From NCBI GenBank assembly GCA_963710755.1, contig CAVQBK010000003.1, positions 448,001 through 512,000 of the forward strand: a stretch of 64,000 nt of DNA, read 5' to 3'. Position numbers and translations under genes: made by a program. Below the pieces are notes generated by a model. That model saw only the letters and a list, made by a program, of their open reading frames with translations, searched no databases and was not told where the DNA came from. Positions 1-64,000 of this stretch are shown in pieces (positions within the stretch are counted from its first letter, which is position 1; each line of letters opens with the position of its first letter). Source of the stretch: an uncultured bacterium. GTDB taxonomy: Bacteria > Oederibacteriota > JAAXVQ01 > JAUVAV01.

Positions 1-276
1 ATGCGCTACAACGGGTTATTGACCGGCAGCCGCACCGAGGATGCAGATCGCATCTACAGGACGCTTAGTATCAAGGAAGCCCAAGCCCTATTGAGACGCT
101 ACCATGTTGGCTATGTTTTCGTGGGTCTCAACGAACAGGCCGCCTATCCCCGGGCCGGACTGGAAAAATTGGGACGGTTCATGGATCTGGTCTATGATCA
201 GGACGGGATCAAAATTTATCAAATGCGACAATACGCAGAGGAGGATACACAAGATGGTGAAACCAAAACAAAATGA
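1..276 (+). CDS. 3' end of a membrane protein, probably DUF2298/YYY-type (starts before the window)
   Basis: 'R..D.DRIY...AQALLRRYHVGYVFVGLNEQAAYP..GLEKL' resembles the C-terminus of DUF2298-type GT-C-like proteins. Confidence 0.55.
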   Translation: MRYNGLLTGSRTEDADRIYRTLSIKEAQALLRRYHVGYVFVGLNEQAAYPRAGLEKLGRFMDLVYDQDGIKIYQMRQYAEEDTQDGETKTK

Positions 277-574
277 CGAGGACAAACAAGGCGTGCAGCT
301 ACAGGTGGAAGTGGATGATCAGGTAGCCCAGGGCGCTTATTCCAATCTGGCCCTGGTGGCCCATAATGCCACAGAGTTCGTGCTGGATTTTATTTTTGTC
401 CAACCCCAGCAGCCCAAGGCTAAGGTCCGGGCCAGGATTATCAGTTCCCCGGGACATACCAAACGTTTTTTACGGGCCTTGGCGGAAAACGTCAATCGCT
501 TTGAGCAGACCTTCGGAGAGATCAAGGAAGTCTCCGCCGGTCCTATTGATGAGAATCAAATCAAGTTGCATTAA
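254..574 (+). CDS. DUF3467 family protein
   Basis: 'AQGAYSNLALVAHNATEFVLDF...ARIISSPGHTKRFLRALAENVNRFEQTFGEI'; ATG 254 with GAGGA upstream. Confidence 0.85.
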   Translation: MVKPKQNDEDKQGVQLQVEVDDQVAQGAYSNLALVAHNATEFVLDFIFVQPQQPKAKVRARIISSPGHTKRFLRALAENVNRFEQTFGEIKEVSAGPIDENQIKLH

Positions 575-705
575 TACGTTCCTACGAATTCCCCGCATTT
601 CAGGGACTGTATGGTCATGTGCTTTTTTGATTGCCATCCCGTTACGCTTTAACGTGGGATTCAGAAAAGTCTTTGAAATCAAATCTTCTTTTAAGAAACT
701 TCCTT

Positions 706-783
706 TGGATTCCGGTTAAACCCATATCAGAAGGTCGGTTTTTTTAAGATCGTCATTCGGGCATGATATTAGCCGGAGTCCAG
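706..783. repeat. Degenerate inverted pair of GTCATTCCGGC..GCCGGAATCCA-type REP-like elements
   Basis: 751-783 cgtcattcgggcatgatattagccggagtccag closely matches the reverse complement of 25186-25216; 706-737 is a decayed opposite-orientation copy. Confidence 0.55.
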
Positions 784-1042
784 AAGAGATAAACGTTTTT
801 TACCATTTACCCCAGCCGCTGTTCAGCTGGGTGAAGTTCTGGCTACCGGTCCAGCCTGTGCTGGGTCTTTGACTTTGGTCGGGCGCCGGTAATGAAAAAA
901 CCGGTACGAGACCTCTCTCCGTGAGGCGTTTCAGCGCCCAGCCTCAACCCTATTCAGTCTCTGAGGTTCCTGGACGATACTAAAGTCAGCACCAGGAAAA
1001 TTATCCAGGTGTCTGCAAGTAGATTATCAGGAGCCGCGATTC

Positions 1043-1585
1043 ATGAGTTCAGACGATTGGGAAAAATCAAAAGAGCATGACGAAGAAGAATTGCGCCAAA
1101 TTCTACAGGCTCAAAATGCCTACTTCATGGATAAAGTCTTTGCCGCCATCGTGCTGGTCAAACAAGGACAAACCCATGAGGCCATTCTGCCGGTGTTGCT
1201 GGAAGCTTTAACCGCCATTGATCAGGACATGCGCAGTGCCGCCGCCCTGACCCTGGGCAAGCTGGGTGTGGAAAGTTGCGAAGCTGTGCCCCATTTGATT
1301 AAAGCTCTGAAAAAAGAAGATCACCAGGAAGTGCGTTATTCCCTGGCCCTGGCGCTGGCCAGTATTGGCGCACCGGCTGTGGAAGCGGTACCTGCCTTGA
1401 TCCCCCTTACCCAGGACGATCACCTGATGGTACAATATGCCGCCATCCTGGCCCTGGGCCAGATAGGAGCTGACGCTGAAGCAGCCCGTACCACGCTGCA
1501 AGCCTTGACAGCCCATGACAACAGCCTCATCCGTCATTATGCCCGCCAAGCTTTGGCCGCGATTCAAAGCCTCCCGACGGTCTAA
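1043..1585 (+). CDS. HEAT/PBS-lyase repeat protein
   Basis: Repeated 'AVP.LI.AL.D....VR..AA.ALG.IG' units; AGGAG RBS. Confidence 0.85.
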   Translation: MSSDDWEKSKEHDEEELRQILQAQNAYFMDKVFAAIVLVKQGQTHEAILPVLLEALTAIDQDMRSAAALTLGKLGVESCEAVPHLIKALKKEDHQEVRYSLALALASIGAPAVEAVPALIPLTQDDHLMVQYAAILALGQIGADAEAARTTLQALTAHDNSLIRHYARQALAAIQSLPTV

Positions 1586-1699
1586 GCCTGATTCTGCCAG
1601 TTGTTTCTCAGCCCTAAAAAAATACTCCTCCAACAAAAAAAGCTTGCGTAAATATAAGAATATGCTAATGTATTAATACTTAGGTTTGGAGGTTAAGCT

Positions 1700-1897
1700 A
1701 TGAGCATAGAAGTCAACCATAAGCGCTGTCCGCAGAATCATCTTTGTCCGGCAGTGCAAGTCTGTCCGGTCAATGCCATTACCCAGGAAGGCTATGCCGC
1801 GCCCAAGGTGGATCAGGAAAAATGCATTGATTGCGGCGCCTGCGCCCGTTTTTGCCCCTTGGGGGCGCTCACCTTTGCCAATCCCATCTTGTCCTGA
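1700..1897 (+). CDS. Small 4Fe-4S ferredoxin
   Basis: CPQNHLCPAVQVCP and CIDCGACARFCP motifs; GGAGG RBS. Confidence 0.9.
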   Translation: MSIEVNHKRCPQNHLCPAVQVCPVNAITQEGYAAPKVDQEKCIDCGACARFCPLGALTFANPILS

Positions 1898-1951
1898 TCG
1901 CCGCCCGCCGCGGCCTGCGCCGCGCGAACACAGGCTATTTGCTTCCGGCGA

Positions 1952-1980
1952 TTGACAGACAAAATCGCCTTTGTTACTAT
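1952..1980 (+). promoter_or_regulatory. sigma70-type promoter upstream of htpG
   Basis: TTGACA-N17-TACTAT. Confidence 0.6.
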
Positions 1981-2044
1981 TTCTCTCAAATCTTAAATAG
2001 TTCTGGCTGCGAATGGATGTTGGTCCTGTCTATAAACCATTAGC

Positions 2045-2072
2045 GTAGGGAACAGGTAGGCCTGTTCCCTAT
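2045..2072. repeat. GTAG-type REP-like palindrome
   Basis: gtagggaacagg-tagg-cctgttccctat. Confidence 0.6.
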
Positions 2073-2157
2073 AGGGGACCAGTTCCCTGAAGGTCGTTCA
2101 ACCCAGCTGGCCTTTTATAGCAGCAGAAACAAAATAATGATCTTGGAGGTAAGTCCC

Positions 2158-4092
2158 ATGACCGAATCATCGGCCGTTAAAAAAGAAACCCATGTGTTTA
2201 AAACGGAGGTTAATCAGCTGCTGGACCTGGTGGTCCATTCGCTCTATTCCCATAAAGATATCTTTTTGCGGGAGCTGATTTCCAATGCTTCCGATGCCAT
2301 TGACAAACGGCGCTACCAGTCGCTGACCGATCCAACCCTGGCCCTGGAGGAGGGAGACTGGAAAATCAAGCTGGTGCCGAACAAAACGGCCGGTACCCTC
2401 ACCGTTCAGGACAATGGCATCGGCATGAGCCACGAGGACCTGATCACTCATATCGGCACTATCGCCAAATCGGGCACCAAGGAATTTTTAAGCCAGCTTA
2501 AGGAAAAGCAGGACAACATGAATCTTATTGGCCAGTTTGGTGTGGGTTTCTATTCCGCCTTCATGGTGGCCGATAAGGTGGAGGTAATCACCAAGGCCGG
2601 CGAGGACCAGGCCTATCGCTGGAGCTCGGACGGCAAGGGCGGCTTTGAGATCGAAGAAGCCTCCAAAGATCAGCGCGGCACGGATGTGATTTTGACCCTC
2701 AAGGAGGACTGCAAAAATTATCTGGAGGAGTGGGAGCTGCGCCAGCTGGTCAAGAAATACTCGGACTTTGTGGAGTTTCCCATCACCATGGACATTGAGC
2801 GCGAAGAGGTGCCCCGTGATGACCAAGGCAAGCCCAAAGAAGGGGCCGAACCGGTCAAGACGGTAACCGAGGAAACCCTTAATTCCCGTCAAGCCATCTG
2901 GGCCAAAGCCAAGCAGGATATCACGGAAGAAGAGCACAAGGAATTTTACCAGCATGTGTCCCATGACTTTGACGCGCCTCTGGAAACCATCCATTACCGC
3001 GCTGAAGGCACCACGGAATTCAAGGCCCTGTTGTATATTCCCAGCCATGCACCCTTTGACCTCTTTCTGCAGGAAGGCCACAAGGGCGTGCATTTGTACA
3101 TCAACCGAGTCTTTATCATGAGCGATGCCAAGACTATCATTCCCCAGTACCTGCGCTTTGTGCGCGGGGTGGTGGATGCCTCCGATCTGCCGCTCAATGT
3201 CTCCCGAGAAATTCTCCAGCAAAATGCGCAGCTGGAAAAGATCAAAAAGAACATTGTCAATAAAGTACTCTCCACCCTTAAGACCATGAAGGAAAAAGAC
3301 TACGATAAATATCTTAAATTTTACCAGGCCTTCGGCACGGTCCTTAAAGAAGGCATTCATTATGATCATGACCATAAGGAGAAAATCGCGGAACTGCTGC
3401 TGTTTGAATCCACCAAGCAGGAGGCCGGACAATACCGCAGTCTTGATCAGTATGTGCTGGATATGCCGGAAGCGCAGAAGAATATTTATTATATTATCTC
3501 CGAGAGCCGCAAAAGCGCCCTGGCCTCGCCGCATCTGGAAATATTCAGGAGCAAGCAGCAGGAAGTGCTGATCATGACCGAGACTATTGATGAAGTGGTG
3601 GTGCAGGGCCTGGTGACCTACAAAGACAAAACGCTCAAGTCCGTGGAACGGGGCGATCTGGAGCTGGATGATCAGGAAAAAGCCAAGGTCGAGGAAGAAC
3701 AGCAGAAAGCCAAGGAAACATACAAAGACCTGCTGGGCCGTATGCAGGAACAACTGAAAGACGATATCAAGGAAGTGCGCTTTTCCAAACGCCTCACCGA
3801 CAGCCCGGCCTGCCTGGTGGTGGACGAAATGGGCATGAGCAAGCAGATGGAGCAGCTCTTCAAGGCCATGGGCCAGGAGATTCCACCTCAGAAATATATT
3901 CTCGAGCTTAACCCTAATCATCCGCTGATCGAAAAAATGAACAGCCAGCTGGGCAAGGAGGAAAGCGGCTCCAAGCTGGCTGATTACATCGGTCTGGTTT
4001 ATGATCAGGCCCTGCTGACCGCAGGCTACAAGCTTAAGGATCCCCAGGCCTTTGCCAGGCGCATGACCGAATTGATGGTGCAGGCGGGGTAA
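2158..4092 (+). CDS. htpG: Molecular chaperone HtpG (Hsp90)
   Basis: 'IFLRELISNASDA', 'LIGQFGVGFYSAF', 'DLPLNVSREILQ'; GGAGG before ATG 2158. Confidence 0.97.
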   Translation: MTESSAVKKETHVFKTEVNQLLDLVVHSLYSHKDIFLRELISNASDAIDKRRYQSLTDPTLALEEGDWKIKLVPNKTAGTLTVQDNGIGMSHEDLITHIGTIAKSGTKEFLSQLKEKQDNMNLIGQFGVGFYSAFMVADKVEVITKAGEDQAYRWSSDGKGGFEIEEASKDQRGTDVILTLKEDCKNYLEEWELRQLVKKYSDFVEFPITMDIEREEVPRDDQGKPKEGAEPVKTVTEETLNSRQAIWAKAKQDITEEEHKEFYQHVSHDFDAPLETIHYRAEGTTEFKALLYIPSHAPFDLFLQEGHKGVHLYINRVFIMSDAKTIIPQYLRFVRGVVDASDLPLNVSREILQQNAQLEKIKKNIVNKVLSTLKTMKEKDYDKYLKFYQAFGTVLKEGIHYDHDHKEKIAELLLFESTKQEAGQYRSLDQYVLDMPEAQKNIYYIISESRKSALASPHLEIFRSKQQEVLIMTETIDEVVVQGLVTYKDKTLKSVERGDLELDDQEKAKVEEEQQKAKETYKDLLGRMQEQLKDDIKEVRFSKRLTDSPACLVVDEMGMSKQMEQLFKAMGQEIPPQKYILELNPNHPLIEKMNSQLGKEESGSKLADYIGLVYDQALLTAGYKLKDPQAFARRMTELMVQAG

Positions 4093-4108
4093 AACTTGGC
4101 CGGGGCTT

Positions 4109-4142
4109 AAAAAAAGACAACCTTTTGGGGTTGTCTTTTTTT
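4109..4142. terminator. Bidirectional intrinsic terminator between htpG and the U32 gene
   Basis: A-tract, gacaacc/ggttgtc stem, T-tract. Confidence 0.8.
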
Positions 4143-4155
4143 ACATTCGCCTAAA

Positions 4156-5397
4156 TCACACTTTTTTCATCACATAAAGCTTATCGCTCAGCCGAAGGGG
4201 AGCAGGAACAGTGATGGTGGCTTCCTCGCCTTTCTTGGCTACCGCGGCTTCACGCTCGTTGACGCGCAGGCTGCTGAGCTTAAAGCGCAGCACGCCCGTG
4301 GTGGGTCCGATGACCAGGCAATCATCACCTAAGGCCAGATCACAGGCCTCCAACAAAAGATGGGCAACCTTAGCCTGGGGATAATAATTGAGCACTTTGG
4401 CGCAGTACTGTTTGCGGTGGGTAGCCTGGGAGCCGTAATGGCCGGCCCACTGATCGGGGTTGTACCCCAAATAAAAACCGTCCGAAAAGCCGCGATGGTA
4501 AACCTGGCTGACCTGGGCCATCAATTTATCTTTAAGCGCTTGCGTATACTGATCTCTGGCAATAGCTTCCAGCGCCTCGCGATAAGCCGCCACCACGGTG
4601 GCCACGTATTCCGGGGAACGGGTACGGCCTTCAATCTTCAGGGCCGCGGGGCCGCTGGCCACCAATTGATCTAAAAAGGGCAGGGTGTTTAAATCGCGGG
4701 GACTCATGACGTGGTGGTTGTCAATGATCAGTTCTTTCCCAGTTTCCTCATCAATCACGCGATAACTGCGACGGCAGGGCTGAATACATTCACCACGGTT
4801 GGCGGAGCGGTTGTAATGATACAGGGACATGGCACAGCGGCCGGACACGGCCACGCACATGGCGCCATGGGCAAAAAGTTCAATCTCCACCAGACGTCTC
4901 CGAGGTCCTCGCAGGTCCTGTTCTTTAATTCCATGGATGATGGCCTTGATCTGTTCTAAGGTCAGCTCCCGGGCCAGCACGATCCGGTCCACCCATTGAC
5001 TGTAAAAGCGTACCGCTTCCAGATTGGATACCGAAGCCTGAGTGGAAAGATGGGCTTCCAGCTGAAGATCGCGGCACAAAGTCAAGGCCGCCATGTCCGC
5101 CACAATAACCGCATCCACGCCAATGCGTTTGGCACGCGCCAGCAGGGCTTTAGCCTGAGCCAGTTCGTCATCATAGATGATGGTGTTGAGGGTCATATAG
5201 GCGTGACATTGGTATTCTTTGGCCCGGGCGACCACCTCTTCCAATTCTTCAGGTGAGAAATTGGTCGCATTTTGCATGCGCATGTTAAGCGGACCAACGC
5301 CAAAATAAACAGCATCTGCGCCGGCTTGCAAGGCTGCCTGCAGTGAGGCCATACTGCCAACAGGCGCTAATAATGTTGGTAAAGGGTGAGCAATCAT
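4156..5397 (-). CDS. Peptidase U32 family Fe-S protein (TrhP-like)
   Basis: 'LLAPVGS...GADAVYFG', 'HGAMCVAVSGRC', 'NRGECIQPCRR', 'LKIEGR'. Confidence 0.9.
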   Translation of the reverse strand: MIAHPLPTLLAPVGSMASLQAALQAGADAVYFGVGPLNMRMQNATNFSPEELEEVVARAKEYQCHAYMTLNTIIYDDELAQAKALLARAKRIGVDAVIVADMAALTLCRDLQLEAHLSTQASVSNLEAVRFYSQWVDRIVLARELTLEQIKAIIHGIKEQDLRGPRRRLVEIELFAHGAMCVAVSGRCAMSLYHYNRSANRGECIQPCRRSYRVIDEETGKELIIDNHHVMSPRDLNTLPFLDQLVASGPAALKIEGRTRSPEYVATVVAAYREALEAIARDQYTQALKDKLMAQVSQVYHRGFSDGFYLGYNPDQWAGHYGSQATHRKQYCAKVLNYYPQAKVAHLLLEACDLALGDDCLVIGPTTGVLRFKLSSLRVNEREAAVAKKGEEATITVPAPLRLSDKLYVMKKV

Positions 5398-5689
5398 GGC
5401 GGCATTATACTGAAAAAGCCGGACTTGGTCAAAAACCGACACCATTAATTTTCATTTAGATCTTCCAAGTTAGGTTGTGTCAAATTGGCACTTTTTACCA
5501 AGGCAGCGAAGATGTCTGCAGACACGCTTTGATATAATGTCTTTTCCCGCTGCGGATGAAGACCTTTTTTCTTTTATAGAGAATACGTCATTAGCAAGGC
5601 TAAAAACCAGAGCGTTGAGACCTAAAAGCAAAACGGCCTTGAATTAACTCCTCCCTGATTCACACCGATCCTAGATAGAGGAAAAAAAT

Positions 5690-5716
5690 GGAACCCATCT
5701 GGCGGCTAGTTAAACT
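5690..5716 (+). promoter_or_regulatory. Putative ECF-sigma promoter (autoregulatory)
   Basis: A-tract-tGGAACC-N11-TAGTT-aaact; a near-identical layout recurs at 10441. Confidence 0.5.
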
Positions 5717-5766
5717 ATTTTCATGTCAAGAAAGCGCTGGATGGAACAGGGGACGATAACGATATA

Positions 5767-6375
5767 ATGGAACCTCAGGGGATGGTTTTTAGCACTATAG
5801 GGGCGGGACTAAGTGACGACCAACTGATTGATCTGGTGTTGGATGGCCAGGAGCAAGCCTTCAATCAATTGGTTCACAAGTATCAAGGACGGATTTACAA
5901 TTATGCTTTTTATTTACTTCACAGTCCCGACGAGGCGCAAGACGTGACCCAGGAAACATTTATTCGAGCCTACATGAACTTAAGCAAGTTCAGGCGGGAA
6001 GCCAGTTTAATAACCTGGCTTTACCGCATTGCGGCCAATACAGCCTATCAGGCCATGAGAAAACTGGTGAAACACCGGAGGATAAAAGAAAAAGCGGTTC
6101 AGGAGCAGCCACGCGATCCAGCCAACACGGTGACACCGGAAGACCATTTTAGGACCAGTGAAGCCCAACGCCACCTTCTGGGAGCGCTGGATAAATTAAG
6201 ACCCAAGCATAAACAGGTCTTGATTTTAAAGGAGCTGCAAGGGCTGGATGTGTTGGAAGTAGCCAAAATCTGCGGTGTGCCGGAGGGAACCATCAAATCC
6301 AGACTCAACCGTGCACGTCTGGAATTACGCCGCCAACTGGTTCGCGGTGCCGGCAAAGGAGGGGGGCAATCATGA
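5767..6375 (+). CDS. ECF RNA polymerase sigma factor
   Basis: Region 2 'EAQDVTQETFIRAY..LSKFR..ASLITWLYRIAAN'; region 4 'EVAKICGVPEGTIKSRLNRAR'. Confidence 0.95.
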   Translation: MEPQGMVFSTIGAGLSDDQLIDLVLDGQEQAFNQLVHKYQGRIYNYAFYLLHSPDEAQDVTQETFIRAYMNLSKFRREASLITWLYRIAANTAYQAMRKLVKHRRIKEKAVQEQPRDPANTVTPEDHFRTSEAQRHLLGALDKLRPKHKQVLILKELQGLDVLEVAKICGVPEGTIKSRLNRARLELRRQLVRGAGKGGGQS

Positions 6376-7391
6376 GCTGTCCCACTTACCGCCGTTTGAC
6401 AACCCATTATTACAGTATGACCGATACTCCGAAAAAGCGGCGGCAGCTGGAAGCCCACAGTCAAAGGTGTCCATCCTGCCAGCGGCTGTTGCACCAGCAG
6501 AAGGAATTGAGTCAACGCTTGACGGCTCTACCGGAGGTGCTACCTGCGAAGCCAGTGTTGCCATCCATTTGGCAGGGTATTGAGGCTAGAAAACAGGCTG
6601 CCTCTTCGAGAGCTTTTCAGCGGCTGTATGCGCCCTGGGCCTGGGGTTTGGCGGCTACTGCTGTTCTAGCCATAGTTCTCATGATGCCCCTGTTGCTGCA
6701 GCATAAAGCTCATCAGGCTCAAGGCCTCAAGGTAGCCAAACAAATCGTCGGGCCGGACATAACCAGGTCCAACGCTGATCAGCAAGCCCCCTTGTCCGTG
6801 GTGATTGCACGGCAACAGGCGGAAGTCGAACGCCATCAAAATCAACCTGCTTCTGAACGAAAATTAAATCGTCGTCAAGAGCACCAGGTGGCCATAATTC
6901 CGGACAATAATAAAAATCCAAATGTTCCTGCGCAAACCAGCCAACCGCCAAGGCAACATCTGGCCAAGAACCATGAGCAAACGCATGTGCACGACCAGAA
7001 CTCTCTAAAAAACGGCAGCATCATGCTCGATCAGTACCAAGGCAGCCGGGTGCTCAGCGCCCAACAACCAGGCTCTCGACAGGTTATGGAAACAACATCC
7101 AGCCAGGAAGGGTTTCGGTTGTTTAATAATATGCTTAATCTCAATAAGGGGGGAACCACGCGCATTACCTTGGTGCTTCAAGAAAGTCTGGAGGTCAAGG
7201 TGACCATTTACAGCCGCAGCGGCCGCGTGGTAAAACCATTGGCGGATGAACACCTTGGGGCCGGCCAGTATGAGTGGCAGTGGAACGGTACGACCAGCAG
7301 CGGCAGTCAGGCGGCCAGCGGAATTTACTTTATGGTCTGCCAACTGCAAGGCCACAAGCCGGTTACCTATAAGGTGATGGTGGTTAAATAA
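6372..7391 (+). CDS. Zinc-binding (ZAS) anti-sigma factor with a TM helix and a C-terminal FlgD-Ig/T9SS-CTD-like domain
   Basis: HSQRCPSC (HxxxCxxC); TM 'WAWGLAATAVLAIVLMMPLLL'; C-term 'VTIYSRSGRVVKPL...WQWNG...ASGIYFM...KVMVVK'; ATGA overlap with sigma. Confidence 0.85.
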   Translation: MSCPTYRRLTTHYYSMTDTPKKRRQLEAHSQRCPSCQRLLHQQKELSQRLTALPEVLPAKPVLPSIWQGIEARKQAASSRAFQRLYAPWAWGLAATAVLAIVLMMPLLLQHKAHQAQGLKVAKQIVGPDITRSNADQQAPLSVVIARQQAEVERHQNQPASERKLNRRQEHQVAIIPDNNKNPNVPAQTSQPPRQHLAKNHEQTHVHDQNSLKNGSIMLDQYQGSRVLSAQQPGSRQVMETTSSQEGFRLFNNMLNLNKGGTTRITLVLQESLEVKVTIYSRSGRVVKPLADEHLGAGQYEWQWNGTTSSGSQAASGIYFMVCQLQGHKPVTYKVMVVK

Positions 7392-7407
7392 ATTGGGGAG
7401 CAGGCAC

Positions 7408-8259
7408 ATGAATGGACAGGCCAAAATAGTCTTATCGGTGATAGGGCTGATGCTTTGGGGCCACAGCGTCTTGGCGGATACGGCAACGCCCACGGCTACT
7501 GTTACTTTCACAGCAACGCCATTGGTATCAGCCACCTCAACCATAACGCTTACGGCCACACCGTCCAAAACCGTCACGCCCAGCGCTACACCTACATTTA
7601 CCCGTACGCCCAATGCTACATTGACCAGTACTATCAGCGCCACCTATACGGTCAGTCCGACATGGACGTCAACCGGCACTAGCACTCATACGCCCACCAA
7701 TACCATGACTTGTACACCTACTTCCACGTGGACCTCAACCCCCATGGATACTGTCACCTTCACACCGACCAGCACCATCAGTACCACCATGTCGGCCACC
7801 TCCACAGCCACTCCGACTGCCACTCCTTCCGCGACGGTCACGAGCAACTCATCGGCCACAGTAACTCCTACTGTGACCATGACCCCCACCGTGACCCCAA
7901 CGCCTCCATCAGGGCTGGCTACCAGTACCTCCACATCAACAGCTACAGCCACGTCGGCCGCTAGTCTCCCCACGGTGGTACCGGCTGAAATATTGGGTAA
8001 TGTGATGAATCTCAATGAACGAAAACCGGCGCGCATCCGGGTGCAACTGGATCATCCCCAAAAAGTAAGAATCGTGATTTATACCCAGCGGGGACGGATT
8101 GTTAAGGAACTTGCAGATGAGCTGGTTTCAGCAGGTACCTTTGAGGCTGTGTGGGACGGCGGTAACCGCTACGGTCAGTTGGTGCCGGCTGGGATTTATA
8201 TTGTTTATATTCAAACCGAACGCTTCCAGGAGAAAAAGCGTATAGCGATCGTGCATTAA
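7408..8259 (+). CDS. Secreted Thr/Pro-rich protein with C-terminal FlgD-Ig/T9SS-CTD-like domain
   Basis: Signal peptide, long T/P/S tract, C-term 'IYTQRGRIVKEL...WDG.NRYGQLVPAGIYIV...KKRIAIVH'. Confidence 0.85.
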   Translation: MNGQAKIVLSVIGLMLWGHSVLADTATPTATVTFTATPLVSATSTITLTATPSKTVTPSATPTFTRTPNATLTSTISATYTVSPTWTSTGTSTHTPTNTMTCTPTSTWTSTPMDTVTFTPTSTISTTMSATSTATPTATPSATVTSNSSATVTPTVTMTPTVTPTPPSGLATSTSTSTATATSAASLPTVVPAEILGNVMNLNERKPARIRVQLDHPQKVRIVIYTQRGRIVKELADELVSAGTFEAVWDGGNRYGQLVPAGIYIVYIQTERFQEKKRIAIVH

Positions 8260-8305
8260 ATAATCCCGCCATAAACAGCGGACGATAGGATTAAGGGGAA
8301 AAGGC

Positions 8306-10351
8306 ATGAGCCTAAGGCAAGTTAGAACATCATGGCGACTCAGGCTTAAAGGTCTGATGCTGATCGGACTTTTAAGCCTGGTCACAGGCCTGCGAGCATC
8401 AACGGGCGCTGAATTTTTGCGTCCCGAAAGCTCGCCCAACGCCACCGTGATGATGGGCGGCTCGGCTCTGGAAGGGGGCTCGGCCATGCTGGCCATCAAT
8501 CCGGCCGGTTTGTTGGGCCAAGCCTATGCCTCGCTGGCGTTTACCCATTATGCCTCGTTTGTGGAAACAGCCTATGAGCAAATGGAATTTTTGTGGCCTG
8601 CCCAACCAGGATTGGCCTGGGCAGGCCGGTTGTTTTATGACAGCACCTATAACTTTGTGGCTATTAATGATTTAGGCGAACGCGTGGCCACGGTGGACAA
8701 TTACGACTTACTGCTCAACCCAGCAGTGGCCTGGCGCCTGGATCCTATGTTGGATTTGGGCGTAGGGCTTAAATTATTTCGCAGTGTTATTGCCAGCTAC
8801 AGCAGCATGGGCGCAGCTGCGGATATTGGCGTTCAGGTGCACTGGCCCGGCATGCCTCTGAGCTTGGGAGCCTCGCTGCAGAATCTTGGTATGATGACCG
8901 CCTATGATCAACAGGCCGACAGCCTGCCTTTGGCCTTGACTTTGGGCGGAGCCTGGGACGTGAATTTTGGTATCAATCAATTAATCTTGACGGCGGATCT
9001 CACCACCGGCTTTGATGAGCATCGACCGCTCACACCCATTGCAGGCATGGAATACCACTATGCGTCACTGGCCAGCGTGCGCCTGGCTTATCGGATGGAT
9101 GAGGAATTGGGTAATATCATCGTTGGGGCCGGGGTGCAATGGCGGCGGTTGGGTCTGGATTATTCCTATCAACCCTACGGCGTGTTGGGTGAAAATCACC
9201 GCTTGACCTTGTCTTATTATTTCAGGTCCCTTGCGCAAGAAAAACCACACTCAAGTGCTGAAGCGGTTTTGGCGGAAGAAACGCCGCAACTGAAAGCCCA
9301 ATCTTTGACCAAGCAAAAAGTGGCGGTTTTAACCGAGCTGCCTAGAACTTACAATGCCAAATTAACCTTCATGCCTTTGCTTAAAAGAGGTCCTTTCAAA
9401 CCCTGGAACCTTACTATTACTAATGACCAGCAGCAGACCATTCGCCAGTTTTACGGAGACGAGCGACTGCCCCAACGGATCAGCTGGGACGGCATGAATA
9501 ACCAAGGCCAGCCTCTGCTTCAATCGCAAACCTGCACCATCACCCTGGACGTTGATGGAAAAACCAGAGCCCGGCAGGAAATGCCCATCATGGCACCGGC
9601 GGTCAGGTTAATGTTACCACAGGACGTAGCGTTGCCTGTGCCGGTGATTTTTCAAATGTCCAGGCCTCTGGCCACGCGCGGTTGGACCTTACAGGTAATG
9701 ACGCCTTCAGCAGCCCCGACCGGAACAAATATTATTATGAAAGGGACGCCTTCGGCAGCCCCGACCGGAACAAATATTATTATGAAAGGGACGCCTTCGG
9801 CAGCCTCCTTTAGCGGGCAAGGGGCATGGAAGGACCCCGTGACGTGGGTTAGTACGGTGAATGATACTCACCTCAGTTATGAACTGGAATTGGTGACGGA
9901 TCAGCCCATAAAAGTGATCTTGAAGGAGCCGATCAAGACAGTAACGGCTTCAACCATTATGGCTCCGGAAGGTTATGAAGGATTGAAGATCAGCGGTGTC
10001 CTTTTTGATTTTAACCAAGCCGCGTTAAAGCCCGAAATGGCGGACAAGTTGCAAGCCGTGAGTCAATTGCTGGCCTATTATCCACAGGACCTGTATGTCA
10101 TATGTGAAGGCCATGCTGATGAAGTGGGGGACCAGGCTTATAACCAAACTTTGTCCGAAAAACGGGCCCAGATGGTGGCGGAAAAATTGGTGCGTGACAG
10201 CGGTGTCAGCCAGGACCGGGTAAGCATTAAAGGCTACGGCCAAGCCCGGCCTGAAAACAGCCTGGGCACGCCGGAAGGCATGGCCCGCAATCGGCGTGTG
10301 GACATCAAGGTGTTTTTCCCTGTAAATCTTGCCAAAAAAACCGGCAAATAA
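8306..10351 (+). CDS. PorV/PorQ-like beta-barrel fused to Ig-like domain(s) and a C-terminal OmpA peptidoglycan-binding domain
   Basis: 'GAEFLR..SSPNATVMMGG...INPAGL', 'LDYSYQPYGVLGENHRLTLSYYF'; 'SWDGMNNQGQ'; OmpA 'LFDFNQA.LK..GHAD..G...YNQ.LSEKRA..V...RNRRVDI'. Confidence 0.8.
   Translation: MSLRQVRTSWRLRLKGLMLIGLLSLVTGLRASTGAEFLRPESSPNATVMMGGSALEGGSAMLAINPAGLLGQAYASLAFTHYASFVETAYEQMEFLWPAQPGLAWAGRLFYDSTYNFVAINDLGERVATVDNYDLLLNPAVAWRLDPMLDLGVGLKLFRSVIASYSSMGAAADIGVQVHWPGMPLSLGASLQNLGMMTAYDQQADSLPLALTLGGAWDVNFGINQLILTADLTTGFDEHRPLTPIAGMEYHYASLASVRLAYRMDEELGNIIVGAGVQWRRLGLDYSYQPYGVLGENHRLTLSYYFRSLAQEKPHSSAEAVLAEETPQLKAQSLTKQKVAVLTELPRTYNAKLTFMPLLKRGPFKPWNLTITNDQQQTIRQFYGDERLPQRISWDGMNNQGQPLLQSQTCTITLDVDGKTRARQEMPIMAPAVRLMLPQDVALPVPVIFQMSRPLATRGWTLQVMTPSAAPTGTNIIMKGTPSAAPTGTNIIMKGTPSAASFSGQGAWKDPVTWVSTVNDTHLSYELELVTDQPIKVILKEPIKTVTASTIMAPEGYEGLKISGVLFDFNQAALKPEMADKLQAVSQLLAYYPQDLYVICEGHADEVGDQAYNQTLSEKRAQMVAEKLVRDSGVSQDRVSIKGYGQARPENSLGTPEGMARNRRVDIKVFFPVNLAKKTGK
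9701..9805 (+). repeat. In-frame 45-bp tandem repeat (2.33 copies; TPSAAPTGTNIIMKG)
   Basis: Units start at 9701, 9746 and 9791. Confidence 0.95.
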
Positions 10352-10381
10352 GACTTTAAACCGGTCGAGCCGTTACGCCTT

Positions 10382-10409
10382 GTAGGGAACGGTCGCGACC
10401 GGTCCCCAC
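10382..10409. repeat. GTAG-type REP-like palindrome
   Basis: gtagggaacggtcgcgaccggtccccac; shares GTAGGGAAC with 2045. Confidence 0.55.
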
Positions 10410-10440
10410 AATATCACCCTTCTTTTTTTCAAAAAAAAAT

Positions 10441-10465
10441 GGAACCTCCTAGTCAATAGTTGACT
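10441..10465 (+). promoter_or_regulatory. Second putative ECF promoter overlapping an AGTCAA-N3-TTGACT palindrome
   Basis: A-tract-tGGAACC-N10-TAGTT-gact. Confidence 0.5.
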
Positions 10466-10509
10466 CTCTTCTTTGTTATCAATAACCACCAGTTAAAGGA
10501 GAGGGATCA

Positions 10510-11802
10510 ATGAGGACTTTTAAAAGAATTGCGTTTTTGCTTTTACTAACACTGGCCTGTCTGCACCAGGCCGGACTCGCCAACACGGCAGTACCCACTT
10601 TCTCGCCAACGGTCACATTCACAGCAACTGGGACGCCCACGGTGACGGTGACACCAATGAGTAGCACGCCGACAGCAGTCTTCACGGCCACGATTACGCC
10701 CACTCGGACGAGCACAGCCACACCGGTTGGAACCGTGCCTGCCGGTTCAACGAAAACCGCTACAGCCACAGCGACGCATACGGCCACAGTGGCGGTGACA
10801 CCAATGAGTAGCACGCCGACAGCAGTCTTCACGGCCACGATTACGCCCACTCGGACGAGTACCGCCACACCGGTTGGAACCGTGCCTGCCGGTTCAACGA
10901 AAACCGCTACAGCCACAGCGACGCATACGGCCACAGTGGCGGTGACACCAATGAGTAGCACGCCGACAGCAGTCTTCACGGCAACGATTACGCCCACTCG
11001 GACGAGCACAGCCACGCCGGTTGGAACCGTGCCTGCCGGTTCAACGAAAACCGCTACAGCCACAGCGACGCATACGGCCACAGTGGCGGTGACACCAATG
11101 AGTAGCACGCCGACCGCGGTGTTCACGGCCACGATTACGCCCACTCGGACGAGCACAGCCACGCCGGTTGGAACCGTGCCTGCCGGGTCAACGAAGACCG
11201 CTACGGCCACGTCGACCCGGACCCCGATAGCGACCTCCACAGCGGCTGGTACAGCGGTTGCCACCCATACGCCCACTAAAACACCCACGCAGTCACCAGG
11301 CACACCGGCTCTAACCGCCACTCGTACCGCTACGGCCACGATGACGTTTACTGTGACCAGCACGCCCCAAGGTGAGGTCACCACTGCGCCCACTGCCACC
11401 GGCACAGCAACCCCTATGGCCACCTCCACACCGGTCAACACGGCCACGCCCAGCGGCATGGTCTCCACCTCCACGGTAACCGTCACCACCACGGCCATTG
11501 CCACCGCTTCAGCGCCAAAAGTGGAAGCCAAGGTTTACGGCAGCGTGGTGAATCCAGCCAAAACCGAGAGCGCCCACATTCAGGTGCACCTGGATAAGCC
11601 CCAGAAAGTTCAGGTTATCATTTACAATCAAAGAGGACAGGTGGTCAGGACTTTGGTCGACGCAGTGAAAGACGCCGGAACCTTTGATGCCGTATGGCAG
11701 GGCGTGAACCGCCATGGCCAGGTCGTGTCCTCCGGAATTTACGTGGTGTATATCAAGACAGATACTTTCCAAGCCAAAAAACGCATCGTGGTTATTCGAT
11801 AG
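10510..11802 (+). CDS. Secreted Thr-rich repeat protein with C-terminal FlgD-Ig/T9SS-CTD-like domain (paralog of 7408)
   Basis: Signal peptide; 49-aa repeats; C-term '[22 protein letters not shown]...[26 protein letters not shown]'; AAGGAG RBS. Confidence 0.9.
10646..11210 (+). repeat. 147-bp coding tandem repeat, about 3.8 copies
   Basis: ccaatgagtagcacgcc recurs at 10654, 10801, 10948 and 11095. Confidence 0.97.
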
Positions 11803-11811
11803 GAGGACGAG

Positions 11812-12747
11812 ATGGGCATGCTAGTTACTATACATATGAAAAAGGTTTGTAAAACCGGGGTTATGATCGCCATGCTGGCGGGGTTGGCCTCGGTCCTAGG
11901 GACACCTTTGTTGGCCCTAACCGGGGCGGATTTCCTGCGCCTGGAAAGCTCGCCCAATGCAGCAGTCATGATGGGTGGAGCGGCTTTATCCGGCACGCCG
12001 GCTATGTTGGCGGTTAATCCGGCAAGCTTGTTGGGCCAACAGGAACCATCGATCTCCTTTTCCCATTTTGCGTCCTTTGCTCTAACCGGGTATGAACAGT
12101 TGGAAGGGGTGATACCTCTCGGTTCCCATCTGGCTGTAGGCGGACGACTATTTTATGACAGTGCCTATGGTCTGGCGGATATTGATCTTGAGGGTAATAA
12201 TCAGGGTACCATTGCCAATTATGATTTGCTGGTCAATCCGGCCATGGCGGTTAAAATCAACGAGTTGCTCAACCTGGGTGTGGGGCTCAAAGGATTCCAA
12301 AGCGTGCTCTTTGATTATTCCAGTGTGGGTGCTGCCCTGGATATGGGGGTGCATTTTCAGGTGCCTGGTCTGGGGCTGAGCCTGGGTGCGTCCATGCAGA
12401 ACCTCGGTTTTATGACCGCCTACAACACCGTGCAGGAACAACTGCCTCTGAGCTTTGATCTGGGCGCGGCCTATCAATGGCTGAGCGGTCCGCATCAATT
12501 CACTGTGCTTGGTGATGTCACCACCGTGGTGGAGGAATATCAAACCCTGACCCCCATACTGGGGGCAGTCTATCGCTATGGCGGTTTGGCCTCTGTGCGC
12601 GTGGCCTACCGCTTGGACCAGGAGTTGGGCAATTTAATGGTCGGCGCCGGTTTAACCTGGCAGGCTATCGGCGTGGCTTATGCCTACCAGCCCTTGGGTG
12701 CCTTGGGGGACAATCACCGCTTCAGTGTTTCCTACCTTTTCAAATAG
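11812..12747 (+). CDS. PorV/PorQ-like outer-membrane beta-barrel (paralog of the N-terminus of 8306)
   Basis: 'GADFLRLESSPNAAVMMGG...VNPASL', ends 'AYQPLGALGDNHRFSVSYLFK'; AGGAGG RBS. Confidence 0.8.
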   Translation: MGMLVTIHMKKVCKTGVMIAMLAGLASVLGTPLLALTGADFLRLESSPNAAVMMGGAALSGTPAMLAVNPASLLGQQEPSISFSHFASFALTGYEQLEGVIPLGSHLAVGGRLFYDSAYGLADIDLEGNNQGTIANYDLLVNPAMAVKINELLNLGVGLKGFQSVLFDYSSVGAALDMGVHFQVPGLGLSLGASMQNLGFMTAYNTVQEQLPLSFDLGAAYQWLSGPHQFTVLGDVTTVVEEYQTLTPILGAVYRYGGLASVRVAYRLDQELGNLMVGAGLTWQAIGVAYAYQPLGALGDNHRFSVSYLFK

Positions 12748-12775
12748 TACTGGTGAGTGCTTGGCCTGAGATGAG

Positions 12776-12803
12776 GTAGGGGCACAAAATAATGTGCCCC
12801 TAC
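12776..12803. repeat. GTAG-type REP-like palindrome between convergent genes
   Basis: gtaggggcaca-aaataa-tgtgcccctac, perfect 11-bp arms. Confidence 0.7.
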
Positions 12804-12824
12804 GGATTCAGATGCAGAGTAAGC

Positions 12825-13862
12825 TCAGCGCTGGGACAAGCCGGAGAGCGCCACGCCCAGGAGGCGGACTTTTTTTTGGCCGACCAAGGTTTTGGGAAGC
12901 AGTTGTTCCACGGCCTCCCAAATTGCATGGGCCTGGTAAACCGGCTTAGCCAGAGTGGCGGCCCTGGTGATCTGGATAAAATCATAATACTTGACCTTTA
13001 AGGTCACTGTATTGCCCTGACGCTGCGCCTGTTCCAGCACTTGGGCGACGTGATGGCAAAGCCGTTTCAATTCCTGATGGATCACTGCTGGTTCGAGCAG
13101 GTCCTTTTCAAAGGTTTTTTCCCGTCCCATAGACTTTCGGATGCGATCAGATTCTACCGGTCGCTCATCTATTCCGCGCGCAAAAGTATAATAGCGCCTG
13201 CCAGCCTTACCGAAATAATGAATAAGTTCCTCCATGTTTTTTTTGCGCAAATCCGCGCCGGTCTTGATGCCCAAAGCCAACATCTTTTTTTCCGTGACTT
13301 TGCCCACGCCGAAAAATTTACGAATTGGCAGGCCGGCGATAAAAGCCTGTGCTTTTTCCGGAGGAATCACGGTCAGACCCCGCGGCTTGCGGTAATCGGA
13401 CGCCACCTTGGCCAGGAATTTGTTGGTCGACACCCCGGCCGAGGCCGTAAGTTTGGTTTCCTGTTCAATCCTCTGCAGCACCTCGCGTGCCAGCACGGTA
13501 GCTGACGTTATATGTTTTTTATTATCGGTCACATCCAAATAAGCTTCATCCAAAGACAGCGGTTCCACTATATCGGTATACTCCTGGAAAATCGCCCTCA
13601 ATTGATGAGATACCTGTTTGTAAACAGCCATACGGGGCAGCACAAAGATGCCTTGAGGGCAGCGTTGCCGGGCTTCTTTGGAGGGCATGGCGGAATGGAT
13701 TCCAAACTTGCGGGCTTCGTAGGAACAGGTGGCCACTACGCCCCGCTTTTCAGGATCACCGCCTACAATCACCGGCTTACCTTGCCACTGAGGATGGTCC
13801 CGCTGCTCTACAGAGGCATAAAAAGCATCCATGTCAATATGAATAATCTTACGACCAGTCAT
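12825..13862 (-). CDS. dinB: DNA polymerase IV
   Basis: 'IIHIDMDAFYASVEQRD', 'CSYEARKFGIHSAM', 'SLDEAYLDVT'. Confidence 0.97.
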   Translation of the reverse strand: MTGRKIIHIDMDAFYASVEQRDHPQWQGKPVIVGGDPEKRGVVATCSYEARKFGIHSAMPSKEARQRCPQGIFVLPRMAVYKQVSHQLRAIFQEYTDIVEPLSLDEAYLDVTDNKKHITSATVLAREVLQRIEQETKLTASAGVSTNKFLAKVASDYRKPRGLTVIPPEKAQAFIAGLPIRKFFGVGKVTEKKMLALGIKTGADLRKKNMEELIHYFGKAGRRYYTFARGIDERPVESDRIRKSMGREKTFEKDLLEPAVIHQELKRLCHHVAQVLEQAQRQGNTVTLKVKYYDFIQITRAATLAKPVYQAHAIWEAVEQLLPKTLVGQKKVRLLGVALSGLSQR

Positions 13863-14049
13863 GGTTTTATTGTAATCCACCAGCCACCCCAACTCTAGAG
13901 AAATCATGGAATCCTTTCCATAGGGGTTTTTGGTAATGTGTGGTTTTGATTCCCTAGAGGCGAGGATAGGTATTGTGTCAGATGTAAAAAATAGAATAAA
14001 ACACTTGATAAATAAAGATATCAGCAGATCTATAATCCGAACTAAAAAT

Positions 14050-14065
14050 TGGCCTAATAGTTGCT
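14050..14065 (+). promoter_or_regulatory. Putative sigma54 promoter for the flgF operon
   Basis: TGGC-N7-TTGCT with correct -24/-12 spacing. Confidence 0.6.
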
Positions 14066-14105
14066 TAAGTAAAAGTTGCCAACAGCTATTCCACAAGGAG
14101 GACCA

Positions 14106-14303
14106 ATGAATCATCGCCGTTACAAATACCTAATCTGGAACTCCAATTGGTACAAACAGAATGTGACCCAAACCAAAGCGCAATGGGACAAGGCCGTGGT
14201 GACCCAGAGTGATGCTCCGGCCAAGGAATTGGATGTTTCCAAAAAGAGAAAACCCCTGCTGGAGGATTTTTTCCCCTGGTGGAAACAGGATCATAAAAAC
14301 TAA
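14106..14303 (+). CDS. Small hypothetical protein (65 aa)
   Basis: AAGGAGG RBS before ATG; directly downstream of the sigma54 motif. Confidence 0.55.
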   Translation: MNHRRYKYLIWNSNWYKQNVTQTKAQWDKAVVTQSDAPAKELDVSKKRKPLLEDFFPWWKQDHKN

Positions 14304-14402
14304 AGACCTGTTCTTCGACGCAGGGCTGAAAGTAAATTCAGATCAGCTTTTGAATAGGGTGCTGCAACAGGGGAAAGCAATATCCTGGGAAAGGATGAAC
14401 CC

Positions 14403-15092
14403 ATGATCTACGGTATTTATCAAACCGCGACCAGTCTGGACAGTTTGAACCGCATGCAGGATGTGGTGGCCAACAACCTGGCCAACATGACCACTAATGG
14501 CTTTAAACAGGAACTGCTGCAGGTCATGAAAAATGAACCGGGCCGCCTCAGTGTGGCCAGTCAGGTGGATATGAGCGCCGGGCCCATCAAGATGACCGAC
14601 AATCCCACCGATCTGGCCATAACCAGCGACGGTTTTTTTGCTGTGCAGAGCGAGGACGGCGTGGCCTACACCAGAAGCGGTGATTTTAAATTAGACAGTA
14701 CTGGCCGGTTGGTGACCAATGAGGGCCTGCCGGTACTGGGTAAACACGGCGAGATTCTGATCGGTACCAATAAATTTACGGTCAACGGCCAGGGCGAAAT
14801 TTTTGTGGGACAGGACCAGGTAGACCAGCTCGAACTCTTCAAGCCCCAGGGACCAATGGTCAGAATCGGGCAGCGCCTGCTTAAATCGGAAGTGCCCGAT
14901 CAAATGGTGGCCATGGACAACAACAACGTTAAGATCATGCAGGGTGCTGTGGAAGCCTCCAATGTCAATCCAGTGGAGGCGATGGTCAACATGATGCTCA
15001 TCGTGCGCCAATACGAGGCCAATCAGAAAGCCATGAGCGTGCAGGACGAAAGTATTCGCCCCGTAATTACTCAGGTAGGCAAGCATACTTAA
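14403..15092 (+). CDS. flgF: Flagellar basal-body rod protein FlgF
   Basis: 'DVVANNLANMTTNGFK', 'YTRSGDFKLD', 'VEASNVNPVEAMV'; precedes flgG. Confidence 0.85.
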   Translation: MIYGIYQTATSLDSLNRMQDVVANNLANMTTNGFKQELLQVMKNEPGRLSVASQVDMSAGPIKMTDNPTDLAITSDGFFAVQSEDGVAYTRSGDFKLDSTGRLVTNEGLPVLGKHGEILIGTNKFTVNGQGEIFVGQDQVDQLELFKPQGPMVRIGQRLLKSEVPDQMVAMDNNNVKIMQGAVEASNVNPVEAMVNMMLIVRQYEANQKAMSVQDESIRPVITQVGKHT

Positions 15093-15112
15093 TTGCAGCA
15101 GGAGGATGACCC

Positions 15113-15895
15113 ATGTTAAGAGCCTTGATGATTTCAGCCACCGGCATGTCGGCCCAACAACTGGCCATGGACAACATTTCCAACAATCTGGCCAATGTCA
15201 ATACCACGGGCTTCAAGGCCTCTCAGGCCAAGTTCGCCGATATTTTTTATCAGGCTATCAACGAACCGCAGCCTTTGGGTCCGGTGGAAAATAACCAGCC
15301 CTCCGTGGGTATTGGTGTGCAAAATACGTCCATGGAACGATCCTTTCTGCAAGGCGCTTTGGAAAGCACCGGCAATCCGCTGGATATGGCGGTGCAGGGC
15401 GACGGGTTTTTTCAGGTACTTCAGCCGGACGGCAGTATGGCCTACACTCGTGACGGATCTTTCAAAGTGAGTGGTGACGGTCTGTTGTGCACCAATCAGG
15501 GTTATCCGGTTCAGCCGGAAGTGCAAATTCCTGCTGATGCCTCGGAAGTCAATGTGGCGGCCGACGGTACGGTGCTGGTGAAGGGACTGAACGATACCAC
15601 GCCCCGGCCTATAGCCCAGTTGGAACTGGCCCGGTTTGTTAACCCCGGTAGTCTGGAAAGCCTGGGTCAAAACCTGTATGCCTCTTCTACGGCTTCCGGT
15701 GAGGCTATCGTCAGCACTCCTGGCCAGGAAGGGCTGGGCAGTCTGGTGCAGGGGAGCTTGGAACGGTCCAATGTCAACTTGGTGCAGGAAATGGTGAATA
15801 TGATCATGACGCAACGGGCTTATGAAATTAACACCAAATCCATTCAGGCAGCGGATGACATGATGAAGATGGCCAATAATTTAAGGAGAATTTAA
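15113..15895 (+). CDS. flgG: Flagellar distal rod protein FlgG
   Basis: 'MLRALMISATGMSAQQ..MDNISNNLANVNTTGFK', 'QRAYEINTKSIQAADDM'. Confidence 0.95.
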   Translation: MLRALMISATGMSAQQLAMDNISNNLANVNTTGFKASQAKFADIFYQAINEPQPLGPVENNQPSVGIGVQNTSMERSFLQGALESTGNPLDMAVQGDGFFQVLQPDGSMAYTRDGSFKVSGDGLLCTNQGYPVQPEVQIPADASEVNVAADGTVLVKGLNDTTPRPIAQLELARFVNPGSLESLGQNLYASSTASGEAIVSTPGQEGLGSLVQGSLERSNVNLVQEMVNMIMTQRAYEINTKSIQAADDMMKMANNLRRI

Positions 15896-15899
15896 AGGC

Positions 15900-16592
15900 A
15901 TGGTTAAGCGGGTGCTGCTGATAGGGTTAGGCTTGTGGCTCAGCGCTGCCGGCGCGCTGCATGCGCTTACCCAGAGCACTGTGGAAAGGTCTTTGGAACA
16001 ATGGATGACCAAGCACTTTCCTATTGTCCAGGGACGATGGGAAGCCTGGTGCCTTAATGTGACCAATCCCAAGCTGCTGAGCAGTCTGACCCAAGTGGAT
16101 ATTCGAGGCGTGGTGGGAGTGGCCAAACCGAAAAAGATTATGACCTTTATTGTAGGTCCCAAAGGCCGGACTTGCCGGGTCACTGCCCGTCTGGCAGGCT
16201 TTAAAAAAGTCATGGTGGCCAAGCGCATTCTACAAAAGGCGGTGGTGCCCACTTCCGATGACTGGCAATGGGAAGAACGGCTGGTTGATGCCCTGCCCCG
16301 GGACAGTCTGGATCAAGCCTGCATCCTGGACGGCATGCGGACTAAAAAAGTGTTGGCCAAAGGTGAGGTCATGACCGCTCATGCTTTGGAAGCGCAACCA
16401 GCAGTATTGCCCGGTCAGCGGCTGACCTTGGAGGTGCGCGGTCAGGGCATTGTGATCAAAACCGATGTAACCAGTCTGGAAGAAGGTGTGGTCGGTGACT
16501 GGATCAAATTAAAGGACTGCCAGAATGGCCGGCAATTGTCAGGTAAAGTGGTGGCGCCTTATTTAACTCAAATTGTGTTGAACAGGAGATAG
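15900..16592 (+). CDS. flgA: P-ring formation chaperone FlgA
   Basis: Signal peptide; C-term 'V..GQ..TL...G.GI.I......LEEG..GD.I...N..GR.L.G.V'; synteny. Confidence 0.8.
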   Translation: MVKRVLLIGLGLWLSAAGALHALTQSTVERSLEQWMTKHFPIVQGRWEAWCLNVTNPKLLSSLTQVDIRGVVGVAKPKKIMTFIVGPKGRTCRVTARLAGFKKVMVAKRILQKAVVPTSDDWQWEERLVDALPRDSLDQACILDGMRTKKVLAKGEVMTAHALEAQPAVLPGQRLTLEVRGQGIVIKTDVTSLEEGVVGDWIKLKDCQNGRQLSGKVVAPYLTQIVLNRR

Positions 16593-16596
16593 ACTT

Positions 16597-17175
16597 ATGA
16601 GTGTGCGCAAAATGATTATGTTGGCGGTGGTGCTGGGTGCCTGGCCCACAACCGCAGTAATGGCGGAATCCTTGAGCGCAGGCCAGAATGTTTTCAGTAC
16701 GGAAAAGTATTATCGTGCCGGCGATTTGATTACCATCATTATTTCCGAGAGTGCCCAGGCTTCCCAGAGCGCCTCCACAGACCTGCACAAGGATTCGCAG
16801 GTGGGCTATACCAGCGGCGGCCTGTTGGGGTCTTTGATGCCTGCGGCCAGCGTGGGCATTAATTCCAAAAATGACGGCGGTGGGCAACTGGCACGACAGG
16901 GGAAAATGAAGGCCATGATTGGCGCCACGGTGGAATCGATTCTGCCCAACGGTCTGCTCAAAGTCAAAGGCACCCAGGAAATCGGGTTTGACAGCGGCCG
17001 CCAGATTATCCGTATCGAAGGATTGGTGAGGCCACGCGATATTTCATCGGAAAACGAAGTTTATTCCTATCGTCTGGCCAATGTGAAAATCGATTATGTG
17101 GGCGACGGGGCATTGCAGGAAAAATCACGAACTGGATTCTTAAGCCGATTTTTAGACTGGCTCTGGATATTTTAG
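16597..17175 (+). CDS. flgH: Flagellar L-ring protein FlgH
   Basis: 'GDLITIIISE', 'VESILPNGLLKVKG', 'EGLVRPRDIS'. Confidence 0.9.
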   Translation: MSVRKMIMLAVVLGAWPTTAVMAESLSAGQNVFSTEKYYRAGDLITIIISESAQASQSASTDLHKDSQVGYTSGGLLGSLMPAASVGINSKNDGGGQLARQGKMKAMIGATVESILPNGLLKVKGTQEIGFDSGRQIIRIEGLVRPRDISSENEVYSYRLANVKIDYVGDGALQEKSRTGFLSRFLDWLWIF

Positions 17176-17201
17176 AGTCATGCGGCAGACAGGGGGAGAC
17201 C

Positions 17202-17399
17202 ATGGATTGGCCTGAACAACCGGCATCATTTAAACCTATATCCACTACGAGCCTGACCGGTCCGAGCCTGGACCTCGGTCGCGGGGAAAACGATCTCTGG
17301 AAAAATGTGGAACAAGTTTATGCCGCGGACGGCAGCGTTAAAAAAACCAAACGCCTTAAATTCGTGCGTGTTCATCGCGGGGTTGAGGAGGAAGTATGA
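17202..17399 (+). CDS. Small hypothetical protein (65 aa) between flgH and flgI
   Basis: GGGGGAG RBS; stop overlaps the flgI start (ATGA). Confidence 0.5.
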   Translation: MDWPEQPASFKPISTTSLTGPSLDLGRGENDLWKNVEQVYAADGSVKKTKRLKFVRVHRGVEEEV

Positions 17400-18517
17400 A
17401 GCGTTGTGACCATCGTGCCCTAAGCATTATTCTGCTGATGCAGGTGTTGCTGCCGGGACTGGTCTCTTTAGCCGGGGCCATTGAGCTGACCATCAGGGAC
17501 GTGGCTCATGTACAAGGGTTAAGGGAAAACCAGCTCCTGGGTTACGGCCTGGTGGTGGGGCTCCAAGGCACGGGAGACAGCCGCTATTCAGGCGTCACCT
17601 CCAAGACCATGGCCAATATGCTGGAGAAATTCGGACTCAATCTCACCAACCGCGATTTTTCATCGCGCAATGCGGCGGCGGTTATGGTGACGACGACGCT
17701 TATGCCCTTCATGCGCGAAGGCGACCGCCTGGATGTGCATATTTCCTCCATCGGTGATGCCAAGAGCCTGCAAGGGGGCACATTGCTGATGACCCCGTTG
17801 TTTGCGGGCAATGAAACCATCTATGCCTATGCTCAGGGACCTGTTTCTGTGGGCGGTTATTACGCCGGCACCCGCTCCCAATCCATCCAGAAAAATGTGA
17901 CCACGGTCGGGGTCATCAGCAGCGGTGCTATTGTGGAAAAAATGGTGAATTCCACCTTTATTGAGAATGAGAAGTTGAAGTTAACCCTGGACCGCACGGA
18001 TTTTAGCCTAGCGGCAGCAGTGGTACAGGCTATCAACAAACAATTCGGCATGAACGTAGCCTCCACCAACAATGCCACTGATATTGCCATTACCATTCCC
18101 GAGCAACAGCAAAACGATCCGGTTGGGTTTATTGCCAAAGCCCTGGCTCTGCCCCTGAATGTGGACGAGCAACCGCGGGTGGTGGTGGACGAGCGCACCG
18201 GCACTATTGTGGTCGGCGGGGACGTAAAAATTTCCAAGGTGGCCATTTCCCATGGCGGCTTGCATATCGCCATTGCCGGAGAGACCCAAGTCGTGCAGCC
18301 TTTGCCGCTCAGCCTGGGACAGACCGTGGTAGCGGAAAACTTGTCGGTCCGAACGGATGAACAAAAGGGCGAATTGGTGAGCTTGCCGGCAGGCACCACC
18401 ATTGATGAGTTGGTTCGGGCTTTAAATACAGTGGGGACCTTGCCCCGTGATATTATGGTCATTTTACAGAACTTACGAACGGTAGGCGCTTTGCATGCCA
18501 GCATCTTGGCCCGATAG
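17396..18517 (+). CDS. flgI: Flagellar P-ring protein FlgI
   Basis: 'RENQLLGYGLVVGLQGTGD', 'SSIGDAKSLQGGTLLMTPL'. Confidence 0.97.
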   Translation: MKRCDHRALSIILLMQVLLPGLVSLAGAIELTIRDVAHVQGLRENQLLGYGLVVGLQGTGDSRYSGVTSKTMANMLEKFGLNLTNRDFSSRNAAAVMVTTTLMPFMREGDRLDVHISSIGDAKSLQGGTLLMTPLFAGNETIYAYAQGPVSVGGYYAGTRSQSIQKNVTTVGVISSGAIVEKMVNSTFIENEKLKLTLDRTDFSLAAAVVQAINKQFGMNVASTNNATDIAITIPEQQQNDPVGFIAKALALPLNVDEQPRVVVDERTGTIVVGGDVKISKVAISHGGLHIAIAGETQVVQPLPLSLGQTVVAENLSVRTDEQKGELVSLPAGTTIDELVRALNTVGTLPRDIMVILQNLRTVGALHASILAR

Positions 18518-18558
18518 TGATGGTGGCCAAAGCGCTTTTCCAGTCCCTGGGGGGGGAC

Positions 18559-18592
18559 CTGTGCACCGTCATCGGAAGATGACGGTGCACAG
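18559..18592. other. Perfect 15-bp hairpin with GGAA tetraloop
   Basis: ctgtgcaccgtcatc-ggaa-gatgacggtgcacag. Confidence 0.8.
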
Positions 18593-18639
18593 AAAAATAA
18601 TCGTTAATTTTAGTTTTTAACTAGATAAGGAGATAAAAG

Positions 18640-18939
18640 ATGGATATTGGGGCCTTAATGCCGGTTATAGCATCAGAAATGAACAAAAATGATCAATTAT
18701 CGTCTCCTGGCTCTAGCCAAGACCCTCAAAAAGTGGGCCAGCAGTTCGAAGCAGTCTTTTATAACCTCATGTTATCTGGCATGCATGACAGTGCTGCCGG
18801 GTTAAATAAGGATAAGGTCAACCATACCCAGGAGGATTGGGCCTGGGCCATGATGGTGCAAAAGTTATCCAATGAACTGGCCAAAGAAAACCATTTAAAA
18901 ATAGGAGATATCATTGAGGCCAGCCAGCCAAAAAAATAA
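18640..18939 (+). CDS. flgJ: Short FlgJ-like rod-binding protein (no muramidase domain)
   Basis: 'QKVGQQFEAVFYNLMLSGM'; position after flgI. Confidence 0.7.
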   Translation: MDIGALMPVIASEMNKNDQLSSPGSSQDPQKVGQQFEAVFYNLMLSGMHDSAAGLNKDKVNHTQEDWAWAMMVQKLSNELAKENHLKIGDIIEASQPKK

Positions 18940-18960
18940 TGAAATAAAGTAAAAAAAAGT

Positions 18961-18988
18961 TAAAGTTTTTATTCCGTTGGAACGAAAC
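18961..18988 (+). promoter_or_regulatory. sigma28-type promoter upstream of flgM
   Basis: TAAA-N16-AACGAAAC; nearly the same motif precedes fliD. Confidence 0.6.
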
Positions 18989-19028
18989 CTAGATTGAAGT
19001 CAAATCCCATCGAAAGGGGGAGAATACC

Positions 19029-19640
19029 ATGAGTATCGAAGGATTGCCGCCATCATCGAACCCATTCTCCCGGATGGATAAGGCAGACGATATCAAGAAA
19101 CCTTCCAGCGTCAAAGAGACGGGCAAAGCCGCACCAGCGCCAAAAGCGGCAACGCCCGAGACTCAGGCCGGCACACCGGCCACCCCAAAGGCGGAAACAC
19201 CGGCCCAGGCAACGCCGACGCAGGAGAATCCTGTTCAGGAACAGCAAAAGGTCATTAAGGACAAGGTTTCCCATTATATTGCCGAATTGCAAACCTTATC
19301 AGAAAAGCTGAAAAAGAACCAGGAGCTTCATCAAACCCGAAGCAAAATTGACACTATGGGCGCTTCTCTGCGGGAAATGGAAAAGGAGTTAAACGACGCC
19401 ATTACCGAGCGTTACGGTGATTCCCTGTCTCTTGATCAGACCTATACCAAAATGTCCTATTGGGACAAATTGGATGTAATGGCCAAATCGCAAACCATCA
19501 ATCGTTTAAAGGACAAAATTCGCGATACCACCATTGACCGTGCCCATCTGGTCAATCAGCTGAAAGAAGAAATTGTCTCGGGCACCTATGCCCCCAGCAG
19601 CGACCGGATTTTAAAAGGCATGATCAAGGAATTTTTCTGA
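19029..19640 (+). CDS. flgM: Extended FlgM-like anti-sigma28 factor
   Basis: C-term 'DRAHLVNQLKEEIVSGTYAPSSDRILKGMI'; located between flgJ and flgN. Confidence 0.7.
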   Translation: MSIEGLPPSSNPFSRMDKADDIKKPSSVKETGKAAPAPKAATPETQAGTPATPKAETPAQATPTQENPVQEQQKVIKDKVSHYIAELQTLSEKLKKNQELHQTRSKIDTMGASLREMEKELNDAITERYGDSLSLDQTYTKMSYWDKLDVMAKSQTINRLKDKIRDTTIDRAHLVNQLKEEIVSGTYAPSSDRILKGMIKEFF

Positions 19641-19654
19641 GGAAGGGTAGCGCC

Positions 19655-20152
19655 ATGGAACTAAGCTGGAAGCGATTAATGAAGGTCATGGATGAGCTTG
19701 GCGCCAAAGTCCAACGCTTAATTGCCATCAGCCAAGACCTGCATCAAGCCATCATTGCAGAAAAAGTGGACATCATCGGACAGGTGGTCATTGACCAGGA
19801 AAAGGAGATGAAAGCTTTTGAGGACCTGGAGCGCGAGCGCCTGGCCCTGGTCAATTCGTTGGGCGCTCAGTTTCGTTTGGCGCCGTCCCAGGTCACGGCT
19901 GCGGCCTTGCAGGCTCACATCCCGCCGGCATGGAGCAACGACTACCGTCTGCAGGTGATGCGCCTTAAGCAAGGTATGGACGAACTGAAACAAGCCAATC
20001 TGGTCAATCAACGATTATTGCAGCAATCGCGGGAATTTATGTCCTGGCTGATCAATTATCTGGTTACCCCCAGCGGAGCTTCCGCTTTATACAATGATTC
20101 CGGTATCAGCATTCAGAATAGTTGCTATCACGTGGTTAATCAAAATATGTAA
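19655..20152 (+). CDS. flgN: FlgN family export chaperone
   Basis: Helical, 'LERERLAL', 'LKQANLVNQRLLQQS'; precedes flgK. Confidence 0.8.
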   Translation: MELSWKRLMKVMDELGAKVQRLIAISQDLHQAIIAEKVDIIGQVVIDQEKEMKAFEDLERERLALVNSLGAQFRLAPSQVTAAALQAHIPPAWSNDYRLQVMRLKQGMDELKQANLVNQRLLQQSREFMSWLINYLVTPSGASALYNDSGISIQNSCYHVVNQNM

Positions 20153-20164
20153 GAGGAGTACTAC

Positions 20165-21580
20165 ATGTATTCGACGTTTTTTGGGATTGAGCTTGGGAAA
20201 ACCGCTCTCCTGGCACAGCAAATGGCGCTGCACACCACGGCCCATAATATTGCCAATGTCAATACACCCGGCTATTCACGACAGCTTACTTCTCTGGTGA
20301 CCAATGCGCCCTTTAATCTTCCGGAAGCCAACCGTGTTCAGATGCCGGGCCAGATGGGCACCGGCGTCAAGGTGGATTTTATCAGCCGCGCCCGGGACAT
20401 GATGTTGGAGCGGCAAATTCAGCAGGAAACATCAAAACAATCGGTTATGGACAGCAAGGTGAGTTATTTAAACCAGGTGGAATCCATTATCAATGAACCG
20501 GCCGATAGTTCCATTGGTGATGCTTTGGATGCTTTCTGGGCCAGCTGGCAGGAACTGTCCGTTTATCCTGACGATGTTTCTGTCCGTAACAGCCTGATAT
20601 CCAAAACCCAGCAATTGCTGCATCTGATGAAAAATAAGGACAGTAATTTACAGGAATTGCAGAATCAGGCGGATACCACCTACCGCAGCGATGTGGATCA
20701 GATCAATGCCCTTGCCGGCCAGATCCGGGACATTAACATCAAGATCAATCAATCGGAGGGCGTGGACACGGAGCCTAACGATCTGCTGGATAAACGCGAT
20801 GCCCTGTTGCGGGATTTGTCGAAACTGGTTAATTTCAGCGGCACTGAAATGGAGAATGGCCTGTATGCCATCACCATCAACGGTCACACCCTGGTGCAGG
20901 ATGAAGAATTCATTCCTATCAATGTGGTAAATGATCCTCTTAACAATAATTTTGCCCAGGCTGTCTGGTCTGATGACAGTACGGCGGTCGGCATCTCCAG
21001 CGGTGCCTTGCAAGGGTTGGTGGAGATCCGTGATGCCCATCTGCCGGTGTACCGCGGCGCGCTGGACAGTATTGCCCAGGAACTGATCAATGTCATCAAT
21101 CCCCTGCACAGCGCAGGCTATGCCCTGAATGCCGCCGCACCCTCAGGCTTGGGATTCTTTACGGGCACGGGACTGGCGGATATTGAAGTCAATGCCGCCA
21201 TTGTAGCTGATCCCACCCAGATAGCGGCTGCGGTTAATCCCACAGCGCCGGGTGACGGCTCCAACGCCCTGGCCATTGCCCAGTTGCAAAATGTGGACAG
21301 CATGACTGGTGGTACTCAGTCTATTGGTGAGTTTTATCAAGCCTTTCTCAGTCAGATCGGCTTGGACAGTCAGGACGCCCAGAACAATCAGGATATCCAG
21401 ACCAAGCTGGTACAAAGTTTTGAGAACCTGCAGGAATCCCAATCCGGCGTCAATCTCGATGAAGAGATGACCGATATGATGCGTTATCAGGAAGGTTATC
21501 AAGCCGCCATCAGGGTGGTAACCTCCATGGATGAAATGATTGATACCGTGGTCAACCGTATGGGAGTTGTTGGCCGGTAA
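20165..21580 (+). CDS. flgK: Hook-associated protein FlgK
   Basis: 'HNIANVNTPGYSRQ', 'NDLLDKRD', 'SGVNLDEEM'. Confidence 0.96.
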   Translation: MYSTFFGIELGKTALLAQQMALHTTAHNIANVNTPGYSRQLTSLVTNAPFNLPEANRVQMPGQMGTGVKVDFISRARDMMLERQIQQETSKQSVMDSKVSYLNQVESIINEPADSSIGDALDAFWASWQELSVYPDDVSVRNSLISKTQQLLHLMKNKDSNLQELQNQADTTYRSDVDQINALAGQIRDINIKINQSEGVDTEPNDLLDKRDALLRDLSKLVNFSGTEMENGLYAITINGHTLVQDEEFIPINVVNDPLNNNFAQAVWSDDSTAVGISSGALQGLVEIRDAHLPVYRGALDSIAQELINVINPLHSAGYALNAAAPSGLGFFTGTGLADIEVNAAIVADPTQIAAAVNPTAPGDGSNALAIAQLQNVDSMTGGTQSIGEFYQAFLSQIGLDSQDAQNNQDIQTKLVQSFENLQESQSGVNLDEEMTDMMRYQEGYQAAIRVVTSMDEMIDTVVNRMGVVGR

Positions 21581-21614
21581 ATAAAGCACTTCAATACTAA
21601 GTGAGGTGAAGGAC

Positions 21615-22526
21615 ATGCGCGTCACCGGCAACATGATGTCCAACCAAATTATTCAAAACCTTAATATCGACCTGGCGCGTTTGCAGGACGTGCATGAGCA
21701 GGCATCCACCGGCAAAAGAATCAATCGTCCCAGCGATGATCCCCTGGGCACGCAGCGGGTGGCCAACCTCAATGAAGCCCTGGACGGGATCGACCAATTT
21801 CAACGGAACGCCAGTTTTGTGACCAATTGGATCAGCGCCTCCGAGGCCGCACTGAGCGGTGCGGGCGAGGCCCTGCAACGGGCCAACACCCTGGCTGTGC
21901 GCGCTTCCAATGATGTCACCTTGAATCAACAGGAGCGCAACACCATTGCTGATGAAGTTAATTCCATTCTCGAGGGGCTGGTGGCGGCCGGCAACACCAA
22001 GCTGGAGGGCAAAGGTCTTTTCAGTGGGTTTCAAACCAGCAGTGACGCTTTTACCACCACCGTGGTGGGCGGTGAAATCACGACGGTCGCTTACAGCGGA
22101 GACAGCGGTGTGGACCAGGTGGAGATTGACCAGGGCCTGGTGGTGAATAAAAACGTTACCGGCGACGGTGTGTTTCAACCGGGTGCCGGTATTGATGTGT
22201 TCCAGGCCCTCATTGATTTGCGGGATAATCTGCGCGCCAACAACACCGCCGGCATTCATGCCGGCATCACCGATACCGACCAGGCCCAACAGCAGGTGGT
22301 GGAACAAGTGTCCATGCTGGGCAATAAGACCAATATGCTGGAAATGGCCGGGGAGAACATCAGCGCGCGCAAGGTGGGGCTGGTGAAACTTAACAGTGAA
22401 CTGGCTGACGCCGATATGCCCGAGACCATTGTGCGCCTGCAGACCGCCCAGAATGTGTTGGATTCAGCCCTGCAATCCAGCGCGCGTATTATGCAACAAC
22501 AAAGTTTGGCCGATTTTCTGGCCTAG
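21615..22526 (+). CDS. flgL: Hook-associated protein FlgL
   Basis: 'MRVT...STGKRINRPSDDP', 'QQSLADFL'. Confidence 0.93.
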   Translation: MRVTGNMMSNQIIQNLNIDLARLQDVHEQASTGKRINRPSDDPLGTQRVANLNEALDGIDQFQRNASFVTNWISASEAALSGAGEALQRANTLAVRASNDVTLNQQERNTIADEVNSILEGLVAAGNTKLEGKGLFSGFQTSSDAFTTTVVGGEITTVAYSGDSGVDQVEIDQGLVVNKNVTGDGVFQPGAGIDVFQALIDLRDNLRANNTAGIHAGITDTDQAQQQVVEQVSMLGNKTNMLEMAGENISARKVGLVKLNSELADADMPETIVRLQTAQNVLDSALQSSARIMQQQSLADFLA

Positions 22527-22604
22527 ATCAAGGCCGCCGGCAAGGGTCAAGTTAAGCTCCGGGCCCGGCCGGTGAGTATCAATCAGGTTGGGGGAGGAAC
22601 AGCA

Positions 22605-23108
22605 GTGAAAATCAACTCAAGGCATTTTGGAGAATTGGACATCAACGAAGAAAAAATCATTCATTTTCCCAAAGGTATCATCGGCTTTCCCGAGGCTAAG
22701 CAGTTCTGCTTGTTCAGCATGCCCGAGATCGAGCCCTATCAATGGCTCCAGAGTGTGGATCAGCAGGACCTGGCTTTTGTAGTGGTGCCCATATTGATGC
22801 TCAAGCCTGATTATAAATTGTTTATGACCAAAGCGGATCATCTGGCGCTGGGGTTTGAAAAGGAGGAAATGCCGCTGCTGCTGGGGATTGTGGTCATTCC
22901 CGAGGATCCGCATAAAGCCACGGTCAACCTGTTGGCGCCCATTGCCATCAATGAGGAGCGGCGTCTGGCCGGGCAAGTGGTGAACGAATGCCGGGATTAC
23001 AAGACACGCCATGTCATCAAGGAAGAACTTAAGTCAAATGCCAGGGAGGGCAGTGATCATGTTGGTGTTAACGAGGAAGAAAAATCAGTCGTTGAAAGTC
23101 GGGGATGA
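22605..23108 (+). CDS. fliW: Flagellar assembly factor FliW
   Basis: 'SRHFGE...IHFPKGIIGF', 'WLQS', 'TVNLLAPIAIN'; GTG start after GGAGG. Confidence 0.93.
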   Translation: MKINSRHFGELDINEEKIIHFPKGIIGFPEAKQFCLFSMPEIEPYQWLQSVDQQDLAFVVVPILMLKPDYKLFMTKADHLALGFEKEEMPLLLGIVVIPEDPHKATVNLLAPIAINEERRLAGQVVNECRDYKTRHVIKEELKSNAREGSDHVGVNEEEKSVVESRG

Positions 23109-23301
23109 GATAGAAATACGGGTTTTGGAAATCAACGGGGAACAGGTCCGGCTTGGCATCAGTGCTCCGGTCTCGGTACGGGTACTGCGCAAGGAACTGT
23201 ATACCGATATCCACCAGCAAAACCTGCAAGCCGCATCCATGCAAAGTCTTAAAGGACTCCATCAGGTCCAGCCCGATCAGAAGAAAGGGCAAGACCACTA
23301 G
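23059..23301 (+). CDS. csrA: Carbon storage regulator CsrA
   Basis: 'MLVLTRKKNQSLKVGDEIEIRVLEI.GEQVRLGISAP..V.VLRKELY'. Confidence 0.95.
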   Translation: MLVLTRKKNQSLKVGDEIEIRVLEINGEQVRLGISAPVSVRVLRKELYTDIHQQNLQAASMQSLKGLHQVQPDQKKGQDH

Positions 23302-23324
23302 TTGTTGGGCCATTATCATCGGGC

Positions 23325-23439
23325 CGCAGGATAAGTCAATGGCCTTATCCACGTCGTGCAGAGGGAGGCTGCATCACCGGCAGGATGAATGGGGAATATT
23401 GGCAAGGAAGCCAAAACCACTATCAAGGAGGATGAAACA
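23325..23439 (+). promoter_or_regulatory. Putative CsrA-binding sites in the fliC1 leader
   Basis: GGA motifs in hairpin loops (tgcag-agggagg-ctgca; ggc-aaggaa-gcc) plus CAGGA sites and the RBS. Confidence 0.6.
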
Positions 23440-24264
23440 ATGGGATTTGCAATCAATCACAATGTACCGTCAGTAGCAGCTTTGGGAGCTTTGGACAAAA
23501 CGACAACCGCCATCGGAAAATCGTTGTCCAAACTTTCCACGGGTTTGCGCATCGTGAAATCAGGCGATGATGCTTCCGGGTTGGTCATCAGTGAGCGCAT
23601 GCGTGCGCAGATCAACGGGCTGCAAACCGCCAAACTGAACGCTGCCGAAGGCATCAACATGCTCTCCACCGCGGAAGGCGTGCTCAACGAAATCCACAGC
23701 ATTTTGCAACGCATGAACACTCTGGCCGTGCGGGCCGACAACAGCGTCACCATTGCCCCCGGTTCCGCGGAATTGCAAGCCTTACAGGATGAAAGCGACG
23801 CCTTGGTGCAGGAAGTCGACCGTATCGCCGGGTATGCGCAATTTAACGGGGTTACTCTCCTCGACGGCTCGCTCAGTGGGAACCTGCAAGTTGGTCCCAG
23901 CGCGGGCGCCGACAACGTTATTGCCACCACCTTGGGCGCTATCGACTCCACCACTTTGGGCGTGAATGCCCTGACCTTGGGCGACGGCGGAACGGCCATC
24001 ACCGCCATCACCGCTGCGATTGAGACCTTAGGTACCAACCGCGGCGATCTGGGTGTGGCCATGAACCGTCTGGAGCACACGATCGTCAACCTCGACACCA
24101 TGATCGAGAACACGACCGCTTCGGAAAGCCGTATCCGCGATGTGGATATGTCCGAAGAAATCTCCAACTTCACGCGACTCCAAATCCTGCAACAATCGGG
24201 AACGTCCATGCTGGCTCAAGCTAATGCCCAGCCACAAGCTGTGCTTAGTCTACTGCGCGGCTAA
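23440..24264 (+). CDS. fliC: Flagellin (short, D0/D1-only type), copy 1
   Basis: 'KLSTGLRI...DDASGL.ISERMRAQI.GL', 'SRIRDVDM', 'LAQAN..PQAVLSLL'. Confidence 0.97.
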   Translation: MGFAINHNVPSVAALGALDKTTTAIGKSLSKLSTGLRIVKSGDDASGLVISERMRAQINGLQTAKLNAAEGINMLSTAEGVLNEIHSILQRMNTLAVRADNSVTIAPGSAELQALQDESDALVQEVDRIAGYAQFNGVTLLDGSLSGNLQVGPSAGADNVIATTLGAIDSTTLGVNALTLGDGGTAITAITAAIETLGTNRGDLGVAMNRLEHTIVNLDTMIENTTASESRIRDVDMSEEISNFTRLQILQQSGTSMLAQANAQPQAVLSLLRG

Positions 24265-24280
24265 CCCATTGCCCCATGAG

Positions 24281-24318
24281 AAAAGCCGGACCGGGATCTC
24301 CCGGCCCGGCTTTTTTTT
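24281..24318 (+). terminator. Intrinsic terminator after fliC1
   Basis: agccggaccggga-tc-tcccggcccggct followed by a T-tract. Confidence 0.9.
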
Positions 24319-24532
24319 ATGCCGTTCAACTGCAGGGGCTGGGAATGGCCATGATCGTTCCCGGCAAGCATCAATCCACCTCAGGGGAAAACGGCAGGTA
24401 TCGATTTGGGTGAAACAAAAAAAATCATATAATTCACCTTTGCCAAAGTTGAGCTATATTGGATGACGGATTAATTCTTGTTATCGATGGTGATATTGAA
24501 GCACATAAACATGAACGACGAAAGAAAAGCCC

Positions 24533-24688
24533 ATGGACGCCGTAACGGTATCTCCGAAGTATCAGGTGGTCATTCCCCGCATGATCAGGGAAGCTTTAAA
24601 GATCAAGCCGGGGGAGAAGATGCAGGTCGTTCGTTATGGAAACCGCATCGAGCTGGCTGGAATATTTTGCAGACGCCCGCAATGCTGA
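24533..24688 (+). pseudogene. Truncated AbrB/MazE-type (VapB) antitoxin
   Basis: Manual translation MDAVTVSPKYQVVIPRMIREALKIKPGEKMQVVRYGNRIEL, then runs out of frame into the toxin. Confidence 0.75.
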
Positions 24689-25019
24689 TTTTTTCGCTCC
24701 GATCATTGAAAAACCAACCCAACTACTTGTACCGGCTGTCTCCATTTATGAGGTGTTTAAAAGAAATTTGCAGCAGCGTGATGAAAATGAAGACTTAAAA
24801 ACCATTGCCGTCATGGCCCAAGGGCGCGTGGTGGATTTGGATGACAGCCTGGCCCTGGAAGCCGCCAAGCTCAGCGTGGATTACAAATTACCCATAACAG
24901 ACAGCATGATCCTGGCCACGGCTTGGGCCTATAAAGTCACCTTGTGGACTCAAGGTGAAGATTTTAAGGGATTGCATCTGGTGAAGTACATCCCAAAGAA
25001 ATCAACCGCGATAGAATAG
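24645..25019 (+). pseudogene. N-terminally deleted VapC (PIN) toxin
   Basis: 'SSWLEYFAD..IYEVFK..DS.ILATA..LWTQGEDF'; lacks the 'MNVVD' start and has D>G in TQD. Confidence 0.75.
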
Positions 25020-25124
25020 TGCTTGATTGCGGGGAGTACCGGCCTGCGTGGTTTCATTAAAAGCATAGTCCATGCCACGGTGCTAAGATGGCGCTAATGC
25101 AGGACATCACAAATAGCTTTCAGA

Positions 25125-25216
25125 TGTCACCCCGGCAGCTTGTTGCCATGGTCCAATAAGAGCTATTAATGATGGAAAAAAATCGGGATTCCGGCTAAAA
25201 TCATGCCGGCATGACG
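25125..25216. repeat. Degenerate GTCA..CCGGC REP-like inverted element
   Basis: tgtcaccccggc..gtcca ... ggattccggctaaaatcatgccggcatgacg. Confidence 0.55.
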
Positions 25217-25362
25217 CAGAAAATGAAAAAGCAAAAGTAAAGAAGCGTTGGACACACTACACTAGCGCTATTTTTATGGGGGCTCAACATGTTGATCCCC
25301 TAACGGACGTAGGATCGATTTTGATCGGGTGAATGGATCATTAATTCTAAAGGAGATTTTGG

Positions 25363-26349
25363 ATGATGAAAAAAATTGGATTATTAAGCTTGCTGGTTTT
25401 GCTCACGTTCAGTCTGGCCCAGGCCGACATTCCTAAGATTATTCATTTTCAAGGCCGGTTGACTGACCTGAGTGGTGTTCCCATAAGCGAGGGCGGTCAT
25501 GGCATTACGTTTAATCTTTGGGATGCCGAAACCGGGGGGAACCTCTTATGGACAGGGAATTATACGGTATCGACCAAAAGCGGCTACTACAGTATAGATC
25601 TTGGTGACAGCCCTAGTCCTTTTCCGGCGGCCATGACGTTTGATCAACCTTATTATCTGGATCTGCAAGTTGGAGGAGATCCTGATGTATTAAGCCCCCG
25701 TATCAAACTGGACAGTGCAGCCTATGCCATGAATGTTGCCGACAATGCCATTGTGACTACCAAGCTCAAAGACGGCGCCGTGACGGAGGCTAAACTGGCC
25801 GACAGCGCCGTGACCACTGCCAAACTGGACGACAGCGCCGTAACCAACGCTAAACTTGCCTATCATGCTATTACGGCAGACAAGATGGAGAACAGTGCGG
25901 TCATTACCGACAAAATTGCCGACAATGCCGTGACCACAACCAAGGTAGCCGACAGTGCGGTCACCAATGCCAAACTTGCCGCGGGCGCGGTGACGGGAAG
26001 TAAAATTACGGACGGGTCGGTAACCGCAACCAAAATTGCCAATGGTGCTGTGAATTCTCAAGCCAAAGCACCTTATGCGCCAGAAGTTTATTTTAATGGT
26101 ACCAGGACACCTAATATTAAAATACTTACCGGATCAAGCGGGACTAATGCTTCAGGATATGAAAAAGTCAATTTTCCAACAAACTTTTTTAGCACGCCGC
26201 CAAGAGTTTTTTTTACGGCCAGTAACAACACTTATTTAGTAGCGATGGATCTGCAAAGTGTTACCAAAGATTATTTTGAAGTTTGGTCAAGATATATGAA
26301 CAGTCAAGCATTTCCAACGAGTTATCAGTGGATGGCCATCGGATATTAG
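25363..26349 (+). CDS. Secreted fibre-like protein with 10-aa 'AVTxAKLADS' repeats and a WIAG-tail/gp53-like C-terminus
   Basis: Signal peptide; 'IHFQGRLTD..G.P'; about 10 repeats; ends 'YQWMAIGY'. Confidence 0.75.
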   Translation: MMKKIGLLSLLVLLTFSLAQADIPKIIHFQGRLTDLSGVPISEGGHGITFNLWDAETGGNLLWTGNYTVSTKSGYYSIDLGDSPSPFPAAMTFDQPYYLDLQVGGDPDVLSPRIKLDSAAYAMNVADNAIVTTKLKDGAVTEAKLADSAVTTAKLDDSAVTNAKLAYHAITADKMENSAVITDKIADNAVTTTKVADSAVTNAKLAAGAVTGSKITDGSVTATKIANGAVNSQAKAPYAPEVYFNGTRTPNIKILTGSSGTNASGYEKVNFPTNFFSTPPRVFFTASNNTYLVAMDLQSVTKDYFEVWSRYMNSQAFPTSYQWMAIGY

Positions 26350-26385
26350 AGCTATTTATAACCTGTTTTTGATGGGATCACCATA

Positions 26386-28002
26386 ATGGATACTCAATTT
26401 AAAATTGATCGGTTTGGGCAAAGAGACTGGCTCTGGGTGGGGTTGTTTTTTATTGCCGTCTGGGTAGGCATGTTTTGGACAAGTGGCTTATACCATGGCG
26501 GCTTTAATTACTTTTTAGATGATCATTTGCTGGTTTCTATTTATGCCAAGTTAACCTCATGGAAAGCGACCTTAATCGATCCATTTTCCACCTTGTTTCA
26601 AGCCGGGCATGACCGTTTCCGGCCCATGTACTTTGTGTTTTTGCATATCTTTACTAAACTCTATGGATTAAATCCCTTTATTTGGTATTTATCGTCCAGC
26701 CTTATCGCTGTCATCACATCTTTGGTTTTTTATGCTTTTGCCCGCAGAATCAATTTTTCTATGCTCAATTCGCTTATTTTTACATTACTGATCATGATGG
26801 GTTACCAAGCGTCAACCTATGCACGATTCGGCACGCCTGAAACGACTGCGACCTTGCTTCTGGGATTGGCTTTTTTGTTTTCAACTGGTAAATACAGGTT
26901 GAATTCTTCAAAAATAACCACAACCATTTTGGTGATTTTATTTGCTGCCTTGGCTGCCTTGAATAAGGAAGCCTGTATTCTCATGTTACCAGCTTTGGCG
27001 GTTTTTAAGTTATGGAACAGCATTAGAGATAAAAATAACAATTTGGTGACGGCGTGGAAAGAAAGCAAGGCTATTGTTGTTGGTTTGCTGGTTTTATTTG
27101 TTGTTTTAGTAGTTTACATCAAGGTTATGGCCATATCAGGTCCGGGTTATGCAGGAATTTCAAAGGAAACATTTGCCCTTCACAATATTATAAAAGTAAT
27201 AAAATCCATGGTTAGAAAGACTAGTTTCGGAATGGCCATCATTGCCAACGGCTACTTATGGTGGCATCTAATGAGATCAAAAAAACGGATTAGTGCTGAT
27301 CTTATTGGATTTTATATAACCTGTATTTTAATTATTGTCCCTCAATGGATTATTTATTCCAAGTCGGGATTTCAAGATCATTATTTCTTTCCCATCATCA
27401 TTGGTATTGCACTGTTGACAGTTTACCCTCTTCATTTAATACGACAAATTAATAAATGGCTTTTTAATACCATGATCATCCTATTGGCATTGTTCGTTGG
27501 CATCCAGGCGCAATGGACTTTTGGCTATTTTAAACGTGTAGCCAATGAAACCGTTCAGCAAAAAATGATGATAAAAGACATAGCTAAGAATGTTGACCAA
27601 AAAGGTAAAATTATTATTTTCGGAAATCCTTACGTCCATAACGAGAAACTGTTTGGATTCAAAACCATATTTTCAGACATTCTAAAAAGAAAAAATGTCT
27701 ATTTGGCAACACTTAGTTCAAAGGATAAACAGTTCAAAACATTTAGTTTGGCCAAGGAAGAATTGCCTTGGCTCTATCTTGGTCGGGCACCGCTTGTTGA
27801 AAGATATAATCATCAAACAATTGATGCTTTAAAGGCCGATGACCTGTCCGATGTGGAGGCTATTATCGTACTATCTCCCCGGGAGCTCCGGCAGGATGTG
27901 CTGTCAAATATTAATCAGTGGTTTAACTCAGCGCAGTATTTTTATAAAGACTATCCTGAAAATGATGTCGGCATTTACTTTAAAAAATCCTCCCCTAATT
28001 AA
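26386..28002 (+). CDS. AT-rich polytopic membrane protein, probable GT-C glycosyltransferase
   Basis: 'YFLDDH' after TM1, 'RFRPMY', 'NKEA'; many TM segments. Confidence 0.7.
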   Translation: MDTQFKIDRFGQRDWLWVGLFFIAVWVGMFWTSGLYHGGFNYFLDDHLLVSIYAKLTSWKATLIDPFSTLFQAGHDRFRPMYFVFLHIFTKLYGLNPFIWYLSSSLIAVITSLVFYAFARRINFSMLNSLIFTLLIMMGYQASTYARFGTPETTATLLLGLAFLFSTGKYRLNSSKITTTILVILFAALAALNKEACILMLPALAVFKLWNSIRDKNNNLVTAWKESKAIVVGLLVLFVVLVVYIKVMAISGPGYAGISKETFALHNIIKVIKSMVRKTSFGMAIIANGYLWWHLMRSKKRISADLIGFYITCILIIVPQWIIYSKSGFQDHYFFPIIIGIALLTVYPLHLIRQINKWLFNTMIILLALFVGIQAQWTFGYFKRVANETVQQKMMIKDIAKNVDQKGKIIIFGNPYVHNEKLFGFKTIFSDILKRKNVYLATLSSKDKQFKTFSLAKEELPWLYLGRAPLVERYNHQTIDALKADDLSDVEAIIVLSPRELRQDVLSNINQWFNSAQYFYKDYPENDVGIYFKKSSPN

Positions 28003-28077
28003 TTTCTCGTCGGAAAAAATAATACTAGTTGCCCCAATAGGTTTAGCCAAGTTCAACTTCGTCTTTACGATTCAGCA

Positions 28078-28106
28078 TTGACATGACCAGGGTTAACCTT
28101 CACAAT
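28078..28106 (+). promoter_or_regulatory. sigma70-type promoter of the usp operon
   Basis: TTGACA-N17-CACAAT. Confidence 0.5.
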
Positions 28107-28174
28107 AAGCACGCCGGGGGTGAGTCAGGCCTGCGGCCTTGTAGCGACCAAACCAGCATGAAGGAGCAATGGCG

Positions 28175-29101
28175 ATGAAACGGTTCAAAAACATTCTTTG
28201 TTATTTCAACAAAAAAGACGATAAGGTGGCGCTGCGCATGGCTTTTCATCTGGCTAAAGAAAACCAGGCCAAGTTGACGCTCATCGATATTGCCGATCAT
28301 CTTCCACCGGAATGCGACTATGAAGTGCCCTCTACGGACAAGCGTAAGTCTACACCGCCGCTGCATTGCCAGGAATACTTGGACATGGTAATCAAGCCTT
28401 ATCAGAATCAAGGGGTGCCGATTAAAACCCAGATCGTGAAAGGCATTCCTATCATCAAGCTGGTCAAGGCTGTCAAAAAATCCCGCTATGATCTGGTGGT
28501 GACCAGCACCATCGGTCTTCCTCTGCGCGGTCTTTTCTGGGATAGTATGGCCTTGAAGTTGATCCGCAAGTGCCCGGTGCCGGTCTGGATCATTCGTTCC
28601 CAAGCCGGTAAAACCTTTAAACACATCCTGGCGGCTGTGGATTTGGCGGAGGATAAAAAGACCAAGGCGCTCAATAAAAAAATTATGGAAATGGCATCCT
28701 CTCTGGCGCTTATGCACCAGGGACACCTGACTGTGGTCCATGGCTGGCAGGCGGAAAGGGAGCTCAACCTGATCACCTGGCATTCGCCCATCGATAAAGA
28801 TGAATATAAACGCATCAAAACAGAGATGAAAAAGGCCAAGACCGAGCAGCTGCATGAACTGGTAAAGCTTTACCACCGGAAAGGGCTGACCATCACCGCC
28901 AAGCTGGTGGAGAACAAAGGCGCCCTGGCCATTGTGGATACAGCCGAAGAGATCAAAGCGGATTTAACCGTCATGGGTACGGTGCACCGCACGGGCATTG
29001 CCGGGTTATTGATGGGCAGTACGGCCGAGGAAGCTTTACCGTTGCTTAAAAGTTCTCTGCTGGCCATCAAACCGGAAGGGTTCCAATCACCTATTGTCTA
29101 A
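28175..29101 (+). CDS. Tandem-domain universal stress protein (UspE-like)
   Basis: 'LIRKCPVPVWI', 'HILAAVD', 'VMGTVHRTGIAGLLMGSTAE'. Confidence 0.92.
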   Translation: MKRFKNILCYFNKKDDKVALRMAFHLAKENQAKLTLIDIADHLPPECDYEVPSTDKRKSTPPLHCQEYLDMVIKPYQNQGVPIKTQIVKGIPIIKLVKAVKKSRYDLVVTSTIGLPLRGLFWDSMALKLIRKCPVPVWIIRSQAGKTFKHILAAVDLAEDKKTKALNKKIMEMASSLALMHQGHLTVVHGWQAERELNLITWHSPIDKDEYKRIKTEMKKAKTEQLHELVKLYHRKGLTITAKLVENKGALAIVDTAEEIKADLTVMGTVHRTGIAGLLMGSTAEEALPLLKSSLLAIKPEGFQSPIV

Positions 29102-29157
29102 GCCGGCAATTCCTCTGCTGAGCATCCGGCCCTGCCTGGCCCGGAAAGGATGGCGTT

Positions 29158-30309
29158 ATGAAACTCTTGAAGAAATTGTTGGTTTCCATTGATTTTAGCG
29201 ACCAGTCCCAGGACGTAGTCAACCAGGCCGGGCGTTTGGCCAAACTTTTCAAATCTCAGCTTATTTTGCTGCATGTGGTGCCCACCGCGATCAGCAAGGC
29301 GTGCGATCTTGACAATTTGCTCCAACCTGCGACTCAGGCGCTGGAGGACGTCCGGCGCCGTTTGCAACAAGAGGGTGCTGAAATCGAGGCCAGCCATGTG
29401 ATCTGTGCCGAGCCTTTTGAGGAGATCATCAATCAGGCGGAACGGTACCGGGCCAACCTTATTCTGATGGGCGGCAAAGATTATGAACCGGACGGTGACA
29501 CCGGTGTGGGCGTGACCACTTGGCGGGTCATTCGTAAGAGTCAAAAACCGGTGTGGGTGGTCAAACCAAAAAATGCACATCCACTTTCCTCCATTTTATG
29601 CGCCGTTGATTATTCCGAAGCCTCCCAAAGGGCTTTGAAAAGCGCGCTCACCCTGGCCCGCACCAGCGGTGCCAAACTGCACGTCCTTCATGTCAATGAT
29701 AACAATCATCAGTTACCCGGGCATTATGAACCTCTTACAGCCAAAGAAAAAATCGCGATCAGGCAACAGGTGGTGCAAGATCAGCTGGACGATTTTTTAA
29801 GGAGCTTCGATACCCATCAAGTTCTACTGGAAAAACATTTGATCGCGGGGGACCCCCGTCAGGCCATCATGCATGCTGCGGATTTATTGAAAGCCGATTT
29901 GGTTATGCTGGGCAGCATTGGTCAAAATGAATCTGCCAAACTTCTGCTGGGGGCGGTCGCAGAGGCCGTGGTGAAGACTTCGCCCATCAGTTTCATTACT
30001 TTTAAAAAAGAGCATGCCATTGCCTTGGAAGTGGACAACCTGCTGGTCAGCATCACCGATCATTTTACCCAAGGCAAGGAGCTTTTGGAAAACGGTCTGG
30101 CCGATGAAGCCATTTCTTTTTTCGAACACTGTCTGAATGAGGACAAAATGTTTTTGCCGGCCTGGGAAGGCCTGGCCGAGGCGTATCATCGTATCGGTCA
30201 GCAGGCGGAGGCTCAGAAAGTTCTAGAGACTATTGATGCCCTCAAAAAGCGCTTCTGGGAAAAAAGAGTGGAGTTTGAGTTAAAGCACCGATTTTGGAAA
30301 AAATCCTAA
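29158..30309 (+). CDS. Tandem universal stress protein with C-terminal TPR
   Basis: 'LLVSIDFS', 'ILCAVDYS', 'LLLGAVAEAVV'; TPR 'AWEGLAEAYHRIGQ..EA'. Confidence 0.88.
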   Translation: MKLLKKLLVSIDFSDQSQDVVNQAGRLAKLFKSQLILLHVVPTAISKACDLDNLLQPATQALEDVRRRLQQEGAEIEASHVICAEPFEEIINQAERYRANLILMGGKDYEPDGDTGVGVTTWRVIRKSQKPVWVVKPKNAHPLSSILCAVDYSEASQRALKSALTLARTSGAKLHVLHVNDNNHQLPGHYEPLTAKEKIAIRQQVVQDQLDDFLRSFDTHQVLLEKHLIAGDPRQAIMHAADLLKADLVMLGSIGQNESAKLLLGAVAEAVVKTSPISFITFKKEHAIALEVDNLLVSITDHFTQGKELLENGLADEAISFFEHCLNEDKMFLPAWEGLAEAYHRIGQQAEAQKVLETIDALKKRFWEKRVEFELKHRFWKKS

Positions 30310-30424
30310 ACCAAAGAACCTAAGCCGGGTCCAACTACAGCCAACGGAAAGGCCCTGTTGACCATAATCACCATCACGGCACGCTTCCTGCTTTACCAAA
30401 ATATACGACAGGAGGTATAGTCCC

Positions 30425-33199
30425 ATGGATCAATTATTGGACCGCGCCTGGCACGCCATGGAGTTGCAAGAGGTCATGGCGTTGCTGGAATCCCATCAGG
30501 AGACCGGCCTTTCTATGGTTGAAGTTAAAGGCCGCCTCGAAACCTTTGGCTCCAATACCCTCACTGCCAAAAAAGCCGTCAGCCCCATCAAACGGTTTCT
30601 GCTCCAATTTCACAATCCCTTGGTTTACATTTTGCTCGCTTCAGCAGCCGTGACCGGCGCGCTGCAGGAATGGGTGGACTTTGCCGTCATTCTCGGGGTG
30701 GTGCTGGTCAATGCCGTTATAGGTTATATTCAGGAAGCCAAAGCCGAACAAGCAATTGAAGCCCTGAAACAGGTGGTCTCCACGGAAGCCACGGTTATCC
30801 GTGACGGCGAGACCGAGCGCATCCCTTCCGACGGCCTGGTGCCCGGTGATGTGGTGCTGCTCGAGTCGGGCGATAAAGTGCCGGCCGACCTGCGGCTTTT
30901 CCAAAGTAAGGAACTGCGTGTTTCCGAGAGCGCGCTTACCGGAGAATCGCTGCCCGTGGAAAAAGCCGTTCATCGGGTGGACCAGGAAACCGTGTTGGCC
31001 GATCGCTTTAACATGGCTTATTCCGGCACCTTGGTCTCGTCGGGTCGCGGCCGGGGCATGGTGGTGGCTACCGGTGACCGCACTGAGACCGGACGCATTT
31101 CCAGCCTGATCAATGAAGCCACCAATCTGGAAACCCCGCTCACGCGCAAGATCACCAGCTTCAGCCGCCTGTTGTTATGGGTCATTCTTGGTCTGGCCGG
31201 CATGACCTTGGGCATTGGGCTGTTACGGTCACAACCTTTTGTAGAAGTGTTCATGAGCGCCGTCGCCCTGGCCGTGGGTGCCATTCCCGAAGGCCTGCCC
31301 GCAGCCGTGACCATTACCTTGGCTATAGGCGTCAACCGCATGGCTAAAAAACGGGCTATTATTAGAAAAATGCCGGCAGTAGAGACGTTGGGCAGTACCA
31401 CGGTCATCTGTTCCGACAAGACCGGCACGCTTACCAAAAATGAAATGACCGTACTGGTTTCCTATGCCGGCGGCGAAACCTTCAGCTTTACCGGTACTGG
31501 CTATGACCCGGAAGGGCAGGTACAACAGCATCAGCAAGCCTTGTCCTCAATCAACAACCAAGCATTGCTGGAAACGCTCACAGCCGGTGTGCTCTGCAAT
31601 GACGCCGGCTTAAAAAAAGAACAGGACCTGTGGAAGGTCCAGGGTGATCCCACGGAAGCCGCCTTGCTGGTGAGCGCCCAAAAAGCAGGACTTGAGCGAA
31701 AGGCCTTGTTGATCAAGTTTCCCAGGGTGGATGTAATCCCCTTTGAATCGGAACGGCAATACATGGCCACCTTGCATGATACGGGCAAGGAGCTACCCAA
31801 CCTGATTTATCTCAAAGGCTCGGTGGAAAAAGTGCTGGCCCGCTGTACTGAGGCCTTGTCGCCGCAAGGCAAGTCCATGGACCTGGACCAGGAAGCAGTG
31901 TTGAAGGAAGCCGAAGAAATGGCGGCGCAGGGTCTGCGGGTACTGGCCTTGGCCAAACGCGCCATTGGTAATGAAGAAAAAAGTTTGGAATGCGCCGAGG
32001 AAGAAGAGGCCTCCGGTGAAAGCCCTTTCTGCGGTGAGCTGACGGGCAAGCTAACTTTTTTGGGTTTGCAGGCTATGGTTGATCCGCCCCGGCCGGAAGC
32101 CATTACCTCAATTCGTGCCTGCCGGCAGGCAGGGATCAAGGTGAAAATGATCACCGGCGATCATGTGCTTACGGCTAAGGCCATTGCCGGACAATTGGGA
32201 CTGGGCGATGAAAACGGCGAGGTCCAAGCCGTGAGCGGCCAGGAATTGGAAGCCATGAGTGACCAGACCTTGTTGTCCAGGCTGCCCGAGGTTGCCGTTT
32301 TTGCCCGGGTGGCACCGGAACAAAAACTGCGCTTGGTTAATGCCCTGCAAACTCTGGAACAGGTGGTGGCCATGACCGGAGACGGTGTGAATGACGCCCC
32401 GGCCTTAAAACAAGCAGACATAGGCGTGGCCATGGGTAAAGGAGGCACGGAAGTGGCCAAGGAGGCCTCGGATATGCTGCTGACGGATGATAATTTTGCC
32501 ACCATCGAAAAGGCGGTGGAAGAAGGCCGCGGTGTTTTTGACAACCTTACCAAATTCATTGTATGGACCCTTCCCACCAACCTCGGTGAAGGTCTGGTCA
32601 TTCTGGCTGCCATCGTGGCGGGCATGACCTTGCCCATCCTGCCGGTGCAGATCCTGTGGATCAATATGACCACGGCCGTGCTGCTGGGTTTGATGCTGGC
32701 CTTTGAAACCAAGGAACCGGGCATCATGGCGCGGCCACCGCGCGATCCCAGCACGCCCATCATTACGCCCCAATTGGTGGTGCGTATTCTTCTGGTTTCG
32801 GCCTTGATGCTGATTGGCGCCTTCGGGCTTTTTGAATGGGAGCTGCGCCTGGGTGGCGCCGTGGAAAAAGCCCGCACCACAGCGGTCAATGTCTTTGTCA
32901 TGATCGAAATGATTTACTTGCTTAATTGCCGATCCCTCACCAAATCCATGTTCCACCTGGGGGTGTTCAGCAATCCCATGATTATCATAGGCATGCTCAC
33001 CATGTTGCTGCTGCAACTGCTGTACACCTACGCGCCGTTTATGCAGCAGGCGTTTAAAAGCGCGCCCATCGGCGGCAAAGAATGGCTCATGATCGCGATT
33101 CTGGCGCTGACGGCTTATTCCCTGGTGGGCCTGGAGAAATGGATCAATGGCCGCAGGAGGCGGGGGCGTTTAAATAAGAAACATCTAGATGGGATGTAG
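30425..33199 (+). CDS. Cation-transporting P-type ATPase (P2A/CtpF-like)
   Basis: TGES, IPEGL, DKTGTLT and GDGVNDAPAL motifs. Confidence 0.96.
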   Translation: MDQLLDRAWHAMELQEVMALLESHQETGLSMVEVKGRLETFGSNTLTAKKAVSPIKRFLLQFHNPLVYILLASAAVTGALQEWVDFAVILGVVLVNAVIGYIQEAKAEQAIEALKQVVSTEATVIRDGETERIPSDGLVPGDVVLLESGDKVPADLRLFQSKELRVSESALTGESLPVEKAVHRVDQETVLADRFNMAYSGTLVSSGRGRGMVVATGDRTETGRISSLINEATNLETPLTRKITSFSRLLLWVILGLAGMTLGIGLLRSQPFVEVFMSAVALAVGAIPEGLPAAVTITLAIGVNRMAKKRAIIRKMPAVETLGSTTVICSDKTGTLTKNEMTVLVSYAGGETFSFTGTGYDPEGQVQQHQQALSSINNQALLETLTAGVLCNDAGLKKEQDLWKVQGDPTEAALLVSAQKAGLERKALLIKFPRVDVIPFESERQYMATLHDTGKELPNLIYLKGSVEKVLARCTEALSPQGKSMDLDQEAVLKEAEEMAAQGLRVLALAKRAIGNEEKSLECAEEEEASGESPFCGELTGKLTFLGLQAMVDPPRPEAITSIRACRQAGIKVKMITGDHVLTAKAIAGQLGLGDENGEVQAVSGQELEAMSDQTLLSRLPEVAVFARVAPEQKLRLVNALQTLEQVVAMTGDGVNDAPALKQADIGVAMGKGGTEVAKEASDMLLTDDNFATIEKAVEEGRGVFDNLTKFIVWTLPTNLGEGLVILAAIVAGMTLPILPVQILWINMTTAVLLGLMLAFETKEPGIMARPPRDPSTPIITPQLVVRILLVSALMLIGAFGLFEWELRLGGAVEKARTTAVNVFVMIEMIYLLNCRSLTKSMFHLGVFSNPMIIIGMLTMLLLQLLYTYAPFMQQAFKSAPIGGKEWLMIAILALTAYSLVGLEKWINGRRRRGRLNKKHLDGM

Positions 33200-33444
33200 C
33201 TACGGATAAACAACATCTCCTGTTTGCAGGAAAAGAGCGCATGAACAAATTTGATTACTTCCATGTGCCATGACTGTAACAATGTAAAATAAAATTTTAC
33301 TCATATCAAATTCTCCTGCGGCTTGTTGCTGAAGCCAGTCCCTATAAGTTGGAGGCCATGACTGGTCGGGCCGAAAGGGAATTTAAAAAGAATACCGGTT
33401 TTCCACATCCTCTTCGGTTTTCCACCTTTTTTTCCACCAGTTTC

Positions 33445-33472
33445 TAAAGTTTGACATTTTGCTGCTCGATAC
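33445..33472 (+). promoter_or_regulatory. sigma28-type promoter of the methyltransferase/GT operon
   Basis: TAAA(GTTT)-N16-CTCGATAC. Confidence 0.6.
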
Positions 33473-33544
33473 TATGGAGGTTATTACCCATCGGAAGCCT
33501 TTCACCGGGGAAAGGATTCCATAGTTCTTCGAGGAGTTTTGTCC

Positions 33545-34294
33545 ATGAGCCACGCCAGTTTGCGCCAACCTTCCCAGTATGATTTGACTGCATCTTTGCA
33601 GGCTGATCCTGAGCATCAATGTCCTGTTTGTGGGCACCACGGGGTCAAGCAGTTCGACGTACTTTGGCCGGAACTGATCGAGGCCTGGGACTTAACCCCG
33701 CCAGAGACTGCGCTGATTAACCGTCAGCAGGGCGAGCTTTGCCAGCACTGTGAATGCAATCTTCGTTCCCGCACGCTGGCCGGGGCATTGTGCCAAAGCC
33801 TGCATTGGAAGGGTTCGCTGAAATTGCTGACCGACGCGGCTATTTTGGAATCCTCCCATTTGCTGGAAATTAATGAAGCCGGACAATTACATACCTTTCT
33901 GCAGCGTTGGCCTTATTATACCTTTGCCGCTTATCCCCAAATTGATATGCAGGCCATGCCTTATGATGACCAACAATTTGACCTGATTATTCATTCCGAT
34001 ACCTTGGAGCATGTCCCGGATCCCATCAAGGCTCTGGCGGAATGTCACCGCCTACTCAAACCCATGGGCAGCATGATTATGACGATTCCCATAGTACCCA
34101 CCCGCCTTACCCGGCGGCGTGACCATTTGCCGGAGAGTTATCACGGCCAGTCGGGCACGGCAGCGGGCGACATGAAAGTGATCACCGAATACGGTGCTGA
34201 TTTTTATCTGGATTTAATTCAAGCCGGATGGCGACAAGTTACCTTGTACACTTTGGGCAGCCTGGCCTCCCTGGCGGTGATAGGCACTAAATAA
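33545..34294 (+). CDS. Class I SAM methyltransferase-like protein with CxxC pairs
   Basis: CPVC/CQHC; 'FDLIIHSDTLEHVPDPIKALAECHRLLKP'. Confidence 0.85.
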   Translation: MSHASLRQPSQYDLTASLQADPEHQCPVCGHHGVKQFDVLWPELIEAWDLTPPETALINRQQGELCQHCECNLRSRTLAGALCQSLHWKGSLKLLTDAAILESSHLLEINEAGQLHTFLQRWPYYTFAAYPQIDMQAMPYDDQQFDLIIHSDTLEHVPDPIKALAECHRLLKPMGSMIMTIPIVPTRLTRRRDHLPESYHGQSGTAAGDMKVITEYGADFYLDLIQAGWRQVTLYTLGSLASLAVIGTK

Positions 34295-34344
34295 ATTTCT
34301 GCGCTTTGGCCAAGCCGTCAAGGCGGAAGAACAAGGAGCACCTC

Positions 34345-37300
34345 ATGAGTGAGCTCGAATTTACGGGCGAACGCTTTGTGACCGATTACGATTCGCCCCA
34401 AATCAGTTATGAACATTGGCACCGATATTGTTACGCCGCCCAATGGGTGGCCGGTAAAAAAGTTCTGGATATTGCCTGCGGAGCAGGTTACGGCAGTGCT
34501 TTGCTGGCCCAGACTGCAGCCGAGGTGATGGGCGTGGACATCAGCCCGGAAGCCGTGACCCATGCCCGGGCTGCCTATCCATTGGCCAATTTGCAGTTTG
34601 TGGTGGGGCAGGCCAGTGCTATTCCGGACTCCGGGCAAGAGCTGTTTGATGTGGTGGTGTCCTTCGAGACCATTGAGCACGTGGATCAATCCACGCAGCA
34701 AGCCTTTCTAAAGGAAATTAAACGGGTGCTCAAACCGGAAGGCATGCTTATTATTTCCACACCCAATAAGCTGGTGTACAGTGATCTGCCCAAATACCAT
34801 AACGAATTTCATGTAAAGGAATTTTATTTCCGTGAATTTAAAACCTTTTTGCAGCAGTATTTTAAGGAGACGGCCTTTTTGGGTCAGCGTGTTTATGCGG
34901 GTTCCCATATCTGGCCTTTGGAGCAAAAGACCGACAAGCCGGCGGTGGAGTTTCATCTGAATTTTGATCAGACACTGAAACCGGTGCAGCAGCCCAAAAG
35001 TGATCTTTATGATCTGGCGATATGCAGCGATCAGCCCCTGCCGGCGACAGCCCCTTCCACCATGGTGGATTTAAGCGACCGGTTGATGCAACTTAAAGAC
35101 AGAAGCATTGGCGAATTGCAAGCCCTGCTGCTGCAAAAAGAGCAGGTTATCCGTCAACTGCAGGACGCTTTGCAGCAAAGGCCGGAGCCGCAAAACCTTC
35201 CTGCGGGTAATGCCCCAGTCCAGGCGCCAAAAGTCAGCATTGTTATTCCAGTATTCAACCAGGTGGAGTATACCCAACAATGTCTGGAAGCCCTGGCTGG
35301 CCACACGCCGGGGGAGCTGTTTGAACTTATTGTGGTGGACAATGCCTCCACGGATCAAACCGGGATGTTATTGAATGCTTTGGAAGGGGACGTGAAGATC
35401 GTCCGCAATCAGGAAAACCAGGGCTTTGTCCTGGCCTGTAACCAGGGTGCGGCTTTGGCCGGCGGCGAGTACATCCTGTTTCTTAACAATGATACCATTC
35501 CCCAGCCAGGTTGGCTGGAGGCTATGGTAGACCTGGCGGACCAGGACAGCTCCATTGGCGCGGTGGGCGCGAAGCTGATTTATCCCAACGGCAAACTGCA
35601 GGAAGCGGGCGGGTTGATTTTCAAGGATGGCAGCGGCTGGAATTTCGGGCGTCTCGATGACCCCAACAAGACGGCGTACAATGAAGCCTGTCAGGTGGAT
35701 TACTGTTCCGGCGCGGCCTTGATGGTGCGGGCGGAATTGTTCCAGGAGCTCGGCGGGTTTGATCAGCGCTTCGCCCCGGCTTATTATGAAGATACGGATT
35801 TGTGTTTTGGCCTGCGAGCGCTGGGCTATGTGGTGATGTTTTGTCCTCAGGCGGCGGTGGTGCATTGTGAAGGCATTACGGCAGGCACTGATCTGGCCCA
35901 GGGCTTCAAACATTACCAGGTGGTTAACCGCAGCAAGTTCGTGGAAAAATGGGCCGACGCACTGGCCTTGCAGGAAGAGCCGCCCAGTCTCACCAAACTA
36001 TTGCCCACCACGGCTGACCGTGTCAAACGGGGTCTGGCCCAGCCGCTTCAACCGGTCCACACGACGGTGACCACAGGACCTGTCAATGTACTGGTCATCG
36101 ACCCGATCCTGCCCCGCTATGACCGGGCCTCCGGTTCTTTACGCCTGTTTAATATCCTCAAAATTCTGCGCGCCCTAGACTGTCAGGTGACCTACATTGC
36201 CCGCAATGGTGTGCGCCAGGAACAGTATAAGCGGGAACTGGAAGCCATGGGCATCACGGTTTATGCCACTGATCCGGAAAAAATGGCGGCGCTTGGCTGT
36301 CCTCTGGAAGCGGAACCCATAAATCTCAAGGCTATTTTGCAGGCCACACCCTTTCACCTGGCCTGGCTTTCTTTTTATGATATTGCGGAACAATATCTGG
36401 CGGAGATTCGTCAATGGTCACCGCAGACCACCGTCATGATCGATACGGTGGATGTGCATTTTTTAAGAGAAGAGCGTCAGGCCGCGCTGGCCAACGATCC
36501 TCAGCTGGCCGCCAAAGCTAAACTCACCAAGCAGCGGGAGCTGGCCATTTATCAACAGGCGGACTGGCTCATGACCGTGACGCCTGATGATCAAGCCGTG
36601 CTGCACGAGGTCCTGCCGGACAAGGAGATCGTGGTGCTGCCCAATATTCACGGCCAGCAGCCGGATGGCCCGGGCTTTAGCGAACGCCGCGATCTGCTCT
36701 TTGTGGGCAATTTTCATCATCCCCCCAATGGCGATGCCATGGTGTATTTCTGCCGTGAGGTGCTGCCCAAAGTACAGCGGCAATGGCCTGAAGTTAAACT
36801 GACCATTGTGGGCGATTCGCCGCCGCCGGAGGTTAAAGCCCTGGCCAATGACCGGGTGACGGTTACCGGGTACGTGCTGGAAACGGAACCCTATCTCAAT
36901 GCCCACCGACTTTCCGTGGCACCTTTACGCTATGGCGCGGGCATGAAAGGTAAAATCGGAGAAGCCCTGAGTCACGGTCTGCCGGTGGTCACCACTTCCA
37001 TCGGCAGCGAAGGCATGGGTCTCATCGATAGCGAACAGGTGCTGATCGCCGATGATCCCCAATCCATGGCCGATGCCATCGGCCGGCTCTACCAGGATCA
37101 GGCGCTGTGGGAAAAGCTGGCCTACAATGGCAAAGCTTACATTGAAGACCATTTCGGGTTTACTGCGGTTACCCGGATCATGACCGGCCTGCTGGGGCGT
37201 TTGGGTGCCCGGCGTGGGACGTCTTCGGGATTGGTCAGTATTATTATTTTGGCGCATAACCAGCTCGAATACACGCAGCGTTGTGTGGAGAGCATTTTTC

Positions 37301-38091
37301 AGCATACGGACGAGCCCTATGAATTGATCATGGTGGACAACCATTCCACCGACGGTACGGCAGCGTATTTGGCCACCCTGAACAACCTTAAACCATTATC
37401 CTGCTGCGGCATCACCCTTCTTTCCAATCAGGCTAATCTGGGGTTTTCAGCAGGGAACAATCAAGGCTTGGCCGCAGCCCGGGGCGACTTCATGTTGTTA
37501 CTCAACAATGACACTGTGGTGACGGATGGCTGGCTCGCCACCATGCTCCGCGTCATGGCCGAAAAACCGCAGATTGGAATTGTGGGGCCCATGTCCAATT
37601 ATGTTTCCGGTCCGCAATTGGTGCGCGCCGTGGGCTACGATGTCAACAGCTTGCGCGGACTCGGCGAATATGCGGCCAATTTCAGCCATCGTCGTCAGGG
37701 GGAAGCCCGGCCTTTTTGGCGGGTGGTGGGCTTTTGCATGCTCATCAAGCGCGAGGTGATCGACGCCATCGGAGGGTTTGACGACCGTTACGGCCTGGGT
37801 AATTTTGAGGACGATGATTTCAGCCTACGCGCCGCGCTGGCGGGATTTGAATCATGGATCGCGGGCGACAGCTATGTTCATCACTTCGGCAGCCGCACCT
37901 TTGCCGGCGCGCGTCTGGATTATGATCAAAGCCTGCGTCAGAACTGGGAAATCTTCAAGCGCAAATGGAGCATTCCCCTGGAGGTGGGCTACGGCGAACC
38001 TTATGAAATGAATACCTTGATCGAGCAACGGTTTGTGGAATGCCATTACTGTCCCCTGCCGGATGTGGCAGCCGTAGGAGGTAACCTGTGA
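34345..38091 (+). CDS. Multidomain methyltransferase-GT2-GT4-GT2 glycosyltransferase
   Basis: 'FTGERF..EHWHRY..VLDIACGAGYG'; 'VVDNASTD..FLNND'; 'YGAGMKGKIGEAL'; 'MVDNHSTDGT..LLNND..FEDDD'. Confidence 0.92.
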   Translation: MSELEFTGERFVTDYDSPQISYEHWHRYCYAAQWVAGKKVLDIACGAGYGSALLAQTAAEVMGVDISPEAVTHARAAYPLANLQFVVGQASAIPDSGQELFDVVVSFETIEHVDQSTQQAFLKEIKRVLKPEGMLIISTPNKLVYSDLPKYHNEFHVKEFYFREFKTFLQQYFKETAFLGQRVYAGSHIWPLEQKTDKPAVEFHLNFDQTLKPVQQPKSDLYDLAICSDQPLPATAPSTMVDLSDRLMQLKDRSIGELQALLLQKEQVIRQLQDALQQRPEPQNLPAGNAPVQAPKVSIVIPVFNQVEYTQQCLEALAGHTPGELFELIVVDNASTDQTGMLLNALEGDVKIVRNQENQGFVLACNQGAALAGGEYILFLNNDTIPQPGWLEAMVDLADQDSSIGAVGAKLIYPNGKLQEAGGLIFKDGSGWNFGRLDDPNKTAYNEACQVDYCSGAALMVRAELFQELGGFDQRFAPAYYEDTDLCFGLRALGYVVMFCPQAAVVHCEGITAGTDLAQGFKHYQVVNRSKFVEKWADALALQEEPPSLTKLLPTTADRVKRGLAQPLQPVHTTVTTGPVNVLVIDPILPRYDRASGSLRLFNILKILRALDCQVTYIARNGVRQEQYKRELEAMGITVYATDPEKMAALGCPLEAEPINLKAILQATPFHLAWLSFYDIAEQYLAEIRQWSPQTTVMIDTVDVHFLREERQAALANDPQLAAKAKLTKQRELAIYQQADWLMTVTPDDQAVLHEVLPDKEIVVLPNIHGQQPDGPGFSERRDLLFVGNFHHPPNGDAMVYFCREVLPKVQRQWPEVKLTIVGDSPPPEVKALANDRVTVTGYVLETEPYLNAHRLSVAPLRYGAGMKGKIGEALSHGLPVVTTSIGSEGMGLIDSEQVLIADDPQSMADAIGRLYQDQALWEKLAYNGKAYIEDHFGFTAVTRIMTGLLGRLGARRGTSSGLVSIIILAHNQLEYTQRCVESIFQHTDEPYELIMVDNHSTDGTAAYLATLNNLKPLSCCGITLLSNQANLGFSAGNNQGLAAARGDFMLLLNNDTVVTDGWLATMLRVMAEKPQIGIVGPMSNYVSGPQLVRAVGYDVNSLRGLGEYAANFSHRRQGEARPFWRVVGFCMLIKREVIDAIGGFDDRYGLGNFEDDDFSLRAALAGFESWIAGDSYVHHFGSRTFAGARLDYDQSLRQNWEIFKRKWSIPLEVGYGEPYEMNTLIEQRFVECHYCPLPDVAAVGGNL

Positions 38092-39947
38092 AGAGCAAAG
38101 CCAAGAGCCGCGCTAAAAAAATAAAGCGTCGTTCCGGCGTCAAACCGGCCGCCCCGGTCAAAAAAGTCCTGATCGGGCCCAAACTATCGTTATGCATGAT
38201 TGCCAGGGATGAAGCCCGCCATTTGGGCAGCTGCCTTAAGAGTGTCCGTCATTTGGTGGATGAGCTGATCGTGGTCGATACCGGTTCCCAGGACAATACC
38301 CCGGAAATTGCCCGCAGCCACGGTGCCAAGGTGGTCCATTTTCCTTGGCGCAATGATTTCAGTGCAGCCCGCAATGAATCCATCCGCCATGCCACTGGGG
38401 ATTATATCCTCTGGCTGGATGCGGATGATGTGCTCGACCAGGAAGATCAGCAACAGCTGCTGGCCCTAAGAGCACACCTGCCTCGGGAAAAAAATCAGGC
38501 TTATTTTTTCCTGGTCAAGAACGAGGACCGCAAACTGGGCACCACCTCTTTTTTCCAATTGCGGCTTTTTCCCAATCTTCCTGAAGCGCGTTTCGACTAT
38601 GCGGTCCATGAACAGATCAGCCATCGTCTGGAAGCTGCCGGGATCACCCTGCTGCGCGCGCCCGTGGCGGTGCGCCATTTGGGCAACGTAAGTCATGATG
38701 ACCTGGTGCGCAAATCGCGGCGCAATCTGGCCATAATTGAAGAGGAACTGAAAAAGGATCCCCGCCATCTGGTGATGCATTATCAGGCCGCCCGGACCCT
38801 GGCCAATCTGAATGAATTGGAAAAAGCCGTGAGCCATATGCAACAGGTGCTGGACGGGCTAAAAGCGGACAACCAACAAAGTGCTTTTTATTTTGAAGCC
38901 GGTCTGCTCATGGGACGCTACTATAATGAACTGGGCCTGTTCAGCTCCGCCGAGAGTGTAATTAAGGAAATACAGGAGTCGTTTAAAGAAGCGCCCTTGC
39001 TGCAATTGGAACTGGGTAAAAGTTATTATTTGCAGGAACGCTATGAAGAGGCTATTCAAGAACTGGCACCGCTGCTGGATCAGGACCTGCAGGCAGGCCA
39101 TGTGGCGGTTAATGAAGACTTGGTTCGCTATCAGCAGACCTATTATCTGGGCAAGGCCTATGAAACCATTGGGGATCCAGCGCAAGCCAAGGCCATGTAT
39201 CAACGATCGTTAAATTACCACCAACGCGATTTTCAGAGCTACCATGCTCTGGGTATGCTCAGTCTGAAAAATGGGGCATTTGAAGAGGCCCTGCAGTACC
39301 TGCTTCAGAGCAGCCAGGCAGCATCGCAAGACGACTGCGTGCTTCAGAGCAATCTGGGTCTGGTTTACAAAAAGCTGGGTCGTGGGCAAGAGGCTGAGAA
39401 AGCCTTGATGCGGGCTATTGAAATTAATCCCGACCGCCTGGAAGCTTTTGTCAACCTTGGTTATCTTTATCAGGAAAGCCATAACTGGGGCAAGGCCGCC
39501 AGCAGCTTTAAACGGGCACTGAAACTGGACCCAACCCTTTGGGATGTGCACCTCTGTCTGTGTGATGTTTATTTCAATTTGCGCCAGGTGGACATGTTGG
39601 TGGAAACCTGCAACGATCTGCTATCCGGCCTGGGCCTGCAGGTCAACCAAACCCTGGAAGGACTGGATGACCTGGCCGCAATCTTTGAAAGTGTGGGAGA
39701 CAGTTTTTCCCAAACCGGTAAAAATGAATTGGCGGTGATGGCCTATCAAACCGGGTTTGGTATTTTCCCGCTCACCGCTATTTTGCATAAACTTTTACCT
39801 CTGGCTGCCGCCTCCGGACGCAGAGCGCAGGTCATGACCACGCTCAAAGAATCCGTAGAACGTCATGGTGATGATCCGCAGGTAATGGCATCTGTACAGA
39901 GTGTGCTTGACCAATTTCAACAAAGCGCCCAGCACGCCTATCGCTGA
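38088..39947 (+). CDS. GT2 plus TPR glycosyltransferase
   Basis: 'LSLCMIARDE', 'VVDTGSQD', 'WRNDFSAARN', 'WLDADD', 'VHEQI'; multiple TPRs. Confidence 0.92.
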   Translation: MKSKAKSRAKKIKRRSGVKPAAPVKKVLIGPKLSLCMIARDEARHLGSCLKSVRHLVDELIVVDTGSQDNTPEIARSHGAKVVHFPWRNDFSAARNESIRHATGDYILWLDADDVLDQEDQQQLLALRAHLPREKNQAYFFLVKNEDRKLGTTSFFQLRLFPNLPEARFDYAVHEQISHRLEAAGITLLRAPVAVRHLGNVSHDDLVRKSRRNLAIIEEELKKDPRHLVMHYQAARTLANLNELEKAVSHMQQVLDGLKADNQQSAFYFEAGLLMGRYYNELGLFSSAESVIKEIQESFKEAPLLQLELGKSYYLQERYEEAIQELAPLLDQDLQAGHVAVNEDLVRYQQTYYLGKAYETIGDPAQAKAMYQRSLNYHQRDFQSYHALGMLSLKNGAFEEALQYLLQSSQAASQDDCVLQSNLGLVYKKLGRGQEAEKALMRAIEINPDRLEAFVNLGYLYQESHNWGKAASSFKRALKLDPTLWDVHLCLCDVYFNLRQVDMLVETCNDLLSGLGLQVNQTLEGLDDLAAIFESVGDSFSQTGKNELAVMAYQTGFGIFPLTAILHKLLPLAAASGRRAQVMTTLKESVERHGDDPQVMASVQSVLDQFQQSAQHAYR

Positions 39948-39987
39948 CATAACCCCGCCGGCGGCAGGCCGGCGCAAGGACAAGGCT

Positions 39988-40887
39988 ATGATTCAAACCA
40001 TAAGCAGTGATCGTTTATCCGCACCGGGCGCGCTCTATGAAGAGGAGTGCGCCTTGCATTCGCTGGAGGAGTTCCGGCATTACCTGCAGCGGGTGCTTGC
40101 GCCGCGGCTGAGATTGGAGGAACGTTTGGCCAGGACAGGCCAGACCAGGCCCCAGTGGACGCTGGCCGGTTATTGTGAAGCTTGCGAGAAGTTGATGCCG
40201 CTGCAGCTGGATTGGCTTTCTTCGGACCGGGTCACGCCCAATTACCGGGAACGCCTGATTTGTCCGGCCTGTCAGCTCAACAACCGTCAGCGCTATACCC
40301 TGGGCTTGGTCAAGCGCCTGCTGCGGCAGTGGCCTGAGCCCATACCGGAAATTTATTTATACGAGCAAATCACACCTTTTTATCATTACATCCAGCGGTA
40401 CTTTAAAAGCGCCCTTATCACGGGTAGTGAATATTTTGGGTTTGAACACCAATCGGGTGAAGTGATCGACGGCATCCGCCATGAGGATGCCCTGGCCCTG
40501 AGTTTTGCCGATGAAGCCATGGCCATGATTGTATCCAATGATGTTTATGAGCATGTCCCTGATTACCACTTGGCTCTGCAAGAAGCGTTTCGCGTACTCC
40601 AGCCCGGCGGGCGGCTGGTGTTTTCCATCCCGTTTTATGCAGACCGGGAACAAACCAAGCCCAGGGCTGTGCTGGAAGAAGGGCAAATCAGACACCTCCA
40701 GCCTGAACAGTATCACGGCAATCCCATGCTCAACAAAGGCTCTTTGGTATTTCATGATTTTGGCTGGGATATTTTGGAGGCCTGCCGGCAGGCGGGGTTT
40801 AACCAGGCCTACGTGCTGGCCTATTACAGCGTGTTCTATGGCCATGTCGGCAATGGCAGCCAACAGGTGTTTATCGCTGAAAAATAA
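39988..40887 (+). CDS. Class I SAM methyltransferase-like protein with CxxC pairs
   Basis: CEAC/CPAC; 'SNDVYEHVPDY..ALQEAFRVLQPGG', 'YHGNP'. Confidence 0.85.
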   Translation: MIQTISSDRLSAPGALYEEECALHSLEEFRHYLQRVLAPRLRLEERLARTGQTRPQWTLAGYCEACEKLMPLQLDWLSSDRVTPNYRERLICPACQLNNRQRYTLGLVKRLLRQWPEPIPEIYLYEQITPFYHYIQRYFKSALITGSEYFGFEHQSGEVIDGIRHEDALALSFADEAMAMIVSNDVYEHVPDYHLALQEAFRVLQPGGRLVFSIPFYADREQTKPRAVLEEGQIRHLQPEQYHGNPMLNKGSLVFHDFGWDILEACRQAGFNQAYVLAYYSVFYGHVGNGSQQVFIAEK

Positions 40888-40955
40888 TTTGATGATCCGG
40901 ACCGGCACATCGACCAGCTCGGCAACCGGACCGGGAAAAATTACAGGAGGGGAAG

Positions 40956-41846
40956 ATGCATCCCTTGGAAACGCAAATGCGCAAAGTGATGGAGGAGCGG
41001 GATTTTTATAAAAGCATGCAATTTGTACCTCCCGGTCATTTTTATTCAGCCATTCCCGATTTGCAGGAAATCCGTCAGCACGAAGCCCGTTTGTTCCAGG
41101 CGCCGGCCAAGACCTTGCCGGGCATGAATCTGAATGAAGCGGCACAGCTGGCGTTGATGGATCAATTTGCAGCCTTTTACAATGAGGTGAATTTTCCTGA
41201 ACACAAACAAAAGGATTGGCGTTATTTCTATCAAAACCCGGCCTTTTCCTATGCCGATGGCTTGGTGCTCTATTCCATGCTCCGCTGGGCTAAGCCTAAT
41301 AAAATCATTGAAGTGGGCTCCGGTTATTCTTCCTGTGTCACCTTGGATACGAACCAACGCTTTTTTGATGGGCAGATCGAGTGTGTTTTCATGGAGCCTT
41401 ATCCTGATCTGCTGCTCAATCTTATAGAACCGGATGATTTGAAAAAAGTGGAGCTGTTGCCGCTGGGCCTGCAGGAAGTGGACCTGACCTATTTTGAGTC
41501 CTTGGAGCCCGGTGATATTTGCTTCATAGATTCCACTCATGTGGGCAAAGTGGGCAGTGATGTCAATTACATTTTCTTTCAAATCCTGCCGGCCTTGAAA
41601 AAAGGGGTGATCATTCATTTCCACGATATTTTTTACCCTTTTGAATATCCCAAAGAATGGATTTTTGAAGGCCGGGCTTGGAATGAAAATTATTATTTGC
41701 GGGTTTTCTTGGAATTTAATCAGGCTTTTGAAATTCTATATTTCAATGATTACCTGCGTCAATTTCATGCCGGCCTAATCAGTGCCAAAATGCCACTTTG
41801 CCTTAAAAACAGCGGTGGCAGCATCTGGTTAAAAAAAGTGCTATGA
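40956..41846 (+). CDS. Class I SAM methyltransferase (Methyltransf_24-like)
   Basis: 'IIEVGSGYSS', 'FIDSTH', 'IHFHDIF'. Confidence 0.9.
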   Translation: MHPLETQMRKVMEERDFYKSMQFVPPGHFYSAIPDLQEIRQHEARLFQAPAKTLPGMNLNEAAQLALMDQFAAFYNEVNFPEHKQKDWRYFYQNPAFSYADGLVLYSMLRWAKPNKIIEVGSGYSSCVTLDTNQRFFDGQIECVFMEPYPDLLLNLIEPDDLKKVELLPLGLQEVDLTYFESLEPGDICFIDSTHVGKVGSDVNYIFFQILPALKKGVIIHFHDIFYPFEYPKEWIFEGRAWNENYYLRVFLEFNQAFEILYFNDYLRQFHAGLISAKMPLCLKNSGGSIWLKKVL

Positions 41847-41883
41847 CCGCTTGGAGCGTTCAGGCGGGCATGGCGGGGGAATT

Positions 41884-43491
41884 ATGACCAAATCACAAGT
41901 CCATCAGGATCTGACGCCGCTCATCGGGGAGTTTGCCTGGCACTCTCTGGTGGAAGATCCGCGTATCGAAGGCGAGAGCCAGCGCCATTATGACTTGGTG
42001 ACCAGAATTATGGCCAAGCACGGTTTGCAGCCTCACGATGGCCCGGCGCATATTTTGGAGATTGCCTGCTATGCCCATGTTACCGGCTATGACCTGGAAG
42101 AACGCTTGCACGCACAGGTCACCCTGTTCGAACTCTCCCGCCACGCCCTGCTCACGGGTAAAGCCCTGGGCGAACGGCTTGGGAAAAAAAGCCGGCCGTT
42201 GTTGGTCTCCGGCGATTTTCATCATCTGCCCTTTGAAGATGATGCCTTTAACCTGGTGTATATATGTTCAGCCCTGCATCATACTTGGAGGTATCAGGAT
42301 GTTCTGAAGGAAATGATCAGAGTGCTGGCGCCGGGCGGGTTATTGTTTTTTGAGAATGAGCCCACCAGCCGGGCCGGCTGTTTCTATAAATTCCGCTGCA
42401 ACCGGGTGCATGACTTTACGCCCCTGGAAAAGAAACTGGACGAACTGGGAATGCTGCGTACTGTGGCGGAGCCCTTTTTAGGCAGCCGCCCGGAAATGCT
42501 CTTTGATATGATTGAGAATCAGACGATGAGTCTGGATACGATTTTGGAAACCGTGGCCGCAGCCTGTGATCTCCGGGAAGTCCTGCTCTTTCCGGAAGCC
42601 TGCATGGGCCCCTTGGAACAACAATGGCTGGCTCAGAGGGGAAGAGGACAAACACATCTGGAAACCATGATAAAGACTCAACTCGAGGAACGTCTGCAGG
42701 CCGCTGCACCTTTGCTGGATGAAAAAACCAGGGGCATGGGCTTCAGTCTGCCCCAACCCGCGGAAGTCGCGGCCATGGCCCAATGGATCAGTGCGGCTTT
42801 AACCCAGCTGCCGGTGAACACCGACTTGTTTGAATTCAGGAAGCAGTTGTCCCTTCTCTTTGGCGCGCCGCTGCAGTTGGTAGCTCAAAAAAAAGGAGGG
42901 CCTGACACCAGGACAACTTCTGCCGCCATGGCGGACAAGCGGCAGCGGTTTCAGAAGGCCTGGCCCCAACTGGACGGGGTATATAATACCTTTCCTCCGG
43001 CTATCCGTGAAATTTTGGGACAGTCTTCGCTGGTAGCCGATATTCAGCAAAGTCCGGTGCCTCTCTTACAAGATTATTTTCCTTCGTCCAGTTGGACCAC
43101 TGCTCACGGTGATTTTGAATTGATCGCCATGGAAAAGATCAAACACCAATTGCTTTCCCTGATCAATAAGTCCAATGAAGCACAACTGCAGCTGCCGGTC
43201 CTGCCTGCCGGTGGCAAAGGCCTGCTGATCTGCAGGCTCTTTACCCAGGTGGAGACAGACCACTTTTACAAAATCACGCTGTCCGTGGCGGGCAAACCCC
43301 TGCTGGAAAGAGATACCTTCAGCAGTGAAAATCTGCTGCTCAAAGTGATTGTGGATCAAACCGACTTGACCGGAGCTGAACAGAAGCTGCAACTGCGGCT
43401 GAGTCCCCTTCAAGCGGGCCATGAACAGCACCCCTTTAAGCTGGCCCTCTCCTACGCCGGCTTCTTTAAAATCGATCAATTGCTGGGCTGA
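41884..43491 (+). CDS. Class I SAM methyltransferase with long unknown C-terminal region
   Basis: 'ILEIAC', 'GDFHHLPFEDDAFNLV..SALHH', 'EMIRVLAPGG'. Confidence 0.85.
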   Translation: MTKSQVHQDLTPLIGEFAWHSLVEDPRIEGESQRHYDLVTRIMAKHGLQPHDGPAHILEIACYAHVTGYDLEERLHAQVTLFELSRHALLTGKALGERLGKKSRPLLVSGDFHHLPFEDDAFNLVYICSALHHTWRYQDVLKEMIRVLAPGGLLFFENEPTSRAGCFYKFRCNRVHDFTPLEKKLDELGMLRTVAEPFLGSRPEMLFDMIENQTMSLDTILETVAAACDLREVLLFPEACMGPLEQQWLAQRGRGQTHLETMIKTQLEERLQAAAPLLDEKTRGMGFSLPQPAEVAAMAQWISAALTQLPVNTDLFEFRKQLSLLFGAPLQLVAQKKGGPDTRTTSAAMADKRQRFQKAWPQLDGVYNTFPPAIREILGQSSLVADIQQSPVPLLQDYFPSSSWTTAHGDFELIAMEKIKHQLLSLINKSNEAQLQLPVLPAGGKGLLICRLFTQVETDHFYKITLSVAGKPLLERDTFSSENLLLKVIVDQTDLTGAEQKLQLRLSPLQAGHEQHPFKLALSYAGFFKIDQLLG

Positions 43492-43570
43492 CCGCCTCTT
43501 CTGCCCCAATCCGATTTTAAAACAAGCCGGGAATAATCAAAAAAAAATCTGACAAAATAAAAACTTTTAT

Positions 43571-43598
43571 TTAAGAAAACTTCCAGATGGTGCGAATT
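43571..43598 (+). promoter_or_regulatory. sigma28-type promoter of fliC2
   Basis: TTAA-N16-TGCGAATT; a downstream hairpin gctggca-cgga-tgtcagc (43718-43735) is a likely CsrA site. Confidence 0.5.
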
Positions 43599-43759
43599 AG
43601 GACATGTAAGGGGGGGTACGATGATCTTCAACGCAGCCCACCACAGCCACAAGATTGGTCTTAATGACCGGCCGGCATAAGGAACAATCTTAAAAATCCC
43701 GGGTGTGCGTGAAGATAGCTGGCACGGATGTCAGCATCATTATCAAGGAGGATACTTCC

Positions 43760-44581
43760 ATGGGTTTTGCAATCAATCACAACGTACCGTCAGTAGCAGC
43801 TTTGGGAGCTTTGGACAAAACGACAACCGCTATCGGAAAATCGTTGTCCAAACTTTCCACGGGTTTGCGCATCGTGAAATCAGGCGATGATGCTTCCGGG
43901 TTGGTCATCAGTGAGCGCATGCGTGCGCAGATCAACGGGCTGCAAACCGCCAAACTGAACGCTTCCGAAGGCATCAACATGCTCTCCACCGCGGAAGGCG
44001 TGCTCAACGAAATCCACAGCATTCTGCAACGTATGAATACCCTGGCCGTGCGCGCCGACAATAGCGTCACCATTGCTCCCGGTTCAGCGGAATTACAGGC
44101 TTTGCAGGATGAAAACGATGCTTTGGTGCAGGAAATCGACCGTATTGCCGGATACGCGCAATTCAACGGCGTTAACCTGCTCGACGGGTCGCTGAGCGGA
44201 AACTTGCAGGTTGGTCCCGGTGCTGCCGGTGACAACGTCATTGCCACCTCTTTAGGTACGGTGGATTCCACCACCCTGGGCGTCGATACCCTGACCCTGG
44301 GCGATGGCGGAACAGCCATCACAGCTATCACCGGTGCCATTGAGACCTTGGGTACCAACCGCGGTGATCTGGGTGTGGCCATGAACCGTTTGGAGCACAC
44401 GATTGTCAACCTCGACACCATGATCGAGAACACGACCGCTTCGGAAAGCCGTATTCGTGATGTGGATATGGCTGAAGAAATCTCCAACTTCACACGACTC
44501 CAAATCCTGCAACAATCGGGTACCTCCATGCTTGCTCAGGCCAACTCGCAACCACAAGCAGTACTTAGCTTGTTGCGGTAA
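43760..44581 (+). CDS. fliC: Flagellin, copy 2 (near-identical to copy 1)
   Basis: Same motifs as 23440; AAGGAGG RBS. Confidence 0.97.
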   Translation: MGFAINHNVPSVAALGALDKTTTAIGKSLSKLSTGLRIVKSGDDASGLVISERMRAQINGLQTAKLNASEGINMLSTAEGVLNEIHSILQRMNTLAVRADNSVTIAPGSAELQALQDENDALVQEIDRIAGYAQFNGVNLLDGSLSGNLQVGPGAAGDNVIATSLGTVDSTTLGVDTLTLGDGGTAITAITGAIETLGTNRGDLGVAMNRLEHTIVNLDTMIENTTASESRIRDVDMAEEISNFTRLQILQQSGTSMLAQANSQPQAVLSLLR

Positions 44582-44587
44582 GCCGGA

Positions 44588-44617
44588 TCAGGGCTAACGG
44601 GCAACCGTTAGCCCTGA
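44588..44617 (+). terminator. Hairpin after fliC2 (weak U-tract)
   Basis: tcagggctaacgg-gcaa-ccgttagccctga. Confidence 0.6.
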
Positions 44618-44736
44618 ACATTTCTCAGGCATGAAAGCTTCCTGACAGCCTGTGAAGGTGATGTCAGAAGTCCAACCGGCCGGTCCATTGGAACACTTCA
44701 GGGGTTTCAGGAACTTTTAGCCGGAATCGTGTAGCC

Positions 44737-44949
44737 ATGGATCAACTTGAGCGATTGGAAAAGGCGTTTGATCAAAAGGTCGGGAAGATCGCCGCCGGCC
44801 ATACAGGCATTCGCGACAAGCACATGGCCGATCAAGTCTCGATCTTGATAAGACAACAAGTGCGACATCAAAAACCGACAGCTATTTTGGTTCAAGCCAA
44901 CGCCACATTGGACCATGTTTTGAGCTTGTGCCAGAACCAAACCAACTAA
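44737..44949 (+). CDS. Flagellin C-terminal-domain-only mini-protein (or flagellin remnant), 70 aa
   Basis: Gapless manual alignment to the FliC C-terminus (IRD..MA..S...R.Q...Q..T..L.QAN.....VLSL). Confidence 0.6.
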   Translation: MDQLERLEKAFDQKVGKIAAGHTGIRDKHMADQVSILIRQQVRHQKPTAILVQANATLDHVLSLCQNQTN

Positions 44950-44986
44950 AAAAGAAGGGTCGGGCTCACAAGGCCCGGCCCTTTTT
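44948..44986. terminator. Bidirectional terminator
   Basis: A-tract, aagggtcgggc/gcccggccctt stem, T-tract. Confidence 0.8.
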
Positions 44987-45050
44987 AATGCGATCCCCGC
45001 CTTGCCCGATATTTATTTCCGCGGCGGTTAGCTTTACCCCGGGTATTACG

Positions 45051-46205
45051 TCAGCTATAACGAAAAATGGCTGCCAGTTTGCCGTGGTCCGGTACCTGGT
45101 CTTTGGGCAGGGCATAAACTCGACCATGATGCAACAATGTCTGCAAAGCCGCCATTTCCAGCAGATCCCGATCTTCACCGGATTTGACCTCATGAAAATC
45201 ACAGACCGAAGCAGAAGCATCATACCAACCCCAGGCCTGTTCCTCCAGGTCCACAAATAAGGTGTGCACCTGTCCCTTGACCGTTGCCGGGAGAATGGTC
45301 TTGAGGTCGTGAGAGGTACGTGCTGTATTGGCATAATAGCGATATATGGATTGGGCCGTAGCCTGATCCTTGCTCAAAATGGGGTGGATAAGGGGCCAGG
45401 CCAGCTCATGGAGCTGGGTGGCGTCCCAATGATCGAAATGGCCGTTCAAGCCTTGCTCCAACAAGGCGCTATAATGATTGGCCTCACGGTAAATGGACTG
45501 GATGTAATTGACGCCGGCAATCAACAGCGGGTCCTTATGCCCGGCTAATTGAGCGACCACAGCCTTGTCAATAGCCTGGAAAAATTCCAGGATATGGGCT
45601 TTGGCTGTCTCAGGCTGGCTGCCGTGACCACTGAAGGTGCTGCTGACGCTGTTGCCAAAACGGCTGGCGCTGCTGTGCATCCGTTGCTGCCGTTCCGCGG
45701 CTGTGTACTGTAAAACGTCTTCCAAATTCCGGGGAGCATTGGGCAAAGGAACCGGTACCAGGCCGGTCCCATCACCTTTAAAAAGCCGTACCAAATCCTG
45801 GCTCAGGGTCAGCAGATAAAAAGTGGCTTTGGAGGTCAGGGCCGGCACCAAGGGCTTAAGATAAAAATGATTGTTAATCATTACCAACGGCGGCACGGAA
45901 AACGAGGTCCAAATGGATTCGAAAAAATGATCGGCCATCAGTAACACCAGCCCCCGTGCTTTGGTTTGCCAGAAAAAAGAATCCTTCATCAGGTCATGCG
46001 CGGGCAACAACAACTGTTCTTGCTGATCCCGGGAGTAGCCCAAGGTTTTCAACTGCTGTTCCGCTTCCTTTAGCAGGGATTTCAGGCAGATCTGATCGTG
46101 GTGATTGCGATTCACGGCTTGGAAACAAGGCACATAAATGGAAATACAGGGGGAAACTTTTTTTTCCATCAACGATTTTAATTGGTCAAGCCTCATCATG
46201 GTCAT
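45051..46205 (-). CDS. Bacterial archaeo-eukaryotic release factor (baeRF3/7-like) protein
   Basis: 'PCISIYVP', 'FYLKPLVP', 'FYLLTLSQ', 'DLLE.AA.QTL.HHGRVY', 'AAIFRY'; AAGGAG RBS. Confidence 0.85.
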   Translation of the reverse strand: MTMMRLDQLKSLMEKKVSPCISIYVPCFQAVNRNHHDQICLKSLLKEAEQQLKTLGYSRDQQEQLLLPAHDLMKDSFFWQTKARGLVLLMADHFFESIWTSFSVPPLVMINNHFYLKPLVPALTSKATFYLLTLSQDLVRLFKGDGTGLVPVPLPNAPRNLEDVLQYTAAERQQRMHSSASRFGNSVSSTFSGHGSQPETAKAHILEFFQAIDKAVVAQLAGHKDPLLIAGVNYIQSIYREANHYSALLEQGLNGHFDHWDATQLHELAWPLIHPILSKDQATAQSIYRYYANTARTSHDLKTILPATVKGQVHTLFVDLEEQAWGWYDASASVCDFHEVKSGEDRDLLEMAALQTLLHHGRVYALPKDQVPDHGKLAAIFRYS

Positions 46206-46594
46206 AGGGTCATCTCCTTTACCAGAACCATTTTTTCTCCCCCATTCTGCAACAACCTCCTGTGTTCTAACAGCACCTTATCCTACACTCCAAAGCTAGG
46301 GACAATGAAGCTTTAAGCAAAGATACCTCCTAATATATCGGTTGCTTCCCAGGGTCCTGACCTCTGTCACCTCCTTTGGCCGCTATTATTGTACTCCAAA
46401 CAGGACCGTACTCAATGCATAAATTAGACACGTTTAGGTTTGTCATGGTGCTGCCGGTGAGGATAAAAATGCTTGCCTTAAAAGGCTGATTGGCATTTGA
46501 TTCCCGGCCCGGCTGTGATATAGTTTATCCAATTGTGTGAAGTTGTTTTAAAGTCCAATGATGACTGCCGTTAAGTCCAAAACGCGGAGCGGCT

Positions 46595-47719
46595 ATGACC
46601 GAACCCAGTCCACTTCTCACCAATCTTATCCAGCGCTTGCATCAGGCCCGGCTGGATATCCGGCATCATGCTTTTCAAGTTCTAAAAACCCTGAATACGC
46701 AAAGCCCGGAAACCATTTCCGGACTGGCTCAAAGCTTCCATGACGATCCTGATGTCCGCCACCGTATTACGCTGTTAGAGGTGATGGTATGTCTTGAGCC
46801 GGATCACTACAAAACCATCTCTGCCTTAGAAGCGGCCCTGGACGCAAGGGAACCGGCCTTGGTGGACAAAGCGATCAATATTCTCAAATACACGGTTTTG
46901 CCTCCCACGGTGGTGAAGCGTCTGATCATGGACCTGCCAGCAGGGAAATTGCCGGCTTTGATCCAAGTGATCAAGCGCCTTCTCGGTGCCAACCAGCAAT
47001 TACTTCCCCATTTAATCAAGCTTTATGTTCAGGGACAATTGGAGGACAAGTTGAGTTTGCTCGAGCTCTTTTCCCATTTGGGTTCAACGGCCGTGACCGC
47101 CATGCCGGTGCTGATGAAAGATATTTATCAGCCCGAAGTACTTTGGCAGGACTGGCAGAATCCGCCGGGGAAGAAGAACCGGGCCTTTTACAGTATGGTC
47201 CGGCAGCAACTCATGCAGACCCTATATACGTTGGGTGAACCTCCGGAAGCGCTTGCACCGGCGTTGCTGGAGGCGTTGACTACGGAGGATGGAAAAGTTC
47301 ATCTGTTTGATGACCAGTTGGACTTTCATTATGCTGCGGAAGGGGAGCGGTTTTTGTGGGTTCATTTTATGGTGGCCACGGCCTTGATTAATCATCCCCA
47401 TACCAAGGCCCGATTGTTGCCCCTTTTAAAAACAGCCTTGCTTCATCATCATGCTCAGGTTCGCCGTTTGGTGGCGGAATTGTTGGGGCTCTATGCAGCA
47501 GAGGCTGTGGAGGCTATTGATCTCTTGTGCCATGTTTTGTTGGAGGACAGTTATTACCGTGTGCGCGGCCACGCCGCCGCTTCCCTGGGGCTGATTGCCA
47601 AAGCCGCGGGCTTGCTGCCGCAGGTGCTGCCGGCTTTGAGTCGTGCGCTTGACGATGAGCATGAATACGTCCGTCAAGGTGCGGATCTGGTTTTGGCCTG
47701 GATGGATCAGCATCACTAA
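46595..47719 (+). CDS. HEAT-repeat protein
   Basis: 'D..YRVRGHAAASLG', 'LPALSRALDDEHEYVRQ'. Confidence 0.75.
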   Translation: MTEPSPLLTNLIQRLHQARLDIRHHAFQVLKTLNTQSPETISGLAQSFHDDPDVRHRITLLEVMVCLEPDHYKTISALEAALDAREPALVDKAINILKYTVLPPTVVKRLIMDLPAGKLPALIQVIKRLLGANQQLLPHLIKLYVQGQLEDKLSLLELFSHLGSTAVTAMPVLMKDIYQPEVLWQDWQNPPGKKNRAFYSMVRQQLMQTLYTLGEPPEALAPALLEALTTEDGKVHLFDDQLDFHYAAEGERFLWVHFMVATALINHPHTKARLLPLLKTALLHHHAQVRRLVAELLGLYAAEAVEAIDLLCHVLLEDSYYRVRGHAAASLGLIAKAAGLLPQVLPALSRALDDEHEYVRQGADLVLAWMDQHH

Positions 47720-47764
47720 AATGTGGGTCACGACACGAGGACGGGTAAAATCAAAAAAACAAAT

Positions 47765-48821
47765 TTCAAGCCCAGGTGAGATGCCATTTAATGGCCTTGG
47801 GATCCTTGTCCTCCAGGTCCACCTTGGTGATTTTGAGCTTGATCAGCGCCAGGAACCCTGTTAGCCAGCCTTTCATAAACAGGCGTAGGAAAACAGGATA
47901 ATCAGGAAAATCCCTAAGCACCAAACTGCATCCCTTGGATCCAAAATTCTCAAGGGTCATGGCGCCGGTGCCATAATAGGATCTCCACAGTTTATCAAAT
48001 TTCTTCAGCACATATTCCTTGGTGGGAATGGATAAGAAGATTTTATAAAACATGGGTGTTTCCTTGGCCGTGGCCAGGCCTAAATCAAACAGGTTTTGCT
48101 CTTCACTGCCTTTAAACAGCAACTGCGCTGCTTCATATAAATGACTGCCTTCTTTGACCATGGGCAAATCCAGCCAGGAGACGGCCAAGCGTTTAAAATC
48201 CTCACGGCACTGGGGCATGAGCCTAGGTAAATAGTCCTTTTCAAAACTAAAGCCCCGGTCCTGTACCACCTTTTTGATCATCACAATGGACGCGCCTTTA
48301 ATTTTATTCATGATTTACTCCTTGAACAGGATTCAAGCCCAGGTGAGATGCCATTTAATGGCCTTGGGATCCTTGTCCTCCAGGTCCACCTTGGTGATTT
48401 TGAGCTTGATCAGCGCCAGGAACCCTGTTAGCCAGCCTTTCATAAACAGGCGTAGGAAAACAGGATAATCAGGAAAATCCCTAAGCACCAAACTGCATCC
48501 CTTGGATCCAAAATTCTCAAGGGTCATGGCGCCGGTGCCATAATAGGATCTCCACAGTTTATCAAATTTCTTCAGCACATATTCCTTGGTGGGAATGGAT
48601 AAGAAGATTTTATAAAACATGGGTGTTTCCTTGGCCGTGGCCAGGCCTAAATCAAACAGGTTTTGCTCTTCACTGCCTTTAAACAGCAACTGCGCTGCTT
48701 CATATAAATGACTGCCTTCTTTGACCATGGGCAAATCCAGCCAGGAGACGGCCAAGCGTTTAAAATCCTCACGGCACTGGGGCATGAGCCTAGGTAAATA
48801 GTCCTTTTCAAAACTAAAGCC
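47765..48821. repeat. Tandem duplication, 567-bp period, about 490 bp apparently identical
   Basis: 47765-48254 matches 48332-48821. Confidence 0.93.
47766..48311 (-). CDS. Hypothetical protein, DUF2378/HNOB-V4R-like, copy B
   Basis: 'IKG', 'AVSW', 'LWRSYYGTG', 'GWLTGFL'; AAGGAG RBS. Confidence 0.65.
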   Translation of the reverse strand: MNKIKGASIVMIKKVVQDRGFSFEKDYLPRLMPQCREDFKRLAVSWLDLPMVKEGSHLYEAAQLLFKGSEEQNLFDLGLATAKETPMFYKIFLSIPTKEYVLKKFDKLWRSYYGTGAMTLENFGSKGCSLVLRDFPDYPVFLRLFMKGWLTGFLALIKLKITKVDLEDKDPKAIKWHLTWA

Positions 48822-48878
48822 GCGGTCTTCCACCACTTTTCTGATCATGACGATAGAGGCACCTTTGACTTTATGCAT
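48333..48878 (-). CDS. Hypothetical protein, DUF2378/HNOB-V4R-like, copy A
   Basis: Identical to copy B after residue ~18; AAGGAG RBS. Confidence 0.65.
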   Translation of the reverse strand: MHKVKGASIVMIRKVVEDRGFSFEKDYLPRLMPQCREDFKRLAVSWLDLPMVKEGSHLYEAAQLLFKGSEEQNLFDLGLATAKETPMFYKIFLSIPTKEYVLKKFDKLWRSYYGTGAMTLENFGSKGCSLVLRDFPDYPVFLRLFMKGWLTGFLALIKLKITKVDLEDKDPKAIKWHLTWA

Positions 48879-48945
48879 GCTTTTCTCCTTTTTCCCTGGG
48901 AAGAGAGGCACCCAGGCCACATGATGTAATAAATTTACACGCTTA

Positions 48946-48973
48946 GTATCGGCCCTGGAATCTGAAAAATTAA
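48946..48973 (-). promoter_or_regulatory. sigma28-type promoter for the duplicated genes
   Basis: Minus strand TTAA-N16-GCCGATAC. Confidence 0.7.
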
Positions 48974-49084
48974 TTGACTAATAGCATATTTATAGTGAAG
49001 TTCAATGGAATGGTTTTTTCCATGGCCGGGCCAGCAATCAGACGGGGAGGTGGAAACTTGAAGAAAAAACAGCCCTTACTTGAT

Positions 49085-49112
49085 TAAGGATCCTGCCGAT
49101 GCCTGCCGATAC
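49085..49112 (+). promoter_or_regulatory. sigma28-type promoter (distal, towards fliD)
   Basis: TAAG-N16-GCCGATAC. Confidence 0.6.
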
Positions 49113-49227
49113 TGTTGGTGCACATTGCAACCGGGGGAATGCCGAACTTAATAAATATTGAATATAAAACAATTACAAGCAAGGCTCCGATGTTGTGGAT
49201 GGGACGGCTGTTTGGTTAAAATTTAAT

Positions 49228-49255
49228 TAAAGTTAGGCCCCTAATGGTACGAAAC
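49228..49255 (+). promoter_or_regulatory. sigma28-type promoter (proximal, fliD)
   Basis: TAAA-N16-TACGAAAC; matches 18961. Confidence 0.6.
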
Positions 49256-49296
49256 CTTTTATAGCAACTGATCGTCGGGGAGAAAGAGGTCGACCA

Positions 49297-51114
49297 ATGG
49301 CATCGGATATTACTTTTACAGGCTTGGCTTCCGGTATTGATACAGCCAGCATTGTGCAAAAATTAATGACCCTCGAACGTCGTCCTCAGGACAACTTGAA
49401 AAATAAAGTCCTCTACAACAGCGGCCTCAATGATGTCTACAGCACCCTTAATTCCCGTTTATCAGCTTTGAAGGATATCGTTAAGGATTTCGACGATATT
49501 GTGAATCCTTTTTTTGAACAAAAAAAAATCAGCACCTCCGACAGCGCGGTATTAAAGGCCACTATTACCGGCTCCTACCCGGCGGTGGGCAATTTTAGTG
49601 TCGATGTCACCGCCCTCGCCACGGCAGCCATGGTTAATGGCAGCGGGGCTTTGTACACGGGAGCGGACAGCACGGCTCAGCCGGCGGTTACCGCCAGTGC
49701 CAGTGGGGTCAATGGCCCCTCCTTAGTTGTTGATCCCAGCCAGTCTTTGGCCAGTCAGAGTGCCAACTTTGCCACGGCACCCCAAGCCTCAGGCAGCATT
49801 ACCATCAACGGTAAAACCATTGTCTGGGATGACAGTATGAGCCTTAATGAAATCATGGGGCAAATCAACAATGCCCACGCAGGGGTGACGGCCAGCTTTG
49901 ACCAGGGAACCCAAACCTTCAGCCTTACCTCCACCGAGATCGGAGCTGATGCGGAGATTATCACCAGCCAAAGCTCGGGTAATCTGTGGGAGACCCTGCA
50001 GGTCACGCCCGGCACCACTACGGGTGCTGATGCCGTAGTAACAGATCTCACCAAGGCTGTGGGGTCAGTGGATGCTCACCTGGATACCGCTGTCACCAGC
50101 GGCACCTTTACCATTAATGGCGTGATCTTTACGGTTGATGCAGCCACGGATACCCTGCAGACCGTGCTGGGGCGCATCAATAATTCCAGTGCCGGTGTCA
50201 ACGCCAGCTATGACACCACCACCGGACGCATTACCCTCTATCAGCAGGAAACCGGCAGCAGCCATCAGATTGTGCTGGGTGCGGCCGGCGACAGCAGTAA
50301 TTTTATCTTTGCCAGCAAACTTTCAGCCACCAATCCGCCGGTGGGCGGCGTCGCCGATACGTACAGTGGCACGGACGCCCTGGTTTCCCTCAACGGCGCT
50401 GCCGCGCAGAGTTACGATAGCAACACTATCAACGGCCTGGTGCCCGGGGTATCCCTTAGTTTGAAGAGTCTCGGCGAGAGCGCGGTCAGTGTGGAACGAG
50501 ACGTGGACGGCATGGTCGATACCGTCAAGGATTTTGTGGATCAATATAACAATGTGTTGACCTATATCAACGGCAAATTAAATGAAACCAAGGTGGAAAA
50601 CCCTTCCACGGTCTCCGACAAACTGCAAGGCGCCTTTGTGGGTGATTCGCTGATCATGGATACCAAGTCCGATCTGATCTCCATGGTAACTCAGGCGGCC
50701 CCGGGTCTTACCAGTGCCCTCAAGCATCTCTCTCAGATCGGCATTGACACCACCTCCGATAATTATGGGAAAGCCGGCACACTGACACTGGATGAAACGC
50801 AATTACGGGCTGCTTTGGAATCCGATCCGGAAAGCGTGGAAGCCCTGTTTAACGATCCCACTGAAGGCATCATGACCAAACTCAAGGAAAAATTGGGAAG
50901 TATGACCGATCCGATCTACGGTAGTTTTACTCTGGAAGAAAAAGCGATCACTGACAACAACAGCGATATTAATAAACGTATCGGGGATATGGAAGAACGG
51001 CTTACCAAACGGGAAGAGCAGCTCAAACTGGAATTTGCCAATATGGAATCCGCCGTGGCGCAACTTAACTCCATGGGATCGGCGTTGACCTCCATGATGG
51101 CTAAACTGGGATAA
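49297..51114 (+). CDS. fliD: Flagellar filament cap FliD
   Basis: 'ITFTGLASGIDTASIVQKLM.LERRP', 'FVDQYN', 'LSQIGI', 'F.NMESAVAQLNS'. Confidence 0.95.
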   Translation: MASDITFTGLASGIDTASIVQKLMTLERRPQDNLKNKVLYNSGLNDVYSTLNSRLSALKDIVKDFDDIVNPFFEQKKISTSDSAVLKATITGSYPAVGNFSVDVTALATAAMVNGSGALYTGADSTAQPAVTASASGVNGPSLVVDPSQSLASQSANFATAPQASGSITINGKTIVWDDSMSLNEIMGQINNAHAGVTASFDQGTQTFSLTSTEIGADAEIITSQSSGNLWETLQVTPGTTTGADAVVTDLTKAVGSVDAHLDTAVTSGTFTINGVIFTVDAATDTLQTVLGRINNSSAGVNASYDTTTGRITLYQQETGSSHQIVLGAAGDSSNFIFASKLSATNPPVGGVADTYSGTDALVSLNGAAAQSYDSNTINGLVPGVSLSLKSLGESAVSVERDVDGMVDTVKDFVDQYNNVLTYINGKLNETKVENPSTVSDKLQGAFVGDSLIMDTKSDLISMVTQAAPGLTSALKHLSQIGIDTTSDNYGKAGTLTLDETQLRAALESDPESVEALFNDPTEGIMTKLKEKLGSMTDPIYGSFTLEEKAITDNNSDINKRIGDMEERLTKREEQLKLEFANMESAVAQLNSMGSALTSMMAKLG

Positions 51115-51168
51115 TGAGCGCAACACCAGGCAACAGGTGAACGTTGAGTGACAAGGAGGTCAACAACA

Positions 51169-51597
51169 ATGCAGGCAGCTATGTCCATGAACGCGTATTC
51201 GAACAGTGCCAACACAATGGGTGATTCATTCAAGTCGTCCTATCAGGAGAATCAGGTCTATACCGCCAGCCGGGAAGAATTGATTCTCATGTTGTATGAA
51301 GGGGCGCTTAAATTCATCCGCTTCAGTCTGATAGCTTTGGAAGAACAGGATGTTCCTCAAATCGGGTTTAACATCCTGCGTGCCCAGAAGATTGTCCATT
51401 ATCTGGACATGTGTCTCAACATGGAAGCAGGTAAGGCAATCGCGGAAAATTTATCGCGCCTTTATGATTACATCAATCAAAAACTTTTTGAAGGCCAGCA
51501 AAAGAAAGACGCCGAGGCCATTAAAGAGGCGGCCAAGATCATTGAAACCCTTAAAGAGGCGTGGCAAACAGGTGTGGTTAACAGGACCGAGGCTTAG
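51169..51597 (+). CDS. fliS: Flagellin chaperone FliS
   Basis: 'YQENQVYTASREELILMLYEGA', 'IAENLSRLYDY', 'LKEAW'. Confidence 0.95.
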   Translation: MQAAMSMNAYSNSANTMGDSFKSSYQENQVYTASREELILMLYEGALKFIRFSLIALEEQDVPQIGFNILRAQKIVHYLDMCLNMEAGKAIAENLSRLYDYINQKLFEGQQKKDAEAIKEAAKIIETLKEAWQTGVVNRTEA

Positions 51598-51632
51598 CCA
51601 ATAGTCCGCGCACGGTCTTGCTGATCGGTTTT

Positions 51633-51668
51633 TAAAAAGGATGATCCCAAAGGGATCATCCTTTTTTT
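51633..51668 (+). terminator. Intrinsic terminator after fliS
   Basis: aaaaaggatgatccc-aaa-gggatcatccttttttt. Confidence 0.9.
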
Positions 51669-51745
51669 GTGCTTTTCTTAAAAATATGGCGGGCTTACCG
51701 AGACTAAGTCTATAATAACGGACAGTGGGGAAGGGGAGGCGTTGG

Positions 51746-52627
51746 GTGGATAAAAAAAAGCTCCTGAAAATCACGGAACGGATTACTGAATTTCCCACCC
51801 TGCCTACGGTCATTGCCAGGGTGATGCAGATCATGGATGACCCCAAGTCTTCGGCCGCGGACTTGACCAGTATCATTCAACTCGATCAAGCCATGATGTT
51901 CAGAATTCTCAAGATGGCCAACTCGGCTTATTACGGATTTCCCCGCGCCATTGCCACGGTGACTGAAAGCATTGTCCTGCTGGGCTTTACCACGGTGCGC
52001 AATATTATTCTTACCACCATGATCTACCAATTCGACCAGCTTTGGAACCGCCAACAAGACGTTAAGCCCGGGGCCATGGCTTTTGATCAAATGGAGGAAT
52101 GGCATCACGCCGTGGCCACGGCCATTGCCACTCGCGAACTTATCAGTCTGCAGCATCTGGGGGCTCTGGAAAATTTCGCCTATCTGGCCGGATTGATGCA
52201 TGATATCGGCAAGATCCTTTTCTTTCAGTATATGCCCGAAGATTACAAGCCCGTGCTTCAGGCCTTTCGTAAGAAAAAACAGGCCCTGTGGCAATTGGAA
52301 GAGGACATGCTGGGCGCGGATCACAGCCGGGTAGGCGCCTGGATTGTGGATAAGTGGAATTTGCCCGAAGATATTGTGGTGCCCATCAGCAACCACCACA
52401 CCCCGGAGAGATCCCAGGACCATCAAGAGCTGACCTGGGCATTGTACTGGGGCAATCATATTGCCTATGAGGCCTTGGGGGATCAGCCCCATGAGCCTGA
52501 ACCACAACTATGGCGGCAACAATTGGAAAGCATGATGGACGTGAGCCCGGAAAAGCAGGAAGCTCTGATTGTTAAAATCCGGGAAGAAGTGGATCACATT
52601 AAATCCTATATGGAACTGTCCCAATGA
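51746..52627 (+). CDS. HDOD domain protein
   Basis: 'FPTLP', 'ILKMANSAYYG', 'AGLMHDIGK', 'DHSRVGAW..KWNLP'. Confidence 0.93.
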   Translation: MDKKKLLKITERITEFPTLPTVIARVMQIMDDPKSSAADLTSIIQLDQAMMFRILKMANSAYYGFPRAIATVTESIVLLGFTTVRNIILTTMIYQFDQLWNRQQDVKPGAMAFDQMEEWHHAVATAIATRELISLQHLGALENFAYLAGLMHDIGKILFFQYMPEDYKPVLQAFRKKKQALWQLEEDMLGADHSRVGAWIVDKWNLPEDIVVPISNHHTPERSQDHQELTWALYWGNHIAYEALGDQPHEPEPQLWRQQLESMMDVSPEKQEALIVKIREEVDHIKSYMELSQ

Positions 52628-53991
52628 AGAAAAAAATCAATACCAGCCGCATAACAGGCGCAAAGAAGAAAACAGCCGTCTCACCGGTCTCCAAACGTCC
52701 GGCAGTTCCCACCCAAGCCCAGGAACCATCGGGTTTTAAAAACCATATTGATCTTTTGGAAAAGGTCAACCGCAGCCTGCGCGCCTATATTGGGGAGATG
52801 ACCAGTGTCTTCCGGTTTATCGAAACCGTGAGCGGCACTCACTCGTTGCATAAAATTCTTAAACTGCTGCTGGAAGTGGTTAAAGAATTATGTGCCTTCG
52901 ATGCCGGCGTGGTCTATCTGCATAAGCGGGGCAAGGGTGGCGGCAGTATTAAAACCCTTATGGCAGAAGACAATTCGGGTATCATCGAAAAGTTCCGCAA
53001 AACCATGGAGATCGATGAGAACATCTACGAGTGGGTGTTTCGCCAGGGCCAGGCGGTGATTATCCCCGAGAGTTTCCGTAAAAAAAATTCCCGCACCTTT
53101 AAACATTGGTCCTTTTTAATTGCGCCTTTAGTCTCCGGGCAGGAGCAGATCGGCCATCTCGAGCTGGCCTTTGACCGGCCTCAGGGCACCTTTACACAGC
53201 AGATGTTCAGTATTCTCAATGTGCTGCTCAAGCATGCCACGGTCATTCTCGTCAATGAGCGGGTTTATGAAAAAGAACGGCAGACCGCGCAAAAATATAT
53301 GGAATTGGACCTGTTGAAAAAGGACGTGGTCAACACCACCACCCATGAAATTAAAACGCCCTTGACCATCATTCAGGCGGCCAGCATCATCCTGGAAGGG
53401 GACGACAACATCACCTTGACAGAGCGCAAGGAATTGCTGGGCAAGATCATTGAACAATGCCGCCGTATTGATCTGATCGTCAACGAGCTTTTTGAAACCG
53501 CCCAGGTGGATGAACAGGTGCCGCTCATCAAGCCGCGGCCGATTAATTTAAACACTATTACCCGCGAGACCTTGAAGGATGTGCCGCACAATCCCAGCCT
53601 TGTTCATTTCGATCTGAACATTCCCGAGGCCCTGGTCACTTATGCCGACCCCAGCAGTATCTACAAAGTTTTTCGCAACTTAATTGAAAATGCCATCAAA
53701 TATTCTCCTCAAGGAGGACAGATCGTGATCCGTGCTCAGAGGCAGGACAGTAAGGTTCAGTGGATGATCAAGGATCAGGGCGTTGGTATCTCGGCCAAGG
53801 AACAGGAACAAATATTTGATAAATTTTTCCGCGGCGGTGAACTCTCCACCCGCCGGGTGGGCGGTATTGGCCTGGGGTTATATATTGTTAAAAAAAATGT
53901 GGAACTCAATCAGGGAACCGTGCGGGTGCAAAGCACACCTGGCGAAGGCACTACCTTTACGGTTACACTGCCGGGGGACAAAAGTAATTGA
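52624..53991 (+). CDS. Cytoplasmic GAF-like domain sensor histidine kinase
   Basis: 'THEIKTPLT', 'NLIENAIKYS', 'DQGVGI', 'GIGLGL'; no TM segment seen. Confidence 0.92.
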   Translation: MKKKINTSRITGAKKKTAVSPVSKRPAVPTQAQEPSGFKNHIDLLEKVNRSLRAYIGEMTSVFRFIETVSGTHSLHKILKLLLEVVKELCAFDAGVVYLHKRGKGGGSIKTLMAEDNSGIIEKFRKTMEIDENIYEWVFRQGQAVIIPESFRKKNSRTFKHWSFLIAPLVSGQEQIGHLELAFDRPQGTFTQQMFSILNVLLKHATVILVNERVYEKERQTAQKYMELDLLKKDVVNTTTHEIKTPLTIIQAASIILEGDDNITLTERKELLGKIIEQCRRIDLIVNELFETAQVDEQVPLIKPRPINLNTITRETLKDVPHNPSLVHFDLNIPEALVTYADPSSIYKVFRNLIENAIKYSPQGGQIVIRAQRQDSKVQWMIKDQGVGISAKEQEQIFDKFFRGGELSTRRVGGIGLGLYIVKKNVELNQGTVRVQSTPGEGTTFTVTLPGDKSN

Positions 53992-54071
53992 GGCCATTTT
54001 CCGTAATGGTAGGGATAAAATCAAACCTCCCACCTCAGACTGTATCACAACACAAAAACAAATAACTTGTT

Positions 54072-54150
54072 TGTCATTCCGGTGAATGCCGTAATCTAGT
54101 GATCTTGATTTTAAAGGCATTTCTGGACCCCGGTGAAAACCAGGATAACG
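54072..54150. repeat. Degenerate GTCATTCCGG-type REP-like element
   Basis: tgtcattccggtgaatgccgtaatctag ... ctggaccccggtgaaaaccaggataacg. Confidence 0.45.
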
Positions 54151-54596
54151 TCCACGCGCCCATGGTGCCGGCCACCTCTGCTCACTTGAATCTATATTGC
54201 TTCCCAACCGTAACACGCCTCTTTTTTAAACATTTTAATTCGATTCCCGCAAAAAAATTATCTTGTTTCCAACAGTGATGAAGAATAGGTTCCCCTAAAG
54301 TGGCTGGCACCATAGTTTACTTCGCACGGTGCAGGCCGACCTGTACCCTGCACCCGCTTATTGAGCCCGGTGCATCCAGGGTCAATTAAATTTTCCACAG
54401 CCCCTCCCCAGGCATGGTGTTCATTCCATACTCTGGACCCAAAGTCTATGGAATAAAATCCCTAGGTCCAAGTTAAAGGTGCTCTTGCCGATTATAGCAG
54501 GGTGGCTATCTTAATCCTCCATCATATTAATCTTTATTTATAAGCGTTTTATTGAAATACACCTAGAGGCCACCTGTAATGGCATAAAAATAAAAT

Positions 54597-54612
54597 TGGC
54601 ACATCTGTTGCT
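54597..54612 (+). promoter_or_regulatory. sigma54 promoter of the flgB operon
   Basis: Perfect TGGCAC-N5-TTGCT. Confidence 0.8.
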
Positions 54613-54655
54613 TATAATAAATTCGCCAATCTATTCCAGAAAGAAGGTGGCGTTT

Positions 54656-55114
54656 ATGCACGAATCCTTTGAATCCAACTCCAGCTTGGAACCAGTGGTG
54701 AATTCCCTGGGACGAATTCAAAGCCAGATTCAGGCGTTGATGGAAATGGAAAAGTCCTGGCGCGATGAATTGGATATGGAACAGCTCCAAGAGTTGATCA
54801 AGCGCAAACGCCAGCTGATTGACAACATCCAGCACCTTATCCGTGATCAACAGAATCTGGAAATGGAATTGGTCGAAAGCAGCGGTGAGGCGCTGCCATC
54901 TCAATATAAGGATTATCGGGACAAACAGGTGGCTGCTATTCATCAAATGCTGGAAAACATCATCAACTTGCACCAGAGCCATGAACAGAAACTCCAACAG
55001 CGCGCCAGCACCCTCAAACTCAATCTGGAAGAAGTGCAGCAGGCCATTGCCCTGGTCAAGGCCTACCATGTACAAAAACCAAATCAGGCCCGTCATATTG
55101 ACCTGGCGGGATAG
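54656..55114 (+). CDS. Helical hypothetical protein, FlgN/FliT-like
   Basis: Coiled coil 'LQELIKRKRQLIDNI', C-term 'KAY..Q..ARHID'; AAGGTGG RBS. Confidence 0.6.
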   Translation: MHESFESNSSLEPVVNSLGRIQSQIQALMEMEKSWRDELDMEQLQELIKRKRQLIDNIQHLIRDQQNLEMELVESSGEALPSQYKDYRDKQVAAIHQMLENIINLHQSHEQKLQQRASTLKLNLEEVQQAIALVKAYHVQKPNQARHIDLAG

Positions 55115-55203
55115 ACGGTTGTGCAAGATCCTGCTCGGACCTCCGCGCACTGAGAGCAGAAAGATAGAAAAACCATCCCAAAGAACTCAGGGGGAGTAAG
55201 GCC

Positions 55204-55614
55204 ATGAACATTAATTTTAACGGCTTTGACCTCAATCAAGTCATGCAGGTCCTGGATGTATTACAGGTTAAACATAAGACCCTGGCCGACAACATTGCCA
55301 ATACCAATACGCCCGGGTATATCCGTCAGGACGTGAACTTCCGGCAAGAATTGGAAAAAGTGTTGGAGCAGCCGTCTCCAGCCGCGTCGTTTCAAGACTC
55401 CGGCTATCCGGGGCAAGGACTGGATGCTCTAATGGCCCAGGATATTGAGATCCAGAGTGACACCAGCCAACCGGTCAAAACTGACGGCAATAATGTCAAT
55501 TTAGAGCAGGAAATGGTGGACCTAAGCCAGACCAGTCAGGCTTACGAAATCATGACCAAGCTGGCGTCCAACCGATTTAAACTGGCCAGTTATATTGTGA
55601 GAGGAGGACATTAA
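55204..55614 (+). CDS. flgB: Rod protein FlgB
   Basis: 'LADNIANTNTPGY..QDVNF', 'DGNNVNLEQEM'. Confidence 0.95.
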   Translation: MNINFNGFDLNQVMQVLDVLQVKHKTLADNIANTNTPGYIRQDVNFRQELEKVLEQPSPAASFQDSGYPGQGLDALMAQDIEIQSDTSQPVKTDGNNVNLEQEMVDLSQTSQAYEIMTKLASNRFKLASYIVRGGH

Positions 55615-55616
55615 GC

Positions 55617-56021
55617 ATGGAAATTTTTCCGGGCATGCTGATCAGCGCCAGTGGGCTGACTGCAGAGCGCACGCGCATGAATGTGATCGCCAATAACATT
55701 GCCAATGTCAACACCACCAAGACCGCCGACGGTTCGGTCTTCAAAAGGCAATTGGTGGAATTAATGTCCGTGGACGGGGACAGCAGCCCCACCGGCGTGC
55801 CGGGCGTGCAGGTGCAGGGCATTGTGGAAGATACGGCACCCTTTAAACTGAGCTATGAACCCAATCATCCTGATGCCAACGCGCAAGGATATGTCACCCG
55901 TCCCAACGTGGATATCATGATGGAAATGGTGGATCTTATCTCCGCCTCGCGCAGCTATGAAGCCAATGTCACGGTGCTGGAAAATGCCAAAGACATGGTG
56001 AAAAACGCCTTGGCGATCTGA
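55617..56021 (+). CDS. flgC: Rod protein FlgC
   Basis: 'ISASGLTAERTRMNVIANNIAN', 'YEPNHPDA..GYV', 'ASRSYEAN'. Confidence 0.97.
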   Translation: MEIFPGMLISASGLTAERTRMNVIANNIANVNTTKTADGSVFKRQLVELMSVDGDSSPTGVPGVQVQGIVEDTAPFKLSYEPNHPDANAQGYVTRPNVDIMMEMVDLISASRSYEANVTVLENAKDMVKNALAI

Positions 56022-56037
56022 AGCTTAAGGAGGTCAC

Positions 56038-56349
56038 ATGATATCCATTGAAGGCATTCCCGGTATTAAACCCATCGTCATGGATAACCTGCTGGCTCCG
56101 GAACGCACGACCGCCAAGCCGGCCGAGGGCAGTTCGTTTCAAAATCTGCTGATGGAAGGCATTAAAACCCTCAACACCCAGGATCAGGAGAGTGCAGCCG
56201 TGACCCAGGCTTTTTTAAAAGGCGAAGGCCCGTCGGTACATACGGTGATGCTGGCCACGGAGCAAGCCAAACTGAGTATGGAATTTGCCGTGCAGATTCG
56301 CAACAAGGTCATGGAAGCCTATCAAGAAGTAATGCGCATGCAGGTCTAA
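56038..56349 (+). CDS. fliE: FliE
   Basis: 'VQIRNKVMEAYQEVMRMQV'. Confidence 0.96.
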   Translation: MISIEGIPGIKPIVMDNLLAPERTTAKPAEGSSFQNLLMEGIKTLNTQDQESAAVTQAFLKGEGPSVHTVMLATEQAKLSMEFAVQIRNKVMEAYQEVMRMQV

Positions 56350-56392
56350 GCCCGCGGCAGCAAGGGTCACAACATTTTCCGGATGGTGATGC

Positions 56393-57904
56393 ATGAACCG
56401 TTTTGAACAACTGTTGAAAAAAATCACAGCTTGGTGGAGCCAAACCACCTTAAACCAAAAAATCCTGATCGTGCTTTCCGGTCTGGTGGGCCTGGGCATG
56501 ACCGCAGGCTTGATTTACTGGTCTACCCGGCCTGACTTCACCGTGCTCTACAGTAAGCTGAGCCCCCAGGATGCCAATGCCATCGTGGAAATCCTTAAGG
56601 ACAACCACACCCCCTATCGCTTGGGCGCAGGCGGGGGCACTGTCGAAGTGCCGAGCAAAGCTATTTATGACACCCGCTTGGAATTGGCCGGCAAAGGCCT
56701 GCCCAAAGGCGAAGGGGTGGGTTATGAAATTTTTGACAAAATGGCTTTTGGCGTGACCGATGAAGTTCAGCAAATTAACTTTTTGCGGGCTCTGCAAAAT
56801 GAACTGGAACGCACCATTGACTCCATTGATGCCATTGAAAAATCCCGGGTACATTTGGTGATCCCCAAGGAAGAAGGCTGGTTTCAGGAAAAATTCAAGC
56901 CTACGGCATCGGTGATGGTCCGCCTGGCCTCGGGCGGCACCCTGCTGCCCCGGCAGATCAGCAGTATTCGGCACCTCCTGGCCAGTGCGGTCAGCGGCCT
57001 GTCCCCGGAAAATGTAACCATTGTGGATACCTCGGGCAATGTACTCAGCGCAGCCGGTGATGATGATGACAACAGCGTGAGCGACCGCCAGATCGAGTAT
57101 AAGCAAAAGGTGGAAAAAACCCTGAAAGAAAAAGCGGAGAGCCTGCTGTTCAAGATTGTAGGCCCCAATAAAGCCGCAGTACAGGTGTATGCAGAAATGG
57201 ACTTTGACCAGACCCAACGGGAACAGGAATATTTTACGCCCGTGGTGGGCAAGAGCGGCCTAGTGCGCAGTGAAAAGCGCAACTCCGTGACCCCTGTCAA
57301 AAGCAATAACCAGAGCGGCGGCATGGCCGGCACAGCCAGCAATCTGCAGGGTTATCCACCGGCCGGTGTGGTGACCCGCCAGGCCAGCAGCAAGAGCGAA
57401 CAACAGGTGAGCTATGAAATGAACCGCACCGTGGAGCGCACCACCACCGCCGGCGGGCAGGTTAAAAAACTGTCGGTCGGCATTTTTATCGACGGCAACA
57501 TGAAAGAGGAGCAATTGAGCGCCATTCGCGGGGTGGTGGAAAAAGCCCTGGGTATTGACCCGCAGCGGGGCGATCAGATCGAAGTCAAGGCCTTGCCCTT
57601 CACCAGTCAGAATACGGAAGAAGAGAAGCAACTGCTGGAAAAATCCCAGCGCCAGAAATTCATCATGACCATCATCACCAAGTGGGTACCCCGGGCCTTG
57701 CTGGTGCTGGTAGGCATCGGTTTTCTGATTATGAGCATGGGTAATATGAAGAAAATGGCGGCAGCTGCAGCCCAGTCTTCCAGCGACGAGGAAGACGACG
57801 GCCCTGACTATGGGGGCCGGAGGTTTGATCCGGATAAATTCATAGGGGCGATCAAGAACAATCCCGATGAAACGGCCAAGGTACTGAAGAACTGGCTTTC
57901 TTAA
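56393..57904 (+). CDS. fliF: MS-ring protein FliF
   Basis: 'GYEIFD', 'RALQNELERTI', 'RVHLVIP', 'RGDQIEV..LPF', 'KVLKNWL'. Confidence 0.96.
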   Translation: MNRFEQLLKKITAWWSQTTLNQKILIVLSGLVGLGMTAGLIYWSTRPDFTVLYSKLSPQDANAIVEILKDNHTPYRLGAGGGTVEVPSKAIYDTRLELAGKGLPKGEGVGYEIFDKMAFGVTDEVQQINFLRALQNELERTIDSIDAIEKSRVHLVIPKEEGWFQEKFKPTASVMVRLASGGTLLPRQISSIRHLLASAVSGLSPENVTIVDTSGNVLSAAGDDDDNSVSDRQIEYKQKVEKTLKEKAESLLFKIVGPNKAAVQVYAEMDFDQTQREQEYFTPVVGKSGLVRSEKRNSVTPVKSNNQSGGMAGTASNLQGYPPAGVVTRQASSKSEQQVSYEMNRTVERTTTAGGQVKKLSVGIFIDGNMKEEQLSAIRGVVEKALGIDPQRGDQIEVKALPFTSQNTEEEKQLLEKSQRQKFIMTIITKWVPRALLVLVGIGFLIMSMGNMKKMAAAAAQSSSDEEDDGPDYGGRRFDPDKFIGAIKNNPDETAKVLKNWLS

Positions 57905-57975
57905 TCAGTACTCCTCCCATTGAACCGCATTCAAAGACGGCGGGACGAGGGTAGTAGTCAAGTGAGGTTCAGGGT

Positions 57976-59001
57976 ATGGCGTTAAAGGACGATCAAAAAA
58001 AAGAACGCCTCCACAAGGTGGCGGTACTGCTCACGCTTATTGGCAAAGAGGCTGCCCAGGAGATTATCAAACAGTTTCCGCCCGATGAGATTGAACGTAT
58101 CAGCCGTGAAATGATGAAATGTGAATCTGTGGACAGCCAGGAAGGGGAGCAAGTGCTGCGGGAGTTTTTTACGGCCATTGGCAGCAGCCATAGTCTGGCC
58201 AAGGGTGGGGCTCATTACGTCGAGGACGTGCTGGCACCGGCCCTGGATCCGGAGCGGGCCCAACGTCTGCTACGTAAACTGCGCAATCCCAACCAGGTCA
58301 TGCCCTTTGATGATTTTCGGGATGTGGCCCCCAGTATTATCATCGATGTGCTCAAAGAGGAACATCCCCAGACCATGGCCCTGGTGATTTCCAATTTACC
58401 CAGTGATGTCTCGGCGCAGATCATCCACCAACTGCCGGAAAAATTGCAGCAGGAGGTGGCCAGGCGCATTGCCACCCTCGATCAAAGCGCACCCGATATG
58501 ACCACCATCCACGACATTGAGGATCGCCTGCGGGAAAAGATCAAGCAGGAAGAAGCCAAACCACAATTACTCAAAATTGGAGGTGTGCAAACAGCGGCAG
58601 ATATTCTCAATCAACTGGACAAACAGGCAGCGGGCAGCATTTTGGAAACGATTGAAGGTGCTAATGAAGAGTTGGCCAATGCCATCAAAATGCGCATGGT
58701 GCGTATGGAGGATATGATCAAACTCAACGATATGGAAGTTCAGCGCGTGCTCAAGGAAGTGGAGACCCAGGATCTGGCCGTGGCTTGCAACCGCCTCGAT
58801 GCCGGGGTTCAGGACATGATCTTCCGTAACATGTCCTCCCGGGGCGCGGAAATGCTCAAGGATGACATTGAGGTTATGGAAAATGTCAAACCTGAAGCCA
58901 TTCGCGAGGCACGGCGTAAGATTGCCGAGATTATGCGCCGTCTCGATGATGAAGGCAGCATCATGCTCAACAAGCAAAACCTGGAGGAAGACATTGTCTA
59001 A
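57976..59001 (+). CDS. fliG: Motor switch protein FliG
   Basis: 'KVAVLL', 'EHPQTMAL', 'GGVQTAADILN', 'NMSSRGAEML.DD'. Confidence 0.95.
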   Translation: MALKDDQKKERLHKVAVLLTLIGKEAAQEIIKQFPPDEIERISREMMKCESVDSQEGEQVLREFFTAIGSSHSLAKGGAHYVEDVLAPALDPERAQRLLRKLRNPNQVMPFDDFRDVAPSIIIDVLKEEHPQTMALVISNLPSDVSAQIIHQLPEKLQQEVARRIATLDQSAPDMTTIHDIEDRLREKIKQEEAKPQLLKIGGVQTAADILNQLDKQAAGSILETIEGANEELANAIKMRMVRMEDMIKLNDMEVQRVLKEVETQDLAVACNRLDAGVQDMIFRNMSSRGAEMLKDDIEVMENVKPEAIREARRKIAEIMRRLDDEGSIMLNKQNLEEDIV

Positions 59002-60970
59002 GGTGATCAAATCTCCCCACTTGAGCGAACAGGCATTTGCCATCCCTGTGCACGGCGCAACGGCCGCTGACACCCACCCGGATGGTACGGCGGACAACAA
59101 GTCCAGCGAGCCTGATCAGGTTGCCACTGCCGAGGATGGGGTTGGCCGCGAAACGGACATGGAAACAATTAAAGTTTCGGCCTTTAATCATGGCTTTGAG
59201 GAAGGCCGACGATCGGCCGAGCAACGGCTGGCACGGGAGAAAGCAGAGCAGGAGCAATTGTTGACGAAAATCGGTCAGGAAGTGGAAAGCTTCTACACCA
59301 AGATGGAAAAGCGTATGCTTGACGTCATTCTGGCCATAGTGAAAAAAATCATCGGCCAGAGTGATCACCTTAATCCCGACCTGATCAAGGAAAGTCTTAA
59401 AAAAGTCTTGGGTAAGCAGGACGATCTGGGGGGGGTGCTGACCCTGAGGCTCAATCCCCGTGATTACAAAAAAATTGCACCTGACCGCCAGGTGATGCCC
59501 ACCAATCTCCGTTTACTTCCCGATCAATCCATCCAGCCTGGAGGTACGCTGTTGGAGACCCCTTATGGGTTTATTGACAGCCGCTTGGAATCGCAGCTGG
59601 AAGAATTGGAACGGATGCTGCGTGATCAATTTGCCGACGGCCGCGTGCCGCTCCAGGCCAAGGCCATGGTGGAAGAAGCCCAGGAGATACGTTCCGAGGG
59701 CCGGGTGCTCAACATTGTGGGCACCGTGCTTGAATCGCGCGGACCCAACGTGACCATTGGCGAGCAGTGTGACATTATCGGGGCCAACCGGCAGCAGCGG
59801 GTCAGGGCTGAGGTTATTGGGTTTAAAGACAACCGGGTGCTCATGATGCCCTTGGGCGAGAAGCACGGCATTGGTCCGGGCAGCCGGATTATTGCCCATG
59901 GCCAGCCCTTCACCATTCACGCCAGCGAGCAATTGCTGGGCCGCATTCTCGACGGCCTGGGCCAGCCTATTGACGACCAAGGACCCATCTTCGGCGGTGA
60001 AGCCGTAAGCATTCACAATACGCCCAATAATCCTATGCAGCGCCGGCCCATCGAGAAACCGCTCTACACGGGCGTGAAAGCCATTGACGGTCTGCTCACT
60101 TGCGGCAAAGGCGGACGCATGGGGATTTTCGCAGGCAGCGGTGTAGGTAAGAGCACGCTGCTGGGCATGATGGCCCGCAACACCTCGGCGGACATCAATG
60201 TGATTGCCCTGATCGGAGAACGAGGCCGGGAAGTACGCGAATTTATTGAAAATGATCTTGGCCAGGAAGGTCTGCAACGTTCGGTGGTCATTGCCGTGAC
60301 TTCCGACGAATCGCCCATTCTGCGCATTCATGGCGCCAAACTGGCGGCCAGTGTGGCCGAGTATTTTGCGCGCCAGGGCAAGGATGTGCTCTTCATGATG
60401 GATTCGGTAACGCGCTTTGCCATGGCTCAGCGTGAGATCGGCCTGGCTGTGGGCGAGCCGCCCACCACCAAAGGGTACACGCCCTCCACCTTTGCCGAGT
60501 TGCCCAAGCTGCTGGAACGTTCCGGAAACTTCAGCCAACAGGGCAGCATCACCGGCTTTTATACGGTACTGGTGGAAGGAGACGATATGGATGAACCGGT
60601 CTCGGACCATGTGCGCAGCATCCTCGACGGGCACATTGTGCTTTCGCGCAGCCTGTTCAGCCAAAATCACTTTCCTGCCATCGATGTTCTGCCCAGCATC
60701 AGCCGTTTGGCCAAGCAGGTTTGCTCACCTGAACAAGGCCGGTGGGGCGGGATGATCCGCGATCATTTGGCGGCTTTTGCGGAAGCGCAGGATCTCATTA
60801 ACATCGGCGCTTATGTGCAGGGCAGCAACCCTAAAATTGACAAGGCCATGGCGGTGATCGACGACATCCGTGCTTTTCTGAAGCAACGCGTCAATGAGAA
60901 GATTGCCGTGGACCAGGTCTGGCCGCTGCTGGAGCGTATCATCAAAAAGATTGAAGGACAGGGCGTATGA
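58994..60970 (+). CDS. fliI: In-frame FliH-FliI fusion (export ATPase with N-terminal FliH)
   Basis: TTG start after GGAGGA ('MSKVIKS'); FliH 'GFEEG..LRLNPRD..DQSIQPGG.LLET.YGFIDSRLESQL', then with no stop FliI 'EGRV..AEVIGF..GSGVGKS..DSVTRFA..GEPP'. Confidence 0.9.
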   Translation: MSKVIKSPHLSEQAFAIPVHGATAADTHPDGTADNKSSEPDQVATAEDGVGRETDMETIKVSAFNHGFEEGRRSAEQRLAREKAEQEQLLTKIGQEVESFYTKMEKRMLDVILAIVKKIIGQSDHLNPDLIKESLKKVLGKQDDLGGVLTLRLNPRDYKKIAPDRQVMPTNLRLLPDQSIQPGGTLLETPYGFIDSRLESQLEELERMLRDQFADGRVPLQAKAMVEEAQEIRSEGRVLNIVGTVLESRGPNVTIGEQCDIIGANRQQRVRAEVIGFKDNRVLMMPLGEKHGIGPGSRIIAHGQPFTIHASEQLLGRILDGLGQPIDDQGPIFGGEAVSIHNTPNNPMQRRPIEKPLYTGVKAIDGLLTCGKGGRMGIFAGSGVGKSTLLGMMARNTSADINVIALIGERGREVREFIENDLGQEGLQRSVVIAVTSDESPILRIHGAKLAASVAEYFARQGKDVLFMMDSVTRFAMAQREIGLAVGEPPTTKGYTPSTFAELPKLLERSGNFSQQGSITGFYTVLVEGDDMDEPVSDHVRSILDGHIVLSRSLFSQNHFPAIDVLPSISRLAKQVCSPEQGRWGGMIRDHLAAFAEAQDLINIGAYVQGSNPKIDKAMAVIDDIRAFLKQRVNEKIAVDQVWPLLERIIKKIEGQGV

Positions 60971-61422
60971 AAAAATTTAAATTTAACCTGGCCGCGCTGC
61001 TGAAAATCAGAAAGCGCCATGAAGAACGCATCATTCAGGAGTTCAGCGATCAGCAACGCCGGGTGCTGGAACAAGAAGCCCTCCAGCAACAACTGGTGGT
61101 GGCACGCAGCAAGAAACATCAGGAATATAAGCTGCTTAAAACCGGGGCCATGGACATGGCCAAGGACAAGGCCTATGACCAGTACTTGATCCGTTTGCAA
61201 CAGGACATTCAGAAAACCGAAACCCATTTGGGCCTGCTCCGGCAGGAATTGGAAGCCTTGCGCCAGCGCCTGGTCCGAGCCCGCAAAGAGGTGGCGGTGC
61301 TGGAAAAAATAAAAGAGCATCGCTGGGAAGAACACCGGCAAGCCTTGAGTAAGGAAGAGCAGCGTCTGCTGGACGAGGTGGCCATTAACCACGCCCAGGA
61401 TCAGCAGTTCTGGAATGATTAA
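60967..61422 (+). CDS. fliJ: Export protein FliJ
   Basis: 'MKKFKFNL..LLKIR', 'LEKIKE', 'EQRLLDE'. Confidence 0.9.
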   Translation: MKKFKFNLAALLKIRKRHEERIIQEFSDQQRRVLEQEALQQQLVVARSKKHQEYKLLKTGAMDMAKDKAYDQYLIRLQQDIQKTETHLGLLRQELEALRQRLVRARKEVAVLEKIKEHRWEEHRQALSKEEQRLLDEVAINHAQDQQFWND

Positions 61423-61532
61423 CATATGTCTTAAAGGCTGCAATGAGGGTGGTAAAAAACTAACGCCTTCAAACAGGCATTAACATTCATGTCATAACCC
61501 GGAGGATGCACAGCACCTCCCAGGAGGATCTT

Positions 61533-62849
61533 ATGGGTGAATCCATGCAAGTGCAAGCAGCAGTGGTAGAAGCCGCCGTCAATACGGCTCAGGGCGCCGC
61601 CGTCAAAGACAACACCAACCTGGAGCAGCCGGACTTGGGGTTGGTAAAGGAATTTTTAGCCTTTTTAAACCACGATCTGGCCAGTGAGAATGCTGCCCCC
61701 TTGGGAGATCAGGAGAGCGAAACCGAGGTCGAGACCGAGACCGACCAGCCATCAGAAGGCACAGAGCAGGCCTTGCTCCAATTGCTTCAGAACCATCCGG
61801 CTATGGCCGCGGCCGTGCTTATGCCTATGATAGCTCCGCCGCCACAGGCCGAGGTACCAGGTGATAATCCTGTGCAGGGCACAAAAATGAATCTGGCGGA
61901 TTTGGCAGCCGCGATGGAAGCTCTTCAGGACCAGCCTCAGGGTCAGGCTGCGGTCATGGAGGTGTCTCCTGTGGCTGTGCAGAGTGAAAATCCACAGGTT
62001 TTGAAACGCGATCAAACCGGGGTCCACGGTATGCTCAATGATTTTCCCCAGGGATGGGAAAGCCTGCTGGACGATAACGCCGTAGCGGAAACATCGGGCC
62101 CATTGCCTGAACCAGGGGCTCTTGAGCAGGTCAAAGCGGGTGCCATGACCATGACGGTTATGCCCAGCGGAGCTGAAGCCGAAAGCCCGGGGTCCGGCCT
62201 GACTTTGGAAAATTTGGACAGCGAGCAAGAAACCTTCACCTTTTTAGCGGGCAAGGAGGGAGGGGGCACCAAGCATGCGGCCGTTGAGAAAACGTCCATG
62301 GAGCCCACTTTTACGGAAAACGCGATGTTCAGCATGCCCGGCCGGAGTCTGGGACTGGATGCGACTCTGTCACCGTCCGGTGCGGGCACATTGCAGCTGC
62401 TCAAAGCCATGAACGAGGTACAGCAGCAGAGTGTGATCAAGTCCTTTAGCCAGGAAGTAGTCAAGGGTGCCAAAGGCAAGGAAGAAAAACTTCATATTGA
62501 ACTAAATCCACCTGAATTGGGACGGGTGCAGGTGACCGTCCATCGCAGCGGTGATCAGATTCATGCCAAGGTATTCATGGCGGATAAACATCTGGGCGAG
62601 TTTTTTCAGGACAATTTGGACCAGATTAAAAAAAACCTGGAGTCCGCAGGCGTGAAGGTGGGGACGTTTTCCCTGGAAGTGGGGCAGCAACAACAGCAGG
62701 CCGGCCAGGGACCGGTCAACAAGCAGGATCAGGAGGAACAGGGGTGGTCCGCTCAGCCTAAAGGGCTGAGTGTGTCTGAGACCACGCCGACAGGCAGCGG
62801 CGACCGGGCCGGACGCTGGAAAACCTCAAAAGTGGATATGTTGATATAA
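61533..62849 (+). CDS. fliK: Hook-length control protein FliK
   Basis: Low-complexity N-terminus; 'IELNPPELGRVQV'; alternative start at 61506. Confidence 0.9.
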   Translation: MGESMQVQAAVVEAAVNTAQGAAVKDNTNLEQPDLGLVKEFLAFLNHDLASENAAPLGDQESETEVETETDQPSEGTEQALLQLLQNHPAMAAAVLMPMIAPPPQAEVPGDNPVQGTKMNLADLAAAMEALQDQPQGQAAVMEVSPVAVQSENPQVLKRDQTGVHGMLNDFPQGWESLLDDNAVAETSGPLPEPGALEQVKAGAMTMTVMPSGAEAESPGSGLTLENLDSEQETFTFLAGKEGGGTKHAAVEKTSMEPTFTENAMFSMPGRSLGLDATLSPSGAGTLQLLKAMNEVQQQSVIKSFSQEVVKGAKGKEEKLHIELNPPELGRVQVTVHRSGDQIHAKVFMADKHLGEFFQDNLDQIKKNLESAGVKVGTFSLEVGQQQQQAGQGPVNKQDQEEQGWSAQPKGLSVSETTPTGSGDRAGRWKTSKVDMLI

Positions 62850-62930
62850 CTCTGGCAGGGCGTGCCCCTCTGGGGTTGAGTGGAGCCGGGCCACCATGTC
62901 CGGGTTTAACACAGACAGGAGGAAGAACAT

Positions 62931-63299
62931 ATGAATGTGGATTCAGTAGGATCAATGGGTAAAACCGATTTTTTAAACTTGTTGGCCACGCAGTTAAAGT
63001 ATCAAGATCCCATGAACCCCGTGGACAATACGGAGTTCATCTCCCAACTGGCGCAGTTCACGGCTCTGGAGACTTCGGAGAACACGAGAGATGAAATTGC
63101 CGGACTGGCCAGGTTGGAATCAAACAGTTTTGGCACTGTGCTGCTGGGCCGGTCTGTGAGCGGCATTGACACCCGGGACAGCAACTGCTATCTGCCCTTT
63201 TCAGGAGCTGTGACGGCGGTGGATGTTTCCGGTAATCAGGTAAAAGTGACCGTCAATCACCAAGAGTATCTGCTTAGCGATGTTCAGGCTATTGAATAA
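62931..63299 (+). CDS. flgD: Hook cap FlgD (short form)
   Basis: 'MGKTDFLNLLATQLKYQDPMNPVDNTEFISQLAQFT.LE'. Confidence 0.95.
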   Translation: MNVDSVGSMGKTDFLNLLATQLKYQDPMNPVDNTEFISQLAQFTALETSENTRDEIAGLARLESNSFGTVLLGRSVSGIDTRDSNCYLPFSGAVTAVDVSGNQVKVTVNHQEYLLSDVQAIE

Positions 63300-63345
63300 A
63301 CGGACTTAAATGATCCGCAAGCACAGCTAAAAGAGGAGGACTATT

Positions 63346-64000
63346 ATGTTACGTTCATTATTTACGGGAATTTCAGGGCTGACCAATCATCAAACCAGGA
63401 TGGATGTGATCGGTAACAACATTGCCAATGTCAACACCACAGGCTTCAAAGCCGGTCGGGTTAATTTCCAGGACATGATGTCTCAGACCTTGCAGGGCGC
63501 CAGCCCGGGCACCGGCGGCCGGGGCGGCACCAACCCCAAAGAAATCGGGTTGGGCGTCTCCATGGCCACCATTACCAATATCCACAGCCAGGGCGCGCTG
63601 CAGTCCACGGGGGTCATGACCGATCTGGGCATCCAAGGCGACGGGTTTTTTATTCTCAGTGACGGCAACCGTAACCGCTATACCCGTGACGGCAGTTTCG
63701 GACTCGATGAAGACGGTAATTTAGTGGAGCCGTCCAACGGCTTGCTGGTGCAAGGGTGGAGCGCCACCGCCGGGGTGATCGATACCACCCAGCCGGTGGG
63801 TAACATTAACATTCCCATTGCCGCGGAGATGGCGGCCCAGGCCACCAGCCAGGCTGAGATTATCGGCAACCTTGATTCCACCCAAGCCGCAGGCTACACT
63901 TACAACAACACCTTTCTGGTCTACGATTCCCTGGGTGATAACCACAATGTCACCGTAACCTACACCAAGACGGGCGTCAATACCTGGAGCTGGCAAGCCT
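63346..64000 (+). CDS. flgE: Hook protein FlgE (runs off the window)
   Basis: Manual translation 'MLRSLFTGISGLTNHQTRMDVIGNNIANVNTTGFK..GGTNPKEIGLG'; GAGGAGG RBS. Confidence 0.95.
   Translation, partial: MLRSLFTGISGLTNHQTRMDVIGNNIANVNTTGFKAGRVNFQDMMSQTLQGASPGTGGRGGTNPKEIGLGVSMATITNIHSQGALQSTGVMTDLGIQGDGFFILSDGNRNRYTRDGSFGLDEDGNLVEPSNGLLVQGWSATAGVIDTTQPVGNINIPIAAEMAAQATSQAEIIGNLDSTQAAGYTYNNTFLVYDSLGDNHNVTVTYTKTGVNTWSWQA

Follow-up and report, generated by a model that had tools for sequence, protein, structure and literature searches.

The flagellar stalk protein FliH and the export ATPase FliI are encoded as a single polypeptide in the 64-kb stretch of DNA analysed here (the window). At the level of the gene, this is an old translational fusion of single origin, and it is the normal export ATPase gene of an uncultured clade that carries the labels FCPU426 and Firestonebacteria. 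Our account as a whole joins this single-origin fusion to pairing of the FliH parts in trans, with three dimers per ring and three stalks, and we give it a probability of roughly 0.5. It supports the interpretation offered in an earlier note on the same DNA.

Translation of positions 58994–60970 of the forward strand gives 658 residues with no stop inside, and fliG and fliJ are the flanks, as the earlier note had described. The TTG start at 58994 lies six bases past a GGAGG (58983–58987) and overlaps the fliG stop, and the TGA stop of the fusion gene overlaps the fliJ ATG. The interval between fliG and fliJ has no space for an additional gene, either in the window or in L001, one of two other genome records (L001 and L002) in which the DNA is likewise open across the junction. 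Among the genes identified within the window there is neither fliN nor flhA. The features, all on the forward strand, are as follows.

55204–57904, +: flgB-flgC-fliE-fliF, upstream portion of the fusion-gene operon (profile matches)
57976–59001, +: fliG, intact, 341 aa (profile match)
58983–58996, +: GGAGG ribosome-binding site and TTG start, overlapping the fliG 3' end, as also in L001
58994–60970, +: fliH-fliI fusion gene, 658 aa, 72.1 kDa (ORF translation and domain profiles)
58994–59014, +: conserved SKVIKS-type N-terminal motif, K6 in at least 90% of 14 fused proteins
59015–59158, +: variable segment, predicted disordered, aa 8–55 (alignment and structure prediction)
59159–59365, +: long FliH helix, aa 56–124, with invariant G67/G71/A75 and a hydrophobic heptad face
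59366–59635, +: FliH C-terminal globular domain and terminal helix, aa 125–214 (helix 198–214, invariant QLEE)
59636–59689, +: junction proper, with a Gly/Pro-rich turn (aa 215–219), a short helix (219–228) and the strand entry E-[IV]-R
59690–59908, +: FliI N-terminal beta-barrel, aa 233–305, R233 in 14/14
60071–60703, +: ATPase domain, with Walker A K386/S387, catalytic E409, Walker B D470 and arginine finger R571
60725–60931, +: FliI C-terminal helical domain (Pfam)
60967–61422, +: fliJ, intact, 151 aa, exceeding the TIGR02473 cut-off
61506–63999, +: fliK-flgD-flgE, flgE truncated by the window edge (profile matches)

Both halves of the protein are recognised by their family models, and the FliH and FliI motifs that had been quoted for them are present. 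The Pfam matches are FliH at aa 82–204 (E 4e-19), ATP-synt_ab_N at 239–301, ATP-synt_ab at 360–570 and T3SS_ATPase_C at 578–646. The FliH part scores 69.2 bits against PF02108 (cut-off 24.1) and contains the AxxxGxxxG/A repeat and long coiled-coil helix of the FliH/SctL family. The FliI part scores 596.5 bits against TIGR01026 (FliI/SctN family, cut-off 379.5); its best-scoring model is TIGR03497 (FliI_clade2), at 612 bits slightly below the cut-off of 629.8. It is flagellar FliI and not injectisome SctN, because the context fliF-fliG-X-fliJ-fliK-flgD-flgE decides. We rejected an F-type delta-alpha fusion as the identity of the gene, since there is no OSCP match, the FliI models reach about 596 bits against 147 bits for atpA, and the operon is flagellar. 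K386, S387, E409 and D470 are kept in all 14 fused proteins, and R571 lies in S-[IV]-S-R-L in 12/12 full-length alignment rows. The first 60 residues have a mean identity of 0.27 among the fused proteins. By its position, the SKVIKS-type motif is the putative C-ring (FliN)/FlhA-binding tip of FliH, a role taken from the description in PMC9114704.

The FliH part of our model superimposes on Salmonella FliH: aa 81–213 align with FliH 100–234 of chain 5b0o_E (235 residues; Z 11.6, rmsd 2.4, 133 aligned residues). The main single-chain model has a pTM of 0.61 and a junction pLDDT of 62–74 and leaves the domain orientation unfixed, and a full-length fold from 14 sequences (mean pLDDT 52) was used for secondary structure alone. 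The two agree on secondary structure at the junction. FliH ends near residue 214, the alignment to 5b0o_E running as far as 234 of 235, and FliI residue 1 maps to fusion residue 208 (R233 corresponds to Salmonella R26, and G236 to G29). The extreme N-terminal helix of canonical free FliI (residues 2–21) is present in about its second half, which helix 219–228 matches. The models thus indicate that there is no added linker and that the last FliH helix (198–214) occupies the place of FliI residues 2–7. The earlier note had proposed a short linker joining FliH to a complete FliI; the junction exists, but nothing extra has been inserted and FliI is short of about its first 7 positions. In the predicted anatomy, the last FliH helix and the turn would replace the first FliI residues, and the leftover half of the FliI docking helix would sit beside its own FliH domain, probably docking in cis. 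The junction is 28 residues long in 12 of the 14 fused proteins, and 27 and 26 in the other two. That the length varies so little at a mean identity of 0.29 suggests a constraint of geometry. Large hydrophobics occupy positions 198, 202, 205, 209, 226 and 232 in all 14.

The fused architecture recurs in related genomes, where the earlier note had proposed to look for it. A protein-cluster search returned 17 matches, 14 of them fused (the window's included). The fused proteins, which stem from separate assemblies, are 48–86% identical to one another over aa 1–480, and their clusters hold 24 member sequences from four source collections (NCBI, JGI, Logan and ENA). Lineage labels on two of them read Ca. 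Firestonebacteria and FCPU426, and the fusion may be a shared marker of this clade. Fusions that are not sisters of the window protein are 37–51% identical to it. The fused FliH parts form one clade (SH-aLRT 99), inside which none of the 85 free FliH tested falls. The closest free FliH is at most 38% identical among the 150 listed of 4285 matches, and 33% identical among the 93 matches from 8000 scored. We found no independent fusion in other lineages among the 17 cluster matches or the 150 listed FliH matches, in searches aimed at the FliH of the fused clade. A GTDB scan with two narrow patterns gave 415 pattern matches and 8 loci, of which at least two are fused. At L003–L006 the match covers the FliH part only, and at L007 and L008 the tblastn match spans the junction, yet fliH and fliI are separate, overlapping genes. 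The FliH domain is under purifying selection: comparison of the window with L001 over aa 125–204 gives 34 synonymous and 7 non-synonymous codon changes.

The single frame runs through the junction in 14/14 fused relatives, uninterrupted by any stop or frameshift, and the gene enforces the 1:1 FliH:FliI stoichiometry that the earlier note had pointed out. The usual two stalk chains per ATPase are thus ruled out from the fusion gene alone. Salmonella FliH is described as dimerising via residues 101–140 (PMC9114704), and the long helix of the fusion includes the counterpart of this segment. There, large hydrophobics at 86, 90, 93, 97, 100, 101, 104, 111, 113, 115 and 119 are kept in 12–14 of the 14 fused proteins, and G67/G71/A75 in all 14, so that, judged by its sequence, the fusion appears to keep the features for a FliH homodimer. 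We found no second FliH-like frame in the window, which is part of a 1,467,107-base contig, or in L001 and L002, which are two short loci. Pairing in trans with fewer stalks is favoured among the options that the earlier note had listed, given the conserved dimerisation helix and the failure of our searches to turn up a free FliH belonging to the fused clade. Its other option, a second source of free FliH, has no candidate in these three records, and a divergent fliH elsewhere in the genome would still fit it.

The fused FliH parts most likely pair in trans to give up to three stalks per hexamer, not six. Every ATPase subunit would bear its own stalk chain, and two fused chains would pair via their FliH helices, since the FliH coiled coil needs a partner. 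Three such dimers would build the FliI6 ring around FliJ and send three FliH2 stalks to the C-ring, and the soluble carrier would be (FliH-FliI)2 rather than FliH2-FliI. That one gene yields six covalent stalk chains, arranged as three peripheral stalks on a ring that alternates with three-fold symmetry, with FliH unable to regulate by binding and release, is a tentative proposal whose chances we put somewhat short of even. Several points count against three stalks. In Salmonella, both FliH C-domains are described as touching one FliI, in different shapes (PMC9114704); with three stalks, the 18-residue tether of the second chain would have to extend to a neighbouring position in the ring. Borrelia is credited with about 23 FliH2 spokes per hexamer (PMC6248999), so that FliH is much more abundant, not scarcer, in some motors. 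The separate b2 genes of the delta-alpha fusions discussed below would, by analogy, argue for a free partner. A further point is P0164, a 437-aa protein 86% identical to the fused P0155, which begins at the junction. A predicted complex of two copies of aa 55–310 scored 0.28, below the mark of 0.42, and carries no weight for or against pairing.

A free partner for the fused FliH is an unlikely reading. The fused FliH would then be one chain of each stalk, and six two-chain stalks would be completed by a partner encoded elsewhere, either a divergent FliH or a short helix of the V-ATPase-G or b type. This would retain the known FliH12-FliI6 geometry (PMC8041783), and the two FliH chains in 5B0O, reported to differ in shape already (PMC9114704), could specialise; b2 also stays separate in the delta-alpha fusions as described (PMC12229609), and the window is a small part of the genome. 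The window, L001 and L002 have no FliH-like frame besides the fusion, however, and the fliG–fliJ interval has no room for one. The absence from the fused clade of all 85 free FliH tested also speaks against it, although a short helical partner would evade such searches.

Less probable again is an arrangement in which the chains pair in trans but each pair contributes a single ATPase to the ring. Six stalks would then come from six dimers, with six spare heads outside (a 12-mer) that possibly serve as substrate carriers. The conserved dimerisation helix fits this equally, six spokes and the 5B0O contact pattern are retained without a second gene, and FliH2-FliI carriers are described at the Salmonella flagellar base too (PMC8041783). 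Six additional 48 kDa heads would nevertheless crowd the ring and seem wasteful, and the tightly conserved tether length is easier to reconcile with a second docking site at a set position than with a head left dangling. It is improbable that the fused FliH does not dimerise and forms six monomeric spokes, one chain per subunit. This is the simplest reading of a 1:1 gene, and, going by the fold match to 5b0o_E, part of the long helix can be shielded by the terminal helix of the same chain; but the GxxxG/A motif and heptad face (aa 64–119) are kept in 12–14 of the 14, and a lone helix would presumably have no need of them.

We consider it highly improbable that this frame still yields separate proteins, whether through internal initiation near codon 208 or 225, through frameshifting or through cleavage in the turn. 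In the window, codons 208 and 225 both read ATG; L001 has GTG at each, L002 has GTG at the equivalent of 225, and P0164 begins at the 225 position. Codon 208 lines up with FliI residue 1, and L001 has a GGAGG 11 bases upstream of it. The junction nevertheless lacks Met in 10/14; position 208 is A, E, T or S in 7/14, position 225 is S, R, A or G in 6/14, and no start-codon position is conserved across the 14. In the window, the best Shine-Dalgarno match ahead of 208 or 225 covers 3 bases, compared with 3–6 (median 5) for 11 flanking starts, which bears out the earlier note's view that there is no convincing internal RBS. Synonymous changes are few at aa 205–232 (4 observed, 9.3 expected, nominal p 0.016), but 62% of null runs reach the same dip in a gene-wide scan. 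A TGA in the -1 frame at codon 210 is shared by the window and L001, but it is missing from L002 and no slippery heptamer precedes it. Slippage to yield a free FliH or a G-like helix was likewise rejected, since neither A7 run of the window (aa 117 and aa 159) occurs in L001 or L002. The RNA fold at the junction is not unusual (z -0.66 to -1.15 against shuffles), and additional free FliI would reduce the FliH share further. An internal start in part of the lineage keeps a slight chance. The idea that the fusion reflects faulty assembly or sequencing, or the recent loss of a stop in a single strain, is refuted: every record is metagenome-derived, but the same frame and junction length recur in 14 clusters (24 sequences) from four collections down to 48% identity, and the junction is open in the DNA of L001 and L002.

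We found no report of a FliH-FliI fusion in the literature, judged largely by titles and abstract openings, nor of such a fusion in work on SctL/SctN fusions, FCPU426 flagella or Goldbacteria; the words 'fusion' and 'fused' are absent from the text and two supplements of a phylum-wide flagellar survey (PMC13277936). The FliH12-FliI6-FliJ model, as set out in PMC8041783, has a 2:1 ratio and a soluble FliH2-FliI carrier, with FliH gripping the FliI N-terminal helix and preventing early ring formation. The clade has kept a 1:1 covalent form over about 50% divergence, and thus at least one of the 2:1 ratio, the helix holding and the soluble carrier is dispensable or met otherwise. The fusion is a natural test of how export-ATPase motors are wired. 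It brings three questions within reach of experiment: the number of stalks required by the export ATPase, the way in which a FliH that is unable to leave regulates ring assembly, and whether a homohexamer can acquire three-fold asymmetry from its stalks, as scenarios for the origin of F/V-type ATPases often suppose. For structural work, the junction offers a ready-made design for a tethered FliH-FliI construct, the full complex being so far a model.

Compared with Salmonella FliH2-FliI and FliH12-FliI6-FliJ (5B0O), the system has the same fliG-H-I-J order, FliH fold, FliI domains and catalytic residues, and an intact FliJ. It differs in that FliH is not the separate polypeptide of canonical FliH/SctL, the FliH:FliI ratio is 1:1 from the gene and not 2:1, and the fused FliH cannot leave FliI. 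Deleting FliI 2–7 is reported to suppress hexamer formation in Salmonella (PMC9114704); in the fusion, unlike in Salmonella FliI, these positions would be taken by the last FliH helix.

The nearest analogue is the delta-alpha fusion of F-type ATP synthase, in which the delta C-terminal domain is joined to alpha, engineered in Bacillus PS3 (9JC1) and described as natural in Acidaminococcus fermentans (PMC12229609). An ATP synthase with its stator cap fused to the ATPase is reported there to work, with up to three stalks, and the globular delta stator cap is described as homologous to the FliH C-domain (PMC9114704). 9JC1 was the top Foldseek match of our junction model (E 3e-7, 174 columns), but with a TM of 0.34 and an rmsd of 6.8. 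The top three ESM Atlas matches were OSCP + ATP-synt_ab fusion clusters (scores 0.82–0.84), to be read as leads only, and an ESM Atlas search with aa 55–310 gave no usable match. In both systems a stator cap is joined to the N-terminus of an ATPase subunit, and stalk number is altered in the one and predicted to be at most three two-chain stalks in the other. The coiled-coil b2 stalk stays separate on an alpha3beta3 ring in the delta-alpha system, whereas the export ATPase here is a homohexamer whose subunits carry the entire stalk chain. The fusion protein may act like the delta-alpha fusion, a likeness by analogy only, and this analogue strengthens the link to F-type stator evolution that the earlier note had drawn.

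Stalk number is also described as differing among type III systems, with six spokes for injectisome SctL-SctN (PMC6248999). The injectisome and Borrelia have separate FliH/SctL and at least six spokes, unlike the three or fewer two-chain spokes per hexamer predicted from the fusion gene. In V/A-type ATPases, E is described as a b+delta-like fusion resembling FliH (bioRxiv 10.1101/2021.01.01.425057). Unlike the fusion, however, E pairs with G as a heterodimer, and neither is joined to the A3B3 ring. If the proposed assembly is correct, the three-stalk ring would be a natural flagellar counterpart of A3B3 and alpha3beta3 rings with three stators; the eukaryotic V-ATPase, too, has three stalks on a three-fold ring.

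The earlier note's reading of fliH and fliI as a single frame is borne out by translation, which runs stop-free through 658 codons, and Pfam resolves four domains along the product:

58994–60970 (+): FliH–FliI fusion gene
aa 82–204: FliH domain
aa 239–301: beta-barrel
aa 360–570: ATPase domain
aa 578–646: T3SS ATPase C-terminal domain

The start is a TTG that lies six bases downstream of GGAGG and overlaps the fliG stop, and the TGA overlaps the ATG of fliJ. Flagellar FliI models top the NCBIfam ranking (TIGR03497 at 612 bits, just under its cut-off; TIGR01026 well over its cut-off), and an alignment of the fused proteins finds the catalytic residues of the ATPase intact. The neighbours are flgB, flgC, fliE, fliF, fliG, fliJ, fliK, flgD and flgE. 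Family, fold and context all identify the protein as FliH and FliI, but it lacks two canonical traits, namely separate chains and a free N-terminal helix of FliI. The flagellar system is apparently intact, since two flagellins, fliD, fliS, flgM, flgN, fliW and P/L-ring genes are also present in the window.

The two flagellin genes (23389–24264 and 43703–44581), about 19 kb apart, are 89% identical in DNA and share 258 of 274 residues. Large glycosyltransferase, methyltransferase and TPR genes (34306–39947) lie between them, and this region is possibly a flagellin glycosylation island. Directly upstream of fliD, two tandem genes on the minus strand (47766–48311 and 48333–48920; ~181 aa) share 97% identity along 559 bases and match no Pfam family at E 0.01; an unknown protein was recently duplicated there. 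Between fliS and flgB stand an HDOD protein and a GAF-HisKA-HATPase kinase (51725–53991), and the C-terminal part of the kinase also occurs upstream of the operon in L001, a fused locus from another genome record. Besides a clear flgN (19655–20152), a weak FlgN-like ORF (54596–55114; E 4e-4, below cut-off) precedes flgB and is conserved at L001 887–1345. Positions 7393–12747 contain two gene pairs, together with a 147-base tandem repeat (10633–11210) and a 45-base repeat (9700–9805). In each pair a Thr-rich protein carrying FlgD_ig at its C-terminus is followed by a putative outer-membrane protein, with OmpA in one case and a weak DUF5723 in the other; the pairs may resemble PorV-like sorting pairs. 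At 26001–28000, over a 538-aa ORF (26386–28002), G+C is 0.38 vs 0.47–0.57 elsewhere, and the region was possibly acquired.

A search with residues 55–250 (1393 candidates, proteins of 361–1152 aa) matched the window protein itself and P0003, which is 87% identical overall; P0004, which is 49% identical and aligns without gaps over the junction, came from an exhaustive search of 50% representatives. A FliH-plus-junction profile gave 17 matches among the 7999 long candidates scored. Fourteen are FliH–ATPase fusions, representing 24 member sequences drawn from NCBI, JGI, Logan and ENA; twelve of the fusions are full-length (633–658 aa) and two end within the ATPase domain (P0004, at a contig end, and P0157). 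Source annotations, where given, read FliI/YscN ATPase, flagellum-specific ATP synthase or hypothetical protein. The other three matches are P0164 (FliI only), a receiver-domain–FliH protein and a long FliH. The receiver-domain protein, P0165 (360 aa, a response-regulator receiver domain plus a FliH domain, on a 45.6 kb contig), is a single record of a second and unrelated FliH fusion.

By source label P0004 belongs to Ca. Firestonebacteria and P0163 to candidate division FCPU426; the other fusions are unlabelled, and the lineage of the window is inferred from these two. Flagellar genes were absent from the Firestonebacteria examined in PMC7031533, so P0004 may be loosely labelled; the same source equates FCPU426 with Goldbacteria. 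In PMC13277936, where the word "fusion" is absent from text and supplements, FCPU426 is mentioned a single time, as having lost about 35% of the core flagellar genes.

The fusion appears to have a single origin. A quick, midpoint-rooted tree was built from the FliH parts of the 14 fusions together with 85 free FliH, of which 60 were the best of 148 in one search and 25 the best of 93 in another; it groups the fused parts on one branch (SH-aLRT 99) that includes none of the 85. Among the 150 matches listed of 4285, where only two proteins exceed 340 aa, both fusions, no free FliH is more than 38% identical to the fusion (best E 4e-14); in the second search the maximum is 33% (best E 2e-18).

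The distance from QLEE to the R of R-x-E-G is 28 residues in 12 of the 14 fusions (27 and 26 in the other two), and mean identity at the junction is 0.29, lower than in the FliH domain (0.55) or the barrel (0.65). A structure model of residues 55–310, built from 136 sequences (mean pLDDT 87.9, pTM 0.61; junction pLDDT 62–74), runs from a helix (56–125) through the FliH globular domain, a second helix (198–214), a turn and a third helix (219–228) to the barrel from 232. FliH is predicted to be complete to about residue 214, because the model aligns with Salmonella FliH chain 5b0o_E over residues 100–234 of 235 (Z 11.6, rmsd 2.4, 133 aligned). In a profile alignment to Salmonella FliI, R233 falls on R26 and G236 on G29, which places FliI residue 1 at 208 and the docking helix (2–21) at 209–228, so that FliH and FliI would overlap in register. 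The earlier note had described a full FliH, a short linker and a complete FliI; the full FliH stands, but in the model no linker appears to have been added, and about FliI 1–7 would be replaced by the last FliH helix, followed by a Gly/Pro-rich turn and the remaining half of the docking helix.

In Salmonella, one FliH C-domain binds FliI helix 2–21 and the other a basic patch including FliI R26, FliH dimerises via residues 101–140, and deletion of FliI 2–7 suppresses hexamer formation (PMC9114704, PMC8041783). Among the fusions R233 is invariant and residue 226 is large and hydrophobic in all 14. By its sequence, the protein is a conserved single-chain FliH–FliI with ATPase and stalk features intact. 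We give a probability of about 0.5 to a working in which the shortened docking helix would bind in cis to the FliH domain of the same chain, fused chains would pair through their long FliH helices, and three of these dimers would encircle FliJ as the ring and send three stalks to the C-ring.

A free partner could instead be encoded elsewhere, which we consider rather unlikely; a profile of 148 free FliH, applied to six-frame translations of the window, L001 and L002 (a fused locus in a further record), matched the fusion alone. The window is 64 kb of a 1.47 Mb contig, and a divergent second fliH may lie in the remainder. An assembly of 12 chains with six spare heads strikes us as improbable. 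Monomeric spokes seem quite improbable; the hydrophobic heptad face is retained in the stretch matching Salmonella FliH 101–140, and G67, G71 and A75 are invariant.

Separate products from the one frame are very hard to credit. At codons 208 and 225 the window has ATG where L001 has GTG, L002 also has GTG at 225, and P0164, a 437-aa FliI 86% identical to fused P0155 (its closest), begins at the 225 position. Met is, however, absent from the junction in 10 of the 14 fusions, a start is impossible at 208 in seven and at 225 in six, and the Shine-Dalgarno matches at both codons in the window are weak. Between the window and L001, residues 205–232 (59606–59689) show 4 synonymous changes vs 9.3 expected (nominal p 0.016), but 62% of whole-gene null scans reach such a dip, which is not significant after scanning. 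The junction RNA folds no better than shuffles, and no frameshift signal common to the window, L001 and L002 DNA was found. P0164 is a gene truncated by its 2314-base contig or else the result of a secondary split. The claim of no stop and no convincing internal ribosome-binding site holds for the window frame, while a minor internal start is possible in some fused members and would add no extra FliH.

A GTDB scan reduced 415 pattern matches to eight loci, of which four were opened; fliH and fliI are separate in L007 and L008, whereas the frame is open through the junction in L001 (fliF–fliG–fusion–fliJ–fliK) and L002 (fliF–fliG–fusion). The proposed check for FliH + ATP-synt_ab architectures returned fusions in 14 of the 17 profile matches, the window protein among them. 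Over the FliH globular domain, the window and L001 differ by 34 synonymous vs 7 non-synonymous codon changes. The fusion is not an artefact, an explanation left with a negligible chance; sequence comparison indicates that it is real, old and clade-wide.

We found no report of a natural FliH–FliI or SctL–SctN fusion in the literature searched, which took in few subscription journals; in the passages of bioRxiv 10.1101/2021.01.01.425057 that deal with fusions, only b–delta is mentioned. Foldseek ranks 9JC1 first for the junction model (E 3e-7, 174 columns covering both domains, though with TM 0.34 and rmsd 6.8); this entry is an engineered ATP synthase with the delta C-terminal domain fused to alpha and up to three stalks; natural delta–alpha fusions occur in Acidaminococcus fermentans (PMC12229609). 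The top three ESM Atlas matches, as leads only, are OSCP–ATP synthase fusion clusters (scores 0.82–0.84). Spoke number varies among export systems, from six in the Salmonella injectisome to about 23 in Borrelia (PMC6248999). Because the FliH C-domain is described as a delta homologue, both family branches have made this joint, but in the window protein the coiled coil is fused as well.
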